In this document: positions 1-64,000 of the stretch, piece after piece
How the letters are laid out: the number at the start of each line of letters is the position of its first letter
Numbering within the stretch: position 1 is the first letter of the stretch
From: a virus
Length of the DNA: 64,000 nucleotides
Virus genome (UHGV): UHGV-0148165
Strand: one strand, 5' to 3'
Made by a program: the position numbers and the translations under genes
Notes under the pieces: generated by a model
Databases searched by the model: none
What the model was told of the DNA's origin: nothing
What the model saw: the letters and a program-made list of their open reading frames with translations, nothing else

Positions 1-50
1 GATCTACACGTAAGGAGTCGTCGGCAGCGTCAGATGTGTATAAGAGACAG
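1..50. other. Illumina Nextera adapter remnant (P5 tail, i5 index, read-1 primer with Tn5 mosaic end); not biological sequence
   Basis: nt 1-9 GATCTACAC, 10-17 GTAAGGAG (8-nt index), 18-31 TCGTCGGCAGCGTC, 32-50 AGATGTGTATAAGAGACAG, read directly. Confidence 0.95.
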
Positions 51-75
51 GGTAGGTGAGTAATTAGAGGTTAAT

Positions 76-432
76 ATGTATAGTTCTGAATTTTCATATT
101 TAAAAATTGAAAAAATTTCATACGATTTTATAGATGAAAAGGTTTATTACAGTTTCCATGAACCACGTTTTAATAGTGAGGTTGGGTTTATTGCAGTAAA
201 AGACAATTTTATTTTAAAAATATATTCAGCATTAAAGGATTTTCATTACGAAAATATTAACCTAAAATTTAATAAAGAAAATGTTCGTAATTGCGCGGTA
301 ACAATTACAGGAAATAAAGGTACATGTGTTATGCTATCTGATGAAATTAATGATTTGCTAAATGATGCAGAAAATATTACTGCACCATCTATTGATGACC
401 AAATTTTTAATGCTTTTATGAATAGAGGTTAA
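76..432 (+). CDS. hypothetical early protein, 118 aa (position of the small 61.x ORFs upstream of the primase gene)
   Basis: ATG 76 with GAGG 5 nt upstream; complete ORF; no recognisable motif. Confidence 0.5.
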   Translation: MYSSEFSYLKIEKISYDFIDEKVYYSFHEPRFNSEVGFIAVKDNFILKIYSALKDFHYENINLKFNKENVRNCAVTITGNKGTCVMLSDEINDLLNDAENITAPSIDDQIFNAFMNRG

Positions 433-433
433 T

Positions 434-598
434 ATGAAAACATTTAAAGAATTTATCAAAGAAGATATGGTCGCCGGAGATTCAGGTGGTAATCCTGAAA
501 ATATCTCTACTGGAACAACATCAGGCGCTGTAGTAAATAAAGGTCCTGAACAGATTCCTAAAAAGAAAAAAGAGGAATCTAAAGAAAAAGAAGAGTAA
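434..598 (+). CDS. small hypothetical protein, 54 aa, Lys/Glu-rich C-terminus
   Basis: below ORF-track cut-off, read manually; ATG 434 after GAGG; stop 596-598 abuts gene 61 start. Confidence 0.35.
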   Translation: MKTFKEFIKEDMVAGDSGGNPENISTGTTSGAVVNKGPEQIPKKKKEESKEKEE

Positions 599-600
599 AA

Positions 601-1629
601 ATGTCATCAATACCTTGGATTGATAATGAGTTTGCATACCGTGCATTAGCTCATTTACCTAAATTCACACAAGTAAATAATAGTTCAACTTTTAAATTGC
701 GGTTTAGATGCCCTGTTTGTGGAGATTCAAAAACCGACCAGAATAAAGCTCGTGGATGGTATTATGGTGATAATAATGAAGGAAATATTCATTGTTATAA
801 CTGTAACTATCATGCACCAATAGGAATATATTTAAAGGAGTTTGAACCTGATTTATATCGTGAGTATATCTTTGAAATAAGAAAAGAAAAAGGTAAAAGT
901 CGTCCAGTAGAAAAACCTAAAGAACTTCCTAAACATCCTGAGAAGAAAATAATTAAATCTCTTCCGTCATGTGTTAGATTAGATAAACTGGCGGAAGACC
1001 ATCCAATTATAAAATATGTAAAAGCTCGTTGTATTCCAAAGGATAAATGGAAATATCTTTGGTTTACAACCGAATGGCCTAAATTAGTTAATAGCATAGC
1101 ACCGGGAACATACAAAAAGGAAATTTCTGAGCCTCGTCTTGTTATTCCAATTTATAATGCTAATGGAAAAGCTGAGTCTTTTCAAGGACGTGCATTAAAG
1201 AAAGATGCTCCTCAAAAATATATCACCATTAAAGCTTATCCTGAGGCAACAAAAATATATGGAGTCGAACGAGTTAAAGATGGCGATGTATATGTTCTAG
1301 AAGGACCTATAGATTCACTTTTTATTGAAAATGGTATAGCTATTACGGGTGGTCAATTAGACCTAGAAATTGTTCCATTTAAAGATAGACGCGTGTGGGT
1401 TTTAGATAATGAACCTCGTCACCCTGACACTATCAAGCGAATGACTAAATTAGTTGATGCAGGAGAAAGGGTTATGTTTTGGGATAAATCTCCCTGGAAA
1501 TCAAAAGATGTTAATGATATGATTAGAAAGGAAGGTGCAACCACTGAACAAATTATGGAATATATGAAAAATAATATTGCCCAGGGGTTGATGGCTAAAA
1601 TGCGGTTATCTAAATATTCCAAGATTTAA
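601..1629 (+). CDS. 61: DNA primase gp61, 342 aa
   Basis: N-terminal zinc ribbon CPVCGDS...CYNCNYH; length and sequence match T4 primase as recalled; synteny 61-dam-56. Confidence 0.9.
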   Translation: MSSIPWIDNEFAYRALAHLPKFTQVNNSSTFKLRFRCPVCGDSKTDQNKARGWYYGDNNEGNIHCYNCNYHAPIGIYLKEFEPDLYREYIFEIRKEKGKSRPVEKPKELPKHPEKKIIKSLPSCVRLDKLAEDHPIIKYVKARCIPKDKWKYLWFTTEWPKLVNSIAPGTYKKEISEPRLVIPIYNANGKAESFQGRALKKDAPQKYITIKAYPEATKIYGVERVKDGDVYVLEGPIDSLFIENGIAITGGQLDLEIVPFKDRRVWVLDNEPRHPDTIKRMTKLVDAGERVMFWDKSPWKSKDVNDMIRKEGATTEQIMEYMKNNIAQGLMAKMRLSKYSKI

Positions 1630-1826
1630 ATTAACCCAACTAAAGCAAATGCTAGATCTACGAATGTATCAAGAGTAACTACTGGAATATTAACACCATG
1701 CGCAATTGCAATTGGTGATAAAATAAAGTTCCAGAGTAAAATTCCTACCATAGCAGAAATAGTAAAAGCTATACGTTTCTTATTACCTTTGATGGCATTA
1801 ACAAGTGCCATTAATTTTTGTGCCAT
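1626..1826 (-). CDS. candidate small hydrophobic membrane protein, 66 aa, convergent with and overlapping the 3' end of gene 61
   Basis: minus-strand ORF fills an otherwise 295-bp noncoding gap; AAGGAGG 4 nt upstream of its ATG; predicted TM segment IAFTISAMVGILLWNFILSPIAIA. Confidence 0.3.
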   Translation of the reverse strand: MAQKLMALVNAIKGNKKRIAFTISAMVGILLWNFILSPIAIAHGVNIPVVTLDTFVDLAFALVGLI

Positions 1827-1869
1827 ATGTCCTCCTTTAAATTAATATTATCACAAATTTCATAAATTT

Positions 1870-1902
1870 GTTTACTTTCTCAGCTTGTTATGGTATTATA
1901 AA
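1870..1902 (+). promoter_or_regulatory. T4 early-type promoter (GTTTAC -35, about 18-nt spacer, TATTAT -10)
   Basis: GTTTAC 1870-1875, TATTAT 1894-1899; upstream of ORF 1925. Confidence 0.5.
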
Positions 1903-1924
1903 ATAAATTGCTGAGGATGATATA

Positions 1925-3264
<1,340 letters not shown>

Positions 3265-3324
3265 TTGCTTACATATTCAAATGATATAATTATTTAACTT
3301 ATTAATGAATTGAAAGGAAAAATA

Positions 3325-3843
3325 ATGGCTCACTTTAATGAATGCGCTCATTTGATCGAAGGTGTTGATAAAGCAACTCGTGCATATACTGAGAATATTA
3401 TGCACAATATTGACCCATTGCAGGTTATGCTTGATATGCAGCGGTCTTTACAGATTCGTTTGGCTAATGATAAGCCAGAAACAAATCGTCATCCTGATTC
3501 ACTTGAAACCGCAGGAGAAGTTCTTGCTTGGCTGCGAAACCAAGACGATTATATCGCAGACGAAACTCGCGAGCTATATACTTCTCTTGGTGGTATGAGT
3601 AATGGTGAAAAAGAAGCTTCTGCTGTATGGAAACCTTGGAAGAAACGTTATTCTGAAATGCAATCCAAGAAAATTCAAGATTTATCTCCTGAAGATCAAC
3701 TTGAAATTAAATTTGAACTAATTGACCAATTTCACTTTTTCATGAATAAATTTATTGCTCTTGGAATGTCAGCTGAAGAAATCTTTAAACTTTATTATCT
3801 GAAAAATGCTGAAAACTTCGCTCGTCAAGATCGAGGTTATTAA
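3325..3843 (+). CDS. 56: dCTP pyrophosphatase gp56 (MazG-like all-alpha NTP pyrophosphatase), 172 aa
   Basis: ATG 3325 after AAGGA (track ORF starts at upstream TTG 3310); acidic ETAGEVLAWL...DETRE motif. Confidence 0.85.
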   Translation: MAHFNECAHLIEGVDKATRAYTENIMHNIDPLQVMLDMQRSLQIRLANDKPETNRHPDSLETAGEVLAWLRNQDDYIADETRELYTSLGGMSNGEKEASAVWKPWKKRYSEMQSKKIQDLSPEDQLEIKFELIDQFHFFMNKFIALGMSAEEIFKLYYLKNAENFARQDRGY

Positions 3844-3888
3844 TAGCTCGTTTAAATAAACGACGACTTAAAAGCCGCGAGAATTTAT

Positions 3889-3896
3889 TATAAATA
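3889..3896 (+). promoter_or_regulatory. late promoter TATAAATA upstream of soc
   Basis: exact TATAAATA 31 nt upstream of soc ATG. Confidence 0.5.
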
Positions 3897-3926
3897 ATCA
3901 TGTAATTTAAATAAAAGGAGAATTAC

Positions 3927-4172
3927 ATGGCTAGTACTCGCGGTTATGTTAATATTAAAACATTTGAGCAGAAATTAGATGGAAATAAGAAAATTGAAGG
4001 AAAGGAAATTTCTGTAGCTTTCCCTCTTTATTCTGACGTTCACAAAATTTCTGGCGCTCATTACCAGATATTCCCTTCAGAAAAAGCAGCATATTCTACA
4101 GTATATGAAGAAAATCAACGTGCTGCATGGATTGCTGCAAATGAAGATTTGTGGAAAGTAACTGGTGAATAA
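3927..4172 (+). CDS. soc: small outer capsid protein Soc, 81 aa
   Basis: MASTRGYVNIKTFEQKLDGNKKIEGKEISVAFPLYSDVHKISGAHYQ... matches T4 Soc as recalled. Confidence 0.9.
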   Translation: MASTRGYVNIKTFEQKLDGNKKIEGKEISVAFPLYSDVHKISGAHYQIFPSEKAAYSTVYEENQRAAWIAANEDLWKVTGE

Positions 4173-4176
4173 ATTT

Positions 4177-4202
4177 AAGGACTCCTTCGGGAGTCCTTTT
4201 TT
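4177..4202 (+). terminator. intrinsic terminator, UUCG-tetraloop hairpin plus T-run
   Basis: AAGGACTCC-TTCG-GGAGTCCTT followed by TTTT directly after soc stop. Confidence 0.65.
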
Positions 4203-4212
4203 CATTTAAACG

Positions 4213-4242
4213 GTTTACTTTCCAAAATGAGTATGGTATAAT
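4213..4242 (+). promoter_or_regulatory. T4 early-type promoter
   Basis: GTTTAC 4213-4218, 18-nt spacer, TATAAT 4237-4242. Confidence 0.55.
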
Positions 4243-4268
4243 AAAAATATCTTATAGAGGAGAACACC

Positions 4269-4481
4269 ATGTTAAATCGTTGGATTAAACCAAATGAAGA
4301 CCTCCAGAAGGTTCTTGATAAAGCTATCTCTGATAAATGGGGTATGAAAAGCTGGGATTGTGATATCGTCACGCATTCATTCATGATGCATGCAGATGGT
4401 TCAGTCGAGTTCAATGCTGAAATGCGATACACTGACTGGGGTGGATTTCAAAGAGTCGAATTTCAAAGAGGCTTTTTGTAA
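4269..4481 (+). CDS. hypothetical protein, 70 aa
   Basis: ATG 4269 after AGAGGAGA; tight packing with next ORF. Confidence 0.45.
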   Translation: MLNRWIKPNEDLQKVLDKAISDKWGMKSWDCDIVTHSFMMHADGSVEFNAEMRYTDWGGFQRVEFQRGFL

Positions 4482-4822
4482 TGTTTATCTTTAATTGGTT
4501 TAAAAGTTTCTTTACGGATTTTTTCTCTACGACTCCTGGGGAAGGTGTAGTTCCTATTTCAAATGACTACCTTCCTTTAACTGTAGTTGAGTATGTTTAT
4601 ATGGAAGATGGAACAGTAGAAGCAGTTACTATGACTTATGAAGAAGCCCAAGAATATTATAAAAATCCTTGGCGCTGGTCAACACCTACTACATCATCTA
4701 ATACACAGAATACACAGTCTAGTTCTGATTCATATGATACTAATGTTCCTGTTCATGTGTGGACGGGTGATTCATGTGGAAGTTCTTGTGATTCTAGTTG
4801 TTCATCTACATCTTGTGATTGA
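4481..4822 (+). CDS. hypothetical protein, 113 aa, Cys/Ser-rich C-terminal tail
   Basis: ORF with start overlapping upstream stop; C-terminus [18 protein letters not shown]. Confidence 0.45.
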
Positions 4823-5316
4823 GGAAAATTATGGAAGCAATTTTGTTTGAAATGTATATTAGCAGTAATAGTATGTCGTTTGCTAAAGATGTTCCAATTA
4901 CTGTAGCCGTAATGATTGATAAGGGTTATCGTAACCCTATGTATCTCGTAGAAAATTTTGTTTCAATGCCAGTTCCAGAAGATGTTGAAATAAAACTTAA
5001 AAAGATCGGAATTATTGAAACTGTGCCAAATAGTCCGTTTAGAGCAATTGAAGCATTTACTAAATCCGAATACATTAATGTTAGCGCAGAACAATATAAT
5101 GGTAATCCTTTATCTTTTTATTCGTACGATTCAGTATATGACTGGAAAATAGATAAAGGAAATAAATTTATAATTGCGAGTGAAGATGCTTTATCATACT
5201 TCATTTATTATGTATGGAATAATTTAAATCCAAAATTGCTAAAAATTCATGAATTTGACGATGCTCCTACTATTGTTTTAGGTAAAATAAATGAAAGCTC
5301 TCAAGAAGATTCTTGA
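4819..5316 (+). CDS. hypothetical protein, 165 aa
   Basis: complete ORF, start overlaps upstream stop. Confidence 0.5.
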
Positions 5317-5494
5317 ATGGTTCAATAGACCAAACTCAATGTATATTGATGATGGTTGGGTTGAACAAGCAAATAAAGAAATGCAGAACGAATCGGAAGA
5401 ATGGATGAAATCAATGATTAGCGCTGAGAAAGAAAAGAAATTAGAACGCTCAGCGCTTAAATTGATGAGAGACATCTATGGGGATAAATCATGA
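5291..5494 (+). CDS. hypothetical protein, 67 aa
   Basis: ATG 5291; overlaps 3' end of previous ORF in another frame. Confidence 0.4.
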
Positions 5495-5655
5495 ACAAAG
5501 ATATGACGTTAGAAGAGGCTAAAGCAAAAGCAAATGAAGCACTGGATTTGCTTCTTAAAATTGGCAGTAAAATGATGGAAGAAAATGAGAAATATATCCA
5601 GGAAAACAAAATTCCCGATGGTCCATTAGTAGGCAAAAGGAAATCACATGATTGA
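5491..5655 (+). CDS. small hypothetical protein, 54 aa
   Basis: below track cut-off, read manually; ATG 5491 overlaps upstream stop (ATGA). Confidence 0.3.
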
Positions 5656-6118
5656 AGTAGCAAAACATTATTCAGTAGAATTCATGTCTAAAGAAGGTAA
5701 ATCAGTAAATACTCTTGGTAAAAAATGCTCATTGATTATTCCTTTAGCAGAAAATCCAGATAGTTTAATTAAAGATATAAAAGAAAGAAAATATCCAGAA
5801 AATGTTATTCTAATTATAAAGCATACTGAAGATATTTTGCATAATACCGATTCACCGTTTTCTTCTTCTGAGGCTTTAACTATTAAAGGCTATAAAAGAG
5901 CTCATGAATATGGTCTTTTTGACCTGTTTGAAGATGATAAAGTTAAATTAGCGAGTCAACCTTCGAAAAGTAAAACATTCATTATTGAAGATATTAAAGA
6001 TATAAATGCATTTGTTAAGATGGTCTGGGCTCATTTTGATGTTGGACTACGCTGGAGAATGTCTGAAGAAGAAAGAAAGATTATTGAAGCTAATCGTCAA
6101 TTTGGTTTTTATCGCTAG
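5648..6118 (+). CDS. hypothetical protein, 156 aa
   Basis: complete ORF in early gene block. Confidence 0.5.
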
Positions 6119-6126
6119 GAATTAGT

Positions 6127-6309
6127 ATGGATTTATTTGAGATGTTAGAAGATAATCATTCTACGAATATCCAGAATGATTCTAGTGATTATAAGAAAGA
6201 GTACCGTATAGTATTACAGAATTATGGAATTGAAGCCCCAGATGCTCTTCTAGAAGAACTAGCTTCATACCATCTTGACCCTCCGCCTTGGGCTCCTTGG
6301 GCAAAATAA
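6127..6309 (+). CDS. hypothetical protein, 60 aa
   Basis: short ORF; proline-rich C-terminus. Confidence 0.35.
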   Translation: MDLFEMLEDNHSTNIQNDSSDYKKEYRIVLQNYGIEAPDALLEELASYHLDPPPWAPWAK

Positions 6310-6320
6310 TTCAAAAAGTT

Positions 6321-6350
6321 GTTTACTTTCCTTTCTAACAATGATATGAT
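6321..6350 (+). promoter_or_regulatory. T4 early-type promoter
   Basis: GTTTAC 6321-6326, TATGAT 6345-6350; 8-bp inverted repeat ATGATAGC/GCTATCAT spans -10 to start region. Confidence 0.5.
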
Positions 6351-6376
6351 AGCTTCTGAAGTATACGGAGGCTATC

Positions 6377-7000
6377 ATGATTATTAATCTTGCAGATGTT
6401 GAACAGTTATCTATAAAAGCTGAAAGCGTTGATTTTCAATATGATATGTATAAAAAGGTCTGTGAAAAATTTACTGACTTTGAACAGTCAATTCTTTGGC
6501 AATGTATGGAAGCTAAAAAGAATGAAGCTCTTCATCAGCAGTTGAATAAAATCATTAAAAAGCATTTAACTAAATCACCATATCAGTTATATCGTGGTAT
6601 ATCAAAATCGACAAAAGAACTCATTAAAGATTTACAAGTCGGAGAAGTGTTTTCAACGAACAGGGTAGATTCATTTACTACTAGTTTGCACACAGCATGC
6701 GGTTTTTCTTATGTTGAGTATTTCACTGAAATAATATTTCGCTTAAAAACTGATAAAGCTTTTAATTATTCTGACCATATCAGCGATATTATACTTTCTT
6801 CTCCTAATACTGAGTTCAAGTACACGTATGAAGATACTGATGGATTAGATTCAGAGCGTACTGATAACTTAATGATGATTGTGCGTGAACAAGAATGGAT
6901 GATTCCAATTGGAAAGTATAGAATAACTTCTATTTCAAAAGAAAAATTACACGATTCATTTGGAACATTTAAAGTTTATGATATTGAGGTAGTTGAATGA
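6377..7000 (+). CDS. modA: ADP-ribosyltransferase, Mod family, 207 aa
   Basis: ART motifs: YRG (Arg), STN, EQEW (E-x-E); tandem with second Mod paralog; order as in T4. Confidence 0.65.
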   Translation: MIINLADVEQLSIKAESVDFQYDMYKKVCEKFTDFEQSILWQCMEAKKNEALHQQLNKIIKKHLTKSPYQLYRGISKSTKELIKDLQVGEVFSTNRVDSFTTSLHTACGFSYVEYFTEIIFRLKTDKAFNYSDHISDIILSSPNTEFKYTYEDTDGLDSERTDNLMMIVREQEWMIPIGKYRITSISKEKLHDSFGTFKVYDIEVVE

Positions 7001-7599
7001 AATACTCAGTAATGCAACTAAAAGATTTTAAAATAAAATCAATGGATGCATCGGTGCGTGCTTCTATTCGTGAAGAATTACTTTCTGAAGGGTTTAATTT
7101 ATCTGAAATTGAACTTTTAATTCATTGTATTACTAATAAACCAGACGATCATTCTTGGTTAAATGAAATAGTCAAATCTCGTTTGGTTCCAAACGATAAA
7201 CCTCTTTGGAGAGGTGTTCCAGCTGAGACTAAGCAAGTATTAAATCAAGGAATTGATATTATTACATTTGATAAAGTCGTATCAGCTTCATATGATAAAA
7301 ATATAGCTCTACATTTTGCTTCCGGTTTAGAGTATAACACACAAGTTATTTTTGAATTCAAAGCTCCTATGGTATTCAATTTCCAGGAGTATGCTATAAA
7401 AGCTCTACGGTGTAAAGAATACAATCCAAACTTTAAGTTTCCGGATAGTCATCGTTATCGTAATATGGAATTAGTTTCAGATGAACAAGAAGTAATGATA
7501 CCAGCTGGAAGTGTATTTAGAATTGCAGATAGATATGAGTACAAAAAGTATTCAACATATACTATCTATACTCTTGATTTTGAAGGATTTAATCTATAA
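6997..7599 (+). CDS. modB: ADP-ribosyltransferase, Mod family, 200 aa
   Basis: ART motifs: LWRG, EQEV (E-x-E); start overlaps modA stop. Confidence 0.65.
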   Translation: MKYSVMQLKDFKIKSMDASVRASIREELLSEGFNLSEIELLIHCITNKPDDHSWLNEIVKSRLVPNDKPLWRGVPAETKQVLNQGIDIITFDKVVSASYDKNIALHFASGLEYNTQVIFEFKAPMVFNFQEYAIKALRCKEYNPNFKFPDSHRYRNMELVSDEQEVMIPAGSVFRIADRYEYKKYSTYTIYTLDFEGFNL

Positions 7600-7656
7600 T
7601 GGAAGGACTTAGATTCATTATACCATGAAAGTTTTAAAGCATTTTTACATAAAGTT

Positions 7657-7686
7657 GTTTACAAGTTAAGGTAAAAATGTTATAGT
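7657..7686 (+). promoter_or_regulatory. T4 early-type promoter
   Basis: GTTTAC 7657-7662, 18-nt spacer, TATAGT 7681-7686. Confidence 0.5.
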
Positions 7687-7716
7687 ATAAGTAGTTAACC
7701 CGTCCGTGAGAAAAAT

Positions 7717-8463
7717 ATGAAACTGTCTAAAAATCAAATTCGTAAAATTACACGTCGTCTAGAGCACACTCAGGCATCTGCTAAAAGACGTTCTAAAGAT
7801 TTTAACTTAGACTTCAATTACATTAAGAACATTTTAGATCAAAAAGTTTGTGCTTACTCGGGAGAACCTTTTGATAATCGTATTGAAGGAGAGAAATTAT
7901 CATTAGAACGTTTTGATAATAACGTTGGATACATTAAAGGGAATGTTATTGCAGTAAAGAAAAAGTATAATACATTTCGTTCTGATTATACTTTAGAAGA
8001 GTTGATTGAAAAGCGTGATTTATTTGCTTTGCGAATTGGTCGTTCATCTGCGAAAAAAGTTCATAAACTAAAATTAGATGAAAAGAAATGGGCTAAAATC
8101 AAAAAGACTTATAATCAAATTAAAGCTATACAGAAAAAACGTGAAAACCGAATTGAACACATTTCTCAGCTTTCTAAATCAAAACAAACCTCAGACATTA
8201 AGCTAACGATTGTAGCACTCAAAGCTCGTATTGATGGTTCTCGTATAGCAGAAGGCGCTGAAGTTGTTAAATTGAACGTTCTTCTTAAAGGCTCGGATTG
8301 GAAAACTGTGAAAAAGTTGTCAGAAGCAGAAATGCAATATGATATGTGTGATAAAATTATTCAAGGTGTAGAGCGGTATCAAAACTTGTCTTTTATTGAT
8401 AAACTTAAACTGAAAAGAGGATACCCGCTAAATTGTTCAATTTTTAAACTTATCCGAGGATAA
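7717..8463 (+). CDS. srd: Srd-like protein (sigma-related early protein), 248 aa
   Basis: size and position between modB and dda as in T4; basic protein. Confidence 0.55.
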   Translation: MKLSKNQIRKITRRLEHTQASAKRRSKDFNLDFNYIKNILDQKVCAYSGEPFDNRIEGEKLSLERFDNNVGYIKGNVIAVKKKYNTFRSDYTLEELIEKRDLFALRIGRSSAKKVHKLKLDEKKWAKIKKTYNQIKAIQKKRENRIEHISQLSKSKQTSDIKLTIVALKARIDGSRIAEGAEVVKLNVLLKGSDWKTVKKLSEAEMQYDMCDKIIQGVERYQNLSFIDKLKLKRGYPLNCSIFKLIRG

Positions 8464-8464
8464 T

Positions 8465-8776
8465 ATGGTTTATGTATATGCGATAGTTTACCGAGACAAA
8501 GACGGATTTACGGCGCCAGTTCCGCTTGATGAACATCGTCCTGCTGTATTTTTTGAATGGAAGATTGCTGATAAAGTATTTACTACTCTTAAAGAGCAGT
8601 ATCGACTAGCTTTAGGTAAGGGAATTCCAAGATTAGTTGAGACTCCACGTAAATTTTGGTTTAATAAAATAGAAGTTAAACATGTTAAGCCTGACGTAGA
8701 CACACAAAGATTATATCAGCGAATTTTAGATACTGGGCGTATTGTTAGTATACCAATTGCAGGGAATTTACGATGA
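8465..8776 (+). CDS. hypothetical protein, 103 aa
   Basis: complete ORF immediately upstream of dda. Confidence 0.45.
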   Translation: MVYVYAIVYRDKDGFTAPVPLDEHRPAVFFEWKIADKVFTTLKEQYRLALGKGIPRLVETPRKFWFNKIEVKHVKPDVDTQRLYQRILDTGRIVSIPIAGNLR

Positions 8777-10092
8777 CATTTGATGATTTGACCGAAGGCC
8801 AGAAAAATGCCTTTAACATTGTTATGAAGGCTATTAAAGAAAAGAAACACCATGTAACTATTAATGGACCTGCCGGTACCGGTAAGACTACTCTTACTAA
8901 GTTCATCATTGAAGCTTTAATATCTACGGGTGAAACTGGTATTATTTTAGCAGCTCCTACACATGCAGCTAAAAAGATTCTTTCAAAACTGTCAGGGAAA
9001 GAAGCGAGTACTATTCATAGTATTCTTAAAATTAACCCAGTAACATATGAAGAAAATGTTCTTTTTGAACAAAAAGAAGTACCAGATTTAGCTAAATGCA
9101 GAGTATTAATCTGCGATGAAGTGTCAATGTATGATAGAAAGCTATTTAAAATTCTGCTTTCAACTATCCCGCCGTGGTGTACTATAATTGGAATAGGTGA
9201 TAATAAGCAAATTAGACCTGTTGACCCAGGAGAAAATACTGCTTATATCAGTCCATTCTTTACACATAAAGATTTTTATCAGTGTGAACTCACTGAAGTT
9301 AAACGCAGTAATGCTCCTATTATTGATGTAGCTACTGACGTTCGTAACGGTAAGTGGATTTATGATAAAGTTGTTGACGGGCATGGAGTACGTGGATTTA
9401 CTGGTGATACCGCTTTACGCAATTTTATGGTAAATTATTTTTCAATCGTAAAATCACTAGATGATTTGTTTGAAAATCGCGTAATGGCATTTACGAATAA
9501 ATCTGTCGACAAGTTAAATAGTATTATTCGCAAAAAGATTTTTGAAACTGATAAAGATTTTATCGTCGGTGAAATTATTGTAATGCAGGAACCATTAATT
9601 AAAACATATAAAATTGATGGAAAGCCTGTGTCAGAAATTATTTTTAATAACGGACAATTAGTTCGTATTATAGAAGCAGAGTATACATCAACATTTGTTA
9701 AAGCTCGTGGTGTTTCTGGAGAATATCTAATTCGTCATTGGGATTTAACAGTAGAAACTTACGGCGATGATGAATATTATCGTGAAAAGATTAAAATAAT
9801 TTCATCCGATGAAGAATTGTATAAGTTTAACCTATTTTTAGGTAAAACAGCAGAAACTTATAAAAATTGGAACAAAGGCGGAAAAGCTCCGTGGAGTGAT
9901 TTTTGGGATGCTAAATCACAGTTTAGTAAAGTGAAAGCACTTCCTGCATCAACATTCCATAAAGCTCAGGGTATGTCTGTAGACCGTGCTTTCATTTATA
10001 CGCCTTGTATTCATTATGCAGATGCTGAATTGGCCCAACAACTTCTTTATGTTGGTGTTACCCGTGGTCGTTATGATGTATTTTATGTATGA
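8773..10092 (+). CDS. dda: Dda DNA helicase (SF1B), 439 aa
   Basis: Walker A NGPAGTGKTT, Walker B LICDE; length matches T4 Dda. Confidence 0.9.
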   Translation: MTFDDLTEGQKNAFNIVMKAIKEKKHHVTINGPAGTGKTTLTKFIIEALISTGETGIILAAPTHAAKKILSKLSGKEASTIHSILKINPVTYEENVLFEQKEVPDLAKCRVLICDEVSMYDRKLFKILLSTIPPWCTIIGIGDNKQIRPVDPGENTAYISPFFTHKDFYQCELTEVKRSNAPIIDVATDVRNGKWIYDKVVDGHGVRGFTGDTALRNFMVNYFSIVKSLDDLFENRVMAFTNKSVDKLNSIIRKKIFETDKDFIVGEIIVMQEPLIKTYKIDGKPVSEIIFNNGQLVRIIEAEYTSTFVKARGVSGEYLIRHWDLTVETYGDDEYYREKIKIISSDEELYKFNLFLGKTAETYKNWNKGGKAPWSDFWDAKSQFSKVKALPASTFHKAQGMSVDRAFIYTPCIHYADAELAQQLLYVGVTRGRYDVFYV

Positions 10093-10098
10093 TTAAAT

Positions 10099-10359
10099 TT
10101 GAGGAAGCTATTCGTGGAAATAACTAAAGATCAGTTTTATCTTCTTCAAGATAAAGTAAGCGAAATTTATGAAATTGCTTATAGCAAAAATCGTGAAACT
10201 GTAAAAATAGAATCTAGTAAGTTGAGGCTTCAATTAGAAGAAATTGAACGAGATTTAATTGCGTTAGAATTCTTTTGTGGTGAAGTGAAAACTGTTACAA
10301 TCAATGATTATATTTTAGGCGAAATTAGCTATCTTTATAAGGCGATTATTAATGATTGA
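10099..10359 (+). CDS. hypothetical protein, about 81-86 aa, paralog of next ORF
   Basis: track start is TTG 10099, GTG 10114 also possible; shares LEEI..D / I.DY..G.I..L motif pattern with ORF 10352. Confidence 0.4.
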   Translation: MRKLFVEITKDQFYLLQDKVSEIYEIAYSKNRETVKIESSKLRLQLEEIERDLIALEFFCGEVKTVTINDYILGEISYLYKAIIND

Positions 10360-10594
10360 ATTGAGTTGGTACCAGTTTAAATCTCTTATGACAAATGTTA
10401 AAGCTGTCATTGAAGAAAATCCGGGTCCTGAAAATATTACTATTCGCGAAAAAGCTTCAAAGATAGTATACAGTCTTGAAGAGATACAAAAAGACATTGA
10501 ATCTATGGCAAAATTTATTGATGAGCCTATTAATAAAGTTTATATTCAAGACTATACTGTAGGTCAAATTCGCGATTTAGCAAGGAAAATTTAA
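10352..10594 (+). CDS. hypothetical protein, 80 aa, paralog of previous ORF
   Basis: ATG start; tandem paralog pair. Confidence 0.4.
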   Translation: MIELSWYQFKSLMTNVKAVIEENPGPENITIREKASKIVYSLEEIQKDIESMAKFIDEPINKVYIQDYTVGQIRDLARKI

Positions 10595-11277
10595 TGTTTG
10601 ATTTTATTATAGATTTTGAAACAATGGGAAGCGGCGAAAAGGCAGCTGTTATTGATTTAGCTGTAATTGCTTTTGACCCTAATCCAGAAGTCGTTGAAAC
10701 ATTCGATGAATTAGTTTCACGTGGCATTAAAATCAAATTTGATTTAAAAAGCCAAAAAGGACATCGTCTTTTTACTAAAAGCACTATTGAATGGTGGAAG
10801 AACCAATCTCCTGAAGCTCGAAAAAATATTGCACCATCAGATGAAGATGTAAGCACTATCGATGGTATTGCAAAATTTAATGATTACATCAATGCACATA
10901 ATATCGATCCTTGGAAATCTCAAGGCTGGTGCCGTGGAATGTCGTTTGATTTTCCAATTTTAGTCGATCTCATTCGTGATATTCAACGTCTTAATGGTGT
11001 TTCTGAGAATGAGCTTGACACATTTAAGTTAGAACCATGTAAATTCTGGAATCAGCGTGATATTCGTACCAGAATTGAAGCACTTCTGCTTGTTCGTGAT
11101 ATGACCACGTGTCCTCTTCCAAAAGGAACTTTAGATGGATTCGTTGCGCATGATTCTATTCATGACTGTGCGAAAGATATTCTGATGATGAAGTATGCTT
11201 TGCGATATGCTATGGGTCTTGAAGATGCTCCGTCAGAGGAAGATTACGATCCTCTATCTCTTCCAACAAAACGATAA
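10594..11277 (+). CDS. dexA: DexA exonuclease (DnaQ-like 3'-5' exonuclease), 227 aa
   Basis: exonuclease motif FDFETMG near N-terminus, HDSIHDC near C-terminus; length matches T4 DexA. Confidence 0.85.
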   Translation: MFDFIIDFETMGSGEKAAVIDLAVIAFDPNPEVVETFDELVSRGIKIKFDLKSQKGHRLFTKSTIEWWKNQSPEARKNIAPSDEDVSTIDGIAKFNDYINAHNIDPWKSQGWCRGMSFDFPILVDLIRDIQRLNGVSENELDTFKLEPCKFWNQRDIRTRIEALLLVRDMTTCPLPKGTLDGFVAHDSIHDCAKDILMMKYALRYAMGLEDAPSEEDYDPLSLPTKR

Positions 11278-11283
11278 AAAGTT

Positions 11284-11313
11284 GTTTACTTCCTCGGTTA
11301 GTTGTGGTATTAT
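11284..11313 (+). promoter_or_regulatory. T4 early-type promoter
   Basis: GTTTAC 11284-11289, TATTAT 11308-11313. Confidence 0.5.
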
Positions 11314-11340
11314 AACACCATAGCTACTGAGGATAATAAA

Positions 11341-11841
11341 ATGAAAATTTATCGTGTTGAATCATCGTTTAGTATTCTTGATTATGAAGATGCTATAACA
11401 ATACGTCGAAATCTTTGTGTTCAAATAACGCCGTACAGGAGTATAATAGATTCATGGAGCGAAGAGTGGCTATTACACGTAGGTTATGACAGACCTAATT
11501 TTATGCATCATAGCGATAATAATAAAAGAATTCCTTTACCACACGAAGATAAACTATTAGTTAAAAACGCTAATATAGTAATTAATACTAAGTTCAAGAA
11601 AGATTATGTTGGAGTAGAATATCATATTCCAGGATGGTTTATAGCTCTTTATCATTTTGCTTTCGCTAGCGAATATGATATGATGAGATGGTTCACACGA
11701 GAAGAGCGGGAAGAATTATCTTCTAAAGGATTTTATCTCGCTGTATACGAAGTTCCTGAAGATGAAGTTATCATTGGTGGGCACCAAGTAATGTTCCGCA
11801 AATCGCATGCTGAACTCATAGATTTTATTGAAATGAGATAA
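11341..11841 (+). CDS. hypothetical protein, 166 aa
   Basis: ATG 11341 after GAGGATAATAAA; the track ORF start at 11302 lies inside the promoter. Confidence 0.45.
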   Translation: MKIYRVESSFSILDYEDAITIRRNLCVQITPYRSIIDSWSEEWLLHVGYDRPNFMHHSDNNKRIPLPHEDKLLVKNANIVINTKFKKDYVGVEYHIPGWFIALYHFAFASEYDMMRWFTREEREELSSKGFYLAVYEVPEDEVIIGGHQVMFRKSHAELIDFIEMR

Positions 11842-11843
11842 TT

Positions 11844-12389
11844 ATGAAATTTAATTATAATCCTGAATACATACCAAATCCGGTAGCTAAACTGATTGAT
11901 TTTGATGTTGTAAGCACTTATGTATGCCCTGTTAAACCACTGGAAATTAAGGAACCTACTATGACTACCGCTATTGAAATCGGCAAAACCTACAAACTGG
12001 TTGAACCTAAAATTAAAACTAATGCCTTGATTTCTGGTCATAAAACTCTGACTGATGTTTTTGGCGAAGGCGAATTTATTGTTGAAGAATTTGCCAAAAG
12101 TGAGTGGTTTGACAAATCTTACGTCATCCACGGTCGCCGGTTAGATAATAACAAAATAAAGAAAAACCTGGTTTATGAAGATGAGTTCATCCTGTTCCAA
12201 GAAGTTGAAGAACAAGACCCTACAGACCTGTTGTGTGCTGCTGTGTCTATCCGTCGTCCTTTTGATAATCCTATCTGTGGTTGGGTAACAGACCAGTGGA
12301 TTGAAGATGGTGTTGAGCTTCTGAACGTTGTCCATGCAGGAGATTTTAGTGTAGTACCTCGTAGTGCGGTGGTAGCTATTTTGAATTAA
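11844..12389 (+). CDS. hypothetical protein, 181 aa, paralog of the motB-like ORF
   Basis: C-terminal motif CGWVTDQWIEDGVELLNVV shared with ORF 12466. Confidence 0.45.
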   Translation: MKFNYNPEYIPNPVAKLIDFDVVSTYVCPVKPLEIKEPTMTTAIEIGKTYKLVEPKIKTNALISGHKTLTDVFGEGEFIVEEFAKSEWFDKSYVIHGRRLDNNKIKKNLVYEDEFILFQEVEEQDPTDLLCAAVSIRRPFDNPICGWVTDQWIEDGVELLNVVHAGDFSVVPRSAVVAILN

Positions 12390-12391
12390 TA

Positions 12392-12427
12392 GTTTACAAA
12401 CTCTTGGGACCAGAGTATAATGGTCCC
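12392..12427 (+). promoter_or_regulatory. T4 early-type promoter with -10 embedded in a 6-bp inverted repeat
   Basis: GTTTAC 12392-12397, TATAAT 12416-12421, flanked by GGGACC 12406-12411 and GGTCCC 12422-12427. Confidence 0.55.
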
Positions 12428-12465
12428 GTGGAGTATAAAATCTTTTTAACAAGTGAGAGATAATT

Positions 12466-12957
12466 ATGAATATTAATATCGGTGAAATTGCTCGTGTATC
12501 TGATAAATCCCGTTCTAAAGCAGCAGGAAAATTGGTCGAAGTTGTAAGCATTCAGCTTAAACACGGTGTTAAAGATGAAGATTCTGAAGTAAAAGTACGT
12601 ATCATTGCTAAAGATGGAATGTCTAAGCCCCAGTTTGGTTATGTTCGATGGAAATTTCTTGAGCCTGCGTTTTTGAAAGCTGTTCCTGCTAAAGGAATTG
12701 AAACGATTGATACTTCGCATGTAGGTGTAGACTTTAAGTGGAAACTTGGTCAAGCTATCAAGTTCATTGCTCCTTATGAGTTTGAATTTACCGAAGGTGG
12801 ACAACCACTTCCTCAGCGTACTCGCGCTATGTGTGCATACATTACTGATCAATGGGTAGAAGATGGCGTTAAGTTATACAACGCGGTATTTTTAGGAACA
12901 TACAAAGTCATTCCTGAAAGTTGGATTAAACACTACAGCAAAGCTCGCTATGCATAA
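12466..12957 (+). CDS. motB: MotB-like protein, 163 aa
   Basis: size and position as T4 motB (from memory); C-terminal motif ITDQWVEDGVKLYNAV. Confidence 0.45.
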   Translation: MNINIGEIARVSDKSRSKAAGKLVEVVSIQLKHGVKDEDSEVKVRIIAKDGMSKPQFGYVRWKFLEPAFLKAVPAKGIETIDTSHVGVDFKWKLGQAIKFIAPYEFEFTEGGQPLPQRTRAMCAYITDQWVEDGVKLYNAVFLGTYKVIPESWIKHYSKARYA

Positions 12958-12987
12958 AGTTTAAAATTTTTTCATAAAACTATATAC

Positions 12988-13030
12988 ATCAGTAGTTGAT
13001 TATGGTACTATATCAATATCAACTACTGAT
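12988..13030. repeat. perfect 13-bp inverted repeat with 17-bp spacer containing a promoter -10-like element
   Basis: ATCAGTAGTTGAT 12988-13000 and ATCAACTACTGAT 13018-13030; spacer TATGGTACTATATCAAT. Confidence 0.6.
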
Positions 13031-13128
13031 ACAGAAAACAACTTGAAGAATAAAATGGATAATTCGTTAAAGGTGCGCTGATACTCTTCTGAAACGCATC
13101 GCTCCAATGTTCAATTAATGAGGAAATT

Positions 13129-13347
13129 ATGATGAAACGTAAAATTGTTCAGAATTGCACTAATGATGAATTTGAAGATGTATTATTCGATCCAGATTTG
13201 GTAGTAGTTCAAAAGGAACACACTATCAAGTTTACTCACTTGACTTCGGTTTATGTATATGAGAAAGTCGGTGATAAACAGCCGATTTATGGTGTATTCC
13301 GTGAAATCACTGAAGACGGTACAACTTACTGGAAGGAAATTTATTAA
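13129..13347 (+). CDS. hypothetical protein, 72 aa
   Basis: ATG start after GAGGAAATT; small early ORF. Confidence 0.4.
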
Positions 13348-13760
13348 TGGCTATTAGATTTGAAGTTAATAAATGGTATCAATTTAAAAATAAACAAGCT
13401 CAAGAAAATTTTATTAAAGACCATACTGATAACGGAATCTATGCACGCCGTTTAGGTATGCATCCTTTTAAAATTTTAGATGTGGATGCTCTTGGGCGTC
13501 CTATTAAAATTATGTCATTTGCTGGAAATTTAGTACTATCTTCTGGTAAAGATATTTTGGATGAAGATTTTATTTGGCTTTCATCGAATGAAGCTGAATT
13601 CTTTAATGAAGTTGAAAATCCATACCAGGCAGCTGAAGAGCAGGAAGAATCTGCACCGATAACTGATCAATCTAAATTCCCTGTAATGAAAGTTACTATT
13701 GAAAATGATGAACAGGCATGGTCCTTGTATCAGATGTTGAAAGCTCACTTTAAGGAATAA
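13347..13760 (+). CDS. hypothetical protein, 137 aa
   Basis: complete ORF, start overlaps upstream stop. Confidence 0.45.
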
Positions 13761-13762
13761 TT

Positions 13763-13939
13763 ATGCCGCTTTATGATTATAAATGTCAATCAAAAGACTG
13801 CGCAAAAGAATACGAAAAAATCAAGAAAATTTCTGAAAGAGATACTGATGTATGTCCTGATTGTCATCGGATTGCTATTCGGTTAGTCTCTGCCCCTAAG
13901 CATGTGAATGGCGGATTTTACGACTTACTTAAAGGGTAA
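13763..13939 (+). CDS. small zinc-ribbon protein, 58 aa (CxxC...CxxC)
   Basis: below track cut-off, read manually; YKCQSKDC ... VCPDC motif. Confidence 0.4.
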   Translation: MPLYDYKCQSKDCAKEYEKIKKISERDTDVCPDCHRIAIRLVSAPKHVNGGFYDLLKG

Positions 13940-13941
13940 TT

Positions 13942-14313
13942 ATGTTTAAAATTGGTAAGAAATATCGCATTCGCGAAGGTGAAGAAAAGAAATATCTATT
14001 TTCTGCTATTTATAGGAATGGTTCTATTAGTAATGTAATATCTACAAGCGAATTTATCGTTGAAGATATGAAAGGTAATAATGTTACAATGATTAGTACA
14101 GCATCTGGAAATGACGGAAAAATTCTTCACAGTCTTCGGAGTGAAGTTTTAATTTATGATGAAGAATTTGACTTCTTCGAAGAAGTTCCCGAAGATTTTG
14201 ATTTTGAATGCACTATTACTATGAAGTCTGGTGACCCTCTTTCTTTTACAGTTAAAGATGAAAGAAGTCGCTTGAGAGTTATTAGCCTTCTTCAAGCCAT
14301 TAAATTTAAGTGA
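13942..14313 (+). CDS. hypothetical protein, 123 aa
   Basis: complete ORF with ATG 13942. Confidence 0.45.
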   Translation: MFKIGKKYRIREGEEKKYLFSAIYRNGSISNVISTSEFIVEDMKGNNVTMISTASGNDGKILHSLRSEVLIYDEEFDFFEEVPEDFDFECTITMKSGDPLSFTVKDERSRLRVISLLQAIKFK

Positions 14314-14579
14314 AAATTATGAAATATATTAATCGTTCTATCGCGGCATTAGTACTAGTAGTGTCTTTAGTAGGATGTACTGATGCTGATAATGCAACTA
14401 AAATTTTGTCTTCAAGTGGTTTTACTAATATTGAAATCACTGGATATAACTGGTTCGGTTGCTCTGAAAATGATTTCCAGCATACTGGATTTCGTGCTAT
14501 TGGACCTACTGGGCAGAAAGTAGAAGGAACCGTGTGTTCTGGGTTGTTCTTTAAGGATTCGACTATCCGTTTTAAATAA
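14310..14579 (+). CDS. putative lipoprotein, 89 aa
   Basis: signal peptide with lipobox LVGC (MKYINRSIAALVLVVSLVGCTD). Confidence 0.5.
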   Translation: MKIMKYINRSIAALVLVVSLVGCTDADNATKILSSSGFTNIEITGYNWFGCSENDFQHTGFRAIGPTGQKVEGTVCSGLFFKDSTIRFK

Positions 14580-14648
14580 AAGGCCTTCGGGCCTTTAGCT
14601 TTATGAATACCGGAGTATAATATTCCCGAAACCAAACGAGGATAAGTG

Positions 14649-16466
14649 ATGATTAAGAATGAAATTAAAATTCTGAGCGATATTGAACATATCAAAAAGC
14701 GTAGTGGCATGTACATTGGCTCTTCAGCTAATGAAATGCATGAGCGCTTTCTGTTTGGTAAATGGGAAAGTGTTCAGTATGTACCTGGTCTTGTTAAGCT
14801 TATTGATGAAATTATCGATAACTCAGTAGATGAAGGTATTCGTACTAAGTTTAAATTCGCAAATAAAATTAATGTTACTATTAAAAACAATCAAGTAACA
14901 GTTGAAGATAACGGTCGCGGTATTCCACAAGCGATGGTTAAAACACCTACCGGTGAAGAAATTCCTGGTCCTGTTGCTGCATGGACTATTCCAAAAGCAG
15001 GTGGTAACTTCGGTGATGATAAAGAACGTGTCACCGGTGGTATGAACGGTGTTGGTTCTAGTTTGACAAACATTTTTTCTGTGATGTTTGTCGGTGAAAC
15101 TGGTGATGGTCAAAATAATATTGTAGTTCGTTGTTCAAATGGCATGGAAAATAAATCATGGGAAGATATTCCTGGAAAATGGAAAGGAACTCGTGTTACT
15201 TTCATTCCTGATTTTATGTCATTTGAAACTAATGAGCTGTCCCAAGTTTATCTTGACATTACATTAGATCGTCTCCAGACACTTGCAGTAGTTTATCCTG
15301 ATATTCAATTTACCTTTAATGGTAAAAAGGTTCAGGGCAATTTTAAGAAATATGCACGCCAATATGATGAGCATGCTATTGTTCAAGAACAAGAAAATTG
15401 TTCTATTGCAGTTGGTCGTTCACCGGATGGTTTTCGTCAATTAACATACGTTAATAACATTCATACTAAGAATGGTGGCCATCACATTGACTGTGTTATG
15501 GATGATATTTGTGAAGACCTTATTCCACAAATCAAACGTAAGTTCAAAATTGATGTGACTAAAGCACGCGTCAAAGAATGTTTGACTATCGTTATGTTTG
15601 TTCGTGATATGAAAAACATGCGATTTGATTCTCAAACTAAAGAACGTTTGACTTCTCCATTTGGCGAAATTCGTAGTCATATTCAACTTGATGCTAAAAA
15701 GATTTCACGTGCTATTTTGAATAATGAAGCAATTTTAATGCCGATTATTGAAGCTGCTTTGGCTCGTAAATTGGCGGCAGAAAAAGCAGCAGAAACTAAA
15801 GCAGCTAAAAAGGCTTCTAAAGCTAAGGTTCATAAACATATCAAAGCGAATCTTTGTGGTAAAGATGCTGACACTACTCTTTTCTTGACTGAGGGTGATT
15901 CGGCTATCGGATATCTTATTGATGTTCGTGATAAAGAACTTCACGGTGGTTATCCATTGCGCGGTAAAGTTCTCAACAGTTGGGGTATGTCATATGCTGA
16001 TATGCTTAAAAACAAAGAATTGTTTGATATTTGCGCAATCACTGGATTAGTTCTTGGTGAAAAAGCCGAAAACTTGAATTATCATAATATTGCTATTATG
16101 ACCGATGCTGACCACGATGGTCTAGGAAGCATTTATCCTTCTCTGCTCGGATTTTTTAGTAATTGGCCAGAACTGTTTGAACAAGGAAGAATTCGCTTTG
16201 TCAAAACTCCTGTAATCATCGCTCAGGTCGGTAAAAAACAAGAATGGTTTTATACAGTCGCTGAATATGAGAGTGCTAAAGATGCTCTACCTAAACATAG
16301 CATCCGTTATATTAAAGGACTTGGCTCTTTGGAAAAATCTGAATATCGTGAGATGATTCAAAACCCAGTATATGATGTTGTTAAACTTCCTGAGAACTGG
16401 AAAGAGCTTTTTGAAATGCTCATGGGAGATAATGCTGACCTTCGTAAAGAATGGATGAGCCAGTAG
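14649..16466 (+). CDS. 39: DNA topoisomerase II large subunit gp39, GyrB-like, uninterrupted 605-aa form
   Basis: GHKL ATPase motifs (NSVDEG, DNGRGIP, GGMNGVGSS) plus TOPRIM region (LTEGDSA, DADHDG) in one ORF; ATG 14649. Confidence 0.9.
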   Translation: MIKNEIKILSDIEHIKKRSGMYIGSSANEMHERFLFGKWESVQYVPGLVKLIDEIIDNSVDEGIRTKFKFANKINVTIKNNQVTVEDNGRGIPQAMVKTPTGEEIPGPVAAWTIPKAGGNFGDDKERVTGGMNGVGSSLTNIFSVMFVGETGDGQNNIVVRCSNGMENKSWEDIPGKWKGTRVTFIPDFMSFETNELSQVYLDITLDRLQTLAVVYPDIQFTFNGKKVQGNFKKYARQYDEHAIVQEQENCSIAVGRSPDGFRQLTYVNNIHTKNGGHHIDCVMDDICEDLIPQIKRKFKIDVTKARVKECLTIVMFVRDMKNMRFDSQTKERLTSPFGEIRSHIQLDAKKISRAILNNEAILMPIIEAALARKLAAEKAAETKAAKKASKAKVHKHIKANLCGKDADTTLFLTEGDSAIGYLIDVRDKELHGGYPLRGKVLNSWGMSYADMLKNKELFDICAITGLVLGEKAENLNYHNIAIMTDADHDGLGSIYPSLLGFFSNWPELFEQGRIRFVKTPVIIAQVGKKQEWFYTVAEYESAKDALPKHSIRYIKGLGSLEKSEYREMIQNPVYDVVKLPENWKELFEMLMGDNADLRKEWMSQ

Positions 16467-16495
16467 TTTACTTTACCACAAGGATGTGGTATAAT
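16466..16495 (+). promoter_or_regulatory. T4 early-type promoter upstream of rIIA
   Basis: GTTTAC 16466-16471, 18-nt spacer, TGG-TATAAT 16490-16495. Confidence 0.55.
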
Positions 16496-16520
16496 TAATT
16501 GGGCAAATGAGGATATTGAA

Positions 16521-16724
16521 ATGAAATCATATAAAGTAAATTTAGAACTTTTTGATAAAGCAGTTCATCGAGAATATAGAATCATTCAACGCTTTTTCGA
16601 TATGGGAGAAGCTGAAGAGTTTAAAAACCGCTTTAAGGATATTAGAGATAAAATTCAATCTGACACCGCAACTAAAGATGAACTACTAGAAGTTGCTGAA
16701 GTTATTAAACGCAATATGAATTAA
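16521..16724 (+). CDS. hypothetical protein, 67 aa (rIIA.1-position ORF)
   Basis: ATG after GAGGATATTGAA; between gene 39 and rIIA. Confidence 0.45.
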
Positions 16725-16734
16725 TGAGGAAATT

Positions 16735-18912
16735 ATGATTATCACCACTGAAAAAGAAATAATTCTTGGTAATGGTTCTAAATCAAAAGCATTTAGCATC
16801 ACAGCATCTCCTAAAGTATTTAAAATTCTGTCATCTGATTTGTATACAAACAAGATTCGCGCAGTAGTCCGTGAATTGATTACTAACATGATTGATGCTC
16901 ATGCACTTAATGGAAATCCTGAAAAATTTATTATACAAGTTCCTGGACGTTTAGATCCGCGATTTGTTTGTCGAGATTTTGGTCCGGGTATGAGTGATTT
17001 TGATATTCAAGGTGATGATAATTCTCCTGGGTTGTATAATTCATACTTCAGTTCATCTAAAGCTGAATCTAATGACTTTATTGGCGGATTTGGTTTAGGT
17101 TCTAAATCTCCGTTTAGTTATACTGATACGTTTAGTATTACTTCGTATCATAAAGGTGAAATTCGTGGTTATGTAGCTTACATGGATGGTGATGGCCCAC
17201 AGATTAAACCTACATTCGTAAAAGAAATGGGTCCAGATGATAAAACTGGTATTGAAATCGTAGTTCCAGTTGAAGAAAAAGATTTTAGAAACTTTGCTTA
17301 TGAAGTTTCTTATATCATGCGACCGTTCAAAGATTTGGCTATCATTAATGGTCTTGACCGCGAAATTGATTATTTTCCTGATTTCGATGATTATTACGGC
17401 GTAAATCCAGAAAGATACTGGCCTGATCGTGGTGGATTATATGCTATCTACGGCGGTATTGTTTATCCTATCGATGGTGTTATTAGAGACCGTAACTGGC
17501 TAAGCATTCGCAATGAAGTGAATTACATTAAGTTTCCAATGGGTTCATTGGATATTGCTCCATCTCGTGAGGCTCTTTCACTGGATGATCGCACTCGTAA
17601 AAATATCATTGAACGAGTTAAAGAACTCAGTGAGAAAGCATTTAATGAAGATGTAAAACGATTTAAAGAATCTACATCTCCTCGTCACACATATCGTGAA
17701 TTAATGAAGATGGGGTATTCTGCTCGAGATTATATGATTAGTAATTCAGTCAAATTCACGACTAAAAATCTGTCATATAAGAAGATGCAGAGCATGTTTG
17801 AACCTGACAGTAAGTTATGCAATGCAGGAGTTGTGTATGAAGTAAATCTTGACCCTCGACTGAAGCGCATTAAGCAAAGTCATGAAACTTCAGCCGTTGC
17901 ATCAAGTTATCGTCTGTTTGGTATTAATACAACAAAAATTAATATCGTTATTGATAATATTAAAAATCGTGTTAATATTGTTCGTGGATTAGCACGAGCG
18001 TTAGATGATAGTGAATTTAATAACACTTTGAATATTCATCATAACGAACGTCTTCTGTTTATTAATCCAGAAGTAGAATCGCAGATTGATTTACTCCCTG
18101 ATATTATGGCGATGTTTGAAAGTGATGAAGTTAACATTCATTATTTGTCAGAAATTGAAGCTTTAGTAAAAAGTTATATTCCAAAGGTAGTTAAAAGTAA
18201 AGCTCCTCGTCCTAAAGCTGCTACAGCATTTAAGTTTGAAATTAAAGATGGGCGCTGGGAAAAAGAGGAATTATTTACACTTACGTCAGAAGCAGATGAA
18301 ATTACTGGTTATGTAGCGTATATGCATCGTTCTGATATTTTCTCTATGGATGGTACTACATCTCTTTGTCATCCATCTATGAATATTTTGACTCGTATGG
18401 CTAATCTTATTGGCATTAATGAATTTTATGTTATTCGTCCGCTTTTACAGAAAAAGGTAAAAGAACTTGGTCAGTGCCAATGTATTTTTGAAGCTTTGCG
18501 TGATTTATATGTAGATGCTTTTGATGATGTAGATTATGATAAGTACGTAGGTTATTCAAGTTCAGCTCAACGATATATTGATAAAATTATCAAGTATCCT
18601 GAACTAGATTTTATGATGAAGTACTTCAGTACAGATGAAGTTTCTGAAGAATATACACGACTCGCTAATATAGTTAGTTCATTACGGGGCGTATATTTCA
18701 ATGGTGGAAAAGATACCATCGGTCATGACATCTGGACAGTAACTAATCTTTTTGATGTATTATCAAATAATGCTTCAAAAAACAGTGATAAAATGGTTGC
18801 TGAGTTTACCAAGAAATTCCGTATTGTTTCCGACTTCATCGGTTATCGCAACTCTTTAAGTGATGATGAAGTTTCCCAAATCGCTAAAACTATGAAGGCC
18901 CTTGCGGCCTAA
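16735..18912 (+). CDS. rIIA: rIIA protein, 725 aa
   Basis: length identical to T4 rIIA; N-terminal ATPase-like region; followed directly by rIIB. Confidence 0.9.
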
Positions 18913-18923
18913 TAAGGAAAATT

Positions 18924-19862
18924 ATGTACAATATTAAATGCCTGACCAAAAACGAACAAGCTGAAATTGTTAAACTGTATTCAAGTGGTAATTACACCCA
19001 ACAGGAATTGGCTGATTGGCAAGGTGTATCGGTTGACACAATCCGTCGTGTTTTGAAAAATGCTGAAGAAGCTAAACGCCCTAAAGTTACTATTAGCGGT
19101 GATATTACAGTTAAAGTTAATAGCGATGCAGTTATTGCTCCAGTTGCTAAATCTGACATTATTTGGAATGCATCTAAAAAATTCATTTCAATTACTGTTG
19201 ACGGTGTAACTTATAACGCAACTCCTAATACTCATTCAAACTTCCAGGAAATTCTTAATCTGCTTGTAGCGGATAAGTTGGAAGAAGCGGCACAAAAAAT
19301 TAATGTTCGTCGCGCTGTTGAAAAATATATTTCCGGCGATGTTCGAATTGAAGGTGGAAGCTTGTTCTATCAAAATATTGAATTGCGGTCTGGTTTGGTT
19401 GATCGTATTCTTGACTCGATGGAAAAAGGCGAAAACTTTGAATTTTATTTTCCGTTCTTGGAAAATCTGCTGGAAAACCCAAGCCAAAAAGCAGTATCTC
19501 GACTCTTTGATTTCTTGGTAGCAAACGATATTGAAATTACAGAAGATGGCTACTTCTATGCTTGGAAAGTAGTTCGCAGCAATTACTTTGACTGTCACTC
19601 AAACACCTTTGATAACAGTCCGGGTAAAGTAGTTAAAATGCCACGTACTCGTGTGAACGACGATGATACACAAACTTGTTCTCGTGGTCTGCATGTGTGT
19701 TCTAAATCTTATATTCGTCACTTTGGCAGTTCAACCAGCCGAGTTGTAAAAGTTAAAGTTCATCCTCGCGATGTAGTATCAATTCCGATTGATTACAACC
19801 ATGCTAAAATGCGTACCTGCCAATACGAAGTAGTTGAAGACGTTACTGAACAATTTAAATAA
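18924..19862 (+). CDS. rIIB: rIIB protein, 312 aa
   Basis: length identical to T4 rIIB; position after rIIA. Confidence 0.9.
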   Translation: MYNIKCLTKNEQAEIVKLYSSGNYTQQELADWQGVSVDTIRRVLKNAEEAKRPKVTISGDITVKVNSDAVIAPVAKSDIIWNASKKFISITVDGVTYNATPNTHSNFQEILNLLVADKLEEAAQKINVRRAVEKYISGDVRIEGGSLFYQNIELRSGLVDRILDSMEKGENFEFYFPFLENLLENPSQKAVSRLFDFLVANDIEITEDGYFYAWKVVRSNYFDCHSNTFDNSPGKVVKMPRTRVNDDDTQTCSRGLHVCSKSYIRHFGSSTSRVVKVKVHPRDVVSIPIDYNHAKMRTCQYEVVEDVTEQFK

Positions 19863-19875
19863 GGGCTTCGGCCCT
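19862..19875 (+). terminator. UUCG-tetraloop RNA hairpin after rIIB (no T-run; stability element or weak terminator)
   Basis: AGGGC-TTCG-GCCCT immediately after rIIB stop. Confidence 0.4.
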
Positions 19876-19890
19876 TAACTAAGGAAAATT

Positions 19891-20085
19891 ATGTTAGGTT
19901 ATCAAGCACGAGTAAAAGAAGAATACGATCAATTAATGCTCAAAATTAATGCACTGAGCAATTTTTTAGAAAGCGCAAAGTTTCTAACAGTTAGTGCAGT
20001 TGAGCAAGAACTGCTACTTTCACAGTTCATCTCAATGAAATCTTATGCTGAATGTCTAGAGAAAAGAATTGCACAATTCAAATAA
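19891..20085 (+). CDS. hypothetical protein, 64 aa
   Basis: ATG after AAGGAAAATT; flanked by two hairpins. Confidence 0.4.
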   Translation: MLGYQARVKEEYDQLMLKINALSNFLESAKFLTVSAVEQELLLSQFISMKSYAECLEKRIAQFK

Positions 20086-20087
20086 AT

Positions 20088-20110
20088 AAGGGCTTCGGCC
20101 CTTTTGTTTT
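20088..20110 (+). terminator. intrinsic terminator, UUCG hairpin plus T-run
   Basis: AAGGGC-TTCG-GCCCTT followed by TTGTTTT. Confidence 0.55.
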
Positions 20111-20169
20111 AAGAGAAATTATGATTTATTATACGAATATCAGTGATTTCGACATAAAGGAAAGTTTAA

Positions 20170-20727
20170 ATGCAGAAAACAAATCCTGGGTTACAGAGAC
20201 TATTTCAGATTCCGACATTTACCCTATCGAACAGTGACTTGACTAGTGAAATGAAGGTCAAAATTGCTGATACAGCAAGATACTCTTTAAAACAAAACCC
20301 GAACCAGGATAAAGCAGAAGTTATCGAAAGATGCCGTATCGCGGTGTACGCAGAGTTTTTTGTAGCAGATTGGCTAAGCGGGTATGTTAACAAAGGCCAA
20401 GAGGATGTTAATGACCCATATACATACGCATGGGATGTATTGGCGCATCCAAGATACTGCGGGCTTCGTGTAGAAGTTAAGACACATCAAACTGACTCAC
20501 GTTGGATTTCTGTAACAACAGGATGCAGCGGAGAGTATCCATATGGTTCTGGAATAAATCTAGGGCCCATTCTGAATCATCAGGTCGCTGACTGTATAAT
20601 TATATTCAACACTAAAGAAATTCACCCAGGTGTCATTCAGTACACTCCGAAGTTCATTGGTGATAGAGAAGACCTTCGTAAGGTTGTAAGAAAAAGCAAC
20701 TACAACGGATGGTATCTTTCCATTTAA
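20170..20727 (+). CDS. denB: endonuclease IV DenB, 185 aa
   Basis: length matches T4 DenB; position between rIIB and ndd. Confidence 0.75.
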   Translation: MQKTNPGLQRLFQIPTFTLSNSDLTSEMKVKIADTARYSLKQNPNQDKAEVIERCRIAVYAEFFVADWLSGYVNKGQEDVNDPYTYAWDVLAHPRYCGLRVEVKTHQTDSRWISVTTGCSGEYPYGSGINLGPILNHQVADCIIIFNTKEIHPGVIQYTPKFIGDREDLRKVVRKSNYNGWYLSI

Positions 20728-20743
20728 AAATTTTCACAAAACG

Positions 20744-20773
20744 GTTTACATACCACAAGGACTGTGGTACTAT
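20744..20773 (+). promoter_or_regulatory. strong T4 early promoter with AT-rich UP element
   Basis: AAAAATTTTCACAAAACG then GTTTAC 20744-20749, 18-nt spacer, TGG-TACTAT 20768-20773. Confidence 0.6.
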
Positions 20774-20800
20774 ACAACTATCAGCTACGGAGGAGTAAAA

Positions 20801-21064
20801 ATGAAATTTAAATTTTATTACGCTAAACATAAAATTACCGGTGAATTTATTGCATTTACGACTTCAACTACAGATGAAGGAGATATTTTTACTGCAGTAT
20901 TTTTATCAAAATGGGAATCAGATCAACCTTACTTATCATCACGTGAAGATCTCCAACGATTAGTTAATGGAGAATATAATGATTCATGGTCATATTTAGT
21001 CCATGATTGTGTTAAAAAGGCAATAAAACAAAAACACTTGGAAATCGTTGAGATTGAACTATGA
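20801..21064 (+). CDS. hypothetical protein, 87 aa
   Basis: ATG after GGAGGAGTAAAA. Confidence 0.5.
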   Translation: MKFKFYYAKHKITGEFIAFTTSTTDEGDIFTAVFLSKWESDQPYLSSREDLQRLVNGEYNDSWSYLVHDCVKKAIKQKHLEIVEIEL

Positions 21065-21147
21065 GTTCATTATGGTGGTGTTTTGTTTGGTTAATTAGTA
21101 TTCCAGTAATTTGTTTAACATTTACTTTTGTGATGAGGTTATTATGA
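21061..21147 (+). CDS. tiny hydrophobic peptide, 28 aa
   Basis: read manually; ATGA overlap with upstream stop; MSSLWWCFVWLISIPVICLTFTFVMRLL. Confidence 0.3.
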   Translation: MSSLWWCFVWLISIPVICLTFTFVMRLL

Positions 21148-21242
21148 AAATTTTGAATTCTGTACTTATTGCTTGTGCGTGGTGGGTTGTGCAAGTTTCA
21201 GCGGTAGTAGTTGGTATTCACATTTATTACGAATATTTTTAA
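21144..21242 (+). CDS. tiny hydrophobic peptide, 32 aa
   Basis: read manually; start overlaps previous stop; MKILNSVLIACAWWVVQVSAVVVGIHIYYEYF. Confidence 0.3.
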   Translation: MKILNSVLIACAWWVVQVSAVVVGIHIYYEYF

Positions 21243-21248
21243 AAAGTT

Positions 21249-21278
21249 GTTTACAAGACTGTTCTTCCGTGGTACTAT
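21249..21278 (+). promoter_or_regulatory. T4 early-type promoter
   Basis: GTTTAC 21249-21254, 18-nt spacer, TACTAT 21273-21278. Confidence 0.5.
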
Positions 21279-21306
21279 TACCCTATCAACTACGGAGGAA
21301 CAGAAA

Positions 21307-21420
21307 ATGAAAAAGATTGTTAAAGCTATATGGAATGTAGTTATAATACTAATAGTTTTGAGTATATTCCCAATCGTTTTAATGATTGATGTATTAAACG
21401 TTTACTTTGGATTTATGTGA
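21307..21420 (+). CDS. small membrane peptide, 37 aa
   Basis: ATG 21307 after GGAGGAA; track ORF 21211 starts inside the promoter; hydrophobic core VVIILIVLSIFPIVLMI. Confidence 0.35.
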   Translation: MKKIVKAIWNVVIILIVLSIFPIVLMIDVLNVYFGFM

Positions 21421-21427
21421 GGAAAAT

Positions 21428-21625
21428 ATGAAGCGTAAACGCAGTGCTTTTACATTTATTGAATGGTTTTTCGATAATATTTTTCCGGCTTTATTCATTT
21501 TCATGCTGATTTTTGCCTTAGGTTCAGTTGTAGTTGGAATTTATTTGATGACGGTAGTCGGAATGGATATTCATCAAAATGGTTTAAAATCCGTGGTTGA
21601 AACAATTTGGAATGGTGTAAAATGA
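21428..21625 (+). CDS. small membrane protein, 65 aa
   Basis: ATG 21428 after GAGGAAAAT; hydrophobic segment FPALFIFMLIFALGSVVVGIYLMTVV. Confidence 0.4.
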   Translation: MKRKRSAFTFIEWFFDNIFPALFIFMLIFALGSVVVGIYLMTVVGMDIHQNGLKSVVETIWNGVK

Positions 21626-21732
21626 TGAATTTGCTGAGTGGTTGGTTTTATATTCTTATGTTTTACATTGGTGCAAATTTCCCATATTGGATGGGATGGT
21701 CAACAACTGCATTTGGATTTTATACTCCTTGA
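21622..21732 (+). CDS. tiny hydrophobic peptide, 36 aa
   Basis: read manually; ATGA overlap; aromatic-rich MMNLLSGWFYILMFYIGANFPYWMGW. Confidence 0.3.
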   Translation: MMNLLSGWFYILMFYIGANFPYWMGWSTTAFGFYTP

Positions 21733-21740
21733 GGTGAATT

Positions 21741-21956
21741 ATGAAAAGTTTTAAAGATGTAAAAGTTGGTGAAATTTTTTGTTTAGATAACGGTGATCAG
21801 TTAATTCGTATTTCACCTCTTAAGAGCACTAGCGAGAAAATGACAGTTAACGCTACTTTAGAAAATAATAGTAATGAACGTTTCTGTATTGAAAATGATA
21901 CTGAAACTTATACCGTAGAAGAATTCTGGGAATTGAGCGTCGACTGCGACGATTAA
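21741..21956 (+). CDS. hypothetical protein, 71 aa
   Basis: ATG after GAGGTGAATT. Confidence 0.45.
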   Translation: MKSFKDVKVGEIFCLDNGDQLIRISPLKSTSEKMTVNATLENNSNERFCIENDTETYTVEEFWELSVDCDD

Positions 21957-22016
21957 TTTATCGGCCGTGTGTATTCATACGGCCTTGGAGTAGAAAATAA
22001 TTTAGAGGAAATTAAT

Positions 22017-22472
22017 ATGAAATATATGACTGTTACTGATCTGAATAATGCAGGCGCAACTGTTATTGGTACAATCAAGGGTGGTGAGTGGTTTTTGGGA
22101 ACTCCGCACAAAGACATTTTGTCTAAACCTGGATTTTACTTTTTAGTGAGTAAACTCGGTGGTCCATTTAGTAGTCCATGCGTATCTGCACGATTTTATG
22201 TAGGTAATCAGCGTTCTAAGCAAGGATTCAGTGCGGTTTTAAGTCATATTCGTCAACGCCGGTCTCAGCTTGCGCGTACTATTGCAAATAACAATGTTCC
22301 ATACACAGTATTTTATCTGCCTGCTTCTAAGATGAAACCTCTGACGACAGGATTTGGAAAAGGTCAGTTAGCTTTGGCGTTTACTCGTAATCATCATTCT
22401 GAGTATCAAACACTTGAAGAAATGAACCGCATGTTGGCTGATAACTTTAAATTCGTTTTGCAGGCATATTAA
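22017..22472 (+). CDS. ndd: nucleoid disruption protein Ndd, 151 aa
   Basis: 151 aa from ATG 22017 (track ORF starts at upstream alternative start); position next to stp/ac as in T4. Confidence 0.65.
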
Positions 22473-22552
22473 TGAGTAATTTCCACAACGAACACGTGAT
22501 GCAGTTCTATCGTAACAATCTTAAAACCAAAGGCGTCTTCGGACGCCAGTGA
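22472..22552 (+). CDS. stp: Stp peptide, 26 aa
   Basis: read manually; [26 protein letters not shown]; TAATG overlap with ndd stop; 3' end folds as UUCG hairpin. Confidence 0.6.
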
Positions 22553-22559
22553 GGAAAAT

Positions 22560-22718
22560 ATGAATATCGCAAAATTATTAGGAGTTATTTCATTTATTTG
22601 TTGGATAGTAGCATGTGTTTTAACTATCTGTATTGATGCCAGCAGTGTGTTTTCGCAAGCTTTAGCTCAGGGTATGTGTGCATATTTAACATTTGTGTTG
22701 TTATCTACTAATGATTAA
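22560..22718 (+). CDS. ac: small membrane protein, 52 aa (ac-type)
   Basis: read manually; ATG after GAGGAAAAT; hydrophobic MNIAKLLGVISFICWIVACVLTICID. Confidence 0.5.
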   Translation: MNIAKLLGVISFICWIVACVLTICIDASSVFSQALAQGMCAYLTFVLLSTND

Positions 22719-22851
22719 GAAAATCTTGGGCTATTCATTAGCCCTTGCTATTTTATTGATAGCATTATATTACGGAATAATGTTCGGATTAATTCAAGTC
22801 GTGCTTTTCATTTCTGATGTTATTATGGCACTACATTCACTAGTATGGTAA
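22711..22851 (+). CDS. small membrane peptide, 46 aa
   Basis: read manually; start overlaps ac stop; stop 4 nt before gene 52 ATG. Confidence 0.35.
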   Translation: MIKKILGYSLALAILLIALYYGIMFGLIQVVLFISDVIMALHSLVW

Positions 22852-22855
22852 ATTT

Positions 22856-24184
22856 ATGCAACTGAATAATCGTGATTTAAAAAGTATCATTGATAATGAA
22901 GCATTGGCTTATGCTATGTACACGGTTGAAAATCGTGCCATTCCAAATATGATTGACGGATTTAAGCCAGTTCAACGATTTGTTATTGCTCGAGCTCTTG
23001 ATTTGGCACGAGGAAATAAAGATAAGTTTCACAAACTCGCTTCTATCGCAGGCGGTGTAGCGGACCTTGGATATCATCATGGTGAAAACTCTGCGCAAGA
23101 CGCAGGTGCTTTGATGGCTAACACTTGGAATAATAACTTTCCTCTGTTAGACGGTCAAGGAAACTTTGGTTCTCGTACTGTCCAAAAGGCAGCAGCAAGT
23201 CGTTATATTTTTGCTCGTGTAAGTAAAAATTTCTATAACGTATATAAAGATACTGAATATGCTCCAGTACATCAAGATAAAGAACACATTCCGCCTGCTT
23301 TCTATTTGCCTATTATTCCTACTGTTCTTCTTAATGGCGTTTCCGGTATTGCAACTGGTTATGCAACTTACATTCTTCCTCATAGTGTTTCTTCTGTCAA
23401 GAAAGCTGTACTGCAAGCTCTTCAAGGAAAGAAAGTAACTAAACCGAAGGTAGAATTCCCAGAATTTCGTGGTGAAGTCGTTGAAATTGATGGGCAATAT
23501 GAAATTCGTGGAACATATAAGTTTACTTCACGAACTCAAATGCATATCACTGAGATTCCGTATAAGTATGATCGTGAAACTTACGTGAGTAAAATCTTAG
23601 ACCCGCTTGAAGATAAAGGCTTCATTACATGGGATGATGCTTGCGGTGAGCATGGTTTTGGCTTTAAAATTAAATTCCGCAAAGAATACTCTTTGAGCGA
23701 TAATGAAGAAGAACGCCATGCAAAAATTATGAAAGACTTCGGGTTGATTGAGCGTCGTTCTCAGAATATTACGGTTATTAATGAAAAAGGAAAGCTACAA
23801 GTTTACGATAACGTAGTTGATTTAATTAAAGACTTCGTTGAAGTTCGTAAAACTTATGTCCAAAAACGAATTGATAACAAAATTAAAGAAACTGAGTCAG
23901 CTTTTCGTTTAGCCTTTGCCAAGGCACATTTCATTAAGAAAGTAATTTCAGGTGAAATCGTTGTGCAGGGTAAAACTCGTAAAGAACTGACCGAAGAACT
24001 TTCGAAAATCGATATGTATTCTTCTTATGTTGATAAACTAGTTGGAATGAATATTTTTCACATGACTTCTGATGAAGCAAAGAAACTTGCTGAAGAAGCT
24101 AAAGCCAAAAAAGAAGAAAACGAATATTGGAAAACTACTGATGTAGTTACAGAATACACCAAAGATTTAGAGGAAATCAAATGA
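22856..24184 (+). CDS. 52: DNA topoisomerase II medium subunit gp52, GyrA-like, 442 aa
   Basis: length identical to T4 gp52; GyrA-like N-terminal region. Confidence 0.9.
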   Translation: MQLNNRDLKSIIDNEALAYAMYTVENRAIPNMIDGFKPVQRFVIARALDLARGNKDKFHKLASIAGGVADLGYHHGENSAQDAGALMANTWNNNFPLLDGQGNFGSRTVQKAAASRYIFARVSKNFYNVYKDTEYAPVHQDKEHIPPAFYLPIIPTVLLNGVSGIATGYATYILPHSVSSVKKAVLQALQGKKVTKPKVEFPEFRGEVVEIDGQYEIRGTYKFTSRTQMHITEIPYKYDRETYVSKILDPLEDKGFITWDDACGEHGFGFKIKFRKEYSLSDNEEERHAKIMKDFGLIERRSQNITVINEKGKLQVYDNVVDLIKDFVEVRKTYVQKRIDNKIKETESAFRLAFAKAHFIKKVISGEIVVQGKTRKELTEELSKIDMYSSYVDKLVGMNIFHMTSDEAKKLAEEAKAKKEENEYWKTTDVVTEYTKDLEEIK

Positions 24185-24330
24185 GTCCATTCATTGGTAT
24201 CACAAGCGCTGCATTAGTATCTGGTGGCATTTTACTGGCGGGTTTAGGTGTTGTTCCTGCCGTAGCAGGAGGTCTTCTTGCGTTCGGAATTCAACGTGTT
24301 ATCATGACAGTTATCACAGTCATGCAGTAA
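24181..24330 (+). CDS. small Gly/Ala-rich membrane protein, 49 aa
   Basis: read manually; ATGA overlap with gene 52 stop; followed by strong terminator. Confidence 0.4.
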   Translation: MSPFIGITSAALVSGGILLAGLGVVPAVAGGLLAFGIQRVIMTVITVMQ

Positions 24331-24335
24331 TTTTA

Positions 24336-24360
24336 GGGAGAGCCGAGGCTCTCCCTTTTT
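24336..24360 (+). terminator. intrinsic terminator
   Basis: GGGAGAGCC-GA-GGCTCTCCC stem followed by TTTTT. Confidence 0.7.
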
Positions 24361-24385
24361 ATTTTAAAAATTTTTTCACAAAACG

Positions 24386-24415
24386 GTTTACAACCAAAGC
24401 ATACTGTGGTACTAT
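24386..24415 (+). promoter_or_regulatory. strong T4 early promoter with UP element, upstream of motA
   Basis: AAAAATTTTTTCACAAAACG then GTTTAC 24386-24391, 18-nt spacer, TGG-TACTAT 24410-24415. Confidence 0.6.
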
Positions 24416-24456
24416 ACAACTATCAACTACTGATACAGAATTACGGAGATTAGAAA

Positions 24457-25092
24457 ATGTCTAAAGTAACTTACATCATCAAAGCTTCTAACGATGTTCT
24501 GAATGAAAAAACTGCTGCGATTTTAATTACCATTGCTAAGAAAGATTTCATTACAGCTGCAGAAGTTCGTGAGGTGCATCCAGATTTAGGTAACGCAGTA
24601 GTTAATAGTAATATTGGGGTATTGATTAAAAAAGGCCTGGTGGAGAAATCTGGTGATGGATTAATCATTACAGGTGAAGCTCAGGATATTATTTCAAATG
24701 CAGCAACTTTATACGCACAGGAAAACGCTCCGGAACTGCTGAAAAAACGAGCAACTCGTAAAGCTCGCGAAATTACTTCCGATATGGAAGAAGATAAAGA
24801 CTTCATGTTAAAACTTTTAGATGAAAATGGATTTGTTCTTAAAAAGGTTGAAACTTATCGTAGTAACTATCTCGCTATTTTAGAAAAACGTACTCACGGA
24901 ATTCGTAATTTTGAAATTAACAACAATGGAAATATGCGAATTTTTGGATACAAAATGATGGAACATCATATTCAGAAATTTACTGACATCGGAATGTCAT
25001 GTAAAATCGCTAAAAACGGTAATGTGTATCTTGACATTAAACGCTCGGCAGAAAACATTGAAGCTGTAATCACTGTAGCATCTGAACTATGA
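24457..25092 (+). CDS. motA: MotA middle-transcription activator, 211 aa
   Basis: length identical to T4 MotA; position between 52 and asiA. Confidence 0.85.
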   Translation: MSKVTYIIKASNDVLNEKTAAILITIAKKDFITAAEVREVHPDLGNAVVNSNIGVLIKKGLVEKSGDGLIITGEAQDIISNAATLYAQENAPELLKKRATRKAREITSDMEEDKDFMLKLLDENGFVLKKVETYRSNYLAILEKRTHGIRNFEINNNGNMRIFGYKMMEHHIQKFTDIGMSCKIAKNGNVYLDIKRSAENIEAVITVASEL

Positions 25093-25102
25093 GGAATAAA
25101 TA

Positions 25103-25432
25103 ATGAACAAGTTAGAAATTGTCAATGAACTTCGTCGTTGTGCAGAACCTACTCAAGAGGGTTGGGATATTTGGTACCATGGAGCTTATCTTGGAACTAT
25201 TGTAAAGATTAAGACTGGTAAATACATGATTATTCGTGAAAGTAAAGATGCTCCAGTAGGTATTCGCAATAATTTTATGGCAGCGATAAGTTCATTTACA
25301 GATGCAGCTTACGAAATTTACCTTGCTGATTATAAAGAATTCCAGGAATCTCAACCGGTTATTCGCTCAATTGGTGTTAACAAAGCTCAACAGAAAACTT
25401 TGTGGCAACGTATTAAAGGATGGTTTAAATGA
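25103..25432 (+). CDS. hypothetical protein, 109 aa
   Basis: ATG after GAGGAATAAATA. Confidence 0.5.
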
Positions 25433-25890
25433 ACCCATTTATTAATCGTTTAAAAATGCTGAATGTTCCTTTATCTCGTGAAACTCCAGAAAGTCTTGTT
25501 GAAAAATTTAAAGCGCATGGTTATAAATGCACAGAAGAAGATATTCTGAAAGAAGTTCCTGAAATCTGTTGGCAGACCGCATACTGGGATGAAAACCAAA
25601 AGTATCAACGACGAATTGTTTGTGCCGCCAACCGTTTTAAATTAAAAGATGGACGAACTCTTGTTATTCCAGGTGCTCGTCATTATTCTAAAGATATGGC
25701 AGAAGTTTTAGATGTAGTTAAACCCCAATTAGTTACTCAGCAAGTTTGTGATGATGACCAAGGATTTATTGACCAATATAGTAATTATTGGACACGTGAA
25801 GAAGCAATGATTATTGCAACTTACGCTGGACAAGTACGTATTGAACGTGGTGGTAGTGAAAAAGAACTTTACTCTGAGGACCTTTACTAA
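25429..25890 (+). CDS. hypothetical protein, 153 aa
   Basis: start overlaps upstream stop. Confidence 0.5.
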
Positions 25891-26186
25891 TGAATATTAA
25901 AAAATTTCAAATTGATGGAATTACGAATCAAATTAAGGCATTGGAATATGCTAACAAAATGATGTCAACTAATTGGGGAATTTATACCAATGAGCCGGGA
26001 TTTAAGTTCTGTGATATGGAATTCACTAAAAAGCTTGTAGGAAAAGATTATGTGTGCCCATTTAGTTCTCCAGTAAATGGAATACTAAAACCCACTTTAC
26101 GCGATCTTTATATTGCGATGAACGAAGAAATGATAAAAGAACTAAAACGTCAACTGAAGGTGATTCAATTTGGCCAGGGAAATTAA
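25890..26186 (+). CDS. hypothetical protein, 98 aa
   Basis: start overlaps upstream stop. Confidence 0.45.
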   Translation: MNIKKFQIDGITNQIKALEYANKMMSTNWGIYTNEPGFKFCDMEFTKKLVGKDYVCPFSSPVNGILKPTLRDLYIAMNEEMIKELKRQLKVIQFGQGN

Positions 26187-26388
26187 TTCAAAATCCGATT
26201 ATTTTAATTCTCTCAATGATAAAGATAAAAATCTAATACGGCATTTTATTGTTGAGATGGGATATACCGATACACGCGATTTAAGAGAACATATATTTGA
26301 ATGTGGTGTAGCTAAAAAGTTTTCATTCACATGCAAATGTTTAAGAGAGGTAATTCAGCACTATGAACAATTTAGTCGCAAAGCATAA
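26170..26388 (+). CDS. hypothetical protein, 72 aa
   Basis: complete ORF; overlaps previous ORF by 17 nt. Confidence 0.4.
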   Translation: MAREINSKSDYFNSLNDKDKNLIRHFIVEMGYTDTRDLREHIFECGVAKKFSFTCKCLREVIQHYEQFSRKA

Positions 26389-26471
26389 TTTTAATAAAGC
26401 TTCTGTCCATAAAGATAAGAAGAAAGCGTTTAAAGAATCTAATCGCAAACAGAAACATAAGGGGAAGGTCT

Positions 26472-26750
26472 ATGATTATTGATTCTCAATCTGTGGTTCA
26501 ATACACAATCAAAATTGATATTCTAGAAAAGCTATATAAGTTTCTACCAAACCTATACCATTCAATTGTCAATGAATTAGTTGAAGAGTTACATCTTGAG
26601 AATAATGATTTCTTGATTGGAACTTATAAAGACCTCTCAAAAGCAGGATATTTTTACGTAATTCCAGCTCCAGGAAAAAGTATTGATGATGTATTAGAAA
26701 CTATAATGATTTATGTCCATGATTACGAAATTGAAGATTATTTCGAATGA
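26472..26750 (+). CDS. arn: Arn-like acidic protein, 92 aa (anti-restriction, McrBC inhibitor in T4)
   Basis: 92 aa, strongly acidic, located just upstream of asiA as in T4; assignment from memory. Confidence 0.5.
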   Translation: MIIDSQSVVQYTIKIDILEKLYKFLPNLYHSIVNELVEELHLENNDFLIGTYKDLSKAGYFYVIPAPGKSIDDVLETIMIYVHDYEIEDYFE

Positions 26751-26899
26751 GTCATAATCTTGAAAAGGTAATCGAGCATAATGTAGCTCAGGAACGCGAG
26801 TCGTTCAAGGAATTCGTAGAAAAAATTTTTGAAGAAAATAACACAGACCAGTTTACAAATCAAGCGTCTGATGATATTATAACAAAGTCAACTAATTGA
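26747..26899 (+). CDS. small acidic hypothetical protein, 50 aa
   Basis: read manually; ATGA overlap with arn stop. Confidence 0.3.
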   Translation: MSHNLEKVIEHNVAQERESFKEFVEKIFEENNTDQFTNQASDDIITKSTN

Positions 26900-26911
26900 G
26901 TGGTATAGTTA

Positions 26912-27184
26912 ATGAATAAAAACATTGATACAGTTCGTGAAATTATTACTGTTGCATCTATTTTGATTAAATTTTCCAGAGAAGATATTGTTGAGAATCG
27001 TGCTAATTTTATTGCATTTCTTAATGAGATTGGAGTAACGCATGAAGGTAGAAAGTTAAATCAGAATTCATTTCGTAAAATTGTTTCTGAATTAACTCAA
27101 GAAGATAAGAAAACCCTCATCGATGAATTCAACGAGGGTTTTGAGGGTGTATATCGATATCTAGAAATGTATACGAACAAATAA
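26912..27184 (+). CDS. asiA: anti-sigma70 factor AsiA, 90 aa
   Basis: MNKNIDTVREIITVASILIKFSREDIVENRANFIAFLNEIG... matches T4 AsiA as recalled. Confidence 0.85.
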   Translation: MNKNIDTVREIITVASILIKFSREDIVENRANFIAFLNEIGVTHEGRKLNQNSFRKIVSELTQEDKKTLIDEFNEGFEGVYRYLEMYTNK

Positions 27185-27841
27185 TTATTTAGCCCTTCCT
27201 AATATTCTGGCCGCCTGAGCACATATTGATTCAAGGCGGTCATTACTTATATGATCATTTCTATACCAGTACATGGTTATCGTTCCAGCATAGATATTAT
27301 CCAAATTAAAATATGGACAACTGTACATGTAGTTTATTTCGGGAGTAGGCTTTTTAGTTGGTAAAAAAGCAAATTTTGAGTCGGAATAATAATGACGTCC
27401 ATTTAAATGAACTGTATATTCATCCATAGTTTTATCAACAGGATATCCTCCAAGTGATTTTTCACTTATTGTTGAAGGTAATTTTCCTTCATATGCTATA
27501 ATATCAACAAAATAGTTTAAGTTTTTAGGGCGGAAAGAATACACCGCACTAAAGTCTGCCTCAGATGATATGTGAACTATCTGGAGTTGTTCCAGGGCGA
27601 CAGATTCAAAGCGTGCATTTCTTTCCTTTTCAATAATTTCACTGTATGTTTCATACTTTGATTGCTTATAGTACTCAAAGAAACTATCTCCCCTATACCA
27701 AACAATCGCCATCATAAACAAAAGAATTACGACAGCTACCCGGGAAGCAAGAACTTTCCCGGTAGCGTTATCTTTGAACAAGCGATCTAGAACACCAAAT
27801 AGAATATCAGAGGGCGAAAATGATATTCTAGGTGCTGCCAT
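27185..27841 (-). CDS. t: holin T, 218 aa
   Basis: length identical to T4 holin; N-terminal TM segment VAVVILLFMMAIVWY; convergent with asiA. Confidence 0.85.
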   Translation of the reverse strand: MAAPRISFSPSDILFGVLDRLFKDNATGKVLASRVAVVILLFMMAIVWYRGDSFFEYYKQSKYETYSEIIEKERNARFESVALEQLQIVHISSEADFSAVYSFRPKNLNYFVDIIAYEGKLPSTISEKSLGGYPVDKTMDEYTVHLNGRHYYSDSKFAFLPTKKPTPEINYMYSCPYFNLDNIYAGTITMYWYRNDHISNDRLESICAQAARILGRAK

Positions 27842-27872
27842 AGACCCTCCTTTTAGGGGTATTTATTCAAAA

Positions 27873-28670
27873 TTATACTCTTGGACCATATATTACTCCA
27901 ACATTTTGCCAAGTTGGAGCAGATCCTATGACAGCATAACCTGCTGCTCCTCCTGCACCAACCTTTAGAACTTTACCACCATCAGACCAGGCATTTTGTC
28001 CATTTCCTCCGGCATCGCCGCCCTGGCCAGAGTGAGCATTTCCGTATTGGTAACCACCTCCTGGGGCGACGTATGAAGCTGCGCCACCTGAGTAACCACC
28101 GCCACCACCTGGGCCAAATGGTCTTCCGCCACCACCACCAATATCTTGCCAGCGTGCCCCTGAGTGAACACGGTAAGCAATGCCGCCACCACCGCCTCCG
28201 CCACCACAGATTACTCCACCATTGTTAATTCTTAATCGTCCACCAATGTCGTTTTGAATACAATGCCCGCCTTGTTGTCCATTACCATCTCCACCGAAAT
28301 GAGTCCATCCACCTTGTCCACCTCTACCCCACATATGAGCGCCAATAATATTTAACTGAACATATTCATTTGGTGTATCTCCGTACATGAAGAATAAAGG
28401 AACATCTTTAGAATATGATACTAAATCACCTGTAATATTAAACACTATAGGTGCATTACCTGCCTCAAAACATCTATCTCGGAACCATTGACCATTGAAG
28501 TTATGGTCTGCTCCAAGCGTGTGAATAATTTCTCGTGAGCGACCTGCAAATTGACTCATCCAGCAAGGAACACCCAATCTTAATTGACCAGCCGCTTGAC
28601 TCATCCATCGTTGTCCTGTTTCATTTACGGATGAACTACCAATCCAGCCAGGAACTCCAACTACTGCCAT
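27873..28670 (-). CDS. 38: long tail fibre tip adhesin gp38, T2-type, with glycine-rich motifs, 265 aa
   Basis: poly-Gly tracts (GGGGGGGG, GGGGG) between variable segments; N-terminus [13 protein letters not shown]...; downstream of gene 37. Confidence 0.8.
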
Positions 28671-28704
28671 AATTTATCTCCAAAGGGGGCGTTGCCCCTT
28701 GTTG

Positions 28705-31700
28705 TTAGAATTTAAAATATTTACTAATTTTGCGAGCAATTTTAGTGAAGAAAGGCGTTTTTAATTCTTTAATTTCTTCACTCATTTCCTGAATGGCCTT
28801 AATTAAAAGAGCATTCACAGCGGAGTTAGAAATTGTCAGAACTTCGTCTGGTTTATCAAGATTGCCAATTTTCGAAATATTAATCGCTTCTGGTAATATT
28901 TCTTGTAAATCCTGTGCGATAATGCCGATCTCATGACCGATAATTTCACGGTCCTTAAGAGATTTAACTTTATCGTAAGTTTTCACTTTCAGTTTACCAA
29001 TCAAACTTAACGCATTTCCGGTATAATCTTCTATATTGTCTTTAAGGCGACGGTCTGATCGAATATAAACATCGTTAAAGTTTCCGTTGCCACTGGCATC
29101 AAAGCTCCCATTTGCATGGAATTGATAATCAGCAGCCTGAACATGAAGAATCGCTGTCGCAGTATTATTACTATCACCGGGACAATGAACGTCCAGAGCA
29201 GCGATGAAGTTACGCCCCCAATCAACCGCTTTCCAAATAGCATGAGCACTATTAACGCTTTGTTGACAGTCAAGCAACAAACCAGCAGGGCGATCTCTCC
29301 AATTCACATAAGCACCACCAGAAACTTCACCGCGAATAAGCCCTTGATCTCCGGCATAAGGAACACGCTCTCCCACTTTAATCATTGCACCCTGGAAGTG
29401 ATGACTAAATGAACCCCCATGATTATTTCGTATATGTAAAATACTATCATCGGTCGCCCAAATAACAGCCTTTTCTGTATCGCTGCTATCTCTAAACCAG
29501 ATATGGCGAGCACCAGTAGAGGTTTTGATAGTAATCCCGGAAGGTCCATGCGCAGTAAAATCGCCAGCAACATCAAACATCAAACTGTTATCTGTCCTGC
29601 GTTCCGTATAGAAGTGATAACCTTTGGAATCACCGACTTCCATCACTGCCGGGCGACCAACTTCTGAATTTCCCCAATTATTAATAGAGAATCGTTCAGA
29701 GCTATTATTCATCTGATTTAGGTATAATGTACCATCAGTGAATGTTTCGCCAAAGAAACGAGTTTTAATTGCACCTGTCGCTAAAGTACGTTCAGTGGAA
29801 AAATGGGCGCCTTGACTATCTTCTAACTGGATGATGTTATCACGAGCGTTATTGCTATCACCCCAATGGTTAAATTTAAAATAATCTCGTGATCCTAAAC
29901 GTCCGGCGTCAAAAGTCATCGTGCCTTTCATGTTAATATCACCACCAAAAAATGCGGTGAGAGAATCACGTTTTAATTTTAAAACGTTAGCACCACTAGC
30001 ACCACCTAAAGTAACATCACCAGTTCTTAATTCATAACGGAAAGGTCTATTTGTATTAAAGTTTCCATCTTGATCATCTTCGTCGGTGGAAAGAATATAA
30101 AGACTCTCTCCATCATTACGTAAAAATGTACCAAATTTTCCGCCATACATACGGAATGCATTCAACGAGCGGAATTTAACTTCTGTTTTAAATGTGGTAG
30201 TGTTATTAACTTTAACAGTAGAGTTAAAGTTAACTGCGCCATTAAAATCTTGTTTAGCAGTCCAAGTATGTGATCCGTCTTCAAGAACAACGCGTCGAAC
30301 TGTACATGTTCTACTCCCTGGATTACCGAATACACGAACGACAAAATAACGATAGTTTGTCTGGGATACAGTTCCACGCCAAACCTGAACAGTACGTCCT
30401 GTGCTGGTGTGCTCGCTAGGACCAACAGAAAACATAATTAAGTTTCCGTCAATCGTACCCCAATCCATATTAGCTGGCATGTTCTTTATTTTGTTCAAAG
30501 GAACGCTAAACATACTACCAGGAACAAAATCAAATGCTTGCCAGTCTAACTCTGCTAAGTTAGATTTAATACCACCCATACCCAAAGTAATTGGAAGAGA
30601 GTAAGATGTATATACTTCGTTCCATGTACCCCAAACACCGCCGGTGTATGCGCGCTCAAAAATACGATCGCGGGTAGTTGCACCTGTTCCGGCAGTAGTA
30701 AATTTTTGGAAAATAGCACCACCAGAAGCACGCTGTTTAACTTCCAGCAAACCAACAATAACGGCTGGTAAACCTTCGCCTGTAGGACAATTAATAACGG
30801 CATCAGTGCCTAAAATATTATATAACCCAGGAGTTTTAAAATCATTCAGATCTCCGTCATAGAAAGTCGCTGGTGTGACATTACCGACTTGTTGCCACGG
30901 TCCCCATTTAGGCGCAGAAGCATCCCACGCAGCAGTAAGACAGCGAGTATAAACAACACCAAATCTGGTCGTATATCTCTGTGTGCGAGAATAGTTTCCA
31001 CCTTCAAATATTTCTAAAAATCCTTGTGCGGCTGATCCTTTTTCTGGATAATGGCGATCAAATGATGCGATTGCGCTTGAACTGTTTCGCCATAAGCCAC
31101 AATGTTCTAATTCTCCCAAGCTATCAAGGTCAATCGTTTGTGAAAGTGGACGAGTTGACGCTTGAACATTACGCCACACACCCCATGGACCATCGACGCC
31201 ATTCCATTTAGCAGATAAGGAACGAATATAGACGTTACCAGATCTTACAGTATAACGCTGAGTGCCAGCAAATTGGCCGGCCACAAACACTTCTAGTACA
31301 CCTACGGCATTTTCTTCTGGGAATTTATTTGCTGGTTGCGCATTTGTTGAAGTAGATTTCGACCAAACACCAAGATATTCTTCAACAGGCCCATACGTAT
31401 CTAAATTAGCATCAGTAGGTAATTCGCCATTATTTTTTATAAATGTTGTGCTATTGACATTTATGTCAGATGGAGTTAGCGTGATATCTTTTGACCCATC
31501 AAAAGATATACCATTAATTTTCCTAGGTGTTTGCAATTTAGTAGCTGTGCTAGAATTTCCAATTAAAGTTCCAGTTATATTTTCTGTAACCTCTAAAGAC
31601 CCATTTATAGTTCCTCCATATTTTAAACCTAATTCTATAACACTACCTGAGTCATCTTTTGTGAAAATTGTTTTATCTTTTAAGTTTATAGCCAATTCAC

Positions 31701-31779
31701 CTTCGGCTAATACTGAAGCAGCAGGACGTTGACCTGCAGTTTTGCTTCTTTTAAATTGTATTTGTTTTAAAGTAGCCAT
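28705..31779 (-). CDS. 37: long tail fibre distal subunit gp37, 1024 aa
   Basis: size and position in the 34-35-36-37-38 block; C-terminal region with His-containing repeats. Confidence 0.9.
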
Positions 31780-31787
31780 AAGTCCTC

Positions 31788-32438
31788 TTAATAATAGCCG
31801 AAATCTTGAACAGAATCCTTAATTACGATTTGGTCAAATCGTGGAACGTGTGAAGGTTGAGATGCAGGATTCTGTGAAAAAAGGTTTGGCGCAGTTAAAT
31901 TTCCTGTCATAGTGTCTCCAGAGCGTAATACCCTAGAGTTTGCATTTGCTGTAACAGTATTTATTGCTCCATCAACATAATCTTTACGAGTAGCATCTGA
32001 TGCTGCGGAAGGAGTAGATGTAACAGTTACAGATGGAGCCGTTACAGCTTTGGTAAATGTTGTCAAACCTTCTGGCGTAATAGTAATTTGTCCAGTAGTG
32101 ATTTCACTACCTGCTGGTCTAAAACTAATACCGCCAGAAGAGCCACCAACTACAAGAGTATTACCAGTGCCGCCACCAGAACGAATTCGGATGGGGGTTT
32201 CATTATTACTTAATTGAAGATAACTATTTACACCATAATTAATAGTAACTGGGCCTGTGTAAGTACCACCAGTAGATTTAGAAACGAAATCATTATCAGC
32301 TGCCTGTGGTTTATTATATTCTGAATATATTTTAAATGATTTGTAGAGTACATCGTCACCGGCTGAATTCAACGGAAAATTTCCTTGATGCCAAATGACA
32401 GATCCACCTACAGTTGAACCTACTTTTAAATCAGCCAT
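31788..32438 (-). CDS. 36: long tail fibre hinge protein gp36, 216 aa
   Basis: size and position between genes 35 and 37. Confidence 0.8.
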
Positions 32439-32461
32439 TGTATGCCCCTTTATTTTAATAT

Positions 32462-32469
32462 TATTTATA
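32462..32469 (-). promoter_or_regulatory. late promoter TATAAATA for gene 36 (minus strand)
   Basis: plus-strand TATTTATA 24 nt upstream of gene 36 ATG. Confidence 0.5.
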
Positions 32470-32471
32470 AA

Positions 32472-32495
32472 GAAAAAAGGAACCCGAAGGCTCCC
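32472..32495 (-). terminator. intrinsic terminator after gene 35 (minus strand)
   Basis: minus-strand RNA GGAGCC-UUCG-GGUUCC followed by UUUUUU. Confidence 0.5.
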
Positions 32496-32500
32496 TCAGT

Positions 32501-33616
32501 TTAAACTTCTCTAAATTCCTGTCCAAACACTTTACCAGTTTTAGACGATGCCTGTGTAGGAAGTACCATTATATCTGGAGGTGAAGCCGATTCACAGACA
32601 TAATTAACGCGAATACCGTTGACGCCAAATTCGGCAGGTTTTGAAATGCCGCCATTTCTTGATACTTCAGAAAAGCTTAAATTTCTCATGCCGCCTTGAC
32701 CTGCTTGGGCAGTTCTTTGTGCATATATCGTAAATCCTACTGCATTTTCAGGAACAACTACATAATCTTCTTTTAATTCCCAAGACCCAGCTTGCCCAGT
32801 AAACTCAGCTTGGGTCGAGGAAATATATCCATTTGATGCATCATAAAAACGAATAGATATATTTGCAGTTCCAAGATCAAGTAAATCAGCATCAGCATAT
32901 AGTTGTGCTTTAAGATAAAGAACATCACCAGGAATTAAATTGTAGTCAGAAAGTTTACTTATAGCAGCTGAAGTTGGTAAACGCGCAATTTCATTATTAG
33001 TTCCACCAACCGCAGACATAAATTGCTCAACGCTTTCGTATGTTCTTTTAGGAAATCCTGTAGCTCCGACGTCTTCTAAACTATCAAATACAACATCTAA
33101 CATAGTTTGATAGTCATCTGTGCTTTTTCTATTACTTAGTTTAACATGCTCTAATGCGATAGCTCTTTTAGAAGAAGTGTAAAAAGCAGCATATGACACG
33201 TCAAATCTTGACAATACTGAATCTGATGGAAAAACTGAAGTTCCTGCTCCCCTTAACCAAGATACCACTTCAGGAGGAAAATTAACCTTTCCGCTAGTTA
33301 ATATAGCAACAAGTCTATTGTTTGACAAAGAATTCATGAAACTGACAAAAGTGGTAGATGTTGTATTGTTTGAAGCAGAAAAAGCATATGACTTACTATC
33401 AACTAATGCTCCCGTAGAAGGGTCAAAAACTCTTAAATGAAGACCTGCACTAAATGTTTGATTTCCAACGGGATTATCCTGAAATTTAACATATGGTCCC
33501 GCAGTAGAAAGCGGGCAAGAACCCGCTATGCTTATTTTATATCTTACTGAATTGCTTTCCGATAAAAATGGCGTTTGGACATATCCTTGTCCAAACTCTG
33601 CCATAAATTTTTCCAT
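32501..33616 (-). CDS. 35: long tail fibre proximal connector gp35, 371 aa
   Basis: size and position between genes 34 and 36. Confidence 0.8.
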   Translation of the reverse strand: MEKFMAEFGQGYVQTPFLSESNSVRYKISIAGSCPLSTAGPYVKFQDNPVGNQTFSAGLHLRVFDPSTGALVDSKSYAFSASNNTTSTTFVSFMNSLSNNRLVAILTSGKVNFPPEVVSWLRGAGTSVFPSDSVLSRFDVSYAAFYTSSKRAIALEHVKLSNRKSTDDYQTMLDVVFDSLEDVGATGFPKRTYESVEQFMSAVGGTNNEIARLPTSAAISKLSDYNLIPGDVLYLKAQLYADADLLDLGTANISIRFYDASNGYISSTQAEFTGQAGSWELKEDYVVVPENAVGFTIYAQRTAQAGQGGMRNLSFSEVSRNGGISKPAEFGVNGIRVNYVCESASPPDIMVLPTQASSKTGKVFGQEFREV

Positions 33617-33624
33617 AATACCTC

Positions 33625-36600
33625 TTATTCAACCCATTCAAATTTAACAGTTTTATTCACTGGGTCAGGAATAATGCGAACATTACCAATTCGTAAGAAA
33701 TCACGAATAGTAAGATTACCTATTATTCCATTATCAGATGGGATTGCTCCTATATCCGAAGGTTGAGGAGGATTACCTCCATCGAATACCTGAACAAAAC
33801 TTGACCAAGAGTTTTTGGTTTTCTGCCATGTACGTGTCCAGCGAGTGGTACGTGCTTCTGGGGTCGTTGGATAAGTAATCCAATCTTGGTAAAGTGAATC
33901 AAGTGTGTTACCAAACTGAGTCAATGTACCAGGAGATTTAACTTCTTCACCGCGTTCTAAATATGGAAGTCCAGTCACTTCATTAGTTTTTTCAACCATT
34001 TTAAAATAACCCGGGAACTGGTTATAAGTGGCTGAATCATTAATATCGATTGACCAGAATCCTACAGTATCAGATGTTGGCGCACGGGTATATAAATCAG
34101 ATGTTTTAACACCTTGAGAACGAATTCTCGAGTTAACAGTTAAACCGCCTGAACTTATAGTAGCACCTTTTGCAATGATTAAGCTTTCACCAATCGTTAC
34201 TTGGCCAGATGCATTATTAATAGATAAAGGACGTAATCCATTAAATCCGCCAGTTTGATCACCCGATGCAGTAAGCATAAAATTCGTTACTGACCCATCA
34301 TTGCGAACAATGAAACCATAATTTCCGTTAATAGCACGGAAAGCATTTGCGCTTCGAGAAATAATTTCACCAGTTGCAGTGACTGAATTACCAAATGTTG
34401 CTACACCATTTGCATTCAATGTTCCTGAAGCATTAACATTTATCGGTGTTACTGTACCGTTGATATTAAATGTTATATTTCCAGCTTTATTACGCTGAGA
34501 ATAAAAATGACTAGACGTTTCATCACTAACTTCAAATACGGTAGAACGTGTTGTGTCTGATTCCCCACTAAATTGATTTCCCCACACTCTGACTGTCATC
34601 GTTTGAGCCGGGTTTGTTCCAGTTTGAGGTCCTTTCTCAAAAATCAATCGAGTTGCCGTTCCAGTATTAGAAATAGTTAATGTACTATTTGCTGAAACTG
34701 ACCCACCAAACGTAGCTGTACTAGATGATACAAGAGGGGCACTCAGATTCGTTTGTTGGGTTAAGGTTAGTGAACCATTAACTGTTTGTGCAATGTCCCT
34801 ACGAATGAACTGGAGCGAATCTAGACCATCTAATAAATTACTATCTACAGCTTTTGCTTTTAATGGCAAATAATTTGCTAATACGCGATTTAATTCATAT
34901 GGTGATACTGCATAGCTATTTTTCTCGTATAATTCTAATGACTGTGTTGAACCTACCGTATCATTACCAACGAATGTAATTGAACCAGATGAAGTTTTAA
35001 CAAAACCTCTTACCAGGGTAGTAGCTGCCCAAGTAGGTTCACTCTGCACAATCCATTTTAAATTTTTTGGAGATACAGCAGTATTTGCTGACGTTCCAGT
35101 CACAGTTTCAGACTGAGTTGCAACTTTAATAACACCTTCCTGTGCTTCAGTAGATTTAGTACCTAAAAGCTTTTTAGGAGTTATTAAAACATTATCTAAT
35201 GTTCCTGCAGCAGCTTCAACTTGTGTAGCTACACGAAGTGTACCACGCTGTGTCTCATTTGCTTCAAGAATATTAAGTGTATAATGGTCCCAGAGAGTTC
35301 CTGATTCAACTAATCCAGATAGAGCAACAACAGAAGTACGATCAGTACTATTAAATCTAGTTTTAATTTTTAATGGTGTAGAGATGCGAGTATCGTCGAC
35401 GCCTGCGTCGAATTCAACTTGCGTAGCAATTTCAGCTATACCACTTAAACTTTCAGTTGCTCTACGGTCATTTAAAGTTTTAGGAGTGACTGCACGAGTA
35501 TAGTCAGTTCCTGTGTTAACTTCACTTTGCGTAGCAATTTCAATTAAACCAATTCTTCCATCAGTTGATGTCTTTTTATGTAACGTTTCTGGCGTTACAA
35601 CAGCATTTGCCCATCCTTCCTGACTTTGTCCAGCAATTACTTCACTTTCAACTGCTAAAATTACTGCGCCTTGTTGCGTTGGAGTAGCTTTATACTGATC
35701 CAAAGCTTTAGGTGAAACAACTAAATTATTAGTGTTTTTATTATAAACATTCGTACCATTTAATTCACGGCTAGAAGCTGGAGTAGCTCCTGCAGTAGAT
35801 ACATAAGTTACAATACCAGATAATGATTCAGAACCTTGGCGAGCTTGAAGCTTTTTAGGAGTGATGATTGTAGTATCATCAGTACCTGTATTAGTTTCCT
35901 GCTGCGTAGCAATTTCAGCGACACCTCTACGAGTTTCTGTAGCAGTTCTTTCATTCAGCTTTTTAGGAGTGATGATAAGGTCATCTGCAAAAGAGAATGT
36001 GGTGTTCTGATTCACTTGAGCAGTAGTTGCTATTCTTGCAATACCTCTGCGAGTTTCTGTAGCAGTACGATTAGCTAACGTTTCTGGAGTAATTGCTAAT
36101 TCTTTTTGTGGAGAATTTTCTAAATCAGCATTTGCTTGAGCTTGCGTAGCTAAAGCAATTACGCCTAATCTTGCTCTAGTAGAAGCATTTAAAGAGTCTA
36201 CTCTTTCTACAGTTGGAACGTTTTGCTGTACAACCCAGTATTTTCCATCAGAATCTTCTATATAAGCAAGTTGTAAAACTGGAACATAATTAGTTTCACC
36301 GTTAAAAACTAATTCTTGAACTGTTACCCATTCAGCTTCAGGCGGATATTCTGAACGTTTTGGGAATTGCAGCAATTGAACTGAGGAAGCAATTTTATCT
36401 TCACCTGCAGCTTTGATTTTAACTGTTTGTCCTTTTCTCATGTAATTCATGGAAATTTTGACAGTATCACCAACAGAAATATCAGTCGGAAGCTGAAGTT
36501 CAATTGTCTGGGTTGTTCCATTATTCGCGCCAAATACCATGACTTCTTCATTTGGACGAATATTAGAATTAGTTGTTATAATGCGTAAACGTGCTTTACT

Positions 36601-37494
36601 ATCCCCGTCAAACAATCTCCACAATTTCTCATTATCATCAAACATCAAGAAACCGTCAATCGATGTACGGCCTTCAATGGAATGAGTTCCAACTTCTTGC
36701 ACTGACGTTGTTTCATCATATGTCGTAACAATTGTATGATAAAGTGGATTTAATTTATCTAAATCAACGAAATTAATGATATCTCCATGATTGGCAAATC
36801 TTGGAAGCTTAACATTAATCGGCGCGGCAGAAGTAAATCTACGTACGATAAAATCATTAGATTGTGCTTGATATGCAGTCGATGGAGTAACAATCGCAGC
36901 TTCTCTGCTATAATCAGCAATATACATTTGCCACAAACGATTATTAAAAATGAATACCATCTGTGACTTTGGATGAGTCATTAAAACTGAACGTACCTGT
37001 TCACCTCTAAAATTGACAATACTCTGATTTGAAGAATTTATTTTAACCTGATTTATGCCAGGTTTTCCACCGATATCTTGAATTATTACGGTTTCTCCAT
37101 CAAGCGGAGAAGGTGGTAAAGTAAACTCAATGTCATTGCCAACTGATGTATCTACTGAAATTGCTTCTCCGGATTTTAATTGATACGGTCCAGATGATAC
37201 GGTTGTATATACAGCATCAGTACGTAATGCTTTCCAACGAATTCTATTAAAACTTCCAGCAGGTTTTGGAATATTATCCGTTGCTGCCCAAAAACGATTA
37301 TTATAAATGATTACAAAATCTTTTAAATATCCACGAGTTGGATCATATTGCTGAACTGTGTTTTCTTGAATTAAGTAATCAACGTTAACACCGTCAGTTC
37401 CTACGGTACGATCAGCTAAAGCTACGTTGATTATTTTATCGCCACCTGCGTCCAGACCATCTTCTGCTCTGAACTTTCTTTTAATCTCGGCCAT
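33625..37494 (-). CDS. 34: long tail fibre proximal subunit gp34, 1289 aa
   Basis: length identical to T4 gp34; internal roughly 36-aa repeats (TATETRRGIAxIAT...). Confidence 0.9.
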   Translation of the reverse strand: MAEIKRKFRAEDGLDAGGDKIINVALADRTVGTDGVNVDYLIQENTVQQYDPTRGYLKDFVIIYNNRFWAATDNIPKPAGSFNRIRWKALRTDAVYTTVSSGPYQLKSGEAISVDTSVGNDIEFTLPPSPLDGETVIIQDIGGKPGINQVKINSSNQSIVNFRGEQVRSVLMTHPKSQMVFIFNNRLWQMYIADYSREAAIVTPSTAYQAQSNDFIVRRFTSAAPINVKLPRFANHGDIINFVDLDKLNPLYHTIVTTYDETTSVQEVGTHSIEGRTSIDGFLMFDDNEKLWRLFDGDSKARLRIITTNSNIRPNEEVMVFGANNGTTQTIELQLPTDISVGDTVKISMNYMRKGQTVKIKAAGEDKIASSVQLLQFPKRSEYPPEAEWVTVQELVFNGETNYVPVLQLAYIEDSDGKYWVVQQNVPTVERVDSLNASTRARLGVIALATQAQANADLENSPQKELAITPETLANRTATETRRGIARIATTAQVNQNTTFSFADDLIITPKKLNERTATETRRGVAEIATQQETNTGTDDTTIITPKKLQARQGSESLSGIVTYVSTAGATPASSRELNGTNVYNKNTNNLVVSPKALDQYKATPTQQGAVILAVESEVIAGQSQEGWANAVVTPETLHKKTSTDGRIGLIEIATQSEVNTGTDYTRAVTPKTLNDRRATESLSGIAEIATQVEFDAGVDDTRISTPLKIKTRFNSTDRTSVVALSGLVESGTLWDHYTLNILEANETQRGTLRVATQVEAAAGTLDNVLITPKKLLGTKSTEAQEGVIKVATQSETVTGTSANTAVSPKNLKWIVQSEPTWAATTLVRGFVKTSSGSITFVGNDTVGSTQSLELYEKNSYAVSPYELNRVLANYLPLKAKAVDSNLLDGLDSLQFIRRDIAQTVNGSLTLTQQTNLSAPLVSSSTATFGGSVSANSTLTISNTGTATRLIFEKGPQTGTNPAQTMTVRVWGNQFSGESDTTRSTVFEVSDETSSHFYSQRNKAGNITFNINGTVTPINVNASGTLNANGVATFGNSVTATGEIISRSANAFRAINGNYGFIVRNDGSVTNFMLTASGDQTGGFNGLRPLSINNASGQVTIGESLIIAKGATISSGGLTVNSRIRSQGVKTSDLYTRAPTSDTVGFWSIDINDSATYNQFPGYFKMVEKTNEVTGLPYLERGEEVKSPGTLTQFGNTLDSLYQDWITYPTTPEARTTRWTRTWQKTKNSWSSFVQVFDGGNPPQPSDIGAIPSDNGIIGNLTIRDFLRIGNVRIIPDPVNKTVKFEWVE

Positions 37495-37528
37495 TCTCCC
37501 GGGCTCCTATTGTGTTTTCAATAATAAG

Positions 37529-37536
37529 TATTTATA
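37529..37536 (-). promoter_or_regulatory. late promoter TATAAATA for gene 34 (minus strand)
   Basis: plus-strand TATTTATA 35 nt upstream of gene 34 ATG. Confidence 0.5.
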
Positions 37537-37539
37537 CCT

Positions 37540-37569
37540 GTTTACTTTAAGATTTAGATAGTATATAAT
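37540..37569 (+). promoter_or_regulatory. T4 early-type promoter upstream of rnh, divergent from the gene 34 late promoter
   Basis: GTTTAC 37540-37545, 18-nt spacer, TATAAT 37564-37569. Confidence 0.5.
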
Positions 37570-37598
37570 AGAAATCTCACTAATTGAACGAGGTTCAT

Positions 37599-38516
37599 AT
37601 GGATTTAGAAATGATGCTGGATGAAGATTACAAAGAAGGAATTTGCTTAATTGACTTTAGTCAGATTGCGCTTTCAACTGCTCTGGTAAACTTCCCAGAT
37701 AAAGAAAAAATTAATTTATCAATGGTTCGTCATTTGATATTGAACTCAATTAAGTTTAATGTCAAAAAAGCAAAAACGCTTGGATACACTAAAATTGTGC
37801 TGTGTATTGATAACGCGAAATCTGGATACTGGCGTCGTGATTTTGCTTATTATTATAAGAAAAACCGTGGAAAAGCACGAGAAGAATCTACTTGGGACTG
37901 GGAAGGTTATTTTGAATCCAGCCATAAAGTTATAGATGAATTGAAAGCTTATATGCCATACATTGTTATGGATATTGATAAGTATGAAGCAGATGACCAC
38001 ATTGCTGTTCTTGTTAAAAAGTTCTCTTTAGAAGGACATAAGATTTTAATCATTTCATCGGATGGTGACTTTACACAGCTTCACAAATATCCAAATGTTA
38101 AGCAATGGTCACCGATGCATAAGAAATGGGTTAAAATTAAAAGCGGTTCTGCTGAAATTGACTGTATGACTAAAATCCTTAAAGGCGACAAAAAGGATAA
38201 CGTTGCTTCAGTTAAAGTACGATCTGACTTTTGGTTTACCAAAGTTGAAGGTGAACGGACTCCTTCAATGAAAACTTCAATCGTTGAAGCTATTGCTAAT
38301 GATCGTGAGCAAGCTAAGGTGCTTCTCACAGAATCTGAATATAATCGTTATAAAGAAAATTTAGTTCTAATTGATTTTGATTATATTCCTGATAATATTG
38401 CTTCAAACATTGTGAATTACTATAATTCATATAAATTACCACCGCGTGGCAAAATTTATTCATATTTTGTAAAAGCGGGTCTTTCTAAATTAACTAATAG
38501 CATTAATGAATTTTGA
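37599..38516 (+). CDS. rnh: RNase H (5'-3' exonuclease, FEN family), 305 aa
   Basis: 305 aa from ATG 37599 (track starts at TTG 37584); MDLEMMLDEDYKEGICLIDFSQIA matches T4 RNase H as recalled. Confidence 0.9.
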   Translation: MDLEMMLDEDYKEGICLIDFSQIALSTALVNFPDKEKINLSMVRHLILNSIKFNVKKAKTLGYTKIVLCIDNAKSGYWRRDFAYYYKKNRGKAREESTWDWEGYFESSHKVIDELKAYMPYIVMDIDKYEADDHIAVLVKKFSLEGHKILIISSDGDFTQLHKYPNVKQWSPMHKKWVKIKSGSAEIDCMTKILKGDKKDNVASVKVRSDFWFTKVEGERTPSMKTSIVEAIANDREQAKVLLTESEYNRYKENLVLIDFDYIPDNIASNIVNYYNSYKLPPRGKIYSYFVKAGLSKLTNSINEF

Positions 38517-38524
38517 GGTGAATA

Positions 38525-38794
38525 ATGGCTAAAAAAGAAATGGTTGAATTTGATGAAGCTATCCATGGCGAAGACTTGGCTAAATTTATTAAAGAAGCAT
38601 CTGACCATAAACTGAAAATTTCCGGTTATAATGAACTGATTAAAGATATTCGAATTCGTGCCAAAGATGAACTTGGCGTTGATGGTAAGATGTTTAATCG
38701 TCTATTAGCTTTGTATCATAAAGATAACCGTGATGTGTTTGAAGCTGAAACTGAAGAGGTAGTTGAACTTTATGACACAGTTTTCTCTAAATGA
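38525..38794 (+). CDS. dsbA: DsbA double-stranded DNA-binding protein, 89 aa
   Basis: 89 aa, position between rnh and 33 as in T4. Confidence 0.7.
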   Translation: MAKKEMVEFDEAIHGEDLAKFIKEASDHKLKISGYNELIKDIRIRAKDELGVDGKMFNRLLALYHKDNRDVFEAETEEVVELYDTVFSK

Positions 38795-39110
38795 CATTCG
38801 TCCGGTCGATGAGACCGGTCTTTCAGAAAAAGAACTTTCAATTAAGAAAGAAAAGGATGAAATTGCAAAGCTTCTTGACCGCCAAGAAAATGGATTTATT
38901 ATTGAAAAAATGGTAGAAGAGTTTGGAATGAGTTATCTTGAAGCTACAACAGCATTCTTAGAAGAAAATTCTATTCCTGAAACTCAATTTGCTAAATTTA
39001 TTCCTTCGGGTATAATTGAAAAAATTCAGTCAGAAGCCATTGACGAAAATCTTTTACGTCCTTCTGTTGTTCGTTGTGAAAAAACTAATACATTAGATTT
39101 TCTGCTATGA
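38772..39110 (+). CDS. 33: late transcription co-activator gp33, 112 aa
   Basis: 112 aa from ATG 38772 (track starts at TTG 38763); position before gene 59. Confidence 0.75.
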   Translation: MTQFSLNDIRPVDETGLSEKELSIKKEKDEIAKLLDRQENGFIIEKMVEEFGMSYLEATTAFLEENSIPETQFAKFIPSGIIEKIQSEAIDENLLRPSVVRCEKTNTLDFLL

Positions 39111-39760
39111 TTAAACTCCGCATGCCTGCTGGTGGTGAAAGATACATTGATGGTAAATCAGTTTATAAATTATACTTAATGATAAAACAACATATGAATG
39201 GAAAGTATGATGTAATTAAGTATAATTGGTGCATGCGGGTGTCTGATGCCGCTTATCAAAAGCGAAGGGATAAGTATTTTTTCCAGAAGTTATCAGAAAA
39301 ATATAAATTAAAGGAACTTGCTTTAATCTTTATAAGTAATTTGGTTGCTAACCAAGATGCTTGGATTGGTGACATCTCTGACGCTGATGCACTTGTGTTT
39401 TATCGTGAATATATCGGACGCTTAAAGCAAATTAAATTTAAGTTTGAAGAAGATATTCGCAACATTTATTATTTTAGTAAAAAAGTTGAAGTTTCTGCTT
39501 TTAAAGAAATCTTTGAGTATAATCCAAAAGTCCAATCAAGTTATATTTTTAAACTACTTCAATCGAATATAATTTCGTTTGAAACGTTTATCTTGCTTGA
39601 TTCGTTTTTAAATATAATTGATAAACATGATGAACAGACTGATAATTTAGTCTGGAATAATTATTCTATAAAGTTAAAGGCTTATAGAAAAATTTTAAAT
39701 ATTGATTCACAGAAAGCTAAAAATGTTTTCATTGAAACTGTGAAATCTTGCAAGTATTAA
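39107..39760 (+). CDS. 59: helicase loader gp59, 217 aa
   Basis: length identical to T4 gp59; immediately upstream of gene 32. Confidence 0.85.
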   Translation: MIKLRMPAGGERYIDGKSVYKLYLMIKQHMNGKYDVIKYNWCMRVSDAAYQKRRDKYFFQKLSEKYKLKELALIFISNLVANQDAWIGDISDADALVFYREYIGRLKQIKFKFEEDIRNIYYFSKKVEVSAFKEIFEYNPKVQSSYIFKLLQSNIISFETFILLDSFLNIIDKHDEQTDNLVWNNYSIKLKAYRKILNIDSQKAKNVFIETVKSCKY

Positions 39761-39768
39761 TTGCTTAT

Positions 39769-39776
39769 TATAAATA
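39769..39776 (+). promoter_or_regulatory. late promoter TATAAATA upstream of gene 32
   Basis: exact TATAAATA in the 59-32 intergenic region. Confidence 0.45.
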
Positions 39777-39793
39777 GATTATAATTATCTCAC

Positions 39794-39825
39794 TGACCAG
39801 CTATGAGGTCATACATCGTCATAGC
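39794..39825 (+). promoter_or_regulatory. gene 32 translational operator, H-type RNA pseudoknot
   Basis: TGACC...GGTCA stem 1 interleaved with GCTATG...CATAGC stem 2, followed by AU-rich unstructured tract up to the ATG. Confidence 0.7.
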
Positions 39826-39859
39826 ACCAACTGTTAATTAAATTAAAAAGGAAATAAAA

Positions 39860-40768
39860 ATGTTTAAACGTAAATCTACTGCTGAACTCGCTGCGCAAAT
39901 GGCTAAACTGGCTGGAAATAAAGGTGGTTTTTCTTCTGAAGATAAAGGCGAGTGGAAACTGAAACTCGATAATGCGGGTAACGGTCAAGCAGTAATTCGT
40001 TTTCTTCCGTCTAAAAATGATGAACAAGCACCATTCGCAATTCTTGTAAATCACGGTTTCAAGAAAAATGGTAAATGGTATATTGAAACATGTTCATCTA
40101 CTCACGGTGATTACGATTCTTGCCCAGTATGTCAATACATCAGTAAAAATGATCTGTACAACACTGACAATAAAGAGTACAGTCTTGTTAAACGTAAAAC
40201 TTCTTACTGGGCTAACATTCTTGTTGTAAAAGACCCAGCTGCTCCAGAAAACGAAGGTAAAGTATTTAAATACCGTTTCGGTAAGAAAATCTGGGATAAA
40301 ATCAATGCAATGATTGCGGTTGATGTCGAAATGGGTGAAACTCCGGTTGATGTAACTTGTCCGTGGGAAGGTGCTAACTTTGTACTGAAAGTTAAACAAG
40401 TTTCTGGATTTAGTAACTACGATGAATCTAAATTCCTGAATCAATCTGCGATTCCAAACATTGACGATGAATCTTTCCAGAAAGAACTGTTCGAACAAAT
40501 GGTTGACCTTTCTGAAATGACTTCTAAAGATAAATTCAAATCGTTTGAAGAACTGAGCACTAAGTTCAGTCAAGTTATGGGAACTGCTGCTATGGGTGGT
40601 GCCGCTGCAACTGCTGCTAAGAAAGCTGATAAAGTTGCTGATGATTTGGATGCATTCAATGTTGATGACTTCAATACAAAAACTGAAGATGATTTTATGA
40701 GCTCAAGCTCTGGCAGTTCATCTAGTGCTGATGACACGGATCTGGATGACCTTTTAAATGACCTTTAA
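39860..40768 (+). CDS. 32: single-stranded DNA-binding protein gp32, 302 aa
   Basis: [50 protein letters not shown]... and acidic C-terminus match T4 gp32 as recalled. Confidence 0.9.
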
Positions 40769-40790
40769 TAAATTATATTACTAATTAATT

Positions 40791-40815
40791 GGGGACCCTA
40801 GAGGTCCCCTTTTTT
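40791..40815 (+). terminator. intrinsic terminator after gene 32
   Basis: GGGGACC-CTAGA-GGTCCCC followed by TTTTTT. Confidence 0.75.
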
Positions 40816-40840
40816 ATTTCAAAAATTTTTTCACAAAACG

Positions 40841-40870
40841 GTTTACATCCTTGTCCTTCCATGGTACTAT
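40841..40870 (+). promoter_or_regulatory. strong T4 early promoter with UP element
   Basis: AAAAATTTTTTCACAAAACG then GTTTAC 40841-40846, 18-nt spacer, TGG-TACTAT 40865-40870. Confidence 0.6.
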
Positions 40871-40913
40871 ACAACTATCAGCAATACTGCTAATAATTGA
40901 AGAGGAAAATAAT

Positions 40914-41141
40914 ATGGCTAAAGTTGATATTGACATCGTTGATTTTGAATATATTGAAGAAATTATTCGTAATCGTTATCCTGAACTTAGTATCACAAGT
41001 GTACAAGATTCTAAGTTTTGGAGTATTCAAATCGTTATTGAAGGTCCTCTTGAAGACCTCACCCGCTTTATGGCTAATGAATATTGTGATGGCATGGATT
41101 CTGAAGACGCAGAATTTTACATGGGACTGATTGAACAATAA
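40914..41141 (+). CDS. hypothetical acidic protein, 75 aa
   Basis: ATG 40914 after GAGGAAAATAAT; track ORF 40851 starts inside the promoter. Confidence 0.45.
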
Positions 41142-41186
41142 TTATCAAGGGGCTATTAAGCCCCTATTAAAATGAGGAAAATCAAA

Positions 41187-41573
41187 ATGGAAATCGGCAA
41201 AAAATACGAGTTAAATCCACATCGTATTAAATCTTTCATTGATATTAGTTCATCAAATGCTAATATGGTCGGCATCATTCAAGAAAATGGTGGTTGGTTT
41301 GAAGTTAAATCAATATCAAGTTTAGATGGCTTTGATTATGTAACCGAAATCATTTGTGCTAATGGTGAAATCTATAATGATGATGGTATGGGTGATGATT
41401 ATTTTGAACTTAGTGAAGAAGAGTTTTATTGTTTCCGCGAATATAAAGAACCGACTTCTGAAGAAGATGAAGTCAAAGACAAGGTTTATGGCGTAACAAA
41501 AATTCACTGCATTGTAGACGAAAACAATGTAGATGAAATCATTGAACTTTTGCGAAAAACTTTCAAAAAGTAG
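41187..41573 (+). CDS. hypothetical protein, 128 aa
   Basis: ATG 41187 after GAGGAAAATCAAA. Confidence 0.45.
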   Translation: MEIGKKYELNPHRIKSFIDISSSNANMVGIIQENGGWFEVKSISSLDGFDYVTEIICANGEIYNDDGMGDDYFELSEEEFYCFREYKEPTSEEDEVKDKVYGVTKIHCIVDENNVDEIIELLRKTFKK

Positions 41574-41602
41574 TTTACAACAGGGTAGTAGTGTGATACT
41601 AT
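41573..41602 (+). promoter_or_regulatory. T4 early-type promoter
   Basis: GTTTAC 41573-41578, 18-nt spacer, TACTAT 41597-41602. Confidence 0.5.
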
Positions 41603-41712
41603 TACCCTATCAAAATTAATGGAGAAAAGAAAATGTTCGCACCTTATATTATGGCAGCAGTTATGTTGGTCTGTTTATACCTTTTGATTAAAGCTTGCTA
41701 AGGAGAATAAAA

Positions 41713-41955
41713 ATGAGATTACAACGTCAGAGCATCAAAGATTCAGAAGTTAGAGGTAAATGGTATTTTAATATCATCGGTAAAGATTCTGAGCTTGTTG
41801 AAAAAGCTGAACACCTTTTACGTGATATGGGGTGGGAAGATGAATGTGATGGATGTCCTCTTTATGAAGACGGAGAAAGCGCAGGATTCTGGATTTACCA
41901 TTCTGACGTCGAGCAGTTTAAAGCTGATTGGAAAATTGTGAAAAAGTCTGTTTAA
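41713..41955 (+). CDS. hypothetical protein, 80 aa
   Basis: ATG 41713 after AAGGAGAATAAAA. Confidence 0.45.
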   Translation: MRLQRQSIKDSEVRGKWYFNIIGKDSELVEKAEHLLRDMGWEDECDGCPLYEDGESAGFWIYHSDVEQFKADWKIVKKSV

Positions 41956-41965
41956 GGAAAATAAT

Positions 41966-42994
<1,029 letters not shown>

Positions 42995-42995
<1 letters not shown>

Positions 42996-43543
42996 TGAAA
43001 CAATACCAATTTTTAATTAAAGATATCCTGGAAAATGGCTACGAAACCGATGACCGAACAGGCACAGGAACAATTGCTTTGTTCGGTACTAAATTACGCT
43101 GGGATTTAACTAAAGGTTTTCCTGCAGTAACAACTAAGAAGCTCGCCTGGAAAGCTTGCATTGCTGAGCTAATATGGTTTTTATCGGGAAGCACAAATGT
43201 CAATGATTTACGATTAATTCAGCATGATTCGTTAATCCAAGGCAAAACAGTCTGGGATGAAAATTACGAAAATCAAGCAAAAGATTTAGGATACCATAGC
43301 GGTGAACTTGGTCCAATTTATGGAAAACAATGGCGCGATTTTGGCGGTGTAGACCAAATTATAGAAGTTGTTGATCGTATTAAAAAATTGCCAAATGATA
43401 GGCGTCAAATTGTTTCAGCATGGAATCCAGCTGAACTCAAGCAGATGGCATTACCGCCTTGTCATATGTTCTATCAGTTTAATGTGCGTAATGGCTATTT
43501 GGATTTGCAGTGGTATCAACGATCAGTAGATGTTTTCTTGGGT
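42995..43543 (+). CDS. td: thymidylate synthase, exon 1 (183 codons)
   Basis: MKQYQFLIKDILENGYETDDRTGTGT...; reading frame hits TAA at the first intron codon. Confidence 0.9.
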
Positions 43544-44559
43544 TAATTGAGGCCTGAGTATAAGGTGACTTATACTTGTAATCTATCTAAACGGGGAACC
43601 TCTCTAGTAGACAATCCCGTGCTAAATTGTAGGACTGCCCTTTAATAAATACTTCTATATTTAAAGAGGTATTTATGAAAAGCGGAATTTATCAGATTAA
43701 AAATACTTTAAACAATAAAGTATATGTAGGAAGTGCTAAAGATTTTGAAAAGAGATGGAAGAGGCATTTTAAAGATTTAGAAAAAGGATGCCATTCTTCT
43801 ATAAAGCTTCAGAGGTCTTTTAACAAACATGGTAATGTGTTTGAATGTTCTATTTTGGAAGAAATTCCATATGAGAAAGATTTGATTATTGAACGAGAAA
43901 ATTTTTGGATTAAAGAGCTTAATTCTAAAATTAATGGATACAATATTGCTGATGCAACGTTTGGTGATACATGTTCTACGCATCCATTAAAAGAAGAAAT
44001 TATTAAGAAACGTTCTGAAACTGTTAAAGCTAAGATGCTTAAACTTGGACCTGATGGTCGGAAAGCTCTTTACAGTAAACCCGGAAGTAAAAACGGGCGT
44101 TGGAATCCAGAAACCCATAAGTTTTGTAAGTGCGGTGTTCGCATACAAACTTCTGCTTATACTTGTAGTAAATGCAGAAATCGTTCAGGTGAAAATAATT
44201 CATTCTTTAATCATAAGCATTCAGACATAACTAAATCTAAAATATCAGAAAAGATGAAAGGTAAAAAGCCTAGTAATATTAAAAAGATTTCATGTGATGG
44301 GGTTATTTTTGATTGTGCAGCAGATGCAGCTAGACATTTTAAAATTTCGTCTGGATTAGTTACTTATCGTGTAAAATCTGATAAATGGAATTGGTTCTAC
44401 ATAAATGCCTAACGACTATCCCTTTGGGGAGTAGGGTCAAGTGACTCGAAACGATAGACAACTTGCTTTAACAAGTTGGAGATATAGTCTGATCTGCATG
44501 GTGACATGCAGCTGGATATAATTCCGGGGTAAGATTAACGACCTTATCTGAACATAATG
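43544..44559 (+). mobile_element. group I self-splicing intron in td, 1016 nt, carrying I-TevI
   Basis: exon 1 ends GGT, intron starts TAATTGAGGCCTGAGTATAAGGTG, conserved core GTAGGGTCAAGTGACTCGAAA, intron ends ...AACATAATG; exons rejoin in frame. Confidence 0.9.
43675..44412 (+). CDS. GIY-YIG homing endonuclease I-TevI, 245 aa
   Basis: GIY-YIG motif IYQIKNTLNNKVYVGSAKDFEKR; C-terminal zinc finger and DNA-binding region; inside td intron. Confidence 0.9.
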   Translation: MKSGIYQIKNTLNNKVYVGSAKDFEKRWKRHFKDLEKGCHSSIKLQRSFNKHGNVFECSILEEIPYEKDLIIERENFWIKELNSKINGYNIADATFGDTCSTHPLKEEIIKKRSETVKAKMLKLGPDGRKALYSKPGSKNGRWNPETHKFCKCGVRIQTSAYTCSKCRNRSGENNSFFNHKHSDITKSKISEKMKGKKPSNIKKISCDGVIFDCAADAARHFKISSGLVTYRVKSDKWNWFYINA

Positions 44560-44871
44560 CTACCATTTAATATTGCATCATATGCTACGTTAGTTCATAT
44601 TGTAGCTAAGATGTGTAATCTTATTCCGGGAGATTTGATATTTTCCGGTGGTAATACTCATATCTATATGAATCACGTAGAACAATGTAAAGAAATTTTA
44701 CGTCGTGAACCTAAAGAGCTTTGTGAACTGGTAATAGGCGGATTGCCTTATAAATTCCGCTATCTTTCTACTAAAGAACAATTGGAATACATTCTTAAAC
44801 TCAGGCCTAAAGATTTCGTTCTCAAAGATTATCAGTCCCACGGCGTCTTGAAAGGAAAAATGGCGGTGTAA
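44560..44871 (+). CDS. td: thymidylate synthase, exon 2 (103 codons)
   Basis: LPFNIASYATLVHIVAKMCNLIPGD... continues the TS fold. Confidence 0.9.
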   Translation, partial: LPFNIASYATLVHIVAKMCNLIPGDLIFSGGNTHIYMNHVEQCKEILRREPKELCELVIGGLPYKFRYLSTKEQLEYILKLRPKDFVLKDYQSHGVLKGKMAV

Positions 44872-44882
44872 TTTCAATTTAA

Positions 44883-45158
44883 TTGCGAGGATATATGATT
44901 TTACGATTTAAAGATACTTCTGGTGTAGTTCTTTTTACACTTCCTAACCCAAGCGAGTTAGAAGTTCCAGGACCAAATCAGCCTATTATCATTTATGGCA
45001 AAAAATATTATACTCATAAAATGACTCGTGAGTATTTTGATAATAAAATTTCTACAGTTAAAACTTCTTCTGATTGTTACTATGATATTACTGTTTTGAC
45101 GGAAAAACAATATGTTGAATTATCACCGCGCGGGCCGTCTATGCCGGGTAGTGAATAA
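44883..45158 (+). CDS. hypothetical protein, 91 aa
   Basis: complete ORF between td and nrdA; true start uncertain. Confidence 0.4.
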
Positions 45159-45438
45159 ATATAAATCCGACTTTGATGTTAATATTCACCGTGGTACATT
45201 TTGGGGAAATTACGTCGGTAAAGATGCTGGCAGCCGGGAGGCTGCCATTGAATTATTCAAAAAAGATTTTATACGTCGAATTAAATCCGGAGAAATAACT
45301 AAAGCACATTTAGAGCCTTTACGTGGAATGAGGCTAGGATGCACATGTAAACCAAAGCCGTGTCATGGTGATATAATAGCTCATATAGTTAACCGACTGT
45401 TTAAAGACGATTTTCAAGTTGAGGACTTATGCAATTAA
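45112..45438 (+). CDS. hypothetical protein, 108 aa, Cys/His cluster
   Basis: [12 protein letters not shown] motif; overlaps neighbours, true start uncertain. Confidence 0.4.
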
Positions 45439-47693
45439 TTAATGTTATCAAAAGTAGTGGTGTTTCTCAGAGCTTTGACCCGCAAAAAATTATTAAAGTT
45501 TTATCTTGGGCAGCTGAAGGAACATCAGTAGATCCTTATGAATTATATGAAAATATTAAATCTTATCTCCGTGATGGAATGACAACTGATGATATTCAGA
45601 CTATTGTCATTAAGGCCGCTGCGAATTCTATTTCGGTTGAAGAGCCTGATTATCAATATGTAGCTGCACGCTGTTTAATGTTCGCTCTTCGTAAGCATGT
45701 TTATGGGCAGTATGAACCACGTTCATTTATTGACCATATTTCTTACTGTGTAAATGAAGGTAAATATGACCCTGAATTGTTGTCAAAATATTCAGCAGAA
45801 GAAATTACATTTTTAGAATCAAAAATTAAGCACGAGCGGGATATGGAATTTACTTATTCCGGAGCGATGCAATTAAAAGAAAAATATCTAGTCAAAGATA
45901 AAACCACCGGTCAAATTTATGAAACTCCGCAGTTTGCATTTATGACTATTGGAATGGCATTGCATCAAGATGAACCTGTTGATAGACTAAAACACGTTAT
46001 CCGTTTTTATGAAGCAGTATCTACTCGACAGATTTCATTGCCAACTCCTATTATGGCTGGTTGCCGTACTCCGACTCGACAGTTTAGTTCATGTGTTGTT
46101 ATTGAGGCAGGAGATTCATTGAAGTCTATCAATAAGGCTTCCGCTTCAATTGTTGAATATATCTCTAAACGCGCTGGAATTGGTATTAACGTTGGTATGA
46201 TTCGTGCCGAAGGTTCTAAGATTGGCATGGGTGAAGTACGCCATACTGGTGTTATTCCTTTTTGGAAACATTTTCAGACTGCAGTTAAATCATGTTCACA
46301 GGGTGGAATTCGTGGCGGCGCTGCTACTGCTTATTATCCTATTTGGCATTTGGAAGTTGAAAATCTTCTCGTTTTGAAAAATAACAAAGGCGTAGAAGAA
46401 AACCGCATTCGTCATATGGATTATGGTGTTCAACTGAATGATTTGATGATGGAACGTTTTGGAAAGAACGATTACATTACTTTGTTCAGTCCCCATGAAA
46501 TGGGTGGAGAGCTTTATTATTCTTATTTTAAAGACCAAGACCGTTTCCGTGAATTATACGAAGCAGCAGAAAAAGACCCTAATATTCGTAAAAAGCGTAT
46601 TAAAGCCCGTGAACTATTTGAATTGCTCATGACTGAACGTTCAGGAACAGCAAGGATTTATGTACAGTTCATTGATAATACGAATAACTATACTCCGTTT
46701 ATTCGTGAAAAGGCACCTATTCGTCAGAGTAACTTGTGCTGTGAAATTGCTATTCCAACAAATGATGTGAATAGTCCTGATGCTGAAATTGGATTGTGTA
46801 CTCTCTCTGCATTCGTACTAGATAATTTTGACTGGCAAGACCAAGATAAAATTAATGAATTGGCAGAAGTTCAAGTTCGTGCTCTTGATAATCTTTTGGA
46901 TTACCAAGGATATCCAGTTCCTGAAGCAGAAAAAGCTAAAAAGCGTCGTAACCTTGGCGTAGGTGTTACCAACTATGCAGCTTGGCTGGCAAGTAACTTT
47001 GCTTCTTATGAAGATGCTAACGATTTAACACATGAACTATTTGAGAGATTACAGTATGGACTCATTAAAGCATCCATTAAGCTCGCCAAAGAAAAAGGAC
47101 CTTGCGAATATTATTCAGACACTCGTTGGTCTCGAGGCGAATTACCTATCGACTGGTACAATAAAAAGATTGACCAAATCGCAGCTCCAAAATACGTTTG
47201 TGACTGGTCGTCGCTGCGGGAAGACCTCAAGCTCTTTGGCATCCGTAATAGCACATTATCAGCACTTATGCCATGTGAGTCATCTTCCCAAGTTTCTAAC
47301 AGTACAAACGGTATCGAGCCTCCACGTGGACCGGTAAGTGTTAAAGAATCAAAAGAGGGTTCCTTTAATCAAGTCGTGCCCAATATTGAGCATAACATAG
47401 ACCTCTATGATTATACGTGGAAATTAGCTAAGAAAGGTAATAAACCTTATCTTACACAGGTAGCTATTATGCTGAAATGGGTATGTCAATCAGCTTCAGC
47501 GAATACATACTATGACCCGCAAATTTTTCCAAAAGGAAAGGTTCCAATGTCAATAATGATTGATGACATGCTATATGGATGGTATTATGGCATTAAAAAT
47601 TTCTATTATCATAATACCCGTGATGGTTCTGGTACTGATGATTATGAAATAGAAACTCCAAAAGCTGAAGATTGTTCATCCTGTAAATTATGA
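45429..47693 (+). CDS. nrdA: ribonucleotide reductase large subunit NrdA, 754 aa
   Basis: N-terminal ATP-cone, class I RNR catalytic core; length matches T4 NrdA. Confidence 0.9.
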   Translation: MQLINVIKSSGVSQSFDPQKIIKVLSWAAEGTSVDPYELYENIKSYLRDGMTTDDIQTIVIKAAANSISVEEPDYQYVAARCLMFALRKHVYGQYEPRSFIDHISYCVNEGKYDPELLSKYSAEEITFLESKIKHERDMEFTYSGAMQLKEKYLVKDKTTGQIYETPQFAFMTIGMALHQDEPVDRLKHVIRFYEAVSTRQISLPTPIMAGCRTPTRQFSSCVVIEAGDSLKSINKASASIVEYISKRAGIGINVGMIRAEGSKIGMGEVRHTGVIPFWKHFQTAVKSCSQGGIRGGAATAYYPIWHLEVENLLVLKNNKGVEENRIRHMDYGVQLNDLMMERFGKNDYITLFSPHEMGGELYYSYFKDQDRFRELYEAAEKDPNIRKKRIKARELFELLMTERSGTARIYVQFIDNTNNYTPFIREKAPIRQSNLCCEIAIPTNDVNSPDAEIGLCTLSAFVLDNFDWQDQDKINELAEVQVRALDNLLDYQGYPVPEAEKAKKRRNLGVGVTNYAAWLASNFASYEDANDLTHELFERLQYGLIKASIKLAKEKGPCEYYSDTRWSRGELPIDWYNKKIDQIAAPKYVCDWSSLREDLKLFGIRNSTLSALMPCESSSQVSNSTNGIEPPRGPVSVKESKEGSFNQVVPNIEHNIDLYDYTWKLAKKGNKPYLTQVAIMLKWVCQSASANTYYDPQIFPKGKVPMSIMIDDMLYGWYYGIKNFYYHNTRDGSGTDDYEIETPKAEDCSSCKL

Positions 47694-47744
47694 TATAATT
47701 TGACTCATGGACGAGTCACTATCTATTAACTAAGTGGAAAATTT

Positions 47745-48420
47745 ATGAGCACAGTTTTTAATACAAACCCAGTTGATGTTTTAAAAGAACCTATGTTTTT
47801 TGGTTCAGGTCTTGGTATTGCGCGTTATGATATTCAACGCCATAAAGTTTTTGAAGATTTGACCGAAAAGCAATTGTCATTTTTCTGGCGTCCTGAAGAA
47901 GTAAACTTAATGATGGATGCTGCACAGTTTAATAAGCTTCCTCAGTATCAGCAAAATATTTTTACTAATAACCTGAAGTATCAATCACTTTTGGATAGCA
48001 TTCAGGGTCGTGCGCCATCTGCTGTACTTATGTCATTAATTTCAGACCCGAGTCTTGATACATGGGTTGCTACATGGACTTTTAGTGAAACTATTCACAG
48101 CCGTTCATATACACATATCATGCGAAATCTTTATACTGATCCATCGAAGGTATTTGATGAGATTGTATTAGATGAAGCTATTATGAAACGTGCTGAATCC
48201 ATTGGACGCTATTATGATGACGTTCTGATTAAAACCCGTGAATGGGAAAATGCTAAAGAATTTGTAGAACTAGCTAAAGAATCTCCTGATGCTGTCTTTC
48301 GTTTAAACCGAGCTATTAAACAAGAAGCCGAAGCTAAACGTGCTTTAATGAAATCTCTTTACCTCTGTTTGCACGTTATTAATGCCTTAGAAGCAATTCG
48401 TTTTTATGTATCTTTTGCGT
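47745..48420 (+). CDS. nrdB: ribonucleotide reductase small subunit NrdB, exon 1
   Basis: ends ...LEAIRFYVSFA + first base of Cys codon; frame then hits TAA in the intron. Confidence 0.85.
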
Positions 48421-49510
48421 AAAATGCGCCTTTAAACGGTAACGTTTATCGAAAACTCCTTTAATTGCTGGAAAGTCCTTTATAGGAAAACTAGCAGCCA
48501 AGGTTTTGCTTGCACCTTTAATTAGTATAATATAAATATGATTATACTTTTAAGAGGATGCACAATTGAACTATAGAAAAATTTGGATAGATGCTAACGG
48601 ACCTATACCTAAAGATTCTGATGGAAGAACATACGAAATCCATCATAAAGACGGTAACCGTGAAAATAATGATTTAGATAATTTGATGTGCCTTTCTATA
48701 CAGGAACATTATGATATACATTTAGCTCAAAAAGATTACCAGGCTTGTCATGCTATAAAGCTTAGAATGAAATATTCTCCTGAAGAAATTTCTGAATTAG
48801 CTTCTAAAGCCGCAAAATCTAGAGAAATCCAGATTTTTAATATCCCTGAAGTACGAGCTAAAAATATTGCCTCTATTAAATCTAAGATAGAAAATGGTAC
48901 ATTTCATCTTTTAGATGGTGAAATACAGCGTAAATCTAATTTAAATAGAGCTGCATTAGGTATACATAATTTTCAACAAGCTGAGCATATTGCAAAAGTT
49001 AAAGAACGCAATATTGCAGCTATAAAAGAAGGTACTCATGTATTTTGCGGTGGTAAAATGCAGTCAGAAACTCAATCAAAACGGGTAAATGACGGTTCAC
49101 ATCATTTCTTATCAGAAGACCATAAGAAAAGAACATCAGCAAAAACATTAGAAATGGTTAAGAACGGGACCCATCCTGCACAAAAAGAAATCACATGTGA
49201 TTTCTGTGGTCACATTGGTAAAAGTCCTGGATTTTATCTAAAACATAATGACAGATGTAAATTAAATCCAAATAGAATTCAATTGAATTGTCCATATTGT
49301 GATAAGAAAGATTTATCACCATCAACATATAAACGATGGCACGGCGACAATTGCAAAACAAGGTTCAACGACTAGTCTTCGGACGTAGGGTCAAGCGACT
49401 CGAAATGGGGAGAATCCCTCCGGGATTGTGATATAGTCTGGACTGCATGGTAACATGCAGCAGTTCATAAGAGAACGGGTTGAGAATTAGCGAGCTCAAT
49501 CGAACATACG
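48421..49510 (+). mobile_element. group I self-splicing intron in nrdB, 1090 nt, carrying a full-length HNH endonuclease gene
   Basis: exon 1 ends with U, intron ends with G 49510; shares core GTAGGGTCAAGCGACTCGAAA and 3' CTGCATGGTAACATGCAG with the td intron; exons rejoin to ...SFACTFNFHKNMEIMEGNAK. Confidence 0.8.
48566..49375 (+). CDS. HNH homing endonuclease (I-TevIII-like), 269 aa, TTG start
   Basis: HNH motif EIHHKDGNRENNDLDNLMCLSIQEH; C-terminal Cys-rich zinc-finger-like region; inside nrdB intron; AAGAGG 8 nt upstream of TTG. Confidence 0.8.
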   Translation: MNYRKIWIDANGPIPKDSDGRTYEIHHKDGNRENNDLDNLMCLSIQEHYDIHLAQKDYQACHAIKLRMKYSPEEISELASKAAKSREIQIFNIPEVRAKNIASIKSKIENGTFHLLDGEIQRKSNLNRAALGIHNFQQAEHIAKVKERNIAAIKEGTHVFCGGKMQSETQSKRVNDGSHHFLSEDHKKRTSAKTLEMVKNGTHPAQKEITCDFCGHIGKSPGFYLKHNDRCKLNPNRIQLNCPYCDKKDLSPSTYKRWHGDNCKTRFND

Positions 49511-50013
49511 GTACCTTTAACTTCCATAAAAACATGGAAATCATGGAAGGTAATGCCAAGATTATGAAGTTCATTGCACGCGATGAACAGCTTCACCTTA
49601 AAGGCACCCAATATATTATTCGTCAACTTCAATCTGGTACTGATGGCGATGAATGGGTTAAAATTGCTCAAGAGTGTGAACAAGAAGCAGTTGATATTTT
49701 CATGGAAGTTAACCGCCAAGAAAAAGATTGGGCAGTTCATTTATTTAAAGATGGCGATGTTCCTGGATTAAATACAAATAGCATGTGGAGCTTTATTGAT
49801 TACTTAACTGTATCTCGTATGAAACAGTGCGGTCTTCCATGCCCAATTACCGATGCTCCGGTTAAACATCCATATCCTTGGATTCGTGAATATCTTAATT
49901 CTGATAATGTTCAATCCGCGCCACAAGAAGTAGAACTGTCATCTTATCTTGTTGCACAGATTGATAATGATGTTGATGATAAAGTTATGATGAGTTTTAA
50001 AAAATACTTTTAA
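49511..50013 (+). CDS. nrdB: ribonucleotide reductase small subunit NrdB, exon 2
   Basis: MEGNAKIMKFIARDEQLHLKGTQ... conserved RNR R2 region. Confidence 0.85.
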
Positions 50014-50017
50014 GGAG

Positions 50018-50040
50018 TGGGCCGCAAGGCCCATTTTATT
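50018..50040 (+). terminator. GNRA-loop hairpin plus T-run after nrdB, lying between the AAGGAG and the denA ATG
   Basis: TGGGCC-GCAA-GGCCCA followed by TTTTATT. Confidence 0.5.
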
Positions 50041-51628
<1,588 letters not shown>

Positions 51629-51631
51629 GCT

Positions 51632-51661
51632 GTTTACAAGTCCCTCATGTTGTGTTATAGT
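51632..51661 (+). promoter_or_regulatory. T4 early-type promoter upstream of alc, with flanking imperfect inverted repeat that includes the SD
   Basis: GTTTAC 51632-51637, TATAGT 51656-51661; AGTCCCTCATGTT 51639-51651 pairs with AACATGAGGACT 51676-51687. Confidence 0.45.
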
Positions 51662-51692
51662 AGTCTTACTGACATAACATGAGGACTTTATG

Positions 51693-52196
51693 ATGGATTT
51701 GCAGCTTATTACTACTGAAATGGTCGTTGAAGCATACGGTGATACTACAGATGGGATTTCTGTATTCAAAGGAAATCGTCGAGTTGGATATATCACCGAT
51801 CTTAAGAAAGATTTAGCTAAGCAAGTCAAGCGGAAAACGACCATTAAAGAATATCGAAATCGTCGTCTTGAGCAAGCCCGTGATATGCTTCCTGATGCGG
51901 TTGAAGAGATGAAAGTCTTTTTAGAAAATCAACTCGCTAAGTATGATTGTGAAGTGTTCATTAATCAGACTCAACCTAATGTTCATATCAATAGCTGTAA
52001 ATGCTATATCATCGTTAATCCTTTAACGGGAAAACATCGTCTTGGAATTAGTAATCCAAATCGTAGCGCATCGGATATGGCAGAAGATGTTGAGGCATGC
52101 TTTAAAATTTCTAAATCTCCAGCTGAACATCATATTTTAATTAACGGTCTTTCTCAAGACGATATTATAGAGGTTATTAAAACTTTATGCATGTAA
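51693..52196 (+). CDS. alc: Alc-like protein (inhibitor of host transcription), 167 aa
   Basis: 167 aa, position between rnlA and pseT as in T4; assignment from size and synteny. Confidence 0.6.
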   Translation: MDLQLITTEMVVEAYGDTTDGISVFKGNRRVGYITDLKKDLAKQVKRKTTIKEYRNRRLEQARDMLPDAVEEMKVFLENQLAKYDCEVFINQTQPNVHINSCKCYIIVNPLTGKHRLGISNPNRSASDMAEDVEACFKISKSPAEHHILINGLSQDDIIEVIKTLCM

Positions 52197-52540
52197 GTAA
52201 TTTTACAGCTGGATTGCTATTACTTGTAATAGCATTTGGCGGAACATCTATTATTTTAAAAAATAAGGTAGAAAGATTAGAAACATCAGTTACTGAAATT
52301 ACAAAAACAGCCAATGAAAACGCTTTAGCATTAAATAATTTGCGAATTCAGTATAATTATATTGATGCGATGAATAATAAAAATCGTGAGGCAATTGCTG
52401 CTATTGAGCGTGAAAATGAAAAACTGCGCAAAGATGCAAAGAAGGCGGATGTGGTGGCTCATAAGCCAGGATTGGTTGAAAAACAAATCAACAACTCCTT
52501 CAACAAGTTCGCAGAAGACATCCAGGACCTTTCTAAATGA
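52187..52540 (+). CDS. hypothetical protein with N-terminal TM segment, 117 aa
   Basis: N-terminus MHVSNFTAGLLLLVIAFGGTSIIL; coiled-coil-like remainder. Confidence 0.45.
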   Translation: MHVSNFTAGLLLLVIAFGGTSIILKNKVERLETSVTEITKTANENALALNNLRIQYNYIDAMNNKNREAIAAIERENEKLRKDAKKADVVAHKPGLVEKQINNSFNKFAEDIQDLSK

Positions 52541-52836
52541 TTAAACTATCAGCAGTAATATTATCTATTGGTCTTCTAGTTGGTTGTTCTACAAAGCCTC
52601 TAGAAGTAAAGAAAGAAACAGTTCATCCTAATTGGCCTGTACAAATAAAGTCATATGATGAAGCTAAACTATCTTGGCAAGTTAAAGTTATCGATGGTAA
52701 AGCTTGGGTCGGTATGCCATTTGAAGATTCTCAGGAATTTCGTATTTGGCTTAATGATGTAAAACGATATGTACATGACCAGAAAACTATGATATGTTAT
52801 TATCGTCAAGAGTTAAAAGAGGATAAATGTAAATGA
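52537..52836 (+). CDS. putative lipoprotein, 99 aa
   Basis: signal peptide with lipobox LVGC (MIKLSAVILSIGLLVGCSTKP). Confidence 0.5.
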   Translation: MIKLSAVILSIGLLVGCSTKPLEVKKETVHPNWPVQIKSYDEAKLSWQVKVIDGKAWVGMPFEDSQEFRIWLNDVKRYVHDQKTMICYYRQELKEDKCK

Positions 52837-53059
52837 TTTCATGGCATCAATTTGAACATCTCAAAGGATTGATTTATGAATCCGAGATGGCAGCAATGAT
52901 TTATGGACGTCAGATTCAACGATTAGAATCTTTACCTCCAACTAATGATGTTTTATTAGCTCAATCACGTGCTAATCTTAAAAATGAATACCAAAATAAG
53001 TGGGGTAAAGCATCTAAAGACCTGCATGATTATATTCAATCATTGGTTGAGAAAAATAA

Positions 53060-53063
<4 letters not shown>
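52833..53063 (+). CDS. hypothetical protein, 76 aa
   Basis: start overlaps upstream stop. Confidence 0.45.
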
Positions 53064-54264
<1,201 letters not shown>

Positions 54265-54328
54265 TGGCTTGGCACCATGAAACTTGGGATATTATTAATT
54301 GGCTTGAAGAAAATTATGTGAGGTAAAT

Positions 54329-54604
54329 ATGTTTCCGACTTATTCTAAAATCGTAGAAGTAGTGTTTAGCCAAATTATTGCTAATAATATGTTTGAAAAA
54401 CTTGATAATGCAGCTGAGCTTCGAATCCATGCTCAAGTGACTCATGTATTGAACACTTTGCTTCCAGACCAGGTGGATTCTGTTGCCATCACGTTGTATC
54501 CAGGTTCCGCGCATATCATTGTCGTATTTGGTCTTGATGCTGAGCTAGTTATCAAAGGCGATATTCGTTTTGAATCGCAGACAGCAGAATTCAAAGCAAT
54601 TTAA
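54329..54604 (+). CDS. hypothetical protein, 91 aa
   Basis: complete ORF after pseT. Confidence 0.45.
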   Translation: MFPTYSKIVEVVFSQIIANNMFEKLDNAAELRIHAQVTHVLNTLLPDQVDSVAITLYPGSAHIIVVFGLDAELVIKGDIRFESQTAEFKAI

Positions 54605-54606
54605 TA

Positions 54607-54645
54607 GTTTACTTTACGGTAGAGTTGTGATATTATAGCTCTACC
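54607..54645 (+). promoter_or_regulatory. T4 early-type promoter with -10 embedded in a 7-bp inverted repeat
   Basis: GTTTAC 54607-54612, TATTAT 54631-54636, flanked by GGTAGAG 54618-54624 and CTCTACC 54639-54645. Confidence 0.55.
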
Positions 54646-54665
54646 AAACAAATGAGGAAAACAAA

Positions 54666-54905
54666 ATGCTGCTAAGTGAAAAACCGATTACTGTTAAAGA
54701 ATTCCAAGAAAAAGTTAAGCTATTTGCGCAGGAATTGGTAAATAAGGTTTCTGAACGATTTCCTGAAACATCGGTTCGTGTTATTACCGAAACTCCTCGT
54801 TCAGTATTAGTAATTGTGAATCCAGGTGATGGCGATCAAATATCGCATCTTAAATTAGATTTTGATGGATTAGTTGAAGCACAAAGGGTGTATGGCGTAC
54901 TATGA
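54666..54905 (+). CDS. hypothetical protein, 79 aa
   Basis: ATG after GAGGAAAACAAA. Confidence 0.45.
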   Translation: MLLSEKPITVKEFQEKVKLFAQELVNKVSERFPETSVRVITETPRSVLVIVNPGDGDQISHLKLDFDGLVEAQRVYGVL

Positions 54906-55240
54906 TGAATTTAACTGATATAATTGATAATTGTCTTGAAAATGATACTGGCGATCATAGAGCGCTTGATTCTGAAACAGCACAGTTCATTAGAATAACT
55001 TTAATGAATGATACTCTAGTGAATAGTATTCATCCTTCTGTGTATGATGCTATTATTGTGACGAAGTATCCAGTTGAGCTTCACAAAAAGATGACTGGCG
55101 CAGTTTTTATTGATAAGAAAAACCGCTTTAAAGATGGGCTGAATATAATTACTTCTGTTGTTAAAAGTATAACTAAACTTCGTCACGAAATTTATCGCGT
55201 TGAAACTGCTAAATCTGCTTATCTGGTGATTATGAAATGA
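54902..55240 (+). CDS. hypothetical protein, 112 aa
   Basis: start overlaps upstream stop; stop overlaps cd start. Confidence 0.45.
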   Translation: MMNLTDIIDNCLENDTGDHRALDSETAQFIRITLMNDTLVNSIHPSVYDAIIVTKYPVELHKKMTGAVFIDKKNRFKDGLNIITSVVKSITKLRHEIYRVETAKSAYLVIMK

Positions 55241-55818
55241 AAGCGAGTACAGTACTTCAAATTGCATATTTAGTATCACAGGAATCAAAATGTTGCTCCT
55301 GGAAGGTAGGAGCAGTAATTGAAAAGAATGGACGTATTATTTCTACCGGATATAATGGTTCACCCGCAGGGGGTGTGAACTGTTGTGATTATGCTGCTGA
55401 GCAAGGTTGGTTGTTGAATAAGCCTAAACATACTATCATTCAAGGTCATAAGCCTGAATGCGTATCATTTGGTTCAACTGATCGTTTTGTTTTGGCGAAA
55501 GAACATCGTAGCGCTCACTCTGAATGGTCGTCTAAAAATGAAATTCATGCTGAACTAAATGCAATTTTGTTTGCTGCACGAAATGGTTCTTCTATTGAAG
55601 GTGCTACTATGTATGTAACACTTTCTCCTTGCCCAGATTGTGCAAAAGCGATAGCTCAATCTGGCATTAAAAAGCTGGTTTATTGCGAAACATACGATAA
55701 AAATAAACCTGGCTGGGATGATATTCTGCGAAATGCAGGTATTGAAGTGTTTAATGTTCCTAAGAAAAACTTGAATAAGTTAAACTGGGAAAATATCAAC
55801 GAATTCTGTGGTGAATAA
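55237..55818 (+). CDS. cd: dCMP deaminase, 193 aa
   Basis: zinc-binding deaminase motifs HAELNA and SPCPDCAKAI; length matches T4 Cd. Confidence 0.85.
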   Translation: MKASTVLQIAYLVSQESKCCSWKVGAVIEKNGRIISTGYNGSPAGGVNCCDYAAEQGWLLNKPKHTIIQGHKPECVSFGSTDRFVLAKEHRSAHSEWSSKNEIHAELNAILFAARNGSSIEGATMYVTLSPCPDCAKAIAQSGIKKLVYCETYDKNKPGWDDILRNAGIEVFNVPKKNLNKLNWENINEFCGE

Positions 55819-56054
55819 TGAAATTTCGTTTGGTAAAGCTCACAGCAATTAGTTCTTATTCTAACGAGAACATCTCATTTGCTGTAGAGTTTAAGAAATA
55901 TTTTTTCTCTAAATGGAAACAGTATTATAAAACTGATTGGACTAGTATTGATAGACCATATAGTTGGAAATCTGATTTAGAAAAATGCCAAAAATTACTT
56001 TCCACCCTTAAAGAACGTGGAACAACTCATATTAAAACTGTGATAGGTAAATAA
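55818..56054 (+). CDS. hypothetical protein, 78 aa
   Basis: start overlaps cd stop. Confidence 0.45.
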   Translation: MKFRLVKLTAISSYSNENISFAVEFKKYFFSKWKQYYKTDWTSIDRPYSWKSDLEKCQKLLSTLKERGTTHIKTVIGK

Positions 56055-56363
56055 ATGAAACTGACAACTGAGCAGAAAGTAGCAATTCGTGAAATTTTGA
56101 AAACTAAATTGTCTATGGGTGTTTCAAACGTAGTTTTTGAAAAGTCTGATGGTACTATTCGTACTATGAAAGGTACTCGTGATGCAGACTTTATGCCAAC
56201 CATGCAAACTGGCAAATTGACTGAATCTACTCGGAAAGAATCTACTGACATGATTCCAGTATTTGATGTTGAACTTGGTGCATGGCGAGGTTTTTCTATT
56301 GACAAATTGATTTCTGTTAATGGTATGAAAGTTGAGCATTTGCTCCAATTTATTGGTAAATAA
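56055..56363 (+). CDS. hypothetical protein, 102 aa
   Basis: start adjacent to upstream stop. Confidence 0.45.
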   Translation: MKLTTEQKVAIREILKTKLSMGVSNVVFEKSDGTIRTMKGTRDADFMPTMQTGKLTESTRKESTDMIPVFDVELGAWRGFSIDKLISVNGMKVEHLLQFIGK

Positions 56364-56419
56364 ATGCTTTAAGAATTATTTGTTATTATTAATTCATCTG
56401 TTAACAAAAAGGAAAAACG

Positions 56420-56755
56420 ATGTCTGAAGTACAACAGCTACCAATTCGTGCTGTCGGTGAATATGTTATTTTAGTTTCTGAACCTGCACAAGCCGGTGAT
56501 GAAGAAGTTACAGAATCAGGACTTATTATCGGTAAACGTGTTCAAGGTGAAGTTCCTGAACTGTGTGTAGTTCACTCTGTCGGTCCTGATGTTCCTGAAG
56601 GTTTCTGCGAAGTTGGTGATTTGACTTCTCTTCCAGTTGGTCAAATTCGAAATGTTCCGCATCCTTTTGTAGCTCTGGGTCTTAAGCAGCCAAAAGAAAT
56701 TAAACAAAAATTCGTTACTTGTCACTATAAAGCTATTCCATGTCTTTATAAGTGA
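56420..56755 (+). CDS. 31: co-chaperonin gp31 (GroES-like), 111 aa
   Basis: [40 protein letters not shown]... matches T4 gp31 as recalled. Confidence 0.85.
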
Positions 56756-56763
56756 TATAAATA
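56756..56763 (+). promoter_or_regulatory. late promoter TATAAATA upstream of rIII
   Basis: exact TATAAATA directly after gene 31 stop. Confidence 0.4.
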
Positions 56764-56902
56764 ATAATATGAATTGGGTGTCGGAATAATAAGTTAACCG
56801 AACAATTCTATGTGGTAGTCTACAACTGAGAGATCTGTCGAAAGAAGATGAAATTCAGAAGAACGTGACTACCGAGTTTTAATCTCTAACGAGAATTTTT
56901 AA

Positions 56903-57151
56903 ATGATTAAACAATTACAACACGCTCTTGAACTGCAACGAAACGCATGGAATAATGGTCACGAAAACTATGGCGCATCTATTGATGTTGAAGCCGAAGC
57001 TCTTGAAATCCTGCGTTATTTCAAACATCTGAATCCTGCTCAAACTGCATTAGCTGCTGAGCTTCAGGAAAAAGATGAACTTAAATATGCTAAGCCTTTG
57101 GCTTCTGCTGCACGAAAAGCAGTTCGTCACTTTGTGGTAACACTGAAGTAA
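56903..57151 (+). CDS. rIII: rIII lysis-inhibition accessory protein, 82 aa
   Basis: 82 aa, position between 31 and 30 block as in T4. Confidence 0.65.
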   Translation: MIKQLQHALELQRNAWNNGHENYGASIDVEAEALEILRYFKHLNPAQTALAAELQEKDELKYAKPLASAARKAVRHFVVTLK

Positions 57152-57270
57152 TTATGATGACGGGTTTATGGTTATCCTGGTCGTTAAATATCCAAAACCT
57201 ATGTTCCCCTTGAGGGCTTGCGCAGGCAATGCCAATAAGTCCTGCATTTTCATTTAAAAGAGAATTTATA

Positions 57271-57447
57271 ATGGCAAAACAAGCTAAAGCAAAGAAAGCA
57301 GTTGAAAAGAAAGTTGGTGATTCTAAACGCGCTGGCTACAAGCGTGGGTCGAACTCTCGTATCAATCAAACTGTTGAGAAGATCATGCGCCGAGCACGTG
57401 CGGTTCTTCGAGATGATGCTTCTCGTTTTGGTAAGCAGAAAGCATAA
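57271..57447 (+). CDS. small basic hypothetical protein, 58 aa
   Basis: ATG 57271 (track ORF 57229 starts upstream); Lys/Arg-rich MAKQAKAKKAVEKKVGDSKRAGYKRG. Confidence 0.4.
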   Translation: MAKQAKAKKAVEKKVGDSKRAGYKRGSNSRINQTVEKIMRRARAVLRDDASRFGKQKA

Positions 57448-57450
57448 GTT

Positions 57451-57476
57451 GAGGACTCCTTCGGGAGTCCTTTTTT
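57451..57476 (+). terminator. intrinsic terminator, identical copy of the hairpin after soc
   Basis: AGGACTCC-TTCG-GGAGTCCT followed by TTTTTT; same 25-mer as 4178-4202. Confidence 0.65.
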
Positions 57477-57500
57477 ATTTTCCAAAGATTGCACAAAGTT

Positions 57501-57530
57501 GTTTACAGTACGGTTCCTTTGTGATAGTAT
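57501..57530 (+). promoter_or_regulatory. T4 early-type promoter
   Basis: GTTTAC 57501-57506, 18-nt spacer, TAGTAT 57525-57530. Confidence 0.5.
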
Positions 57531-57557
57531 TATCTTACACAAACAAAGGAGAATAAA

Positions 57558-57890
57558 ATGAAAACTATTAATCTGAACGCTACAGTTAAAACTAAATGTT
57601 TCAATGGTAAATATAATGAAACTATGTGGTTCTTAATGGCAGTTGAAGGTGATATTATTGAAGTAGAAACAACAGAAGGTATGGGAACAGATTTCACCTT
57701 TACAATTCAAGTTCATAATTTCTTTACTGGTTGGATTTATGAATTGAATACAGTAATCGTTGGAAAAATTGAACAAAATGAATTAGGTGAATGGTATTAT
57801 GTTACAGCTCGCCAACGTGCTGAACGCTTAATTGAGAAAATGAAAAAAGTTGGTAAACTTGACATGCAGCATTGGAAAGTAGTAAAATAA
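57558..57890 (+). CDS. hypothetical protein, 110 aa
   Basis: ATG after AAGGAGAATAAA. Confidence 0.5.
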   Translation: MKTINLNATVKTKCFNGKYNETMWFLMAVEGDIIEVETTEGMGTDFTFTIQVHNFFTGWIYELNTVIVGKIEQNELGEWYYVTARQRAERLIEKMKKVGKLDMQHWKVVK

Positions 57891-57892
57891 TT

Positions 57893-57932
57893 GTTTACTT
57901 TGGTACAGGACATGATATTATATACCTGTACC
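57893..57932 (+). promoter_or_regulatory. T4 early-type promoter with -10 embedded in an 8-bp inverted repeat
   Basis: GTTTAC 57893-57898, TATTAT 57916-57921, flanked by GGTACAGG 57902-57909 and CCTGTACC 57925-57932. Confidence 0.55.
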
Positions 57933-57957
57933 GCAATTAAACATCTTGGAGAATAAA

Positions 57958-58323
57958 ATGAACTACATTAACTTTGAACGTAAATATGTTTCTAATGGTA
58001 TTGCAGGTTCTATTGATACCATCTGCCTTTGGAAACATCAAAACGGATCAGTATGCGAAATCGATCAGTATATGACTCCTAACTACGTTTATATGCGATT
58101 TGAAAACGGTATCACGGTTTCAATCACAATGGAAGGTTCCAACTTTAAAATCGCTCTGGATGATGATTTCCGTCAACGCGATTTAGGGACTCATCCTTGC
58201 TGGAATGGTGCTAATCGTAAACTCTTAGTTAAAACTTGGATTCGTCATATTCTGAGTAACAGAGCTAAACCTGAGCATCTTGAAGCAATCTTTGATGTAG
58301 TTCTTAACGAATTTGATATTTAA
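57958..58323 (+). CDS. hypothetical protein, 121 aa
   Basis: ATG 57958 after GGAGAATAAA (track starts at TTG 57946). Confidence 0.5.
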   Translation: MNYINFERKYVSNGIAGSIDTICLWKHQNGSVCEIDQYMTPNYVYMRFENGITVSITMEGSNFKIALDDDFRQRDLGTHPCWNGANRKLLVKTWIRHILSNRAKPEHLEAIFDVVLNEFDI

Positions 58324-58333
58324 AATAAAATGA

Positions 58334-58347
58334 GGGGCTTCGGGCCC
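58334..58347 (+). other. UUCG-tetraloop RNA hairpin in 5' leader (no T-run)
   Basis: GGGGC-TTCG-GGCCCC-like stem-loop between two ORFs. Confidence 0.45.
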
Positions 58348-58365
58348 CTTACTGAGGAAAATATT

Positions 58366-58653
58366 ATGTTTATGACTACTTATTTTGATACTCGCAAAAA
58401 TTTCTGTGAAGTGGTTTTCTCAAAGGCACCTAAAGACCTTCCTGCACATTTGCAACCTACTAGCGAATCGATTAAAAACTACGTTGATGCGGTTTGTCCT
58501 TTAGAGTTTCGTACTGTAAATGGGCACGATACTTTAGCTATCACTAAACTCAATCGTGAAATTGACATTGACCCTTCAATTGCGCGCGAAATTAATATTT
58601 CTGATATTGGTGGCGGTAATGTTAAATCGCATGGTTTTCAGATGAGGTTCTAA
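58366..58653 (+). CDS. hypothetical protein, 95 aa
   Basis: ATG 58366 after GAGGAAAATATT; upstream in-frame ATG 58330 runs through the hairpin and lacks SD. Confidence 0.45.
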   Translation: MFMTTYFDTRKNFCEVVFSKAPKDLPAHLQPTSESIKNYVDAVCPLEFRTVNGHDTLAITKLNREIDIDPSIAREINISDIGGGNVKSHGFQMRF

Positions 58654-58850
58654 TGAAATTCTTTTTAGGTCAAACTGTTGAATTAAAGGGAGTTGGTATA
58701 CCTGGATTAATTTCTAAGGTTTTACCTCCATTTAAATGGAGTGGTATTCAAATAAAAGAGGCTTATATTGTTTCCTGGGTAGATGGAAATGAAGACCTTC
58801 GTATGGGTGATGAATTATCTCCTATCTACGGATTAAAGGAATTAGTATGA
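58653..58850 (+). CDS. hypothetical protein, 65 aa
   Basis: start overlaps upstream stop. Confidence 0.45.
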   Translation: MKFFLGQTVELKGVGIPGLISKVLPPFKWSGIQIKEAYIVSWVDGNEDLRMGDELSPIYGLKELV

Positions 58851-59053
58851 ATATAATTAATAAGATTTTTGGAATTCAGTACATTAAGGTCACATATAAA
58901 GTAACAGATAAAAATCCATATACCGATGAACATGAAGAACCACAAATTGAGTCTATTATATTAGAAAAAGGCAGTGACTGGCCAGTTGAATTTCGTCTTC
59001 CTTGCTATGGTCATTGGGCTGATGTTGAAATTATAAGCATTGAAAATGTCTGA
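58847..59053 (+). CDS. hypothetical protein, 68 aa
   Basis: start overlaps upstream stop. Confidence 0.45.
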   Translation: MNIINKIFGIQYIKVTYKVTDKNPYTDEHEEPQIESIILEKGSDWPVEFRLPCYGHWADVEIISIENV

Positions 59054-59504
59054 GTTAGAGATTAGAAGCAATTTTAAGTGGCCATCATGTGCATTAAGTA
59101 ATTTCGCTCAATGGCCTTTCGTTATGGATGGTATTCAATTTGGAGGTCTAGAAGGATTCCTTCAAGGGTGCAAGGTGAAAAATGTTGAACAACAACGTCG
59201 TATATTTGGGTTATCAGGGCTTGCCGCTCAACAAGCTGGAAGGTCTTATGCTAGAGCTCAGGACCGTGGGACCCTCTTCTGGCTTGGAGTTCCGTTTTCA
59301 AGATACTCCCCGGCGTGGAAAGAATTATACACAAATGCATATTTTGAAGCAGCGATCCAAAACAAGGGCTTTCGTGATGCATTACAAGCCTCGAAAGGAA
59401 AAGTTTTGAAGCACAGCATGGCTAGTGGTCTAACAAAAGATGATACAATACTAACCGAAGCTGAATTTATTGATGTGTTAAACCTATTAAGAGACTCTCT
59501 ATGA
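59046..59504 (+). CDS. hypothetical protein, 152 aa; possible NADAR/YbiA-like (DUF1768) fold
   Basis: ATG 59046 (track starts at TTG 59040); motif pattern NFKWPSCALSNFAQWPF...GLEGFLQGCK; assignment tentative. Confidence 0.4.
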   Translation: MSELEIRSNFKWPSCALSNFAQWPFVMDGIQFGGLEGFLQGCKVKNVEQQRRIFGLSGLAAQQAGRSYARAQDRGTLFWLGVPFSRYSPAWKELYTNAYFEAAIQNKGFRDALQASKGKVLKHSMASGLTKDDTILTEAEFIDVLNLLRDSL

Positions 59505-60346
59505 AGCCTACTATTTTAACTGATATCGATGGAGTATGTTTAAGCTGGCAATCAGGCCTTCCTTATTTTGCTCAGAAATATAATCTTCCGTTGGAACATA
59601 TTTTAAAAATGATCCAGGATGAAAAATTTATTTCACCTGGTAAACTTTTTAATTGTGATGAAGAACTTGGTGTCAAGTTAATTGAAAAATACAATCGATC
59701 AGATTTTATTCGTTACTTGTCTCCATATAAAGATGCTCTGTGTGTAATTAACAAATTAAAAGAAGATTATAATTTTGTTGCTGTTACAGCATTGGGTGAT
59801 TCTATTGATGCTCTGCTGAATCGTCAATTTAATTTGAATGCTCTTTTTCCTGGTGCCTTCTCAGAAGTACTGATGTGTGGTCATGATTCTTCAAAAGAAG
59901 AGTTGTTCAAAAAGGCAAAAGAGAAATATAACGTAATTTGTTATATTGACGATCTCGCTCACCACTGCGATCATGCGAGTGAAATATTAAATGTGCCTGT
60001 TTATTGGATGGCTCGAGGGGAGCGTGACAGTATTCCAAAAACTGCACAGCGTGTTTATACATGGAATGATGTAGAGAATAAGCTTTTTCCATTGAAGGAA
60101 AATAAAGAAAGTTTTGATAGTGAAAAAGCTATAAAAGATGTAATTGAGAAGATGATTAAAAACGATTCTTTTCGTTGGAACACTACCTGGAGAACTCCTG
60201 GATTTAATCCTTATAATCCATATTATCTATATCATCCATATCAGACGCATCCGTTTCAGACATGGAACTATATTAAACCCGGTGGCATAGAGTATTTGTA
60301 TAATAGACCTACTGGTGCTAATAATATTTTCCAAGGAGCATTCTAA
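59501..60346 (+). CDS. HAD-superfamily phosphatase-like protein, 281 aa, aromatic-rich C-terminal tail
   Basis: HAD motif I ILTDIDGVCL at N-terminus; C-terminus NPYNPYYLYHPYQTHPFQTWNY. Confidence 0.5.
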   Translation: MKPTILTDIDGVCLSWQSGLPYFAQKYNLPLEHILKMIQDEKFISPGKLFNCDEELGVKLIEKYNRSDFIRYLSPYKDALCVINKLKEDYNFVAVTALGDSIDALLNRQFNLNALFPGAFSEVLMCGHDSSKEELFKKAKEKYNVICYIDDLAHHCDHASEILNVPVYWMARGERDSIPKTAQRVYTWNDVENKLFPLKENKESFDSEKAIKDVIEKMIKNDSFRWNTTWRTPGFNPYNPYYLYHPYQTHPFQTWNYIKPGGIEYLYNRPTGANNIFQGAF

Positions 60347-60615
60347 TGTTTGTTGTTCACACTATTTATGAAAATGAAGGTAATACTACACGTGATTACG
60401 GTCACGTAAATCAATTTTTTAGATGCAATCCAGAATTCCGAGCTCAAAAAGACGAACGAATTTTTAAAAAATGTGTAGAGCAAGGTTTCATTTACGTCAA
60501 GCATTGGATGCAAGGAAATAAAGTTAGAACCACGTACCACAGGTCTTTGCCTGAGCTTAATGATGAATTGATTTATAATAGAGCTGTAAACCAAACCTTG
60601 AAGGATGAGCAATGA
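60346..60615 (+). CDS. hypothetical protein, 89 aa
   Basis: start overlaps upstream stop; stop overlaps ligase start. Confidence 0.45.
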   Translation: MFVVHTIYENEGNTTRDYGHVNQFFRCNPEFRAQKDERIFKKCVEQGFIYVKHWMQGNKVRTTYHRSLPELNDELIYNRAVNQTLKDEQ

Positions 60616-62075
60616 TTCTTAAAATTCTGAATGAAATAGCATCTATTGGTTCAACTAAGCAGAAGCAAGCAATTCTTGAAAAGAATAAAGATAATGAATT
60701 GCTTAAACGGGTATATCGTCTGACTTATTCTCGCGGGTTACAGTATTATATCAAGAAATGGCCTAAACCTGGTATTGCTACCCAGAGTTTTGGAATGCTG
60801 ACTATTACTGATATGCTTGACTTCATTGAATTCACGTTAGCTACTCGGAAATTGACTGGAAATGCGGCAATTGAGGAATTAACTGGATATATCACCGATG
60901 GTAAAAAAGATGATGTTGAAGTTTTGCGTCGGGTGATGATGCGAGACCTTGAATGTGGTGCTTCAGTATCTATTGCAAACAAAGTTTGGCCAGGTTTAAT
61001 TCCTGAACAACCTCAAATGCTCGCAAGTTCTTATGATGAAAAAGGCATTAATAAGAATATCAAATTTCCAGCCTTTGCCCAGTTAAAAGCTGATGGAGCT
61101 CGGTGTTTTGCTGAAGTTAGAGGTGATGAATTAGATGATGTTCGTCTTTTATCACGAGCTGGTAATGAATATCTAGGATTAGATCTTCTTAAAGAAGAGT
61201 TAATCAAAATGACCGCAGAAGCCCGCCAGATTCATCCAGAAGGTGTGTTAATTGATGGCGAATTGGTATACCATGAGCAAGTTAAAAAGGAGCCAGAAGG
61301 CCTAGATTTTCTTTTTGATGCTTATCCTGAAAACAGTAAAGCTAAAGAATTCGCCGAAGTAGCTGAATCACGTACTGCATCTAATGGCATCGCCAATAAA
61401 TCTTTAAAGGGAACCATTTCTGAAAAAGAAGCACAATGCATGAAGTTTCAGGTCTGGGATTATGTCCCGTTGGTAGAAATATACGGTCTTCCTGCATTTC
61501 GTTTGAAATATGATGTACGTTTTTCTAAACTAGAACAAATGACATCAGGCTATGATAAAGTAATTTTAATTGAAAACCAGGTAGTAAATAACCTAGACGA
61601 AGCCAAGGTAATTTATAAAAAGTATATTGACCAAGGTCTTGAAGGTATTATTCTCAAAAATATCGATGGATTATGGGAAAATGCTCGTTCAAAAAATCTC
61701 TATAAATTTAAAGAAGTAATTGATGTTGATTTAAAAATTGTAGGAATTTATCCTCACCGTAAAGACCCTACTAAAGCAGGTGGATTTATTCTTGAGTCAG
61801 AGTGTGGAAAAATTAAAGTAAATGCTGGTTCAGGCTTAAAAGATAAAGCCGGTGTAAAATCGCATGAACTTGACCGTACTCGCATTATGGAAAACCAAAA
61901 TTATTATATTGGAAAAATTCTAGAGTGCGAATGCAACGGTTGGTTAAAATCTGATGGCCGCACTGATTACGTTAAATTATTTCTTCCGATTGCGATTCGT
62001 TTGCGTGAAGATAAAACTAAAGCTAATACATTCGAGGATGTATTTGGTGATTTTCATGAGGTAACTGGTTTATGA
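60612..62075 (+). CDS. 30: ATP-dependent DNA ligase gp30, 487 aa
   Basis: adenylation motif I KADGARCF (KxDG); length identical to T4 DNA ligase. Confidence 0.9.
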   Translation: MILKILNEIASIGSTKQKQAILEKNKDNELLKRVYRLTYSRGLQYYIKKWPKPGIATQSFGMLTITDMLDFIEFTLATRKLTGNAAIEELTGYITDGKKDDVEVLRRVMMRDLECGASVSIANKVWPGLIPEQPQMLASSYDEKGINKNIKFPAFAQLKADGARCFAEVRGDELDDVRLLSRAGNEYLGLDLLKEELIKMTAEARQIHPEGVLIDGELVYHEQVKKEPEGLDFLFDAYPENSKAKEFAEVAESRTASNGIANKSLKGTISEKEAQCMKFQVWDYVPLVEIYGLPAFRLKYDVRFSKLEQMTSGYDKVILIENQVVNNLDEAKVIYKKYIDQGLEGIILKNIDGLWENARSKNLYKFKEVIDVDLKIVGIYPHRKDPTKAGGFILESECGKIKVNAGSGLKDKAGVKSHELDRTRIMENQNYYIGKILECECNGWLKSDGRTDYVKLFLPIAIRLREDKTKANTFEDVFGDFHEVTGL

Positions 62076-62260
62076 AAGCTTACTTAGAAACAATTGTCAT
62101 TGCTCAAAAAGAAGGTGGAGATGTTTCTACTTCTGTATCACAAGTCATTCTCGAATTTGTAGATGCATACGCTTATAATAAATTCACAGAAACATTTGAT
62201 GCCTATGAAAAAGGTCCAAAGTTTGAAATATACCGTACTCTCTTACCACTAGATTATTAA
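62072..62260 (+). CDS. hypothetical protein, 62 aa
   Basis: ATGA overlap with ligase stop; followed by hairpin and late promoter. Confidence 0.4.
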   Translation: MKAYLETIVIAQKEGGDVSTSVSQVILEFVDAYAYNKFTETFDAYEKGPKFEIYRTLLPLDY

Positions 62261-62276
62261 AGGCCTTCGGGCCTTT
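62259..62276 (+). terminator. UUCG-tetraloop hairpin after the ligase operon (weak T-run)
   Basis: AAAGGCC-TTCG-GGCCTTT; the AGGCC-TTCG-GGCCTTT core also occurs at 14581-14596. Confidence 0.45.
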
Positions 62277-62281
62277 AATTT

Positions 62282-62289
62282 TATAAATA
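62282..62289 (+). promoter_or_regulatory. late promoter TATAAATA upstream of alt
   Basis: exact TATAAATA 21 nt upstream of alt ATG. Confidence 0.5.
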
Positions 62290-62309
62290 GAATAAACACT
62301 AGAGAGGCT

Positions 62310-64000
62310 ATGATGGAACTTATTACAGAATTATTTGACGAAGATACTACTCTTCCGATTACAAACTTAAATCCAAAGAAGAAAATACCGCAAATTTTTT
62401 CAGTTCATGTTGATGATGCAATTGAACAACCAGGCTTTCGTTTATGTACCTATACATCTGGAGGTGATACTAATCGCGATTTAAAGATGGGCGATAAAAT
62501 GATGCATATTGTTCCTTTTACATTAACTGCTAAAGGTTCAATTGCTAAATTAAAAGGTCTTGGTCCAAGCCCAATTAATTATATCAATTCAGTTTTTACT
62601 GTTGCGATGCAAACAATGCGTCAGTATAAAATTGATGCCTGTATGCTTCGTATTCTTAAGTCTAAAACCGCTGGTCAAGCTCGACAAATTCAAGTTATTG
62701 CTGATAGACTTATCCGTAGTCGTTCAGGTGGCAGATACGTCCTTCTTAAGGAACTCTGGGATTACGACAAAAAGTATGCATATATTCTTATACATCGCAA
62801 AAATGTATCATTAGAAGACATTCCAGGAGTTCCGGAAATTAGTACCGAGCTCTTTACTAAAGTTGAATCGAAAGTCGGCGATGTTTATATCAATAAAGAT
62901 ACTGGAGCTCAAGTAACTAAAAATGAGGCAATTGCAGCATCTATTGCGCAAGAAAATGATAAACGTTCTGACCAAGCTGTAATCGTTAAAGTTAAAATTT
63001 CCCGTAGAGCAATTGCACAAAGTCAGTCATTGGAATCTTCTAGATTTGAAAGTGAATTATTCCAGAAGTATGAATCTACCGCAGCTAATTTCAATAAACC
63101 TGCTACCGCTCCTTTAATTCCCGAAGCAGAAGAAATGAAGCTTGGAATTAATTCATTAGCTTCTAAAACTAAGGCAGCAAAAATTATTGCCGAAGGAACT
63201 GCGAATGAACTTCACTATGACTATAAATTCTTTTCAAAAAGTGAGGTTGATGAAGTTTCCGAAAAAATTAAAGATGTAATTTTTAACGCGATAAAAAATG
63301 AGCCAACTACTTCAATAAAATGTTTAGAGAAATACGCAGCAGCTGTTAATAAATTCTTTGAAGAATATAAAGATAATTGGCTTGATAAACATAATAAAAC
63401 TCGTAAAGGGCAACCAGATGAAGTCTGGGGAGAAATAACTAAAAATGCCTGGAATGCAGCAAAAACTAAATTCCTCAAACGAATGATTTATAGCTTTTCT
63501 GGAATTGGTGCTGGTCCAATGATTGATATTACCATTGCACGTGATGGTTCTAAATATACTCCATCACAAAAGCGTGGCATTAGAGAATATTGCGGCTCAG
63601 GATATACAGACATTAATAATCTTCTTTTAGGTCGTTACAATCCAGAACGATATGATGTAATGAGTGAAAAAGAAATTGAATCTGCTATAAATAATTTAGA
63701 TTCAGCCTTTGAAAATGGTGACCGCATACCGGAAGGCATTACAGTTTATCGTGCTCAAAGTATGACTGCTCCTATATACGAAGCGCTAGTTAAAAATAAA
63801 GTGTTCTATTTCAGAAATTTTGTATCTACTTCTTTAACTCCTATCATTTTTGGGCGTTTTGGAATTACACATGCTGGTATTGGTCTTTTAGAACCAGAAG
63901 CTCGTAATGAATTAACAGTTGATAAAAATGAAGAAGGAATAACTATTAATCCAAACGAAATAAGAGCGTATAAAGAAAATCCTGAATACGTTAAAGTTCA
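62310..64000 (+). CDS. alt: Alt ADP-ribosyltransferase (virion-packaged), N-terminal 563 codons; ORF runs off the window end
   Basis: open frame from ATG 62310 to window end with no stop (translated manually); ART-like YRAQS and STSL motifs near the end; not in ORF track because incomplete. Confidence 0.75.
   Translation, partial: MMELITELFDEDTTLPITNLNPKKKIPQIFSVHVDDAIEQPGFRLCTYTSGGDTNRDLKMGDKMMHIVPFTLTAKGSIAKLKGLGPSPINYINSVFTVAMQTMRQYKIDACMLRILKSKTAGQARQIQVIADRLIRSRSGGRYVLLKELWDYDKKYAYILIHRKNVSLEDIPGVPEISTELFTKVESKVGDVYINKDTGAQVTKNEAIAASIAQENDKRSDQAVIVKVKISRRAIAQSQSLESSRFESELFQKYESTAANFNKPATAPLIPEAEEMKLGINSLASKTKAAKIIAEGTANELHYDYKFFSKSEVDEVSEKIKDVIFNAIKNEPTTSIKCLEKYAAAVNKFFEEYKDNWLDKHNKTRKGQPDEVWGEITKNAWNAAKTKFLKRMIYSFSGIGAGPMIDITIARDGSKYTPSQKRGIREYCGSGYTDINNLLLGRYNPERYDVMSEKEIESAINNLDSAFENGDRIPEGITVYRAQSMTAPIYEALVKNKVFYFRNFVSTSLTPIIFGRFGITHAGIGLLEPEARNELTVDKNEEGITINPNEIRAYKENPEYVKV

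Follow-up and report, generated by a model that had tools for sequence, protein, structure and literature searches.

A Nextera i5-side library adapter occupies the first 50 nucleotides of a T4-like phage sequence

Organization of the start of the sequence

The window, that is, the whole stretch of 64,000 nucleotides analysed here, opens with 50 nucleotides of synthetic origin that are followed by the last codons of the spackle (sp) gene and by a group of phage genes. Read directly from the sequence of this 64-kb window, positions 1-50 are composed of GATCTACAC + GTAAGGAG + TCGTCGGCAGCGTC + AGATGTGTATAAGAGACAG. The features found at this end are the following:

1-9, + strand: 3' tail of the Illumina P5 flow-cell adapter, GATCTACAC (from published i5 primers and IMG/VR contigs)
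10-17, + strand: 8-nt i5 index GTAAGGAG, Nextera index 505 (from two published primer tables)
18-31, + strand: 14-nt part of the read-1 sequencing primer, TCGTCGGCAGCGTC, which is the single-stranded overhang of Tn5ME-A (exact match to the oligonucleotide in PMC4248319)
32-50, + strand: 19-nt engineered hyperactive Tn5 mosaic end, AGATGTGTATAAGAGACAG, abutting the insert (exact, single copy)
1-63, + strand: spurious open frame DLHVRSRRQRQMCIRDRVGE closed by a stop codon, in which adapter-encoded residues are fused in frame to the last sp codons (frame 1 translation)
51-63, + strand: sp remnant, made up of the third base of a Val codon, the residues V-G-E and the stop codon TAA (alignment to PV295200 and MG781190)
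76-432, + strand: first intact phage gene, for a protein of 118 aa that is homologous to T4 gp61.2 and belongs to the AdfA (anti-DarT factor A) family (ORF list and Pfam)
434-598: next small gene (ORF list)
601-1629: ORF corresponding to a CDS annotated as DNA primase subunit in a relative (ORF list and annotation of the relative)

The ORF at 76-432 is preceded by a GAGG ribosome-binding site at 67-70, within the phage sequence, and its product matches the Pfam family PF23813 (AdfA) with E=1.7e-7 and a score of 31.3 bits against a cutoff of 27. The match covers positions 115-211 of the 211 positions of the profile, which correspond to the C-terminal half only. Truncation of this ORF by the boundary was considered and rejected, because the relatives harbor an equivalent CDS of the same length, 357 nt, located 12 nt after sp. 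The presence of this short form in the relatives shows that the ORF is complete and that its product is a natural half-length protein of the AdfA family, not the result of a truncation. The initial annotation had described this ORF as sitting next to an artificial boundary; the adjacency is real, but the ORF is undamaged, and the gene lost at this boundary is sp, which is reduced to its last 13 nt at 51-63. Further downstream, the ORF at 601-1629 has a weak match to the Pfam family DNAG_N that falls below threshold (23.5 bits against a cutoff of 26). Across positions 1-64000, a tRNA scan detected no tRNA genes, and there were no Rfam matches at the gathering threshold.

Phage DNA from position 51

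A megablast search with positions 1-3000 retrieved 541 phage records, nearly all of them from T4-like phages of Escherichia, Shigella, Yersinia or Salmonella, and the 25 alignments listed out of these 541 records all start at query position 51, the best of them being 99.5% identical. A three-way alignment of the window with PV295200 and MG781190 locates the junction at the same base. Over columns 1-50, only 14 of the 50 are invariant, approximately what is expected by chance, and from column 51 onwards PV295200 is identical to the window over 51-140, with MG781190 showing two differences over this same interval. The starts of the megablast alignments and the three-way alignment therefore agree in placing the first phage base at 51, where it had been placed from inspection of the sequence. 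No sequence with the exact junction of adapter and phage DNA was found in collections of viral, metagenome or genome contigs.

From there on, the window has the sequence of an ordinary Tequatrovirus, with hundreds of records at 97-99.5% identity. This phage part aligns collinearly with Tequatrovirus genomes (97-98% identity, approximately 100% coverage), beginning in the primase region and passing rIIA, the tail-fibre genes and nrdA/B before it reaches alt, and this collinearity indicates that the window contains no other foreign DNA.

The closest record shifts along the window, from PV295201 (99.5% over 51-3000) and MZ234030 (97.0% over 51-25000) to PV295200 (98.0% over 25001-50000) and PV654517 (97.5% over 50001-64000), and the relationships across 51-64000 are mosaic. 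Mosaic relationships are typical of recombining Tequatrovirus genomes. No group I intron was detected in the window, which spans the thymidylate synthase gene and the nrdA/nrdB region; T4 has group I introns in td and nrdB, and nrdB is annotated as two pieces in some of the relatives.

The interrupted sp gene and the position of the junction

In the relatives, the 50 nt that precede the position of the junction are the 3' part of sp. The annotated sp CDS of MG781190 is located at 2220-2513 (L002), and the match to the window begins at 2501. The Sp protein, which matches the Pfam family T4_Spackle with E=1.6e-44, ends in ...IIAEVVGE followed by the stop codon. The start of the match inside the sp gene of MG781190, together with this C-terminus, identifies positions 51-63 of the window as the last 13 nt of sp, and the remaining 281 nt of the gene are missing because the sequence starts here. 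The relatives maintain an unbroken sequence, ...GCTGAAGTGGTAGGTGAGTAA..., across sp to 61.2. Four contigs encoding an identical 118-aa protein are on record, and the two that were shown, which are independent contigs and not the source of the window, both carry a complete Spackle gene 12 nt upstream of it. The apparent absence of sp is thus an artefact of the contig start and not a gene loss. The fusion of adapter and sp codons in the frame at 1-63 might be reported as a partial gene by a gene caller that tolerates sequence edges; the peptide MCIRDR, which the adapter encodes, was searched for in the literature and not found.

The location of the junction also bears on the genome terminus. A genuine phage terminus (cos, DTR or pac) at position 51 was considered and rejected, as this position falls inside sp, which is continuous in the relatives. 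T4-type phages package their DNA by a headful mechanism without a pac site, which results in random, circularly permuted ends, and transposase-based (Nextera) libraries lose the termini (PMC5557969, PMC8785237). Given headful packaging with random ends and the loss of termini in transposase libraries, the start of the sequence says nothing about the genome terminus, and position 51 marks an arbitrary break within sp in a T4-like genome that is circularly permuted. It could be argued that the assembly broke at this point for a biological reason, for instance because the phage population was mixed or recombinant and varied upstream of gene 61.2, and a break of this kind, if real, would let an adapter-bearing tip survive as a contig end. 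This is very unlikely, and it lacks observed support, since sp is found directly upstream in all the relatives examined.

Identity of the first 50 nucleotides

The 33-mer TCGTCGGCAGCGTCAGATGTGTATAAGAGACAG matches positions 18-50 of the + strand exactly, and this is its sole match in the window when up to 3 mismatches are allowed on both strands. With the same tolerance, none of 100 dinucleotide-preserving shuffles contained a match. This 33-nt segment is identical to Tn5ME-A (Illumina FC-121-1030), published as TCGTCGGCAGCGTCAGATGTGTATAAGAGACAG, and its 19-bp mosaic end is a hyperactive laboratory substitute for the wild-type Tn5 end sequences (PMC4248319). The mosaic end is present as one copy in the window, at 32-50, and no second one exists within the 64 kb in either orientation, even with up to 3 mismatches.

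The preceding positions are explained by published index primers. Positions 1-31 are the last 31 nt of the oligonucleotide named 'Nextera i5 Index Primer 505', with the sequence AATGATACGGCGACCACCGAGATCTACACGTAAGGAGTCGTCGGCAGCGTC (table in PMC8225968). The same primer has been listed elsewhere as Ad_i5.5_GTAAGGAG, in a form that reaches further into AGATGTGTAT (PMC12702366), and the published i5 primers all have ...CCGAGATCTACAC ahead of the index (PMC8225968, PMC12702366). The full adapter, comprising P5, index, read-1 primer and mosaic end, was built by script for 18 i5 indices. The construct with index GTAAGGAG has a 50-nt suffix that equals the prefix of the window, and with each of the other indices this overlap is 1 nt. 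The 14-mers of the Nextera i7-specific arm GTCTCGTGGGCTCGG, of the TruSeq adapter, of P7 and of the body of P5 are absent from the rest of the 64 kb on both strands; the arm of Tn5ME-B, GTCTCGTGGGCTCGG, is absent, and the 14-mer located 5' of the mosaic end is the Tn5ME-A arm.

When compared with the i5-side adapter of the Illumina Nextera and Nextera XT kits, all 50 nt are identical, with the 3' 31 nt of primer 505 being followed by the 19-nt mosaic end. This 50/50 identity to primer 505 plus Tn5ME-A means that every base of positions 1-50 is explained by a synthetic construct. The arrangement is also that of an i5-side adapter, with the mosaic end beside the insert, the Tn5ME-A arm before it, an index of the i5 set, and the 3' end of P5 ahead of this index. 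In contrast to the full adapter, the window lacks the first 20 nt of P5 (AATGATACGGCGACCACCGA), as expected at the end of a read or contig. The four parts that the initial annotation had recognized in these positions (P5 tail, i5 index, read-1 primer and mosaic end) all agree with the published oligonucleotide tables. The base composition of this segment also differs from that of the remainder of the window (GC of 0.50 versus 0.353), only 3% of the 50-nt windows being as GC-rich.

That a native phage sequence resembles the adapter by chance is vanishingly improbable. All 50 positions match the construct, the shuffled sequences failed to produce the 33-mer even with up to 3 mismatches, and in relatives with 99.5% identity downstream, the sequence in the place of positions 1-50 is unrelated.

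A different explanation for the presence of a Tn5-type end sequence, which is what positions 32-50 are, would be a transposon end that is physically part of the phage genome, either a natural Tn5/IS50 end or an engineered Tn5 insertion derived from transposon mutagenesis. Natural Tn5 is characterized by paired inverted outside and inside ends (OE/IE) that flank IS50 and by a 9-bp target duplication, and was rejected as a candidate because the window contains one mosaic end only. The mosaic end derives from the outside and inside ends of IS50, but positions 32-50 carry the engineered form and not either of the wild-type ends (PMC4248319). This laboratory hybrid, unlike the ends of natural Tn5, occurs as a single copy, without an IS50 body, and is joined to Illumina-specific sequence. 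Upstream of it lie the primer overhang, the index and the P5 tail, which become attached to a mosaic end only during library PCR. A second end is missing from the 64 kb in both orientations at the same tolerance of 3 mismatches, there is no space for a transposon cargo, as the window is collinear with its relatives from position 51, and not one of the listed alignments (25 of 541 related records) enters positions 1-50. Taken against this evidence, a Tn5 insertion is exceedingly improbable.

The same adapter in other public viral sequences

The 33-mer TCGTCGGCAGCGTCAGATGTGTATAAGAGACAG was found as an exact match in at least 120 unrelated IMG/VR contigs. Among the IMG/VR matches listed, the P5 side lies at most 40 nt from the sequence end in 118 of 121 (median 13 nt), with the adapter pointing inward. 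The 8-mer slot ahead of the 33-mer takes only 16 values among these listed matches, GTAAGGAG occurring 13 times, and all 16 appear in the index list used for comparison. Of the listed matches in which 17 nt or more precede the 33-mer, 25 out of 26 read GATCTACAC followed by an 8-mer. Many of the adapter-bearing IMG/VR contigs come from sample 3300045988.

GenBank/RefSeq contains 28 phage records that match the adapter query over 33-50 nt, and these phages infect unrelated hosts (Vibrio, Acinetobacter, Listeria, Bacillus, Paenibacillus and Escherichia). The full-length matches are approximately 90-92% identical, their mismatches being mostly in the index, and most matches are found near the starts of the records on the + strand or near their ends on the - strand. 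The RefSeq entries that carry the adapter include NC_049386, NC_049393-95, NC_049948, NC_049949 and NC_049953.

The other adapter-bearing records, both in IMG/VR and in GenBank/RefSeq (for example LR597635.1, LT985581.1, MH538296.1 and MK373775.1), resemble the window in having the same 33-mer, with the P5 side facing outward and located at or near an end. They differ from it in carrying different indices, and some of them have a full P5 with a poly-T run, or hold the adapter internally, where it splits annotated genes. The adapter is absent from the homologous genomes and recurs in unrelated sequences at contig ends, as befits a sequence of non-biological origin.

As adapters located more than 40 nt from an end do exist, the presence of the adapter alone does not prove that a contig ends there. 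The window could merely start at an artefact that lies at an internal chimeric join of a longer record, and such internal copies are found in 3 of the 121 IMG/VR matches listed, which have the adapter more than 40 nt from an end, as well as in MK373775.1 (149749-149798, in the long-tail-fibre gene region), MK170160.1, LR595870.1 and MZ092003.1. However, the window opens exactly at a shortened adapter that retains only 9 nt of P5, and the internal GenBank cases that were examined keep a full P5 and a poly-T run, both of which the window lacks. The prevailing arrangement among the IMG/VR matches listed, with 118 of 121 within 40 nt of an end and the P5 side outward, is also that of the window, and an internal join is highly improbable here.

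Proposed origin of the adapter

Positions 1-50 are almost certainly an untrimmed Nextera i5-side adapter with index 505, which most likely arose from read-through of read 2 and remained at the contig end. The identity of the adapter, its absence from all the relatives, the exact junction and its recurrence at the ends of unrelated contigs are direct observations; the read-2 read-through, the short insert and the equivalence of window position 1 with the true end of the contig are inferences. The proposed model is that Tn5 would have inserted the Tn5ME-A oligonucleotide into phage DNA at the site that is now position 51 of the window, and that the index PCR would then have added the index and P5. 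If the fragment starting at 51 was shorter than the read length, read 2 would have run through the insert into the adapter, continuing from the insert into CTGTCTCTTATACACATCT-GACGCTGCCGACGA-CTCCTTAC-GTGTAGATC..., of which positions 1-50 of the window would be the reverse complement. The read would have overshot the insert by 50 nt, adapter trimming would have missed this read-through, and the assembler would have retained the adapter at the tip of the contig.

The assignment to read 2 follows from the design of the library. Read 1, primed on TCGTCGGCAGCGTCAGATGTGTATAAGAGACAG, begins with the first base of the insert, so that it should not be able to contain the adapter, which would leave read 2 from a fragment below the read length as the sole possible source. 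The initial annotation took the contig end to be built from a single read, but it could also rest on several reads or on PCR duplicates of one fragment.

Consequences for annotation and for public databases

The advice that the first 50 nt must not be used for annotation or for inference of termini or synteny is borne out by their nature, as they are a synthetic adapter and the junction with the phage DNA lies inside sp. They should be removed before genes are annotated, termini called or synteny compared. The finding matters for data hygiene and quality control only, and has no biological content or novelty, an untrimmed adapter being a well-known class of laboratory artefact. One report describes adapters or barcodes from Oxford Nanopore oligonucleotides as contaminating GenBank assemblies through incomplete trimming (PMC13182109), which is the same class of artefact, produced on another platform and with other oligonucleotides. 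Contamination with the Nextera adapter is widespread, as it was found in at least 120 contigs of IMG/VR and in 28 phage records of GenBank/RefSeq, and annotated CDSs overlap the adapter in some of these sequences. A routine adapter screen of viral databases would be worthwhile.

Two GenBank records, MK373775.1 and MH538296.1, hold a full or nearly full P5 after a poly-T run, and annotated CDSs overlap the adapter in both of them. A poly-T run before P5 is the pattern expected when a read runs past the end of the library molecule. MK373775.1 is the genome of Escherichia phage vB_EcoM_WFK (Mosigvirus), deposited as a 'complete genome', and carries the adapter internally, at 149749-149798. The region 149720-149914 of this record comprises poly-T, a nearly full P5, an N501-like index and Tn5ME-A. 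The adapter is flanked by pieces with the annotation long tail fibre proximal subunit, two annotated CDSs overlap it, and it probably reflects a chimeric join or a misassembly that splits gene 34. In MH538296.1 (Bacillus phage Maceta), positions 21-104, near the start of the record, consist of poly-T, P5, the index TAGATCGC and Tn5ME-A, and a CDS annotated as 'hypothetical protein' at 84-452 on the - strand runs into the adapter.

Follow-up and report, generated by a model that had tools for sequence, protein, structure and literature searches.

The strand opposite the gap behind gene 61, the DNA primase gene, carries a 66-codon ORF at 1626–1826 (minus strand) of the window, by which we mean the whole 64,000-nt stretch of UHGV virus genome UHGV-0148165 analysed here. 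We regard this ORF with high confidence as a real protein-coding gene, not a chance ORF. The more complete reading, in which this real gene belongs to a family with late-type expression signals and encodes a membrane protein, is in our view likely. The feature is an already catalogued hypothetical gene rather than a discovery and corresponds to dam.1, a member of PHROG 2024. An initial annotation made from the sequence alone had described it as a genuine gene for a small membrane protein, and this description agrees with the conservation of its frame in at least seven Tevenvirinae-type genera, with purifying selection and with a predicted TM helix.

Layout of the locus and distribution of the gene

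The first 4 kb of the window are >99% identical to Tequatrovirus (T4-like) phages, and the plus strand of the window corresponds to the early direction of T4. This strand contains a 61.2-like short ORF of 118 aa (76–432), 61.1 (434–598), gene 61 (601–1629), an ORF of 186 aa (1925–2485), dam (2485–3264) and gene 56 (3310–3843). The non-coding gap of about 295 bp that the initial annotation had placed after gene 61 is exact, as it spans positions 1630–1924 up to the start of the next plus-strand gene at 1925. This gap is made up of the 66-codon gene, a gene 61 terminator embedded in the first codons of this gene, and an early promoter. The terminator and the early promoter had been missed by the initial annotation, as had the existing annotation of the gene in hundreds of T4-like genomes and a 1-nt deletion in the late-promoter box of the window copy.

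The ORF is initiated by an ATG at 1826–1824 and its 66-aa product is MAQKLMALVNAIKGNKKRIAFTISAMVGILLWNFILSPIAIAHGVNIPVVTLDTFVDLAFALVGLI. As previously described, the sequence reads AAGGAGG, a Shine-Dalgarno motif (1837–1831, minus strand), followed by the 4-nt spacer ACAT and the ATG. The stop codon of the ORF (complement of 1626–1628) and that of gene 61 (1627–1629) are both TAA and are interlocked, with 2 nt in common, which bears out the overlap of stops noted earlier. The broader claim of an antisense overlap with the 3′ end of the primase gene is correct in that an overlap is present, but the annotated spans, and hence the coding overlap, share only 4 nt. No paralogue of the ORF was identified elsewhere within the 64-kb window.

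Three further features of this region deserve mention in their own right. Positions 1–9 of the window read GATCTACAC, which we take to be the end of P5, followed by GTAAGGAG at 10–17, an i5 index, and by TCGTCGGCAGCGTCAGATGTGTATAAGAGACAG at 18–50, which we take to be the Nextera read-1 transposase adapter (Illumina/Nextera library sequence); untrimmed adapter was assembled onto the contig end, and phage sequence starts at ~51. The 118-aa ORF matches only the C-terminal half of the Pfam AdfA (anti-DarT factor) profile (positions 115–211 of 211; E = 1.7e-7). Relatives carry versions of this 61.2/AdfA ORF of 118 aa, 157 aa or the full length of 208 aa; close relatives thus differ in how far the gene is truncated. 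The 186-aa ORF matches PHROG 8706, and in phage Shinka it bears the name “putative restriction endonuclease”. Below the significance threshold it weakly resembles the GATC restriction endonuclease DpnII (E = 0.0045) as well as BanI; a PDB search with this ORF gave no match. T4 retains only its last ~20 codons (locus L004, 2640–2702, minus strand), so part of the T4 dam-61 gap is a deletion scar. The 186-aa ORF may be the relic of a DpnII-type restriction-modification system that was the source of the phage dam.

A CDS identical to the 66-codon ORF is annotated in phages 107, fPS-65 and GADU22. GenBank records name the product “putative transmembrane protein” (phages 107 and U115), “Phage protein” (fPS-65) or, elsewhere, “hypothetical protein”, and the RB33 record (KM607001) gives the label dam.1. 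The exact 66-aa protein is found on 111 contigs of a large protein collection under the name “putative transmembrane protein”, and residues 3–66 match the profile of PHROG 2024, to which no function is assigned there, with E = 1.6e-31. The dam.1 of RB33, the phage 107 gene (WEW53785.1) and PHROG 2024 represent the same gene as the window ORF, with identical or >89% identical protein, and the RB33 and phage 107 genes share its position and orientation beside the primase gene. T4 itself has an intact copy at NC_000866 17738–17938 (plus strand) with three amino-acid differences. The T4 reference record calls no gene at this place, which lies inside its 309-bp dam-61 “gap”, and a further T4 record (KJ477684) likewise lacks it.

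The initial annotation had named conservation of the frame in relatives as one of the points on which the gene could fail. Using tblastn, we identified the ORF in 693 phage records, and in 687 of these the frame is intact at a coverage of at least 80%. Convergence with the 3′ end of the primase gene, also proposed earlier, recurs at the same position in at least seven Tevenvirinae-type genera, namely Tequatrovirus, Mosigvirus, Gaprivervirus, Dhakavirus, Marfavirus, Kanagawavirus and Moonvirus. The relatives form two subfamilies. Subfamily A copies with 50–55% identity are present in Mosigvirus and Gaprivervirus. Subfamily B proteins are 20–30% identical to the window protein and occur as a second tandem copy in Gaprivervirus and as the sole copy in Dhakavirus (JS98), Marfavirus, Kanagawavirus (Q7622, CIP9, PEi26) and Moonvirus (Merlin); they are unannotated in JS98, JS10, IME08 and PEi26. 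Subfamily B resembles the window ORF in its length of 61–69 aa, its convergent position at the primase 3′ end, its late-promoter box and GGAGG, and an invariant W-N...P...G...P pattern, and differs in the low identity and in a less hydrophobic C-terminal tail.

In every case the ORF abuts the 3′ end of the primase gene in convergent orientation, and the overlap is usually 4 nt (window, T4, Mosigvirus, Dhakavirus, Marfa, CIP9 and Merlin). What adjoins it at its promoter end is not constant and can be the 186-aa ORF with dam, dam alone, or gene 56. Synteny is thus constant on the primase side only, and we therefore conclude that the ORF accompanies the primase gene rather than the dam cassette.

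Two observations concern individual relatives. Gaprivervirus genomes carry two tandem paralogues, one of each subfamily (L006, 1495–1901; L018, 2495–2899; and L007). The primase-proximal B copy is truncated or frameshifted in Gaprivervirus VR20 (L018, 46 aa) and TH40 (L007), and these broken copies hint that subfamilies A and B are redundant. Compared with the T4-type protein, a 61-aa homologue (P0034) shows hardly any replacements other than A-to-V, T-to-I, S-to-F, P-to-L and H-to-Y, and in the DNA each of these is a C-to-T change. This entry seems to have been put together from T4-type phage reads that had undergone bisulfite or deaminase conversion, rather than to represent a natural variant.

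Selection on the reading frame

To describe selection we used 21 Tequatrovirus loci, which represent 16 distinct alleles and contain neither indels nor stops in the ORF. Variable sites among these alleles are distributed over codon positions 1, 2 and 3 as 11, 5 and 16, and the amino-acid changes are conservative (I/V, A/V/T, K/R, N/D, N/S and A/S). The pooled pN/pS in Tequatrovirus is 0.20 in the ORF frame versus 0.33–1.09 in the five other frames. The comparison of synonymous and nonsynonymous changes among T4-like genomes, which had been suggested as a check, supports the gene: approximately 19 of the 33 inferred changes are synonymous, versus 24% expected (binomial P = 3e-5).

Gene 61 of the same phages provides a reference for these values. 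The pS is 0.136 in the ORF and 0.119 in gene 61, which indicates comparable neutral rates, and the pN/pS of 0.195 in the ORF versus 0.042 in gene 61 corresponds to weaker constraint than that on the primase. Judged by these ratios, the constraint on the ORF is real but moderate, typical of an accessory protein. Across genera, a 13-sequence alignment that includes the ~20–30% identical relatives shows W32, N33, P38, G44, P48 and G64 to be invariant and A40 to be nearly so.

Expression signals on both strands

Upstream of the ORF, GGAGG or GGAG is located 4–8 nt before the ATG in every homologue examined, and a T4 late-promoter box, which is TATAAATA or deviates from it at the first base (−13), is located 15–22 nt before the ATG in nearly every lineage; the flanking sequence is unalignable between lineages. 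The box reads GATAAATA in T4 and in the closest relatives of the window (phage 107 type), AATAAATA in JS98, Mosigvirus and one Tequatrovirus group, CATAAATA in Gaprivervirus and PEi26, and TATAAATA in Marfa, Q7622 and CIP9. Merlin, with ATTAAATA and two mismatches to the consensus, is the exception. Apart from L145 and Merlin, either NATAAATA or TATAAATA is present at every further Tequatrovirus locus examined and in the other genera. Ten unrelated upstream contexts contain the motif ATAAATA, for which a chance frequency of ~0.003 per 20-nt window is expected from its only 18 occurrences on both strands of the 64-kb window. For 50 T4 late sites, Geiduschek and Kassavetis give 32 perfect boxes, nine with A at −13 and single deviations in the rest; the form with A(−13) is accepted as a late promoter (PMC2988020).

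Based on these signals, we infer that the family represents a monocistronic late gene with a leader of 9–16 nt. The earlier proposal that the ORF would be transcribed against the early direction is consistent with the late-promoter box of the relatives, which points along the ORF. Literature searches retrieved no transcript, ribosome-footprint or proteomic evidence for the ORF and nothing relevant under the name dam.1, and the text of the HIDEN-SEQ preprint does not mention the locus.

The window copy departs from its family at this site. Its late-promoter box is the degenerate GATAATAT (1852–1845, minus strand), which has lost one A relative to GATAAATA; this deletion is the sole difference from the RB33 and phage 107 genes. 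The same single-A deletion is present in BCPEco_001 (L145), and all remaining loci examined keep ATAAATA. BCPEco_001 is one of three near-identical “BCP” phages that are the best matches of the window; the other two, BCPShso_001 and BCPSen_003, match the window with the same identity and over the same length. Taking TATAAATA or a single-base variant of it, ~6 nt ahead of the start site and close before the gene, as the mark of a late gene, the family carries such a box and the window copy does not. The deletion should cripple the late promoter, and late-promoter use in the lineage of the window appears doubtful. The deletion also creates TGTGATAAT, an extended −10-like element, which a consensus scan pairs with TAAACA (TAAACA-16-GATAAT with TG, minus strand). 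The deletion probably arose recently, given that the coding sequence has not changed.

On the plus strand, an intrinsic-terminator-like hairpin (1789–1814) with a T-tract (1815–1824, TTTTTG after the hairpin) falls within codons 1–13 of the minus-strand ORF. This is the only terminator-like site in 1300–2100, versus 0.3 expected, and the fPS-65 record annotates a terminator at the same site. With the hairpin inside the first codons of the ORF, gene 61 transcripts would therefore carry a ~190-nt 3′ UTR that is antisense to nearly the whole ORF. Tequatrovirus genomes keep the hairpin, and Mosigvirus and Gaprivervirus lack it. We considered and rejected the hairpin as the cause of N-terminal peptide conservation, as the peptide L(I/V)(N/Q)AIKG is kept in genera without the hairpin. 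Further downstream, the promoter scan identified an early-type promoter for the 186-aa ORF and dam (TTTACT-17-TATTAT with TG; 1871–1899, plus strand), and fPS-65 has a “predicted early promoter” annotated at the same place. The locus offers a clean case of two convergent genes that share a terminator and coding sequence.

This arrangement raises the question of whether the main function lies at the RNA level, either as late antisense shut-off of the primase or as silencing of the ORF early in infection by the gene 61 3′ UTR, in the manner of a type I toxin-antitoxin system. The convergent arrangement with its 4-nt overlap is kept in nearly all lineages, the 3′ UTR of gene 61 spans almost the whole ORF in Tequatrovirus, and no minus-strand intrinsic terminator was identified after the ORF within gene 61, so that a late transcript could continue antisense into the primase gene. 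Published work shows that both strands of T4 are transcribed, at different times (PMC2988020). Measured against a type I toxin-antitoxin system, the locus has the small hydrophobic ORF, and its only predicted antisense RNA is the gene 61 3′ UTR. This RNA would end at the 1789–1824 terminator, the position of which is not conserved outside Tequatrovirus, and no dedicated antisense promoter was found. The synonymous bias and the invariant residues at saturated divergence reflect constraint on the protein, for which a role of the RNA by itself cannot account. We therefore consider a main function in RNA rather unlikely; an RNA role could exist as an addition to the protein and not as its replacement.

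The predicted protein and its possible roles

The clear TM segment described by the initial annotation is well supported by both methods applied here. The Kyte-Doolittle maximum over 19 residues is 2.02 at residues 23–41 of the window protein and 1.9–2.4 across the family, and AlphaFold2, supplied with a 12-sequence alignment, predicted helices at residues 2–12, 16–42 and 52–63 and a loop at 43–51 (mean pLDDT 79.5). The N-terminal 20 residues have a net charge of +2 to +7 family-wide and the C-terminal part is neutral or acidic (net charge −2 in the window protein, which has no basic tail). By the positive-inside rule, this charge pattern predicts an N-in, C-out single-pass topology with a ~20-residue periplasmic tail. 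Hydropathy and the AlphaFold2 model together suggest that the product likely crosses the inner membrane once, with its N-terminus inside and a short tail in the periplasm. The C-terminal 18 residues of subfamily B have a mean Kyte-Doolittle value of 0.6–1.4 and are too polar to span a membrane. The corresponding residues of the T4 subfamily are hydrophobic (mean 2.05), and because of this the tail of the T4 subfamily may lie in or on the membrane.

Searches beyond the family returned little. Profile searches of Pfam, NCBIfam and PDB gave no match up to E = 10. A phmmer search against 1.84 billion representatives identified only T4-like homologues and three spurious long repeat proteins (P0032, P0036 and P0037), and Foldseek against BFVD identified family members only. 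Rfam gave nothing but a chance snoRNA-like match (E = 0.82), and the ~80 loci listed by a degenerate DNA pattern scan of IMG/VR were mostly random matches.

A holin or pinholin-like lysis protein would also be small, membrane-embedded and, as the ORF appears to be from its promoter signals, expressed late; the UniProt entry of phage OE5505 is so named, and UniRef and BFVD label one homologue “Holin”. This label is an unreviewed automatic name, and the holin families of Pfam and NCBIfam were unmatched even at E = 10. The predicted structure has only one confident TM helix (16–42), as the C-terminal helix comprises just 12 residues, and the charged C-terminal tail is absent. Nor is there an endolysin or spanin neighbour, as the ORF is flanked by the primase gene and by dam or gene 56. 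T4 already possesses holin T with the antiholins RI and RIII. We give the holin reading only a slim chance.

Another alternative is that the frame is open by chance and that the gap holds nothing but the 3′ UTR and terminator of gene 61 and the promoter of the gene that follows. The terminator and early promoter are truly located in the gap, the curators of T4 called no gene here, and the ORF is short and lies in an AT-rich genome. Against this, seven genera retain the ORF intact and in synteny even where identity falls to 20–30%, W, N, P and G residues in it are invariant, and pN/pS is lowest in the ORF frame. The Shine-Dalgarno motif and late-promoter boxes are conserved in otherwise unalignable contexts, and the peptide is conserved in Mosigvirus and Gaprivervirus although the terminator hairpin is absent there. 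The comparative sequence data largely refute the chance-frame reading, and we consider it very improbable.

Least credible of all is a C-terminal extension of the primase by readthrough of the gene 61 TAA, which we rejected: the gene 61 frame is open past this TAA for 71 codons (1630–1842, plus strand), for 70 in T4 and also in some relatives, with a pN/pS of 0.33, but eight Tequatrovirus loci (L013, L139–L144 and L147) close it at codon 24 and the Gaprivervirus copy nearer to gene 61 closes it after 6 codons, so that the open frame is a shadow of the minus-strand gene, and a low pN/pS is expected of a frame that shadows a constrained gene on the other strand. We know of no readthrough signal for T4 gene 61.

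We thus return to a protein-coding gene (dam.1, PHROG 2024) on the strand opposite the gap as the best explanation. In the family, this gene would be transcribed late by RNA polymerase with gp55, gp33 and gp45 into an mRNA with a short leader that contains the Shine-Dalgarno motif. Early and middle transcripts of gene 61 would stop at the hairpin terminator in the first codons of the ORF. The protein is predicted to have a basic amphipathic N-terminus in the cytoplasm and one TM helix (~16–42) with the invariant W32-N33, followed by a turn at P38/G44/P48 and a short acidic C-terminal helix that is probably periplasmic.

As a guess made with low confidence, the protein may have an envelope role late in infection, such as in lysis timing, lysis inhibition or exclusion, and be dispensable in the laboratory. 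A secondary interplay with gene 61 at the RNA level, suggested by the fixed convergent layout, is likewise a guess. We see only a small chance that this gene, kept across enterobacterial T-even-type phages, encodes a late envelope factor that has so far gone unrecognised, one that might modulate holin T/RI lysis inhibition or late superinfection exclusion; the fixed convergent placement of the gene could then also link its late transcription to the shut-off of primase expression.

The practical value of these results is in annotation. T4 serves as the reference for its family of viruses. Its RefSeq record leaves out this conserved gene, which is real by the comparative evidence and probably expressed late, and so do the records of JS98, JS10, IME08 and PEi26; omics studies mapped to NC_000866 will miss the gene because it is absent from that record. 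The late programme of T-even phages gains one more small membrane protein, and no concept is altered.

Among known systems, class II holins and pinholins share with the 66-aa protein their small size, hydrophobicity and late expression, the last of which is predicted here from promoter signals. They differ from it in having two TM segments, a basic C-terminal tail and a place in a lysis cassette. Other small membrane proteins of T4, namely Imm, Sp and RI, act on the envelope and, like the 66-aa protein as predicted, are small phage-encoded proteins of the inner membrane or facing the periplasm. No sequence similarity outside the family was detected. Imm and Sp are early genes, and unlike them the family of the 66-aa ORF carries late-promoter signals.

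Follow-up and report, generated by a model that had tools for sequence, protein, structure and literature searches.

Three junctions that hold free-standing homing endonuclease genes in phage T4 are very probably unoccupied T2-type alleles in a mosaic Tequatrovirus

Phage T4, with its 15 homing endonuclease genes (HEGs), has been described as 'an oddity' that 'remains the outlier', most of its relatives having few such genes (PMC2988022), and T2 has been named as a relative with few HEGs (PMC10055350). Free-standing endonucleases do not cut where their genes are inserted but hundreds of base pairs away, within a neighbouring gene (PMC2988022, PMC2790892), the targets being gene 56 for SegF, gene 32 for SegG and nrdB for MobE (PMC2988022). 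The T4 promoters for gene 32 and nrdB sit within segG and mobE (PMC2988022, PMC2790892), and the defunct I-TevIII of T4 relies on mobE, acting in trans, for its mobility (PMC2790892). In the T4 genome (NC_000866), segF (15606-16280) is annotated between soc and 56, SegG (147909-148541) between 32 and 59, and mobE (139991-140416) plus nrdB.1 between nrdA and nrdB, while mobA and 60.1 divide the topoisomerase gene into genes 39 and 60. A first-pass annotation of the DNA studied here had placed segF, segG and mobE of T4 at these junctions, allowing that T4 itself might lack genes there; NC_000866 confirms the placement, as T4 has genes at all three positions.

The 64-kb stretch of DNA analysed here (the window) comes from a T-even phage of the genus Tequatrovirus and is reversed relative to the T4 map: it runs from ~19.2 kb of T4 down to position 1, wraps at rIIB (168.9 kb) and continues to ~124 kb. 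Blastn aligned it in collinear blocks of 88-98% identity to these two stretches of NC_000866, and the nucleotide identity to T4 is 92-97% over most of its length. No end-to-end match was found among the deposited phage genomes, the best deposited matches reaching 97% identity across the first 24 kb and 98.7% across a stretch of 12 kb. The window thus represents a separate mosaic member of a group that has been sampled densely.

T2 (NC_054931), the classical HEG-poor recipient in T4 x T2 marker exclusion, resembles the window in having identical 99-bp 59/32 and 51-bp nrdA/nrdB spacers, an unsplit gene 39, a T2-type gene 56, AAG as codon 42 of nrdB, a T2-type gp38 adhesin and the same open reading frame (ORF) upstream of dam. 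It differs in carrying two small ORFs (~345 bp) at 56/soc, a T2-type soc, and no intron in td or nrdB, whereas the window combines an empty 56/soc junction and a T4-type soc with both introns and their intact endonucleases. Shigella phage SHFML-11 (NC_030953) has, according to its annotation, the 99-bp and 51-bp gaps, I-TevI and a 269-aa I-TevIII, and Escherichia phage vB_Eco_BCPEco_001 (PV295200) matched all three junction queries in one piece, without an insert. Both phages have a 56/soc junction without an insert and are 98.6-98.7% identical to the window over 12 kb; they differ from it in the ORF located between frd and td (115 aa as compared to 68 aa in the window) and in showing only ~95-96% identity around dam-soc. 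RB3, the source of active I-TevIII, likewise has a full-length I-TevIII in its nrdB intron and is 97.1% identical over the 12-kb region, but its match is broken into 7 pieces and spans ~1.7 kb beyond the query, which indicates extra inserts. RB5, a close relative of RB3, has an empty 56/soc junction, as does the window. Lastly, T4 shares with the window its gene order, a td intron with I-TevI, an nrdB intron and the T4-type soc. It differs in the presence of segF, SegG, mobE with nrdB.1, and mobA/60.1 with the split gene 39/60, in a diverged gene 56, in a truncated I-TevIII (97 aa) and in the deletion of the ORF upstream of dam. We regard the phage as a mosaic Tequatrovirus with a T2-like backbone at the junction loci.

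Further differences from T4 were observed along the window. The tail-fibre adhesin gp38 (region 27873-31779, minus strand; 265 aa; Pfam GP38 and Gp38_N) is of the T2 type, and neither gene 38 nor the distal portion of gene 37 aligns with T4, in agreement with a receptor-recognition module of the T2 kind. T4 gene 61.2 has a homologue here (76-432, plus strand) that encodes 118 aa as compared to 208 aa in T4 and matches Pfam AdfA (anti-DarT factor A) only over the C-terminal half of the model, with no T4 alignment upstream of position 388. Near position 54290, ~318 bp of T4 (cd.4/cd.5) are missing. A plus-strand ORF of 123 aa that is absent from T4 (13942-14313) has a goF-like N-terminus (PHROG 622); also absent from T4 are the plus-strand ORFs at 20801-21064 (87 aa), 41966-42211 (81 aa) and 53060-53362 (100 aa), and all four belong to PHROGs without an assigned function. 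The 68-aa ORF between frd and td (42789-42995, plus strand) overlaps with both neighbours, at the stop of frd (ATGA) and at the start of td (TAATG). It was matched by neither NCBIfam nor PADLOC and is unrelated to the 115-aa ORF found there in SHFML-11, which T2 carries unannotated. In T4, frd and td overlap directly; frd/td is another polymorphic cassette site.

A 186-aa ORF (1925-2485) is located directly upstream of dam, its stop overlapping the dam start. It contains an invariant D72...E85-x-K87 motif, and shows sub-threshold Pfam matches to DpnII, a GATC enzyme, and a PADLOC match to a type II restriction enzyme (E 9e-5). The same ORF is present in ~155 phage records, including T2, where it is always annotated as 'hypothetical', and T4 appears to retain only approximately the last 28 codons. 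Its product may be restriction-endonuclease-like, and with such a nuclease-like ORF directly upstream, the Dam protein of these phages may not be an orphan methyltransferase.

The spacers at the three junctions have the lengths that the first-pass annotation had given them. Between the end of gene 56 (3843) and the start of soc (3927) there are 83 bp (3844-3926); gene 59 (end, 39760) and gene 32 (start, 39860) are separated by 99 bp (39761-39859), and nrdA (end, 47693) and nrdB (start, 47745) by 51 bp (47694-47744). All flanking genes are encoded by the plus strand. Gene 56 (3325-3843; dCTPase/dUTPase) belongs to the nucleoside triphosphate pyrophosphohydrolase PHROG, and its homologous ATG start is at 3325, the mechanically called ORF beginning with a TTG at 3310. 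The soc gene (3927-4172; small outer capsid protein) matches Pfam Soc with an E-value of 8e-53 and is followed on its 3' side by a terminator hairpin (4177-4198). Gene 59 (39107-39760; helicase loader) matches Pfam T4_Gp59_N and T4_Gp59_C, its product being 100% identical to that of T4, and gene 32 (39860-40768; single-stranded DNA-binding protein) matches Pfam gp32. The product of nrdA (45429-47693) shows 100% amino acid identity to T2 NrdA and 99.1% to that of T4, and Pfam identified the nrdB product as the ribonucleotide reductase small chain. Altogether, the proteins of the flanking genes are 95-100% identical to their T4 or T2 versions. By the Pfam assignments and the 92-97% collinearity with T4, the orthologues of the genes that flank the T4 endonuclease genes are directly adjacent to each other at all three junctions.

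The DNA that T4 has in excess of the window, as determined by blastn, amounts to 660 bp at 56/soc, 624 bp at 59/32, ~700 bp at nrdA/nrdB and 1118 bp in gene 39, and searches with this T4-only DNA by blastn-short and tblastx gave no match at the junctions. When T4 SegF, SegG, MobE, the mobA fragment, gp60.1 and nrdB.1 were compared by phmmer with the 914 six-frame stop-to-stop segments of the window, I-TevI and I-TevIII were the only matches. There is no GIY-YIG ORF at 56/soc or 59/32, the sole GIY-YIG protein found in the window being I-TevI, and no HNH ORF at nrdA/nrdB or inside gene 39, the sole HNH protein found being I-TevIII. According to Pfam and PHROGs, none of the ORFs that the window has in addition to those of T4 (1925-2485, 13942-14313, 20801-21064, 41966-42211 and 53060-53362) encodes a homing endonuclease, and the same is true for the ORFs in the T4-diverged regions of the window. 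Gene 39 (topoisomerase II large subunit; 14649-16466, plus strand) had been reported as unsplit, and it is indeed a single ORF of 605-606 aa that starts with the ATG at 14649 and encodes all topoisomerase domains (HATPase_c, DNA_gyraseB, Toprim and the C-terminal domain in Pfam). The mobA/60.1/gene-60 bypass cassette of T4 is missing from it, the 1118 extra bp of T4 being located between window positions 16066 and 16131. The broader claim of the first-pass annotation, that the phage lacks the free-standing endonuclease genes, thus holds for the four T4 sites that fall within the 64-kb window; the eight further free-standing sites of T4 (segA-E and mobB-D) are located outside it. Its companion claim, that both intron-borne endonucleases are kept, is correct for this region, where I-TevI and I-TevIII are found inside introns; the third intron endonuclease of T4, I-TevII in nrdD, falls outside the window.

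The 56/soc spacer (3844-3926, plus strand), which is the empty counterpart of the segF site, contains the ribosome-binding site of soc and, 31 nt upstream of this gene, the late-promoter motif TATAAATA (3889-3896), and the fold of its RNA was not significant (z 0.42). At its two ends, the 416-bp 56/soc spacer of T2 corresponds to positions 3846-3862 and 3875-3926 of the window, and the ~345 bp of T2 that contain two small ORFs are missing from the window. The 56/soc junction has at least three forms, namely an empty form, a form with the small-ORF insert (T2, T6) and a form with segF (T4). The two genes that meet here are of different types. gp56 shows 96.1% amino acid and 94.6% nucleotide identity to T2, as compared to 68% and 70.9%, respectively, to T4, and among the sites in gene 56 that differ between T2 and T4, 137 are T2-like and 4 are T4-like. 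The soc gene is 97.2% identical to that of T4 and 80.5% identical to that of T2 at the nucleotide level, with 51 T4-like versus 2 T2-like sites. A T2-type gene 56 thus abuts a T4-type soc, and the 56/soc junction itself is therefore a recombination point.

The 59/32 spacer (39761-39859, plus strand), the empty counterpart of the segG site, contains the same motif at 39769-39776. It also contains the autoregulatory pseudoknot of gene 32 at 39794-39825 (stem 1, TGACC/GGTCA; stem 2, GCTATGA/TCATAGC), of which stem 2 was recovered by folding, followed by TTAAA/TAAA repeats and a ribosome-binding site. As judged from the described architecture of the gp32 translational operator (PMC535899), the pseudoknot, the repeats and the ribosome-binding site together constitute a complete operator. 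The first 36 bp of the spacer (39761-39796), including the late-promoter motif, have no counterpart in T4, which has the 3' end of segG at this position. The nrdA/nrdB spacer (47694-47744, plus strand), the empty counterpart of the mobE site, contains hairpins at 47701-47718 and 47722-47738. This hairpin region (47701-47738) has a folding energy of -10.1 kcal/mol (z -2.57), one of its hairpins was found by a hairpin scan, and it is identical in T2. In addition, the second hairpin pairs with the purine-rich sequence that immediately precedes the nrdB start, and it could modulate the translation of nrdB. Both the 59/32 and the nrdA/nrdB spacer are 100% identical to those of phage T2.

Across the whole window, TATAAATA has 10 matches as compared to 9.8 expected. 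This absence of enrichment means that the late-promoter reading rests on the position of the motif and on established knowledge of T4. Scans of the three spacers for sigma-70 promoters and terminators revealed nothing beyond the expectation from shuffled sequences, except the weak nrdA/nrdB hairpin, and Rfam at gathering thresholds gave no match in the window. Each spacer very probably represents a compact regulatory region of the downstream gene: the 56/soc spacer provides a late promoter and a ribosome-binding site for soc, the 59/32 spacer a late promoter and the gp32 translational operator, with its pseudoknot and UUAAA repeats, for gene 32, and the nrdA/nrdB spacer a short structured leader for nrdB.

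The first-pass annotation had presented the endonuclease genes as expected from T4 and absent here, and the appropriate background for such a statement is the occupancy of the junctions among relatives rather than chance. We therefore compared queries of ~1 kb, each with a junction at its centre, with a public phage collection and determined the match spans in an evenly spaced sample of 60 records. At 59/32, 31 of the 43 usable rows (at least 95% identity) were empty and 12 contained segG. The nrdA/nrdB junction was empty in 28 of 39 usable rows (at least 90% identity) and contained one of four different inserts in the other 11, of which 2 are of the T4 type. T2 is among the empty rows at both of these junctions. 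For 56/soc, the 38 usable rows (both flanks matched) included 17 empty junctions, 17 junctions with the ~330-bp small-ORF insert and 4 with segF. The empty state is thus the commonest one among the sampled relatives, being tied for that position at 56/soc. The tblastn counts point in the same direction: SegF was found with at least 95% identity in 46 records, SegG with at least 95% identity in 141 records and MobE with at least 90% identity in 21 records, as compared to 539-735 records matched by each of the junction regions. Since T4 is an outlier and empty junctions are the commonest state among the sampled public phages, absence of these genes is the norm and T4 was the wrong baseline. The feature is a well-documented presence/absence polymorphism, which is real but ordinary.

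The intron-borne endonucleases are embedded in genes whose exon boundaries could be defined by alignment to the intron-less T2 versions. T2 td and nrdB each align as two blocks, which are ~1018 and ~1092 nt apart, respectively, and these distances correspond to the introns. The td gene (42995-44871, plus strand) is split by a group I intron at ~43542-44559, which contains the 245-aa I-TevI ORF (43675-44412, plus strand) with GIY-YIG, zinc-finger and DNA-binding domains (phmmer against T4 I-TevI, E 4.6e-171). In a permissive scan the Rfam Intron_gpI model scored 42.5 bits on this intron (E 2.9e-8), below its gathering score of 50, and it did not match the nrdB intron even in that scan. In nrdB, exon 1 (47745-48418) is followed by a group I intron of ~1.09 kb (48419-49510) and by exon 2 (49511-50013), which has 96.2% nucleotide identity to nucleotides 677-1179 of T2 nrdB, all on the plus strand. 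The intron contains a full-length I-TevIII ORF of 269 aa with a TTG start (48566-49375, plus strand), which matches Pfam HNH_3 and PHROG 12324, the latter over residues 1-269 of 269 (E 4e-192). One of the matches to TATAAATA is located upstream of this ORF, at 48531-48538. The intron is 477 bp longer than the deleted version of T4, in which I-TevIII is truncated to 97 aa.

The exons of nrdB are mosaic. The first 150 nt contain 29 T2-like and 0 T4-like sites, an abrupt switch from the T2 type to the T4 type occurs at nt 141-189 (47885-47933), and beyond the switch T4-like sites predominate over the ~500 nt that precede the intron and over ~300 nt of exon 2. This is the pattern that would be expected from homing of the intron into a mobE-less, T2-like genome, driven by I-TevIII and accompanied by co-conversion of the exons. 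A T2-like backbone would have gained, or retained, the introns of td and nrdB together with the endonucleases that they encode. An intact I-TevIII without mobE represents the autonomous counterpart of the T4 arrangement; this fits the published models and extends none of them.

To judge the sensitivity of the target genes, every site that differs between T2 and T4 was classed as T2-like or T4-like, the T2 type being the sensitive one. The site cut by SegF probably lies ~200 bp into gene 56, and that cut by SegG some hundreds of bp into gene 32. The suggestion of the first-pass annotation that the junctions themselves would be the targets needs to be corrected, because the cut sites lie in genes 56, 32 and nrdB instead (PMC2988022, PMC2790892). 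Judged at the level of the whole gene, gene 56 is likely to be sensitive to SegF. The nicks made by MobE map to codon 42 of T2 nrdB; phages without mobE all have AAG at this codon (PMC2790892), and so does the window (47868-47870). At two nearby positions, nt 117 and nt 129, nrdB differs silently from T2. Gene 32 is a T2/T4 mosaic with 22 T2-like and 18 T4-like sites, its 5' 66 nt being of the T2 type and nt 177-375 mostly of the T4 type. Marker exclusion by T4 therefore seems plausible at gene 56 and nrdB. On co-infection with T4, these loci are predicted to behave as recipients, with SegF cutting within gene 56 and MobE nicking nrdB in the vicinity of codon 42. Repair with T4 DNA as the template would subsequently introduce the endonuclease gene, at the expense of the local markers.

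Taken together, the three spacers are very probably unoccupied, T2-type alleles of the sites that hold free-standing HEGs in T4, rather than deletion derivatives of the T4 arrangement. The 59/32 and nrdA/nrdB spacers are fully identical to T2 and the 56/soc spacer is collinear with T2 at both ends. For the former two, the identity to T2 and the sequence without a T4 counterpart imply that they did not arise by simple deletion of the T4 gene. Indeed, the spacers hold signals that T4 lacks, and the location of the T4 promoters within segG and mobE likewise favours unoccupied alleles over deletion scars. No evidence contradicting the empty-site reading was found. The alternative that the ancestor had segF, segG and mobE, as T4 does, and that later deletions left the short spacers agrees with homing-cycle theory, according to which HEGs are expected to decay and vanish once they are fixed. 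T4 itself contains decayed copies in its I-TevIII and mobA, and a fitness cost of HEG carriage has been suggested (PMC10055350). We nevertheless consider such a secondary loss very unlikely: no remnant of any of the three genes is present in the window, the spacers contain promoter and operator sequences that are absent in T4, two of them being identical to T2, and simple deletion would be harmful with the promoters of gene 32 and nrdB residing within segG and mobE (PMC2988022, PMC2790892). It should be noted that loss by recombination with a HEG-less allele and a state that was never invaded are indistinguishable by sequence. That the endonuclease genes are present in the phage and were collapsed or lost during assembly is a negligible possibility, for which no support was found. 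The junctions are continuous and base-for-base identical to the independent T2 genome, and the same arrangement is found in many independently sequenced phages.

A different question is whether the empty sites are immune, in the sense that changes to the targets within gene 32 and nrdB have made them refractory to SegG and MobE, with the T4-type tract of gene 32 being the scar of a cleavage that was repaired without gain of segG. Such conversion without gain of the HEG is permitted by cleavage far from the insertion site (PMC2988022), and the mostly T4-type nt 177-375 of gene 32 are indeed found next to a T2-type 5' end and spacer. Moreover, the differences from T2 at nt 117 and 129 of nrdB fall inside the polymorphic region (nt 114-131) that Wilson and Edgell proposed to contact the nuclease domain of MobE (PMC2790892). 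However, with AAG at codon 42 and 29 T2-like versus 0 T4-like sites in its first 150 nt, nrdB is of the sensitive type, and gene 56 is of the T2 type throughout. Fine T2/T4 mosaicism is found throughout the region, nrdA and td being examples, and the pattern in gene 32 consequently needs no special cause. Immunity of the sites thus appears rather unlikely. Equally doubtful, in our view, is the related idea that the junctions record past encounters with endonucleases, in which the gene 32 tract would be a scar of SegG repair, the sharp switch in nrdB, immediately after the MobE site, would mark the end of an I-TevIII conversion, and the sites would possibly be partly immune. If it were true, the phage would offer a natural example of target-gene conversion uncoupled from the gain of an endonuclease.

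With the three spacers read as unoccupied T2-type alleles, the gene 56 and nrdB regions, and perhaps gene 32, are predicted to be overwritten in a mixed infection with T4. The importance of the finding extends little beyond annotation; the phage could serve as a recipient in work on homing or marker exclusion. It belongs, by this result, with the HEG-poor, T2-like majority of the T-even phages.

Follow-up and report, generated by a model that had tools for sequence, protein, structure and literature searches.

The uninterrupted form of gene 39 is an established, textbook arrangement in T-even phages. Huang et al. reportedly described it in 1985, when T6 gp39 was equated with T4 gp39 plus gp60, and Bonocora et al. 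are said to have described it in 2011 along with the mobile-cassette explanation of the split. The structures of both forms of the topoisomerase were published in 2024 (Nat Commun 2024). Topoisomerase II (Topo II) of T2 and T6 consists of two subunits (gp39 and gp52), whereas that of T4 consists of three (gp39, gp60, and gp52) and carries an insertion of ~70 aa in TOPRIM (PMC11461880). For T6 gp39 and gp52, both the structure and the relaxation activity have been determined experimentally; 8YLU represents T6 Topo II and 8YO3 represents T4 Topo II (PMC11461880). The PDB entries for T6 are 8YLU, 8YO1, 8YO5, 8YO7, 8YOD, 8YON, and 9IMJ.

In T4 (NC_000866), gene 39 occupies 3778-5328 and gene 60 occupies 2458-2990, and mobA/60.1 and a 50-nt bypass are present as well. 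The T4 cassette (2794-3910) comprises the 3' tail of gene 39, mobA together with 60.1, the gene 60 5' part, and the bypass of 50 nt annotated at 2803-2852, and it supplies a 43-aa C-terminal extension (CTE) on gp39, a 30-aa N-terminal extension (NTE) on gp60, a (pseudo)mobA, and a coding gap. In a study of the MobA element, the 5' insertion was placed at aa 466-473, with a 472-aa N-terminal portion, 64 nt were deleted upon insertion, the DNA identity of homR to the parental sequence was 67-81%, and the element was reported at one single site, in Topo2L (bioRxiv 10.1101/2022.08.31.505936). As that preprint summarises the work of Bonocora et al. (2011), MobA nicks T2 in this region and copies the cassette in, the nick lying ~20 nt upstream of the bypass location (bioRxiv 10.1101/2022.08.31.505936).

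Here, we analysed gene 39 in a 64-kb stretch of viral DNA, and "the window" below means the whole of this stretch. We conclude that the ORF at 14649..16466 is almost certainly the "parental", uninterrupted form of gene 39 from a T-even phage (Tequatrovirus), encoding one 605-aa polypeptide with a GHKL ATPase domain, a transducer domain, and a complete TOPRIM domain.

Reading frame, domains, and neighbours of gene 39

In the six-frame ORF list, the gene lies within a single long + strand ORF (14646..16466), the first codon of which is GTG at 14646. Translation from the next codon, the ATG at 14649, yields a product of 605 aa, with TAG (16464-16466) as the stop codon. This ATG is likely the start codon, because a Shine-Dalgarno sequence (GAGGA, 14638-14642) sits 6 nt upstream of it and because MIKNEIK opens gp39 of T2, T4, and T6 alike. 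With the base composition of the window, a run of 606 open codons has a chance probability of ~3e-21. An earlier annotation of this DNA, the sequence-only reading, had described one uninterrupted 605-aa ORF in which the ATPase and TOPRIM regions are combined, and our analysis agreed on both points, as HATPase_c was matched and the motifs LTEGDSA and DADHDG stand in the same frame. The span it had noted, 14649-16724, takes in the small ORF as well as gene 39, since 16724 is the end of rIIA.1 and gene 39 stops at 16466.

The 1818 nt of gene 39 matched gene 39 of T6 (1771/1818) and T2 (1750/1818) position for position with zero gaps, and these ungapped alignments revealed no hidden frameshift. 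The 3.2-kb gene 39 region was collinear in 483 phage records. T2 gp39 (AP018813, 2447-4264) likewise has 605 aa, starts and stops in the same register, and differs at one position (F70 here, L in T2), with 96.3% DNA identity between the genes and mostly synonymous changes. T6 gp39 (MH550421, 2447-4264) also has 605 aa and differs at two positions (D173T and Q526H), with 97.4% DNA identity between the genes. The protein identity to these characterised gp39 proteins is thus 99.7-99.8%. In AP018813, T2 gp39 is labelled only "hypothetical protein".

Three Pfam domains exceeded their gathering scores in gp39, namely HATPase_c, DNA_gyraseB, and TOPRIM_C (Table 1). Residues 1-380 matched the crystal chain of the T6 ATPase domain (9imj_A, E=9e-258), and in phmmer searches the whole protein aligned 1-605 on 1-605 with T6 chain 8ylu_C (1385 bits, two substitutions), while the T4 gp39-gp60 fusion construct 8yo3_C was matched as two separate segments (query 1-473 and 472-605). 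The TOPRIM domain, which is divided between gp39 and gp60 in T4, is continuous in the window phage, its metal-binding residues lying in one frame as E415 (15891-15893) within LTEGDSA and as D486, D488, and D490 within DADHDG (486-491). Together with R438, K440, and K556, these are the metal-binding and DNA-contact residues of T6 Topo II (PMC11461880), and all of them are conserved in gp39 here. The window encodes a complete B-type subunit of a type IIA topoisomerase and also its A-type partner, the product of gene 52, which matched Pfam DNA_topoisoIV (E=6.2e-77).

Table 1. Features of the gene 39 locus and of gene 52, in window coordinates.
Feature	Position	Strand	Basis
Hairpin GGCCTTCGGGCC (14582-14593), then AGCTTTA, 12 nt, TATAAT	14582..14621	+	Stretch nearly identical in T4, T2, T6, SHFML-26
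Gene 39, uninterrupted 605-aa GyrB-like large subunit of T-even topoisomerase II	14649..16466, stop codon included	+	ORF and full-length T6 gp39 match
GHKL ATPase domain core (aa 47-149)	14787..15095	+	Pfam HATPase_c E=2e-9, 38.3 bits, cut-off 26.4
Transducer (GyrB second) domain (aa 250-384), QTK at 329-331	15396..15800	+	Pfam DNA_gyraseB E=1.4e-13, 51.1 bits, cut-off 27
TOPRIM domain (about aa 406-518)	15864..16202	+	TOPRIM regions of topo II / ParE chains match from aa 406 on
64-nt "parental" block, empty site of MobA element	16067..16130	+	blastn breakpoints; T4 has 1117 bp (2794-3910) instead
Codon G491 (GGT), counterpart of T4 gene 60 take-off codon GGA	16119..16121	+	Base-level alignment and codon table
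TOPRIM-associated C-terminal domain (aa 519-604)	16203..16460	+	Pfam TOPRIM_C E=4.2e-7, 30.7 bits, cut-off 29
Promoter-like TTTACT-17-TATAAT with TG extension, in gene 39/rIIA.1 gap	16467..16495	+	Consensus match only, 10/12
rIIA.1 (67 aa)	16521..16724	+	Pfam T4_RIIA1 E=1.4e-33, 1-67/67; position as in T4
rIIA (725 aa)	16735..18912	+	98.1% DNA identity to T4 rIIA; annotated rIIA in T4, T6, SHFML-26
Gene 52, 442-aa GyrA-like cleavage-religation subunit, gp39 partner	22856..24184	+	phmmer 1-442 to 8yo3_A / 8ylu_A, E ~1e-297

The arrangement had been described as being of the T2/T6 type, and the T2 and T6 records indeed show a layout identical to that of the window, with an 1818-bp gene 39, a 54-bp gap, rIIA.1, a 10-bp gap, and rIIA. 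The single 67-aa ORF noted between gene 39 and rIIA is rIIA.1. In T6 the layout is the same as in the window also with respect to a 123-aa ORF between 39.2 and 39.1, whereas the T2 neighbours upstream of gene 39 differ, forming two alignment blocks upstream of 13062. The window phage is not T6, to which its identity is ~95% over 12000-18912. The closest phage at the 3.2-kb locus was Shigella phage SHFML-26 (98.3%), and the best genome match in the phage collection reached ~97% over 25 kb, with none higher, the window phage itself being absent from that collection; the window is a mosaic. The assertion of the sequence-only reading that the phage is not T4 was confirmed, as the 1117-bp T4 cassette is missing and a 372-bp ORF (13942..14313), which has no counterpart in T4, is present.

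Two candidate expression signals flank the gene (Table 1). The upstream one looks like a T4 middle-promoter arrangement, in which AGCTTTA, 12 nt, and TATAAT presumably correspond to the elements of T4 MotA-dependent middle promoters. The putative downstream promoter lies between gene 39 and rIIA.1, in a 54-bp gap that is 100% identical in T4, T2, T6, and SHFML-26.

Comparison with the split gene of T4

We aligned gp39 with T4 gp39 and gp60 by blastp, using the translations from the T4 RefSeq record NC_000866. This alignment, which had been proposed as a check on the unsplit reading, matched in both halves, with 466/473 identities to T4 gp39 residues 1-473 and 128/134 identities (96%) between residues 472-605 and T4 gp60 residues 27-160. 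The frame of gene 39 runs past A473 into ENLNYHN... with no early end, and the residues homologous to gp60 follow in the same frame as aa 472-605, with no separate gene 60. A C-terminal third unrelated to gp60 is ruled out by the identity of this segment to gp60.

At the DNA level, blastn against the reverse complement of T4 1-9000 placed window 14317-16066 on T4 5661-3911 (96.5%) and window 16131-18923 on T4 2793-1 (98.1%), with clean breakpoints at 16066/16067 and 16130/16131. Relative to gene 39, the flanks share 96.5% identity with T4 over the 1.4 kb on the N-terminal side and 98% beginning at I495. The flanks of gene 39 are 96-100% identical to T4, T2, and T6 alike, and only the 64-nt block between the two breakpoints differs from T4, being 92-95% identical to T6, T2, and SHFML-26 and 56% identical to T4. 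At G491, the window reads GAT GGT CTA GGA AGC without interruption (L-G-S following), whereas T4 at the same site reads GAT GGA (TAG...50 nt...GGA) TTA GGT TCT. In the base-level alignment and the codon table, no stop codon, hairpin, or 50-nt gap was present after G491.

No trace of the cassette was recovered from the window. The two halves of the T4 bypass, GGATAGCCTTCGGGCTATCTATAG and AAATACCTCATAATTAAGAGATTATTGGA, gave no match with three or fewer mismatches on either strand of the whole 64 kb. The region that had been suggested for a bypass search, 16466-16735, was misplaced, because the equivalent site lies inside the ORF at 16119-16121 and 16466-16735 consists of the conserved 54-bp gap and rIIA.1. 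The intact 272-aa MobA of phage T4T found no match in the 64 kb by tblastn at E up to 10, and there is no room for mobA between the gene halves because the length of gene 39 equals that in T2 and T6. With tblastn, the T4 gp39 CTE and the T4 gp60 NTE gave only chance-level matches in the window (E of at least 0.3 and at least 1.1, respectively). The T4 1117-bp insert found its sole blastn match over 46 nt (78%) at 16075-16120, which is the expected similarity of homR to the parental sequence. The claim that gene 60 is not split off here is therefore upheld by the absence of the cassette, mobA, CTE, NTE, and bypass.

These features agree with those published for "parental Topo2L" genomes (bioRxiv 10.1101/2022.08.31.505936). 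The 5' breakpoint falls at aa 473, within the range of 466-473, the 3' breakpoint of clade 1 in that study lies 9 nt beyond the landing position, as it does at G491 here, and the 64-nt deletion and the 78% homR identity (range 67-81%) are the same as or within the reported values. Gene 39 of the window is one more example of this uninvaded "parental Topo2L" allele, with no substantive difference.

Frequency of the two forms and alternative explanations

We surveyed the phage collection with a query of 401 nt spanning the junction, and a record was counted as uninterrupted when one place covered at least 80% of the query. The query matched 500 phage records at 543 places, which is 43 more places than records. 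An uninterrupted junction was found in 456 phage records, while exactly 43 carried the T4 cassette (T4 isolates, T4T, RB55, RB59, HY01, and similar phages). Each listed record had a single place, with OK018184.1 (two places) as the sole exception. The unsplit gene 39 is the majority "parental" state, roughly 10:1 over the split, because of these 456 records against 43. Describing the unsplit form as a T2/T6 type was therefore right in that T2 and T6 have it, but the form is not peculiar to them and is found in the majority of records.

This ratio bears on whether the unsplit state is ancestral or secondary. Gene 39 might once have been split by a MobA element and later healed by recombination with an uninvaded co-infecting relative, an account that we consider improbable. 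It would fit with both flanks being equally near to T4 (96.5-98.5%), T2, and T6, with recombination among T-even phages, which is plausible given that the window is a mosaic with no collection genome above ~97%, and with the close pairing, inside each clade, of genomes that carry the insert and genomes that lack it (bioRxiv 10.1101/2022.08.31.505936). However, the 64-nt block has the parental sequence type, the window showed no remnant of CTE, NTE, or mobA, and lineages reported to have lost the endonuclease retain both the CTE and the NTE as scars (bioRxiv 10.1101/2022.08.31.505936). Ancestry is the simpler reading because the unsplit form outnumbers the split by about 10:1. A perfect gene conversion would be invisible in the sequence, and a history of healing would not alter the identity or the role of the gene.

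The chance that the reading frame is artefactual or that the gene is a pseudogene, whether through an undetected frameshift, chimerism in the assembly, or inactivation of the copy, is negligible; no evidence in favour of this view was found, and it is refuted by the ungapped alignment with T2 and T6, the intact catalytic residues, the high identity to gp60, and the collinear phage records. It is just as hard to credit that the unsplit gene 39 is one of two copies, with a second MobA/bypass cassette or a separate gene 60 located elsewhere. The window covers just 64 kb of a genome of some 168 kb, which leaves space for such a copy, yet MobA had no match in these 64 kb and the 1117-bp insert gave the expected match at 16075-16120 alone, the element has been reported at one Topo2L site only (bioRxiv 10.1101/2022.08.31.505936), and the listed records, apart from OK018184.1, show a single place each. 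An uninterrupted, parental gene 39 is thus the reading that we adopt, and no feature of the sequence speaks against it.

Proposed function and significance

Considering the solved T6 enzyme, two copies of gp39 and two of gp52 would assemble into an A2B2 type IIA topoisomerase, which would use ATP to drive the passage of one DNA duplex through a transient double-strand break and would in this way support phage DNA replication. By the same comparison, the gp39/gp52 enzyme is predicted to relax DNA in an ATP-dependent manner and to be sensitive to m-AMSA (PMC11461880). The enzyme of T4 has three subunits and its gene 60 relies on ribosomal bypassing, whereas neither applies to the window phage. 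Because the TOPRIM domain would be translated in one piece, no subunit-assembly insertion and no ribosomal bypass should be needed, and neither gp39/gp60 assembly nor the 50-nt bypass would be required of a gene 39 that the MobA element has not invaded.

In the proposed model, gene 39 would have escaped invasion by the MobA homing endonuclease, and the 64-nt block 16067-16130 would represent the intact homing site that the inserting element deletes. We infer that this block is a target for MobA homing and would be sensitive to MobA; it shares 95% identity with the T2 sequence that MobA is reported to nick. The phage is, in our judgement, rather probably a naive recipient. Upon co-infection with a phage carrying active MobA (T4T, RB55), its gene 39 would then receive a nick ~20 nt upstream of G491 and become the split allele with the bypass. 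If this holds true, it would be a further instance of the homing already shown for T2 and not a new phenomenon.

The finding matters little beyond annotation. The product is properly labelled gp39, the complete topoisomerase II large subunit, and the terms "DNA gyrase subunit B" and "hypothetical protein", which appear in several database records, should be avoided. From its gene 39, the phage can be classed as a Tequatrovirus other than T4 in which the MobA homing site is uninvaded. The count of unsplit against split records is modest but useful, as the famous arrangement of T4 turns out to be the minority state.

Small genes upstream of gene 39

The 86-aa homolog of gp39.1 begins with MKYINRSIAALVLVVSLVGC, a signal-peptide-like stretch that contains a lipobox-like LVGC. 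The corresponding N-terminal portion of the T4 sequence sits in another frame and the lipobox-like Cys is exchanged (…SLINS), so that only the 65-aa C-terminal part is annotated as 39.1 in T4. A small putative lipoprotein may exist in truncated form in T4 and be whole in T2, T6 and the phage studied here. The neighboring 123-aa ORF gave no Pfam match; it has no counterpart in T4, whose alignment skips over it, whereas T6 has it under the label "similar to RB69ORF005c" and SHFML-26 also carries it.

Positions of the features in the window
Feature	Position	Strand	Remarks
D12-class N6-adenine DNA methyltransferase, 259 aa	2485..3264	+	Pfam MethyltransfD12, E=5.3e-51
39.2-like zinc-ribbon gene	13763..13939
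123-aa ORF	13942..14313	+	between the zinc-ribbon gene and 39.1
gp39.1 homolog, 86 aa	14319..14579	+
Hairpin and AGCTTTA/TATAAT stretch	14582..14621	+	immediately past the 39.1 stop
Gene 39/rIIA.1 gap, 54 bp	16467..16520	+
265-aa ORF	27873..28670	-	Pfam GP38 (tail-fibre adhesin), E=1.1e-66, and Gp38_N

Putative noncoding signals around gene 39

Downstream of 39.1 comes a GC-rich hairpin whose loop is UUCG (GGCCTTCGGGCC). After the hairpin come AGCTTTA, 12 nt and TATAAT, an arrangement resembling in sequence a T4 middle (MotA-dependent) promoter, and the whole stretch is nearly identical across T4, T2 and T6. The gap that separates gene 39 from rIIA.1 shows 100% identity in T4, T2, T6 and SHFML-26, whereas its coding flanks differ by 2-4%, and it holds a promoter-like site of the extended -10 type that is close to consensus (TTTACT-17-TGgTATAAT, score 10/12).

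Relation to known phages and host recognition

When window positions 1..25000 were compared with a collection of 50,697 phage records, the best match was vB_EcoM-CHD16UKE1, and across the greater part of the query no record was more than about 97% identical. With a best identity of about 97% over these first 25 kb, the source is either a Tequatrovirus outside the collection or a mosaic of known members of that genus. In the public phage T2 record (AP018813, 2189..4264), gene 39 is labelled "hypothetical protein", rIIA.1 "transaldolase" and 39.1 "XRE family transcriptional regulator"; these labels are mis-annotations of well-characterised genes.

The methyltransferase ORF is presumably the T-even Dam. 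The 265-aa ORF is one that we take to be the T2/T6-type receptor-binding gp38, as opposed to the smaller gp38 chaperone of T4. Its GP38 match provides independent support for T2/T6-like host recognition by this phage.

Follow-up and report, generated by a model that had tools for sequence, protein, structure and literature searches.

The window analysed here, a stretch of 64,000 nt (UHGV genome UHGV-0148165), is from a Tequatrovirus, a T4-like phage. Between nt 21061 and 21732 it carries five small ORFs (28–65 aa) on the same strand, as the initial annotation had described. Very probably, these are the ndd.6-ndd.5-ndd.4-(ndd.3/2a)-ndd.2 block, i.e., five real protein-coding, immediate-early genes in the dispensable host-takeover region that runs from denB to gene 52. 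Full-length tblastn matches to the T4 locus gave amino acid identities, in the order ndd.6 to ndd.2, of 100%, 97%, 97–100%, 97% and 97%. The T4 annotation table and a three-way DNA alignment placed the block between denB and ndd.1/ndd, with strand and order unchanged. All five peptides match PHROG profiles (phrog_8851, 5011, 3098, 2401 and 4135, respectively; E-values 1e-17 to 1e-30), three of which are labelled 'outer membrane' or 'periplasmic protein' with no established function, and the rest are of unknown function. Peptides with one hydrophobic alpha-helix are at odds with the T4 labels 'outer membrane' and 'periplasmic'. The ORFs had been presented as mostly missed by the ORF track, which is true of the first-stage list with its 60 aa cut-off, but annotations exist for them in T4 and many relatives. 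They are not overlooked genes: ndd.2 to ndd.6 have been in the T4 annotation for decades, have PHROG families and a Pfam DUF, and are covered by transcriptomic, proteomic and knock-down screens.

Gene models and neighbouring genes

All features described here are on the plus strand unless stated otherwise. The block is preceded by an 87 aa ORF (nt 20801–21064; phrog_2390) for a soluble protein, which is absent from T4, where an 8-codon remnant ORF occupies this position. The ndd.6 orthologue (ORF1, nt 21061–21147, 28 aa) has one predicted transmembrane (TM) segment, and its sole charge is the C-terminal R26. It is followed by the ndd.5 orthologue (ORF2, nt 21144–21242, 32 aa), also with one predicted TM segment. 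The ndd.4 orthologue (ORF3, nt 21307–21420, 37 aa) has a lysine-rich N-terminus, one predicted TM segment, an invariant Asp28 and an aromatic C-terminus.

ORF4 (nt 21428–21625) encodes a 65 aa protein of the DUF7248 family (Pfam PF23906; 71 bits against a gathering cut-off of 27, E = 8e-20, residues 6–63). In the T4 reference it is split into ndd.3 and ndd.2a, whereas the window, most relatives and re-sequenced T4 carry a single gene. The protein has a basic N-terminus, a long predicted TM helix, an invariant Gly52-Leu-Lys and a conserved C-terminal amphipathic helix, and in an AF2 model a helix spanning residues 3–51 is broken at the invariant G52 and followed by a second helix (residues 53–64). 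Conservation in the alignment is concentrated in the C-terminal tail, GLKSVVE.IWNG. The ndd.2 orthologue (ORF5, nt 21625–21732) is 35 aa long when read from its second ATG, or 36 aa from nt 21622; the first ATG is ATA in seven relatives, and the second is conserved. The gene models are corrected as follows: ndd.3 and ndd.2a are one 65 aa gene, ndd.4 is 37 aa, and ndd.2 starts at the second ATG. The final small gene of the run before ndd is the ndd.1 orthologue (nt 21741–21956), encoding an acidic, soluble protein of 71 aa. A minus-strand ORF with a TTG start (nt 21012–21194, 60 aa) was considered and rejected, as the substitution pattern fits the plus-strand frames instead.

Further tiny ORFs indicated at nt 22560–22851 and 24181–24330 proved to be T4 ac, 52.1 and motA.1. 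The acridine resistance gene ac (nt 22560–22718) encodes a predicted membrane protein of 52 aa, identified by T4 orthology, PHROG and hydropathy; 52.1 (nt 22711–22851) encodes a predicted membrane protein of 46 aa, identified by Pfam (DUF7396) and T4 orthology; and motA.1 (nt 24181–24330) encodes a hydrophobic protein of 49 aa, identified by T4 orthology, PHROG and hydropathy.

Gene packing and early promoters

The ORFs are tightly packed. ATGA overlaps join the 87 aa ORF to ORF1 (nt 21061–21064), ORF1 to ORF2 (nt 21144–21147) and ORF4 to ORF5 (nt 21622–21625), and ORF3 and ORF5 each have their stop codon within the GAGG Shine-Dalgarno (SD) sequence of the gene that follows. An SD-like motif precedes every start: GGAGG at ORF3, GAGG at ORF2 and ORF4, and a weak GAG or GGA at the coupled ORF1 and ORF5. 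Packing of this kind, with ATGA/TGATG overlaps and stops embedded in the next SD sequence, lets ribosomes pass from gene to gene.

Two T4-type early promoters, both reading TTTACA-N17-TACTAT with an extended TG, are associated with the block. The first (nt 20745–20773) would serve the 87 aa ORF, ndd.6 and ndd.5. The second is internal (nt 21250–21278, proposed earlier at 21249–21278) and is followed by the leader CTATCAACTACGGAGGA. The window contains 12 copies of the motif TTTACW-N14-TGGTAYWAT, every one on the plus strand, where 0.17 would be expected, and promoter and leader sequence are common to the copies at 20745, 21250 and 24387. The genes belong to a polycistronic unit with sigma-70-type early promoter motifs at 20745 and 21250. 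Both the overlapping stop/start codons with SD sequences and the internal early promoter of the initial annotation can be read directly in the DNA, and its operon-like run is supported as a tightly packed, translationally coupled early unit.

Conservation and selection

The five reading frames are under purifying selection. Pooled over 20 Tequatrovirus genomes, they show 69 synonymous and 36 non-synonymous changes (dN/dS ~0.13, p ~1e-23), compared with dN/dS values of 0.65 and 1.75 for the shifted frames in the same genomes. By gene, dN/dS is 0.09 for ndd.6 (p = 5e-4), 0.13 for ndd.5 (11 synonymous, 5 non-synonymous; p = 9e-5), 0.09 for the 65 aa gene (28 and 10; p = 4e-12) and 0.16 for ndd.2 (18 and 12; p = 1e-6). 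The pattern of ndd.4 alone is weak (5 and 6; dN/dS 0.30, p = 0.05), and its coding status is supported by conservation across genera: no other of the five is so widely conserved, homologues being present in 32 of 36 loci and in 596 phage records, and its ORF is intact in 20 of 20 Tequatrovirus genomes. All five ORFs are intact in nearly all of these 20 genomes. Natural knock-outs, i.e., a stop codon in the 65 aa ORF of T2 and a frameshift in one ndd.6 and in one ndd.2, indicate that individual genes can be lost.

In Tevenvirinae with an Ndd that is 46–64% identical, four of the five families are found again in unchanged order. Genes like ndd.6, the 65 aa gene and ndd.2 are found in 20, 18 and 14 of the 36 loci, respectively, while ndd.5 is confined to Tequatrovirus (491 phage records). 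Homologues of ndd.2 occur in Klebsiella phages and others; a large protein-database search with the 65 aa protein returned close relatives only. The ndd.4-like and 65 aa-like genes adjoin, downstream of an early promoter, in many Tevenvirinae genera, forming a conserved gene pair. Across Tevenvirinae this shows an ancient block that is collinear yet mosaic and in which ndd.4 and DUF7248 persist most. Frame conservation across relatives, on which the initial annotation had made its reading depend, is thus clear.

In T4 itself, transcripts of ndd.2 to ndd.6 are classed as early, their products were not detected in the shotgun proteome, and ndd.1 protein was detected early (PMC9697503). Such non-detection is expected for tiny hydrophobic peptides, and we infer their translation; a literature search found no ribosome-profiling data set for T4 infection. 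That the ORFs are chance openings in T-rich leader sequence, translating as hydrophobic because codons with T at the second position dominate, draws on a region that is 41% T, on enrichment of T at codon position 2 and on the missing proteomic products, but is barely credible and already contradicted by the comparative data: only in the annotated frames are substitutions third-position and chiefly synonymous, about 20 genomes retain open ORFs, members of the peptide families with 25–60% identity are found in other genera with order and coupling kept, and ORF coverage is far above that of shuffled sequence (of the 672 bp, 89% is covered by five ATG ORFs of 28 aa or longer; 2000 dinucleotide shuffles gave 28 ± 18%, and none reached 89%). 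By comparative analysis, all five micro-ORFs are truly coding.

Predicted membrane location and possible functions

The best 19-residue Kyte-Doolittle means of four peptides are about 2.3–3.1 (2.29–3.06). That of ndd.2 is 1.17, under the usual transmembrane threshold; this peptide is 34% aromatic, has zero charged residues and carries the motif G.N.PYW(M/L)GW. The products are, as first described, hydrophobic or aromatic-rich. Judged from sequence, each would be a peptide of 28–65 aa with one hydrophobic helix inserting in the host inner membrane, and ndd.2 may lie at the interface of the membrane rather than cross it. The positive-inside rule predicts an N-in/C-out orientation for ndd.5, ndd.4 and the 65 aa protein, and N-out/C-in for ndd.6. 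A natural chimera, in which ndd.4 is joined to the 65 aa tail (Sf25; listed family PF26889), is consistent with a shared topology. Constraint on the 65 aa protein in its post-helix tail points to a specific binding surface, which would lie on the periplasmic side.

We consider it about evenly balanced whether the five peptides are accessory, host-dependent modulators of the host envelope. By analogy with bacterial small membrane proteins, they would act in the first minutes after infection, either by binding inner-membrane proteins of the host or by disturbing the lipid machinery; they would be neither enzymes nor structural parts, and would be unneeded on laboratory hosts. Single-gene knock-down in T4 by CRISPRi-ART on a laboratory host leaves fitness unaffected, with ndd.1 to ndd.6 scored as 'Not Fit' (PMC11879866 supplement). 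The saΔ9 deletion, which removes 52.1, ac, stp, ndd, ndd.1 to ndd.6 and denB, still gives a phage yield 50% of wild-type (PMC6071114). These two results speak for an accessory role. The peptides match only their own PHROG/DUF families in PHROG and Pfam, and had no match in NCBIfam, PDB sequence profiles or Rfam, nor at E <= 0.1 among PADLOC profiles, which model defence and not anti-defence.

One narrower proposal, which we regard as unlikely, is that at least one peptide, most plausibly from the ndd.4/DUF7248 pair, stimulates phosphatidylglycerol (PG) synthesis after T4 infection by way of the host phospholipid machinery. PG stimulation was first seen in 1968–69 and has been mapped only to the saΔ9 and rIIΔDD2 deletions covering the block. 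According to PMC6071114, saΔ9 abolishes the stimulation, as does the partly overlapping rIIΔDD2, which puts the determinant on the denB side, where ndd.6 to ndd.2 lie, and the authors note that several products of the deleted region are predicted membrane proteins. The side-by-side arrangement of the ndd.4-like and 65 aa-like genes in many genera also fits. However, the mapping leaves single genes unseparated, has denB itself in the overlap and uses strains with other mutations; the text consulted does not say where rIIΔDD2 ends relative to ndd.6–ndd.2; and the peptides show no similarity to any lipid-metabolism protein in Pfam or NCBIfam. More doubtful still is that the ndd.4-like and DUF7248 peptides form a two-peptide inner-membrane module that is the T4 determinant of this stimulation. 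The candidate list for the saΔ9 lipid-synthesis phenotype is narrowed.

Counter-defence is a similarly improbable role: the peptides would neutralise membrane-associated abortive-infection or exclusion systems of certain hosts or prophages, as rII acts against RexAB. Many genes nearby serve host takeover or anti-defence (rIIB, denB, ndd, stp and, farther off, arn), the peptides are dispensable on laboratory hosts yet under purifying selection, and they are distributed over the genera in the mosaic way that accessory genes in an arms race typically show. Against this, no phenotype has been reported, and PADLOC, with its defence models only, gave no match. The anti-defence screen of Ojima et al. 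was not on T4 and does not mention ndd.2 to ndd.6.

Small membrane toxins acting in host shut-off, which would act as type I toxins or holin-like peptides do, by depolarising the inner membrane or making it permeable, and so help to arrest host metabolism, are very unlikely. In favour are the shortness of the peptides and their single hydrophobic helix, and a number of small T4 early genes are described as host-lethal when cloned (PMC6071114), but an infection that depends on energy would suffer from early depolarisation, little yield is lost on knock-down or deletion, and the conserved, specific C-terminal motif of the 65 aa protein suggests that it binds a partner instead of damaging membranes generically.

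Superinfection exclusion, for which the ORFs had been put forward as candidates, would mean that the peptides change the envelope and thereby block DNA injection by T-even phages arriving later; it is suited by early expression and predicted membrane location, and is highly improbable, with nothing found here that points to it in particular. The five peptides match no family beyond their own PHROG/DUF families, with no Imm or Sp family among the PHROG and Pfam matches and none in NCBIfam or PADLOC, knock-down is without fitness effect, and PMC6071114 reports no exclusion defect for saΔ9. In the T4 gene table, sp (19758–20051) and imm.1 (26636–27013) are away from the ndd block. We take T4 exclusion to be accounted for genetically by imm and sp.

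Comparison with known systems

Envelope modulation by the five peptides, the reading preferred here, has its models in AcrZ, MgrB and MgtS, single-helix peptides of ~30–50 aa that bind larger membrane proteins, are difficult to find by proteomics and mostly fall below length cut-offs. The likeness of these bacterial small inner-membrane regulators to the phage peptides is an analogy of mechanism only, without homology. Imm and Sp are likewise small, early, envelope-associated phage proteins, but they are larger than the five peptides, encoded elsewhere in the genome and without detected homology to them. Ac, 52.1 (DUF7396) and MotA.1 resemble the five in being hydrophobic (46–52 aa), early, dispensable and transcribed in the same direction, but are without sequence similarity to them, and a phenotype is known only for ac. 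More broadly, the block illustrates that a length cut-off can conceal an entire class of membrane micro-proteins in phages.

The promoter at 21250 fits the consensus of the PeSL mobile promoter cassettes of T4-type phages (Arbiol 2010; Comeau 2014), given for T4/PST as TTTACW-N17-TAYWAT in PMC4122927 (Comeau 2014), where ndd.4/.5 serves as an example of cassette exchange. No significant stem-loop was found before this promoter (fold of nt 21190–21252, z = -0.58), nor any terminator-like site, and none before the promoter at 20745 (z = +0.7); of the three copies, only the one upstream of motA has a stem-loop (z = -3.3). A full PeSL cassette at the internal promoter was rejected, since the stem-loop is missing upstream of it.

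The value added over the existing T4 annotation is modest, and consists of the corrected gene models and the conserved ndd.4/DUF7248 pair. With the T4 block itself (NC_000866, T4p275–T4p270), the window shares position, order, 97–100% amino acid identity and the internal early promoter.

Gene order and gene models

A 2.8 kb region around the block matches 551 phage records at about 95–97% identity, nearly all of them Tequatrovirus and including T4, T2, T6, RB-type and many Escherichia, Shigella and Yersinia isolates. Local gene order was assigned by comparison with the T4 reference annotation (NC_000866) and phage WilhelmHis; the + strand of the window is the T4 early-gene direction. On this strand, denB (20170–20727) is followed by an 87-aa ORF (20801–21064; phrog_2390), ndd.6 (21061–21147), ndd.5 (21144–21242), ndd.4 (21307–21420), a 65-aa ORF (21428–21625), ndd.2 (21622/21625–21732), ndd.1 (21741–21956) and ndd (22017–22472), and then by stp, ac, 52.1, gene 52, motA.1 and motA. 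The five block peptides (ndd.6 to ndd.2) are 97–100% identical to their T4 counterparts. The initial annotation had presented these ORFs as missed genes, but by sequence and synteny they are assigned to the catalogued T4 ndd.2–ndd.6 block, and the 65-aa protein, by its sequence, to Pfam DUF7248. The promoter is likewise a T4 early promoter, so the finding is already known; added here are confirmed coding status, corrected gene models and a collinear but mosaic pattern across genera. The further tiny membrane ORFs proposed downstream are present, and are ac, 52.1 and motA.1.

The overlapping tiny ORFs, Shine-Dalgarno (SD) sites and internal promoter described initially are all found. ATGA overlaps occur at the 87-aa ORF/ndd.6 and ndd.6/ndd.5 junctions, the 65-aa ORF meets ndd.2 at ATGATG, and ndd.4 and ndd.2 each terminate inside the GAGG SD of the gene that follows. 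Among the SDs, the GGAGG of ndd.4, which comes first after the internal promoter, is the strongest, and those at the coupled starts are only weak. Of the 672 bp, 89% is covered by five ATG ORFs of 28 aa or more, a value reached in none of 2000 dinucleotide shuffles (28 ± 18%).

The internal promoter (21250–21278) reads TTTACA-N17-TACTAT with an extended TG, and agrees with the T4/PST early-promoter cassette consensus of Comeau 2014 (PMC4122927), where ndd.4/.5 illustrates gene exchange mediated by cassettes. Near-repeats of this promoter and its leader occur at 20745 (upstream of the 87-aa ORF) and 24387 (upstream of motA). In its longer T4-type form, TTTACW-N14-TGGTAYWAT, the motif occurs 12 times in the window, always on the + strand, versus 0.17 expected from shuffles. 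Apart from the copies at 20745, 21250 and 24387, these occurrences start at 1871, 4214, 11285, 12983, 16467, 26852, 40842, 41574 and 54608, nine in all; early transcription units are therefore oriented rightward over most of the window. A full PeSL (the mobile promoter and stem-loop cassette of T4-type phages) was rejected for the internal promoter, as no stem-loop was found upstream of 21250, nor upstream of 20745; only the motA-proximal copy has one. That complete cassette (24335–24415) consists of a strong hairpin/terminator (24335–24356; −18.5 kcal/mol, z = −3.3) and an early promoter (24387–24415). Between ndd.1 and ndd there is a further hairpin, GGCCGT-loop-ACGGCC (21962–21983), whose role may lie in processing or stability; an A/G difference from T4 at 21978 maintains the pair (U-A versus U-G). 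Rfam gave no match in the region.

Several gene models differ from the T4 reference, which lacks one G after the ATGAA of the 65-aa ORF (window 21428–21440; about position 5127 of the T4 locus record), splitting it into ndd.3 (26 aa, a PHROG singleton, as also annotated in the CRISPRi-ART study, PMC11879866) and ndd.2a (40 aa). Two T4 genomes sequenced independently (KJ477684 'wild' and OL964745 clone 7t1) carry the G, as do nearly all relatives, and the split probably reflects an error in the reference or a stock polymorphism. T4 ndd.4 is annotated as 42 aa from an ATG inside the SD (CTATGGAGG; window 21289–21309), where the window and WilhelmHis carry CTACGGAGG; the start that is conserved, the ATG at 21307, yields 37 aa. 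Within the paired starts of ndd.2 (21622–21627), the first ATG is replaced by ATA in 7 of 19 relatives, and the stop codon upstream thereby becomes TAA instead of TGA. Because the second ATG (21625) is conserved, ndd.2 probably encodes 35 aa. The 87-aa ORF is absent from T4, which has instead an unannotated 8-codon ORF (MKIAEIEL*; minus strand of its locus record) that combines the first two codons of the longer ORF with its last ones. It still overlaps ndd.6 by a terminal ATGA, as if retained for translational coupling. In distant relatives, an 86–88-aa homologue is coupled to ndd.6-like ORFs via ATGA or TTGA.

Public records are noisy at this locus. Several GenBank/RefSeq entries mislabel the 37-aa ndd.4 as 'naphthalene 1,2-dioxygenase', pSs-1 and Ozark carry an alternative-frame CDS across the promoter, and ndd.6 and/or ndd.2 are often omitted (affected locus records: L042, 667–780; L048, 667–780 and 570–683; L040, 570–683). 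The T4 labels 'outer membrane protein' and 'periplasmic protein' go back to old predictions and are ill-suited to single alpha-helical hydrophobic peptides, 'periplasmic' arising from the truncated ndd.2a model.

Coding status and conservation

The block was aligned from 20 Tequatrovirus genomes (the window, T4, T2, pSs-1, G28, KIT03, phiD1 and others), and in nearly all of them the ORFs are open and of equal length. Substitutions cluster at third codon positions, with 69 synonymous and 36 non-synonymous changes pooled (dN/dS ~0.13, binomial p 1e-23); the +1 and +2 readings of the same columns gave 0.65 and 1.75. Individual values were 0.09 for ndd.6 and the 65-aa ORF, 0.13 for ndd.5 and 0.16 for ndd.2. 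For ndd.4 the value was 0.30 (5 synonymous and 6 non-synonymous changes, mostly Ile/Val/Ala exchanges), not significant alone, and it is taken as coding because of its deeper conservation across loci located through Ndd. Frames are clearly conserved across relatives, and the ORFs are therefore genes. That they are not coding at all has next to no probability, given the pooled dN/dS in the annotated frames and the recurrence of the families across genera.

Isolated exceptions, besides the T4-reference frameshift, are a 2-nt insertion in ndd.6 of one IMG/VR genome, a frameshifted ndd.2 in one genome, and an early stop that truncates the 65-aa ORF of T2 (MH751506) to 44 aa. The relevant positions are 788–922 of the T2 locus record and about 2120 of record L004. 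Single block genes are therefore expendable in some lineages.

Thirty-six Ndd-anchored loci from IMG/VR (Ndd identity 46 to 98%) were also compared. An ndd.4-like ORF of 35–41 aa occurs in 32, with the pattern MKKLLKAIWN...IFP.V.MID...F, a K-rich N-terminus and an invariant Asp past the hydrophobic stretch. In the usual arrangement this ORF comes first after an early promoter and a GGAG(G) SD. A DUF7248-like ORF of 62–69 aa is found in 18 loci, often starting 10 nt past the ndd.4-like stop, and has an invariant G-L-K core inside the motif DGLKSVVE.IWNG. Twenty loci have ndd.6-like and 14 have ndd.2-like ORFs, while ndd.5 is confined to Tequatrovirus. The order ndd.6, ndd.5, ndd.4, 65-aa ORF, ndd.2 is maintained with one exception, and the ATGA or TTGA overlap of ndd.6 with its preceding ORF is likewise conserved. 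In an annotated phage collection, block peptides were found in 491–596 records, ndd.4 at ~60% identity in JS98-like, Enterobacter and Edwardsiella phages and ndd.2 at ~46% in Klebsiella phages.

Predicted products

The initial description of membrane micro-proteins holds up: four peptides each contain a single strongly hydrophobic segment of 19 residues (Kyte-Doolittle means 2.29–3.06), and ndd.2 (mean only 1.17) is 34% aromatic, without charged residues. By the positive-inside rule, ndd.5 (K2), ndd.4 (K2, K3, K6) and the 65-aa protein (KRKR at 2–5) should be N-in/C-out, and ndd.6, with R26 as its sole charge, N-out/C-in. Shigella phage Sf25 gp120 is a natural in-frame chimera of ndd.4 residues 1–31 and 65-aa protein residues 35–65, consistent with the same orientation for both; the precomputed Pfam entries for gp120 include PF26889. 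In the AlphaFold2 model, the 65-aa protein forms a long helix (3–51), a break at invariant Gly52 and a short amphipathic helix (53–64), with a mean pLDDT of 79.5 that drops to 65–73 in the C-terminal third. None of the five peptides showed homology to families of known function (PHROG, Pfam, NCBIfam, PADLOC), and the 65-aa family profile had no significant PDB match.

Possible functions

The block genes are coding, conserved, early-promoter-driven and tightly coupled, and are laboratory-dispensable yet under selection. In T4, transcripts of ndd.2,.2a,.3,.4,.5 and.6 are of the early class (Wolfram-Schauerte 2022, PMC9697503, Table S2); shotgun LC-MS in that study detected Ndd and Ndd.1 but not the ndd.2–ndd.6 proteins. 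CRISPRi-ART knock-down of ndd.1 to ndd.6 scored 'Not Fit' in a laboratory host (Adler 2025, PMC11879866, supplement). The products would be single-helix inner-membrane peptides made in the first minutes of infection, and we give about even chances to their being accessory modulators of the host envelope that bind host inner-membrane proteins or lipid machinery.

Sequence does not discriminate among more specific functions. Lipid-synthesis effectors are possible though unlikely: the classical deletion saΔ9 (loss of 52.1, ac, stp, ndd, ndd.1 to ndd.6 and denB), which yields 50% of wild-type, and the partly overlapping rIIΔDD2 both abolish T4-induced stimulation of phosphatidylglycerol synthesis (Kutter 2018, PMC6071114), the authors reporting ndd.1 to ndd.6 products as without known function. 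The analysis provides a short candidate list for this saΔ9 phenotype, and that the ndd.4/DUF7248 pair is the determinant of the stimulation is improbable. Counter-defence against membrane-based abortive-infection systems is given the same low probability as lipid effectors. Depolarising toxins are improbable; across genera the C-terminal tail of the 65-aa family is almost fixed and its membrane helix freely variable, which points to a specific contact on the opposite side of the membrane, not generic membrane damage. Superinfection exclusion, proposed initially, is about as improbable as toxins and found no support; the peptides do not belong to the Imm or Sp families of T4 exclusion proteins. 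As accessory envelope modulators, the block peptides would resemble the small membrane regulators of bacteria in their mode of action.
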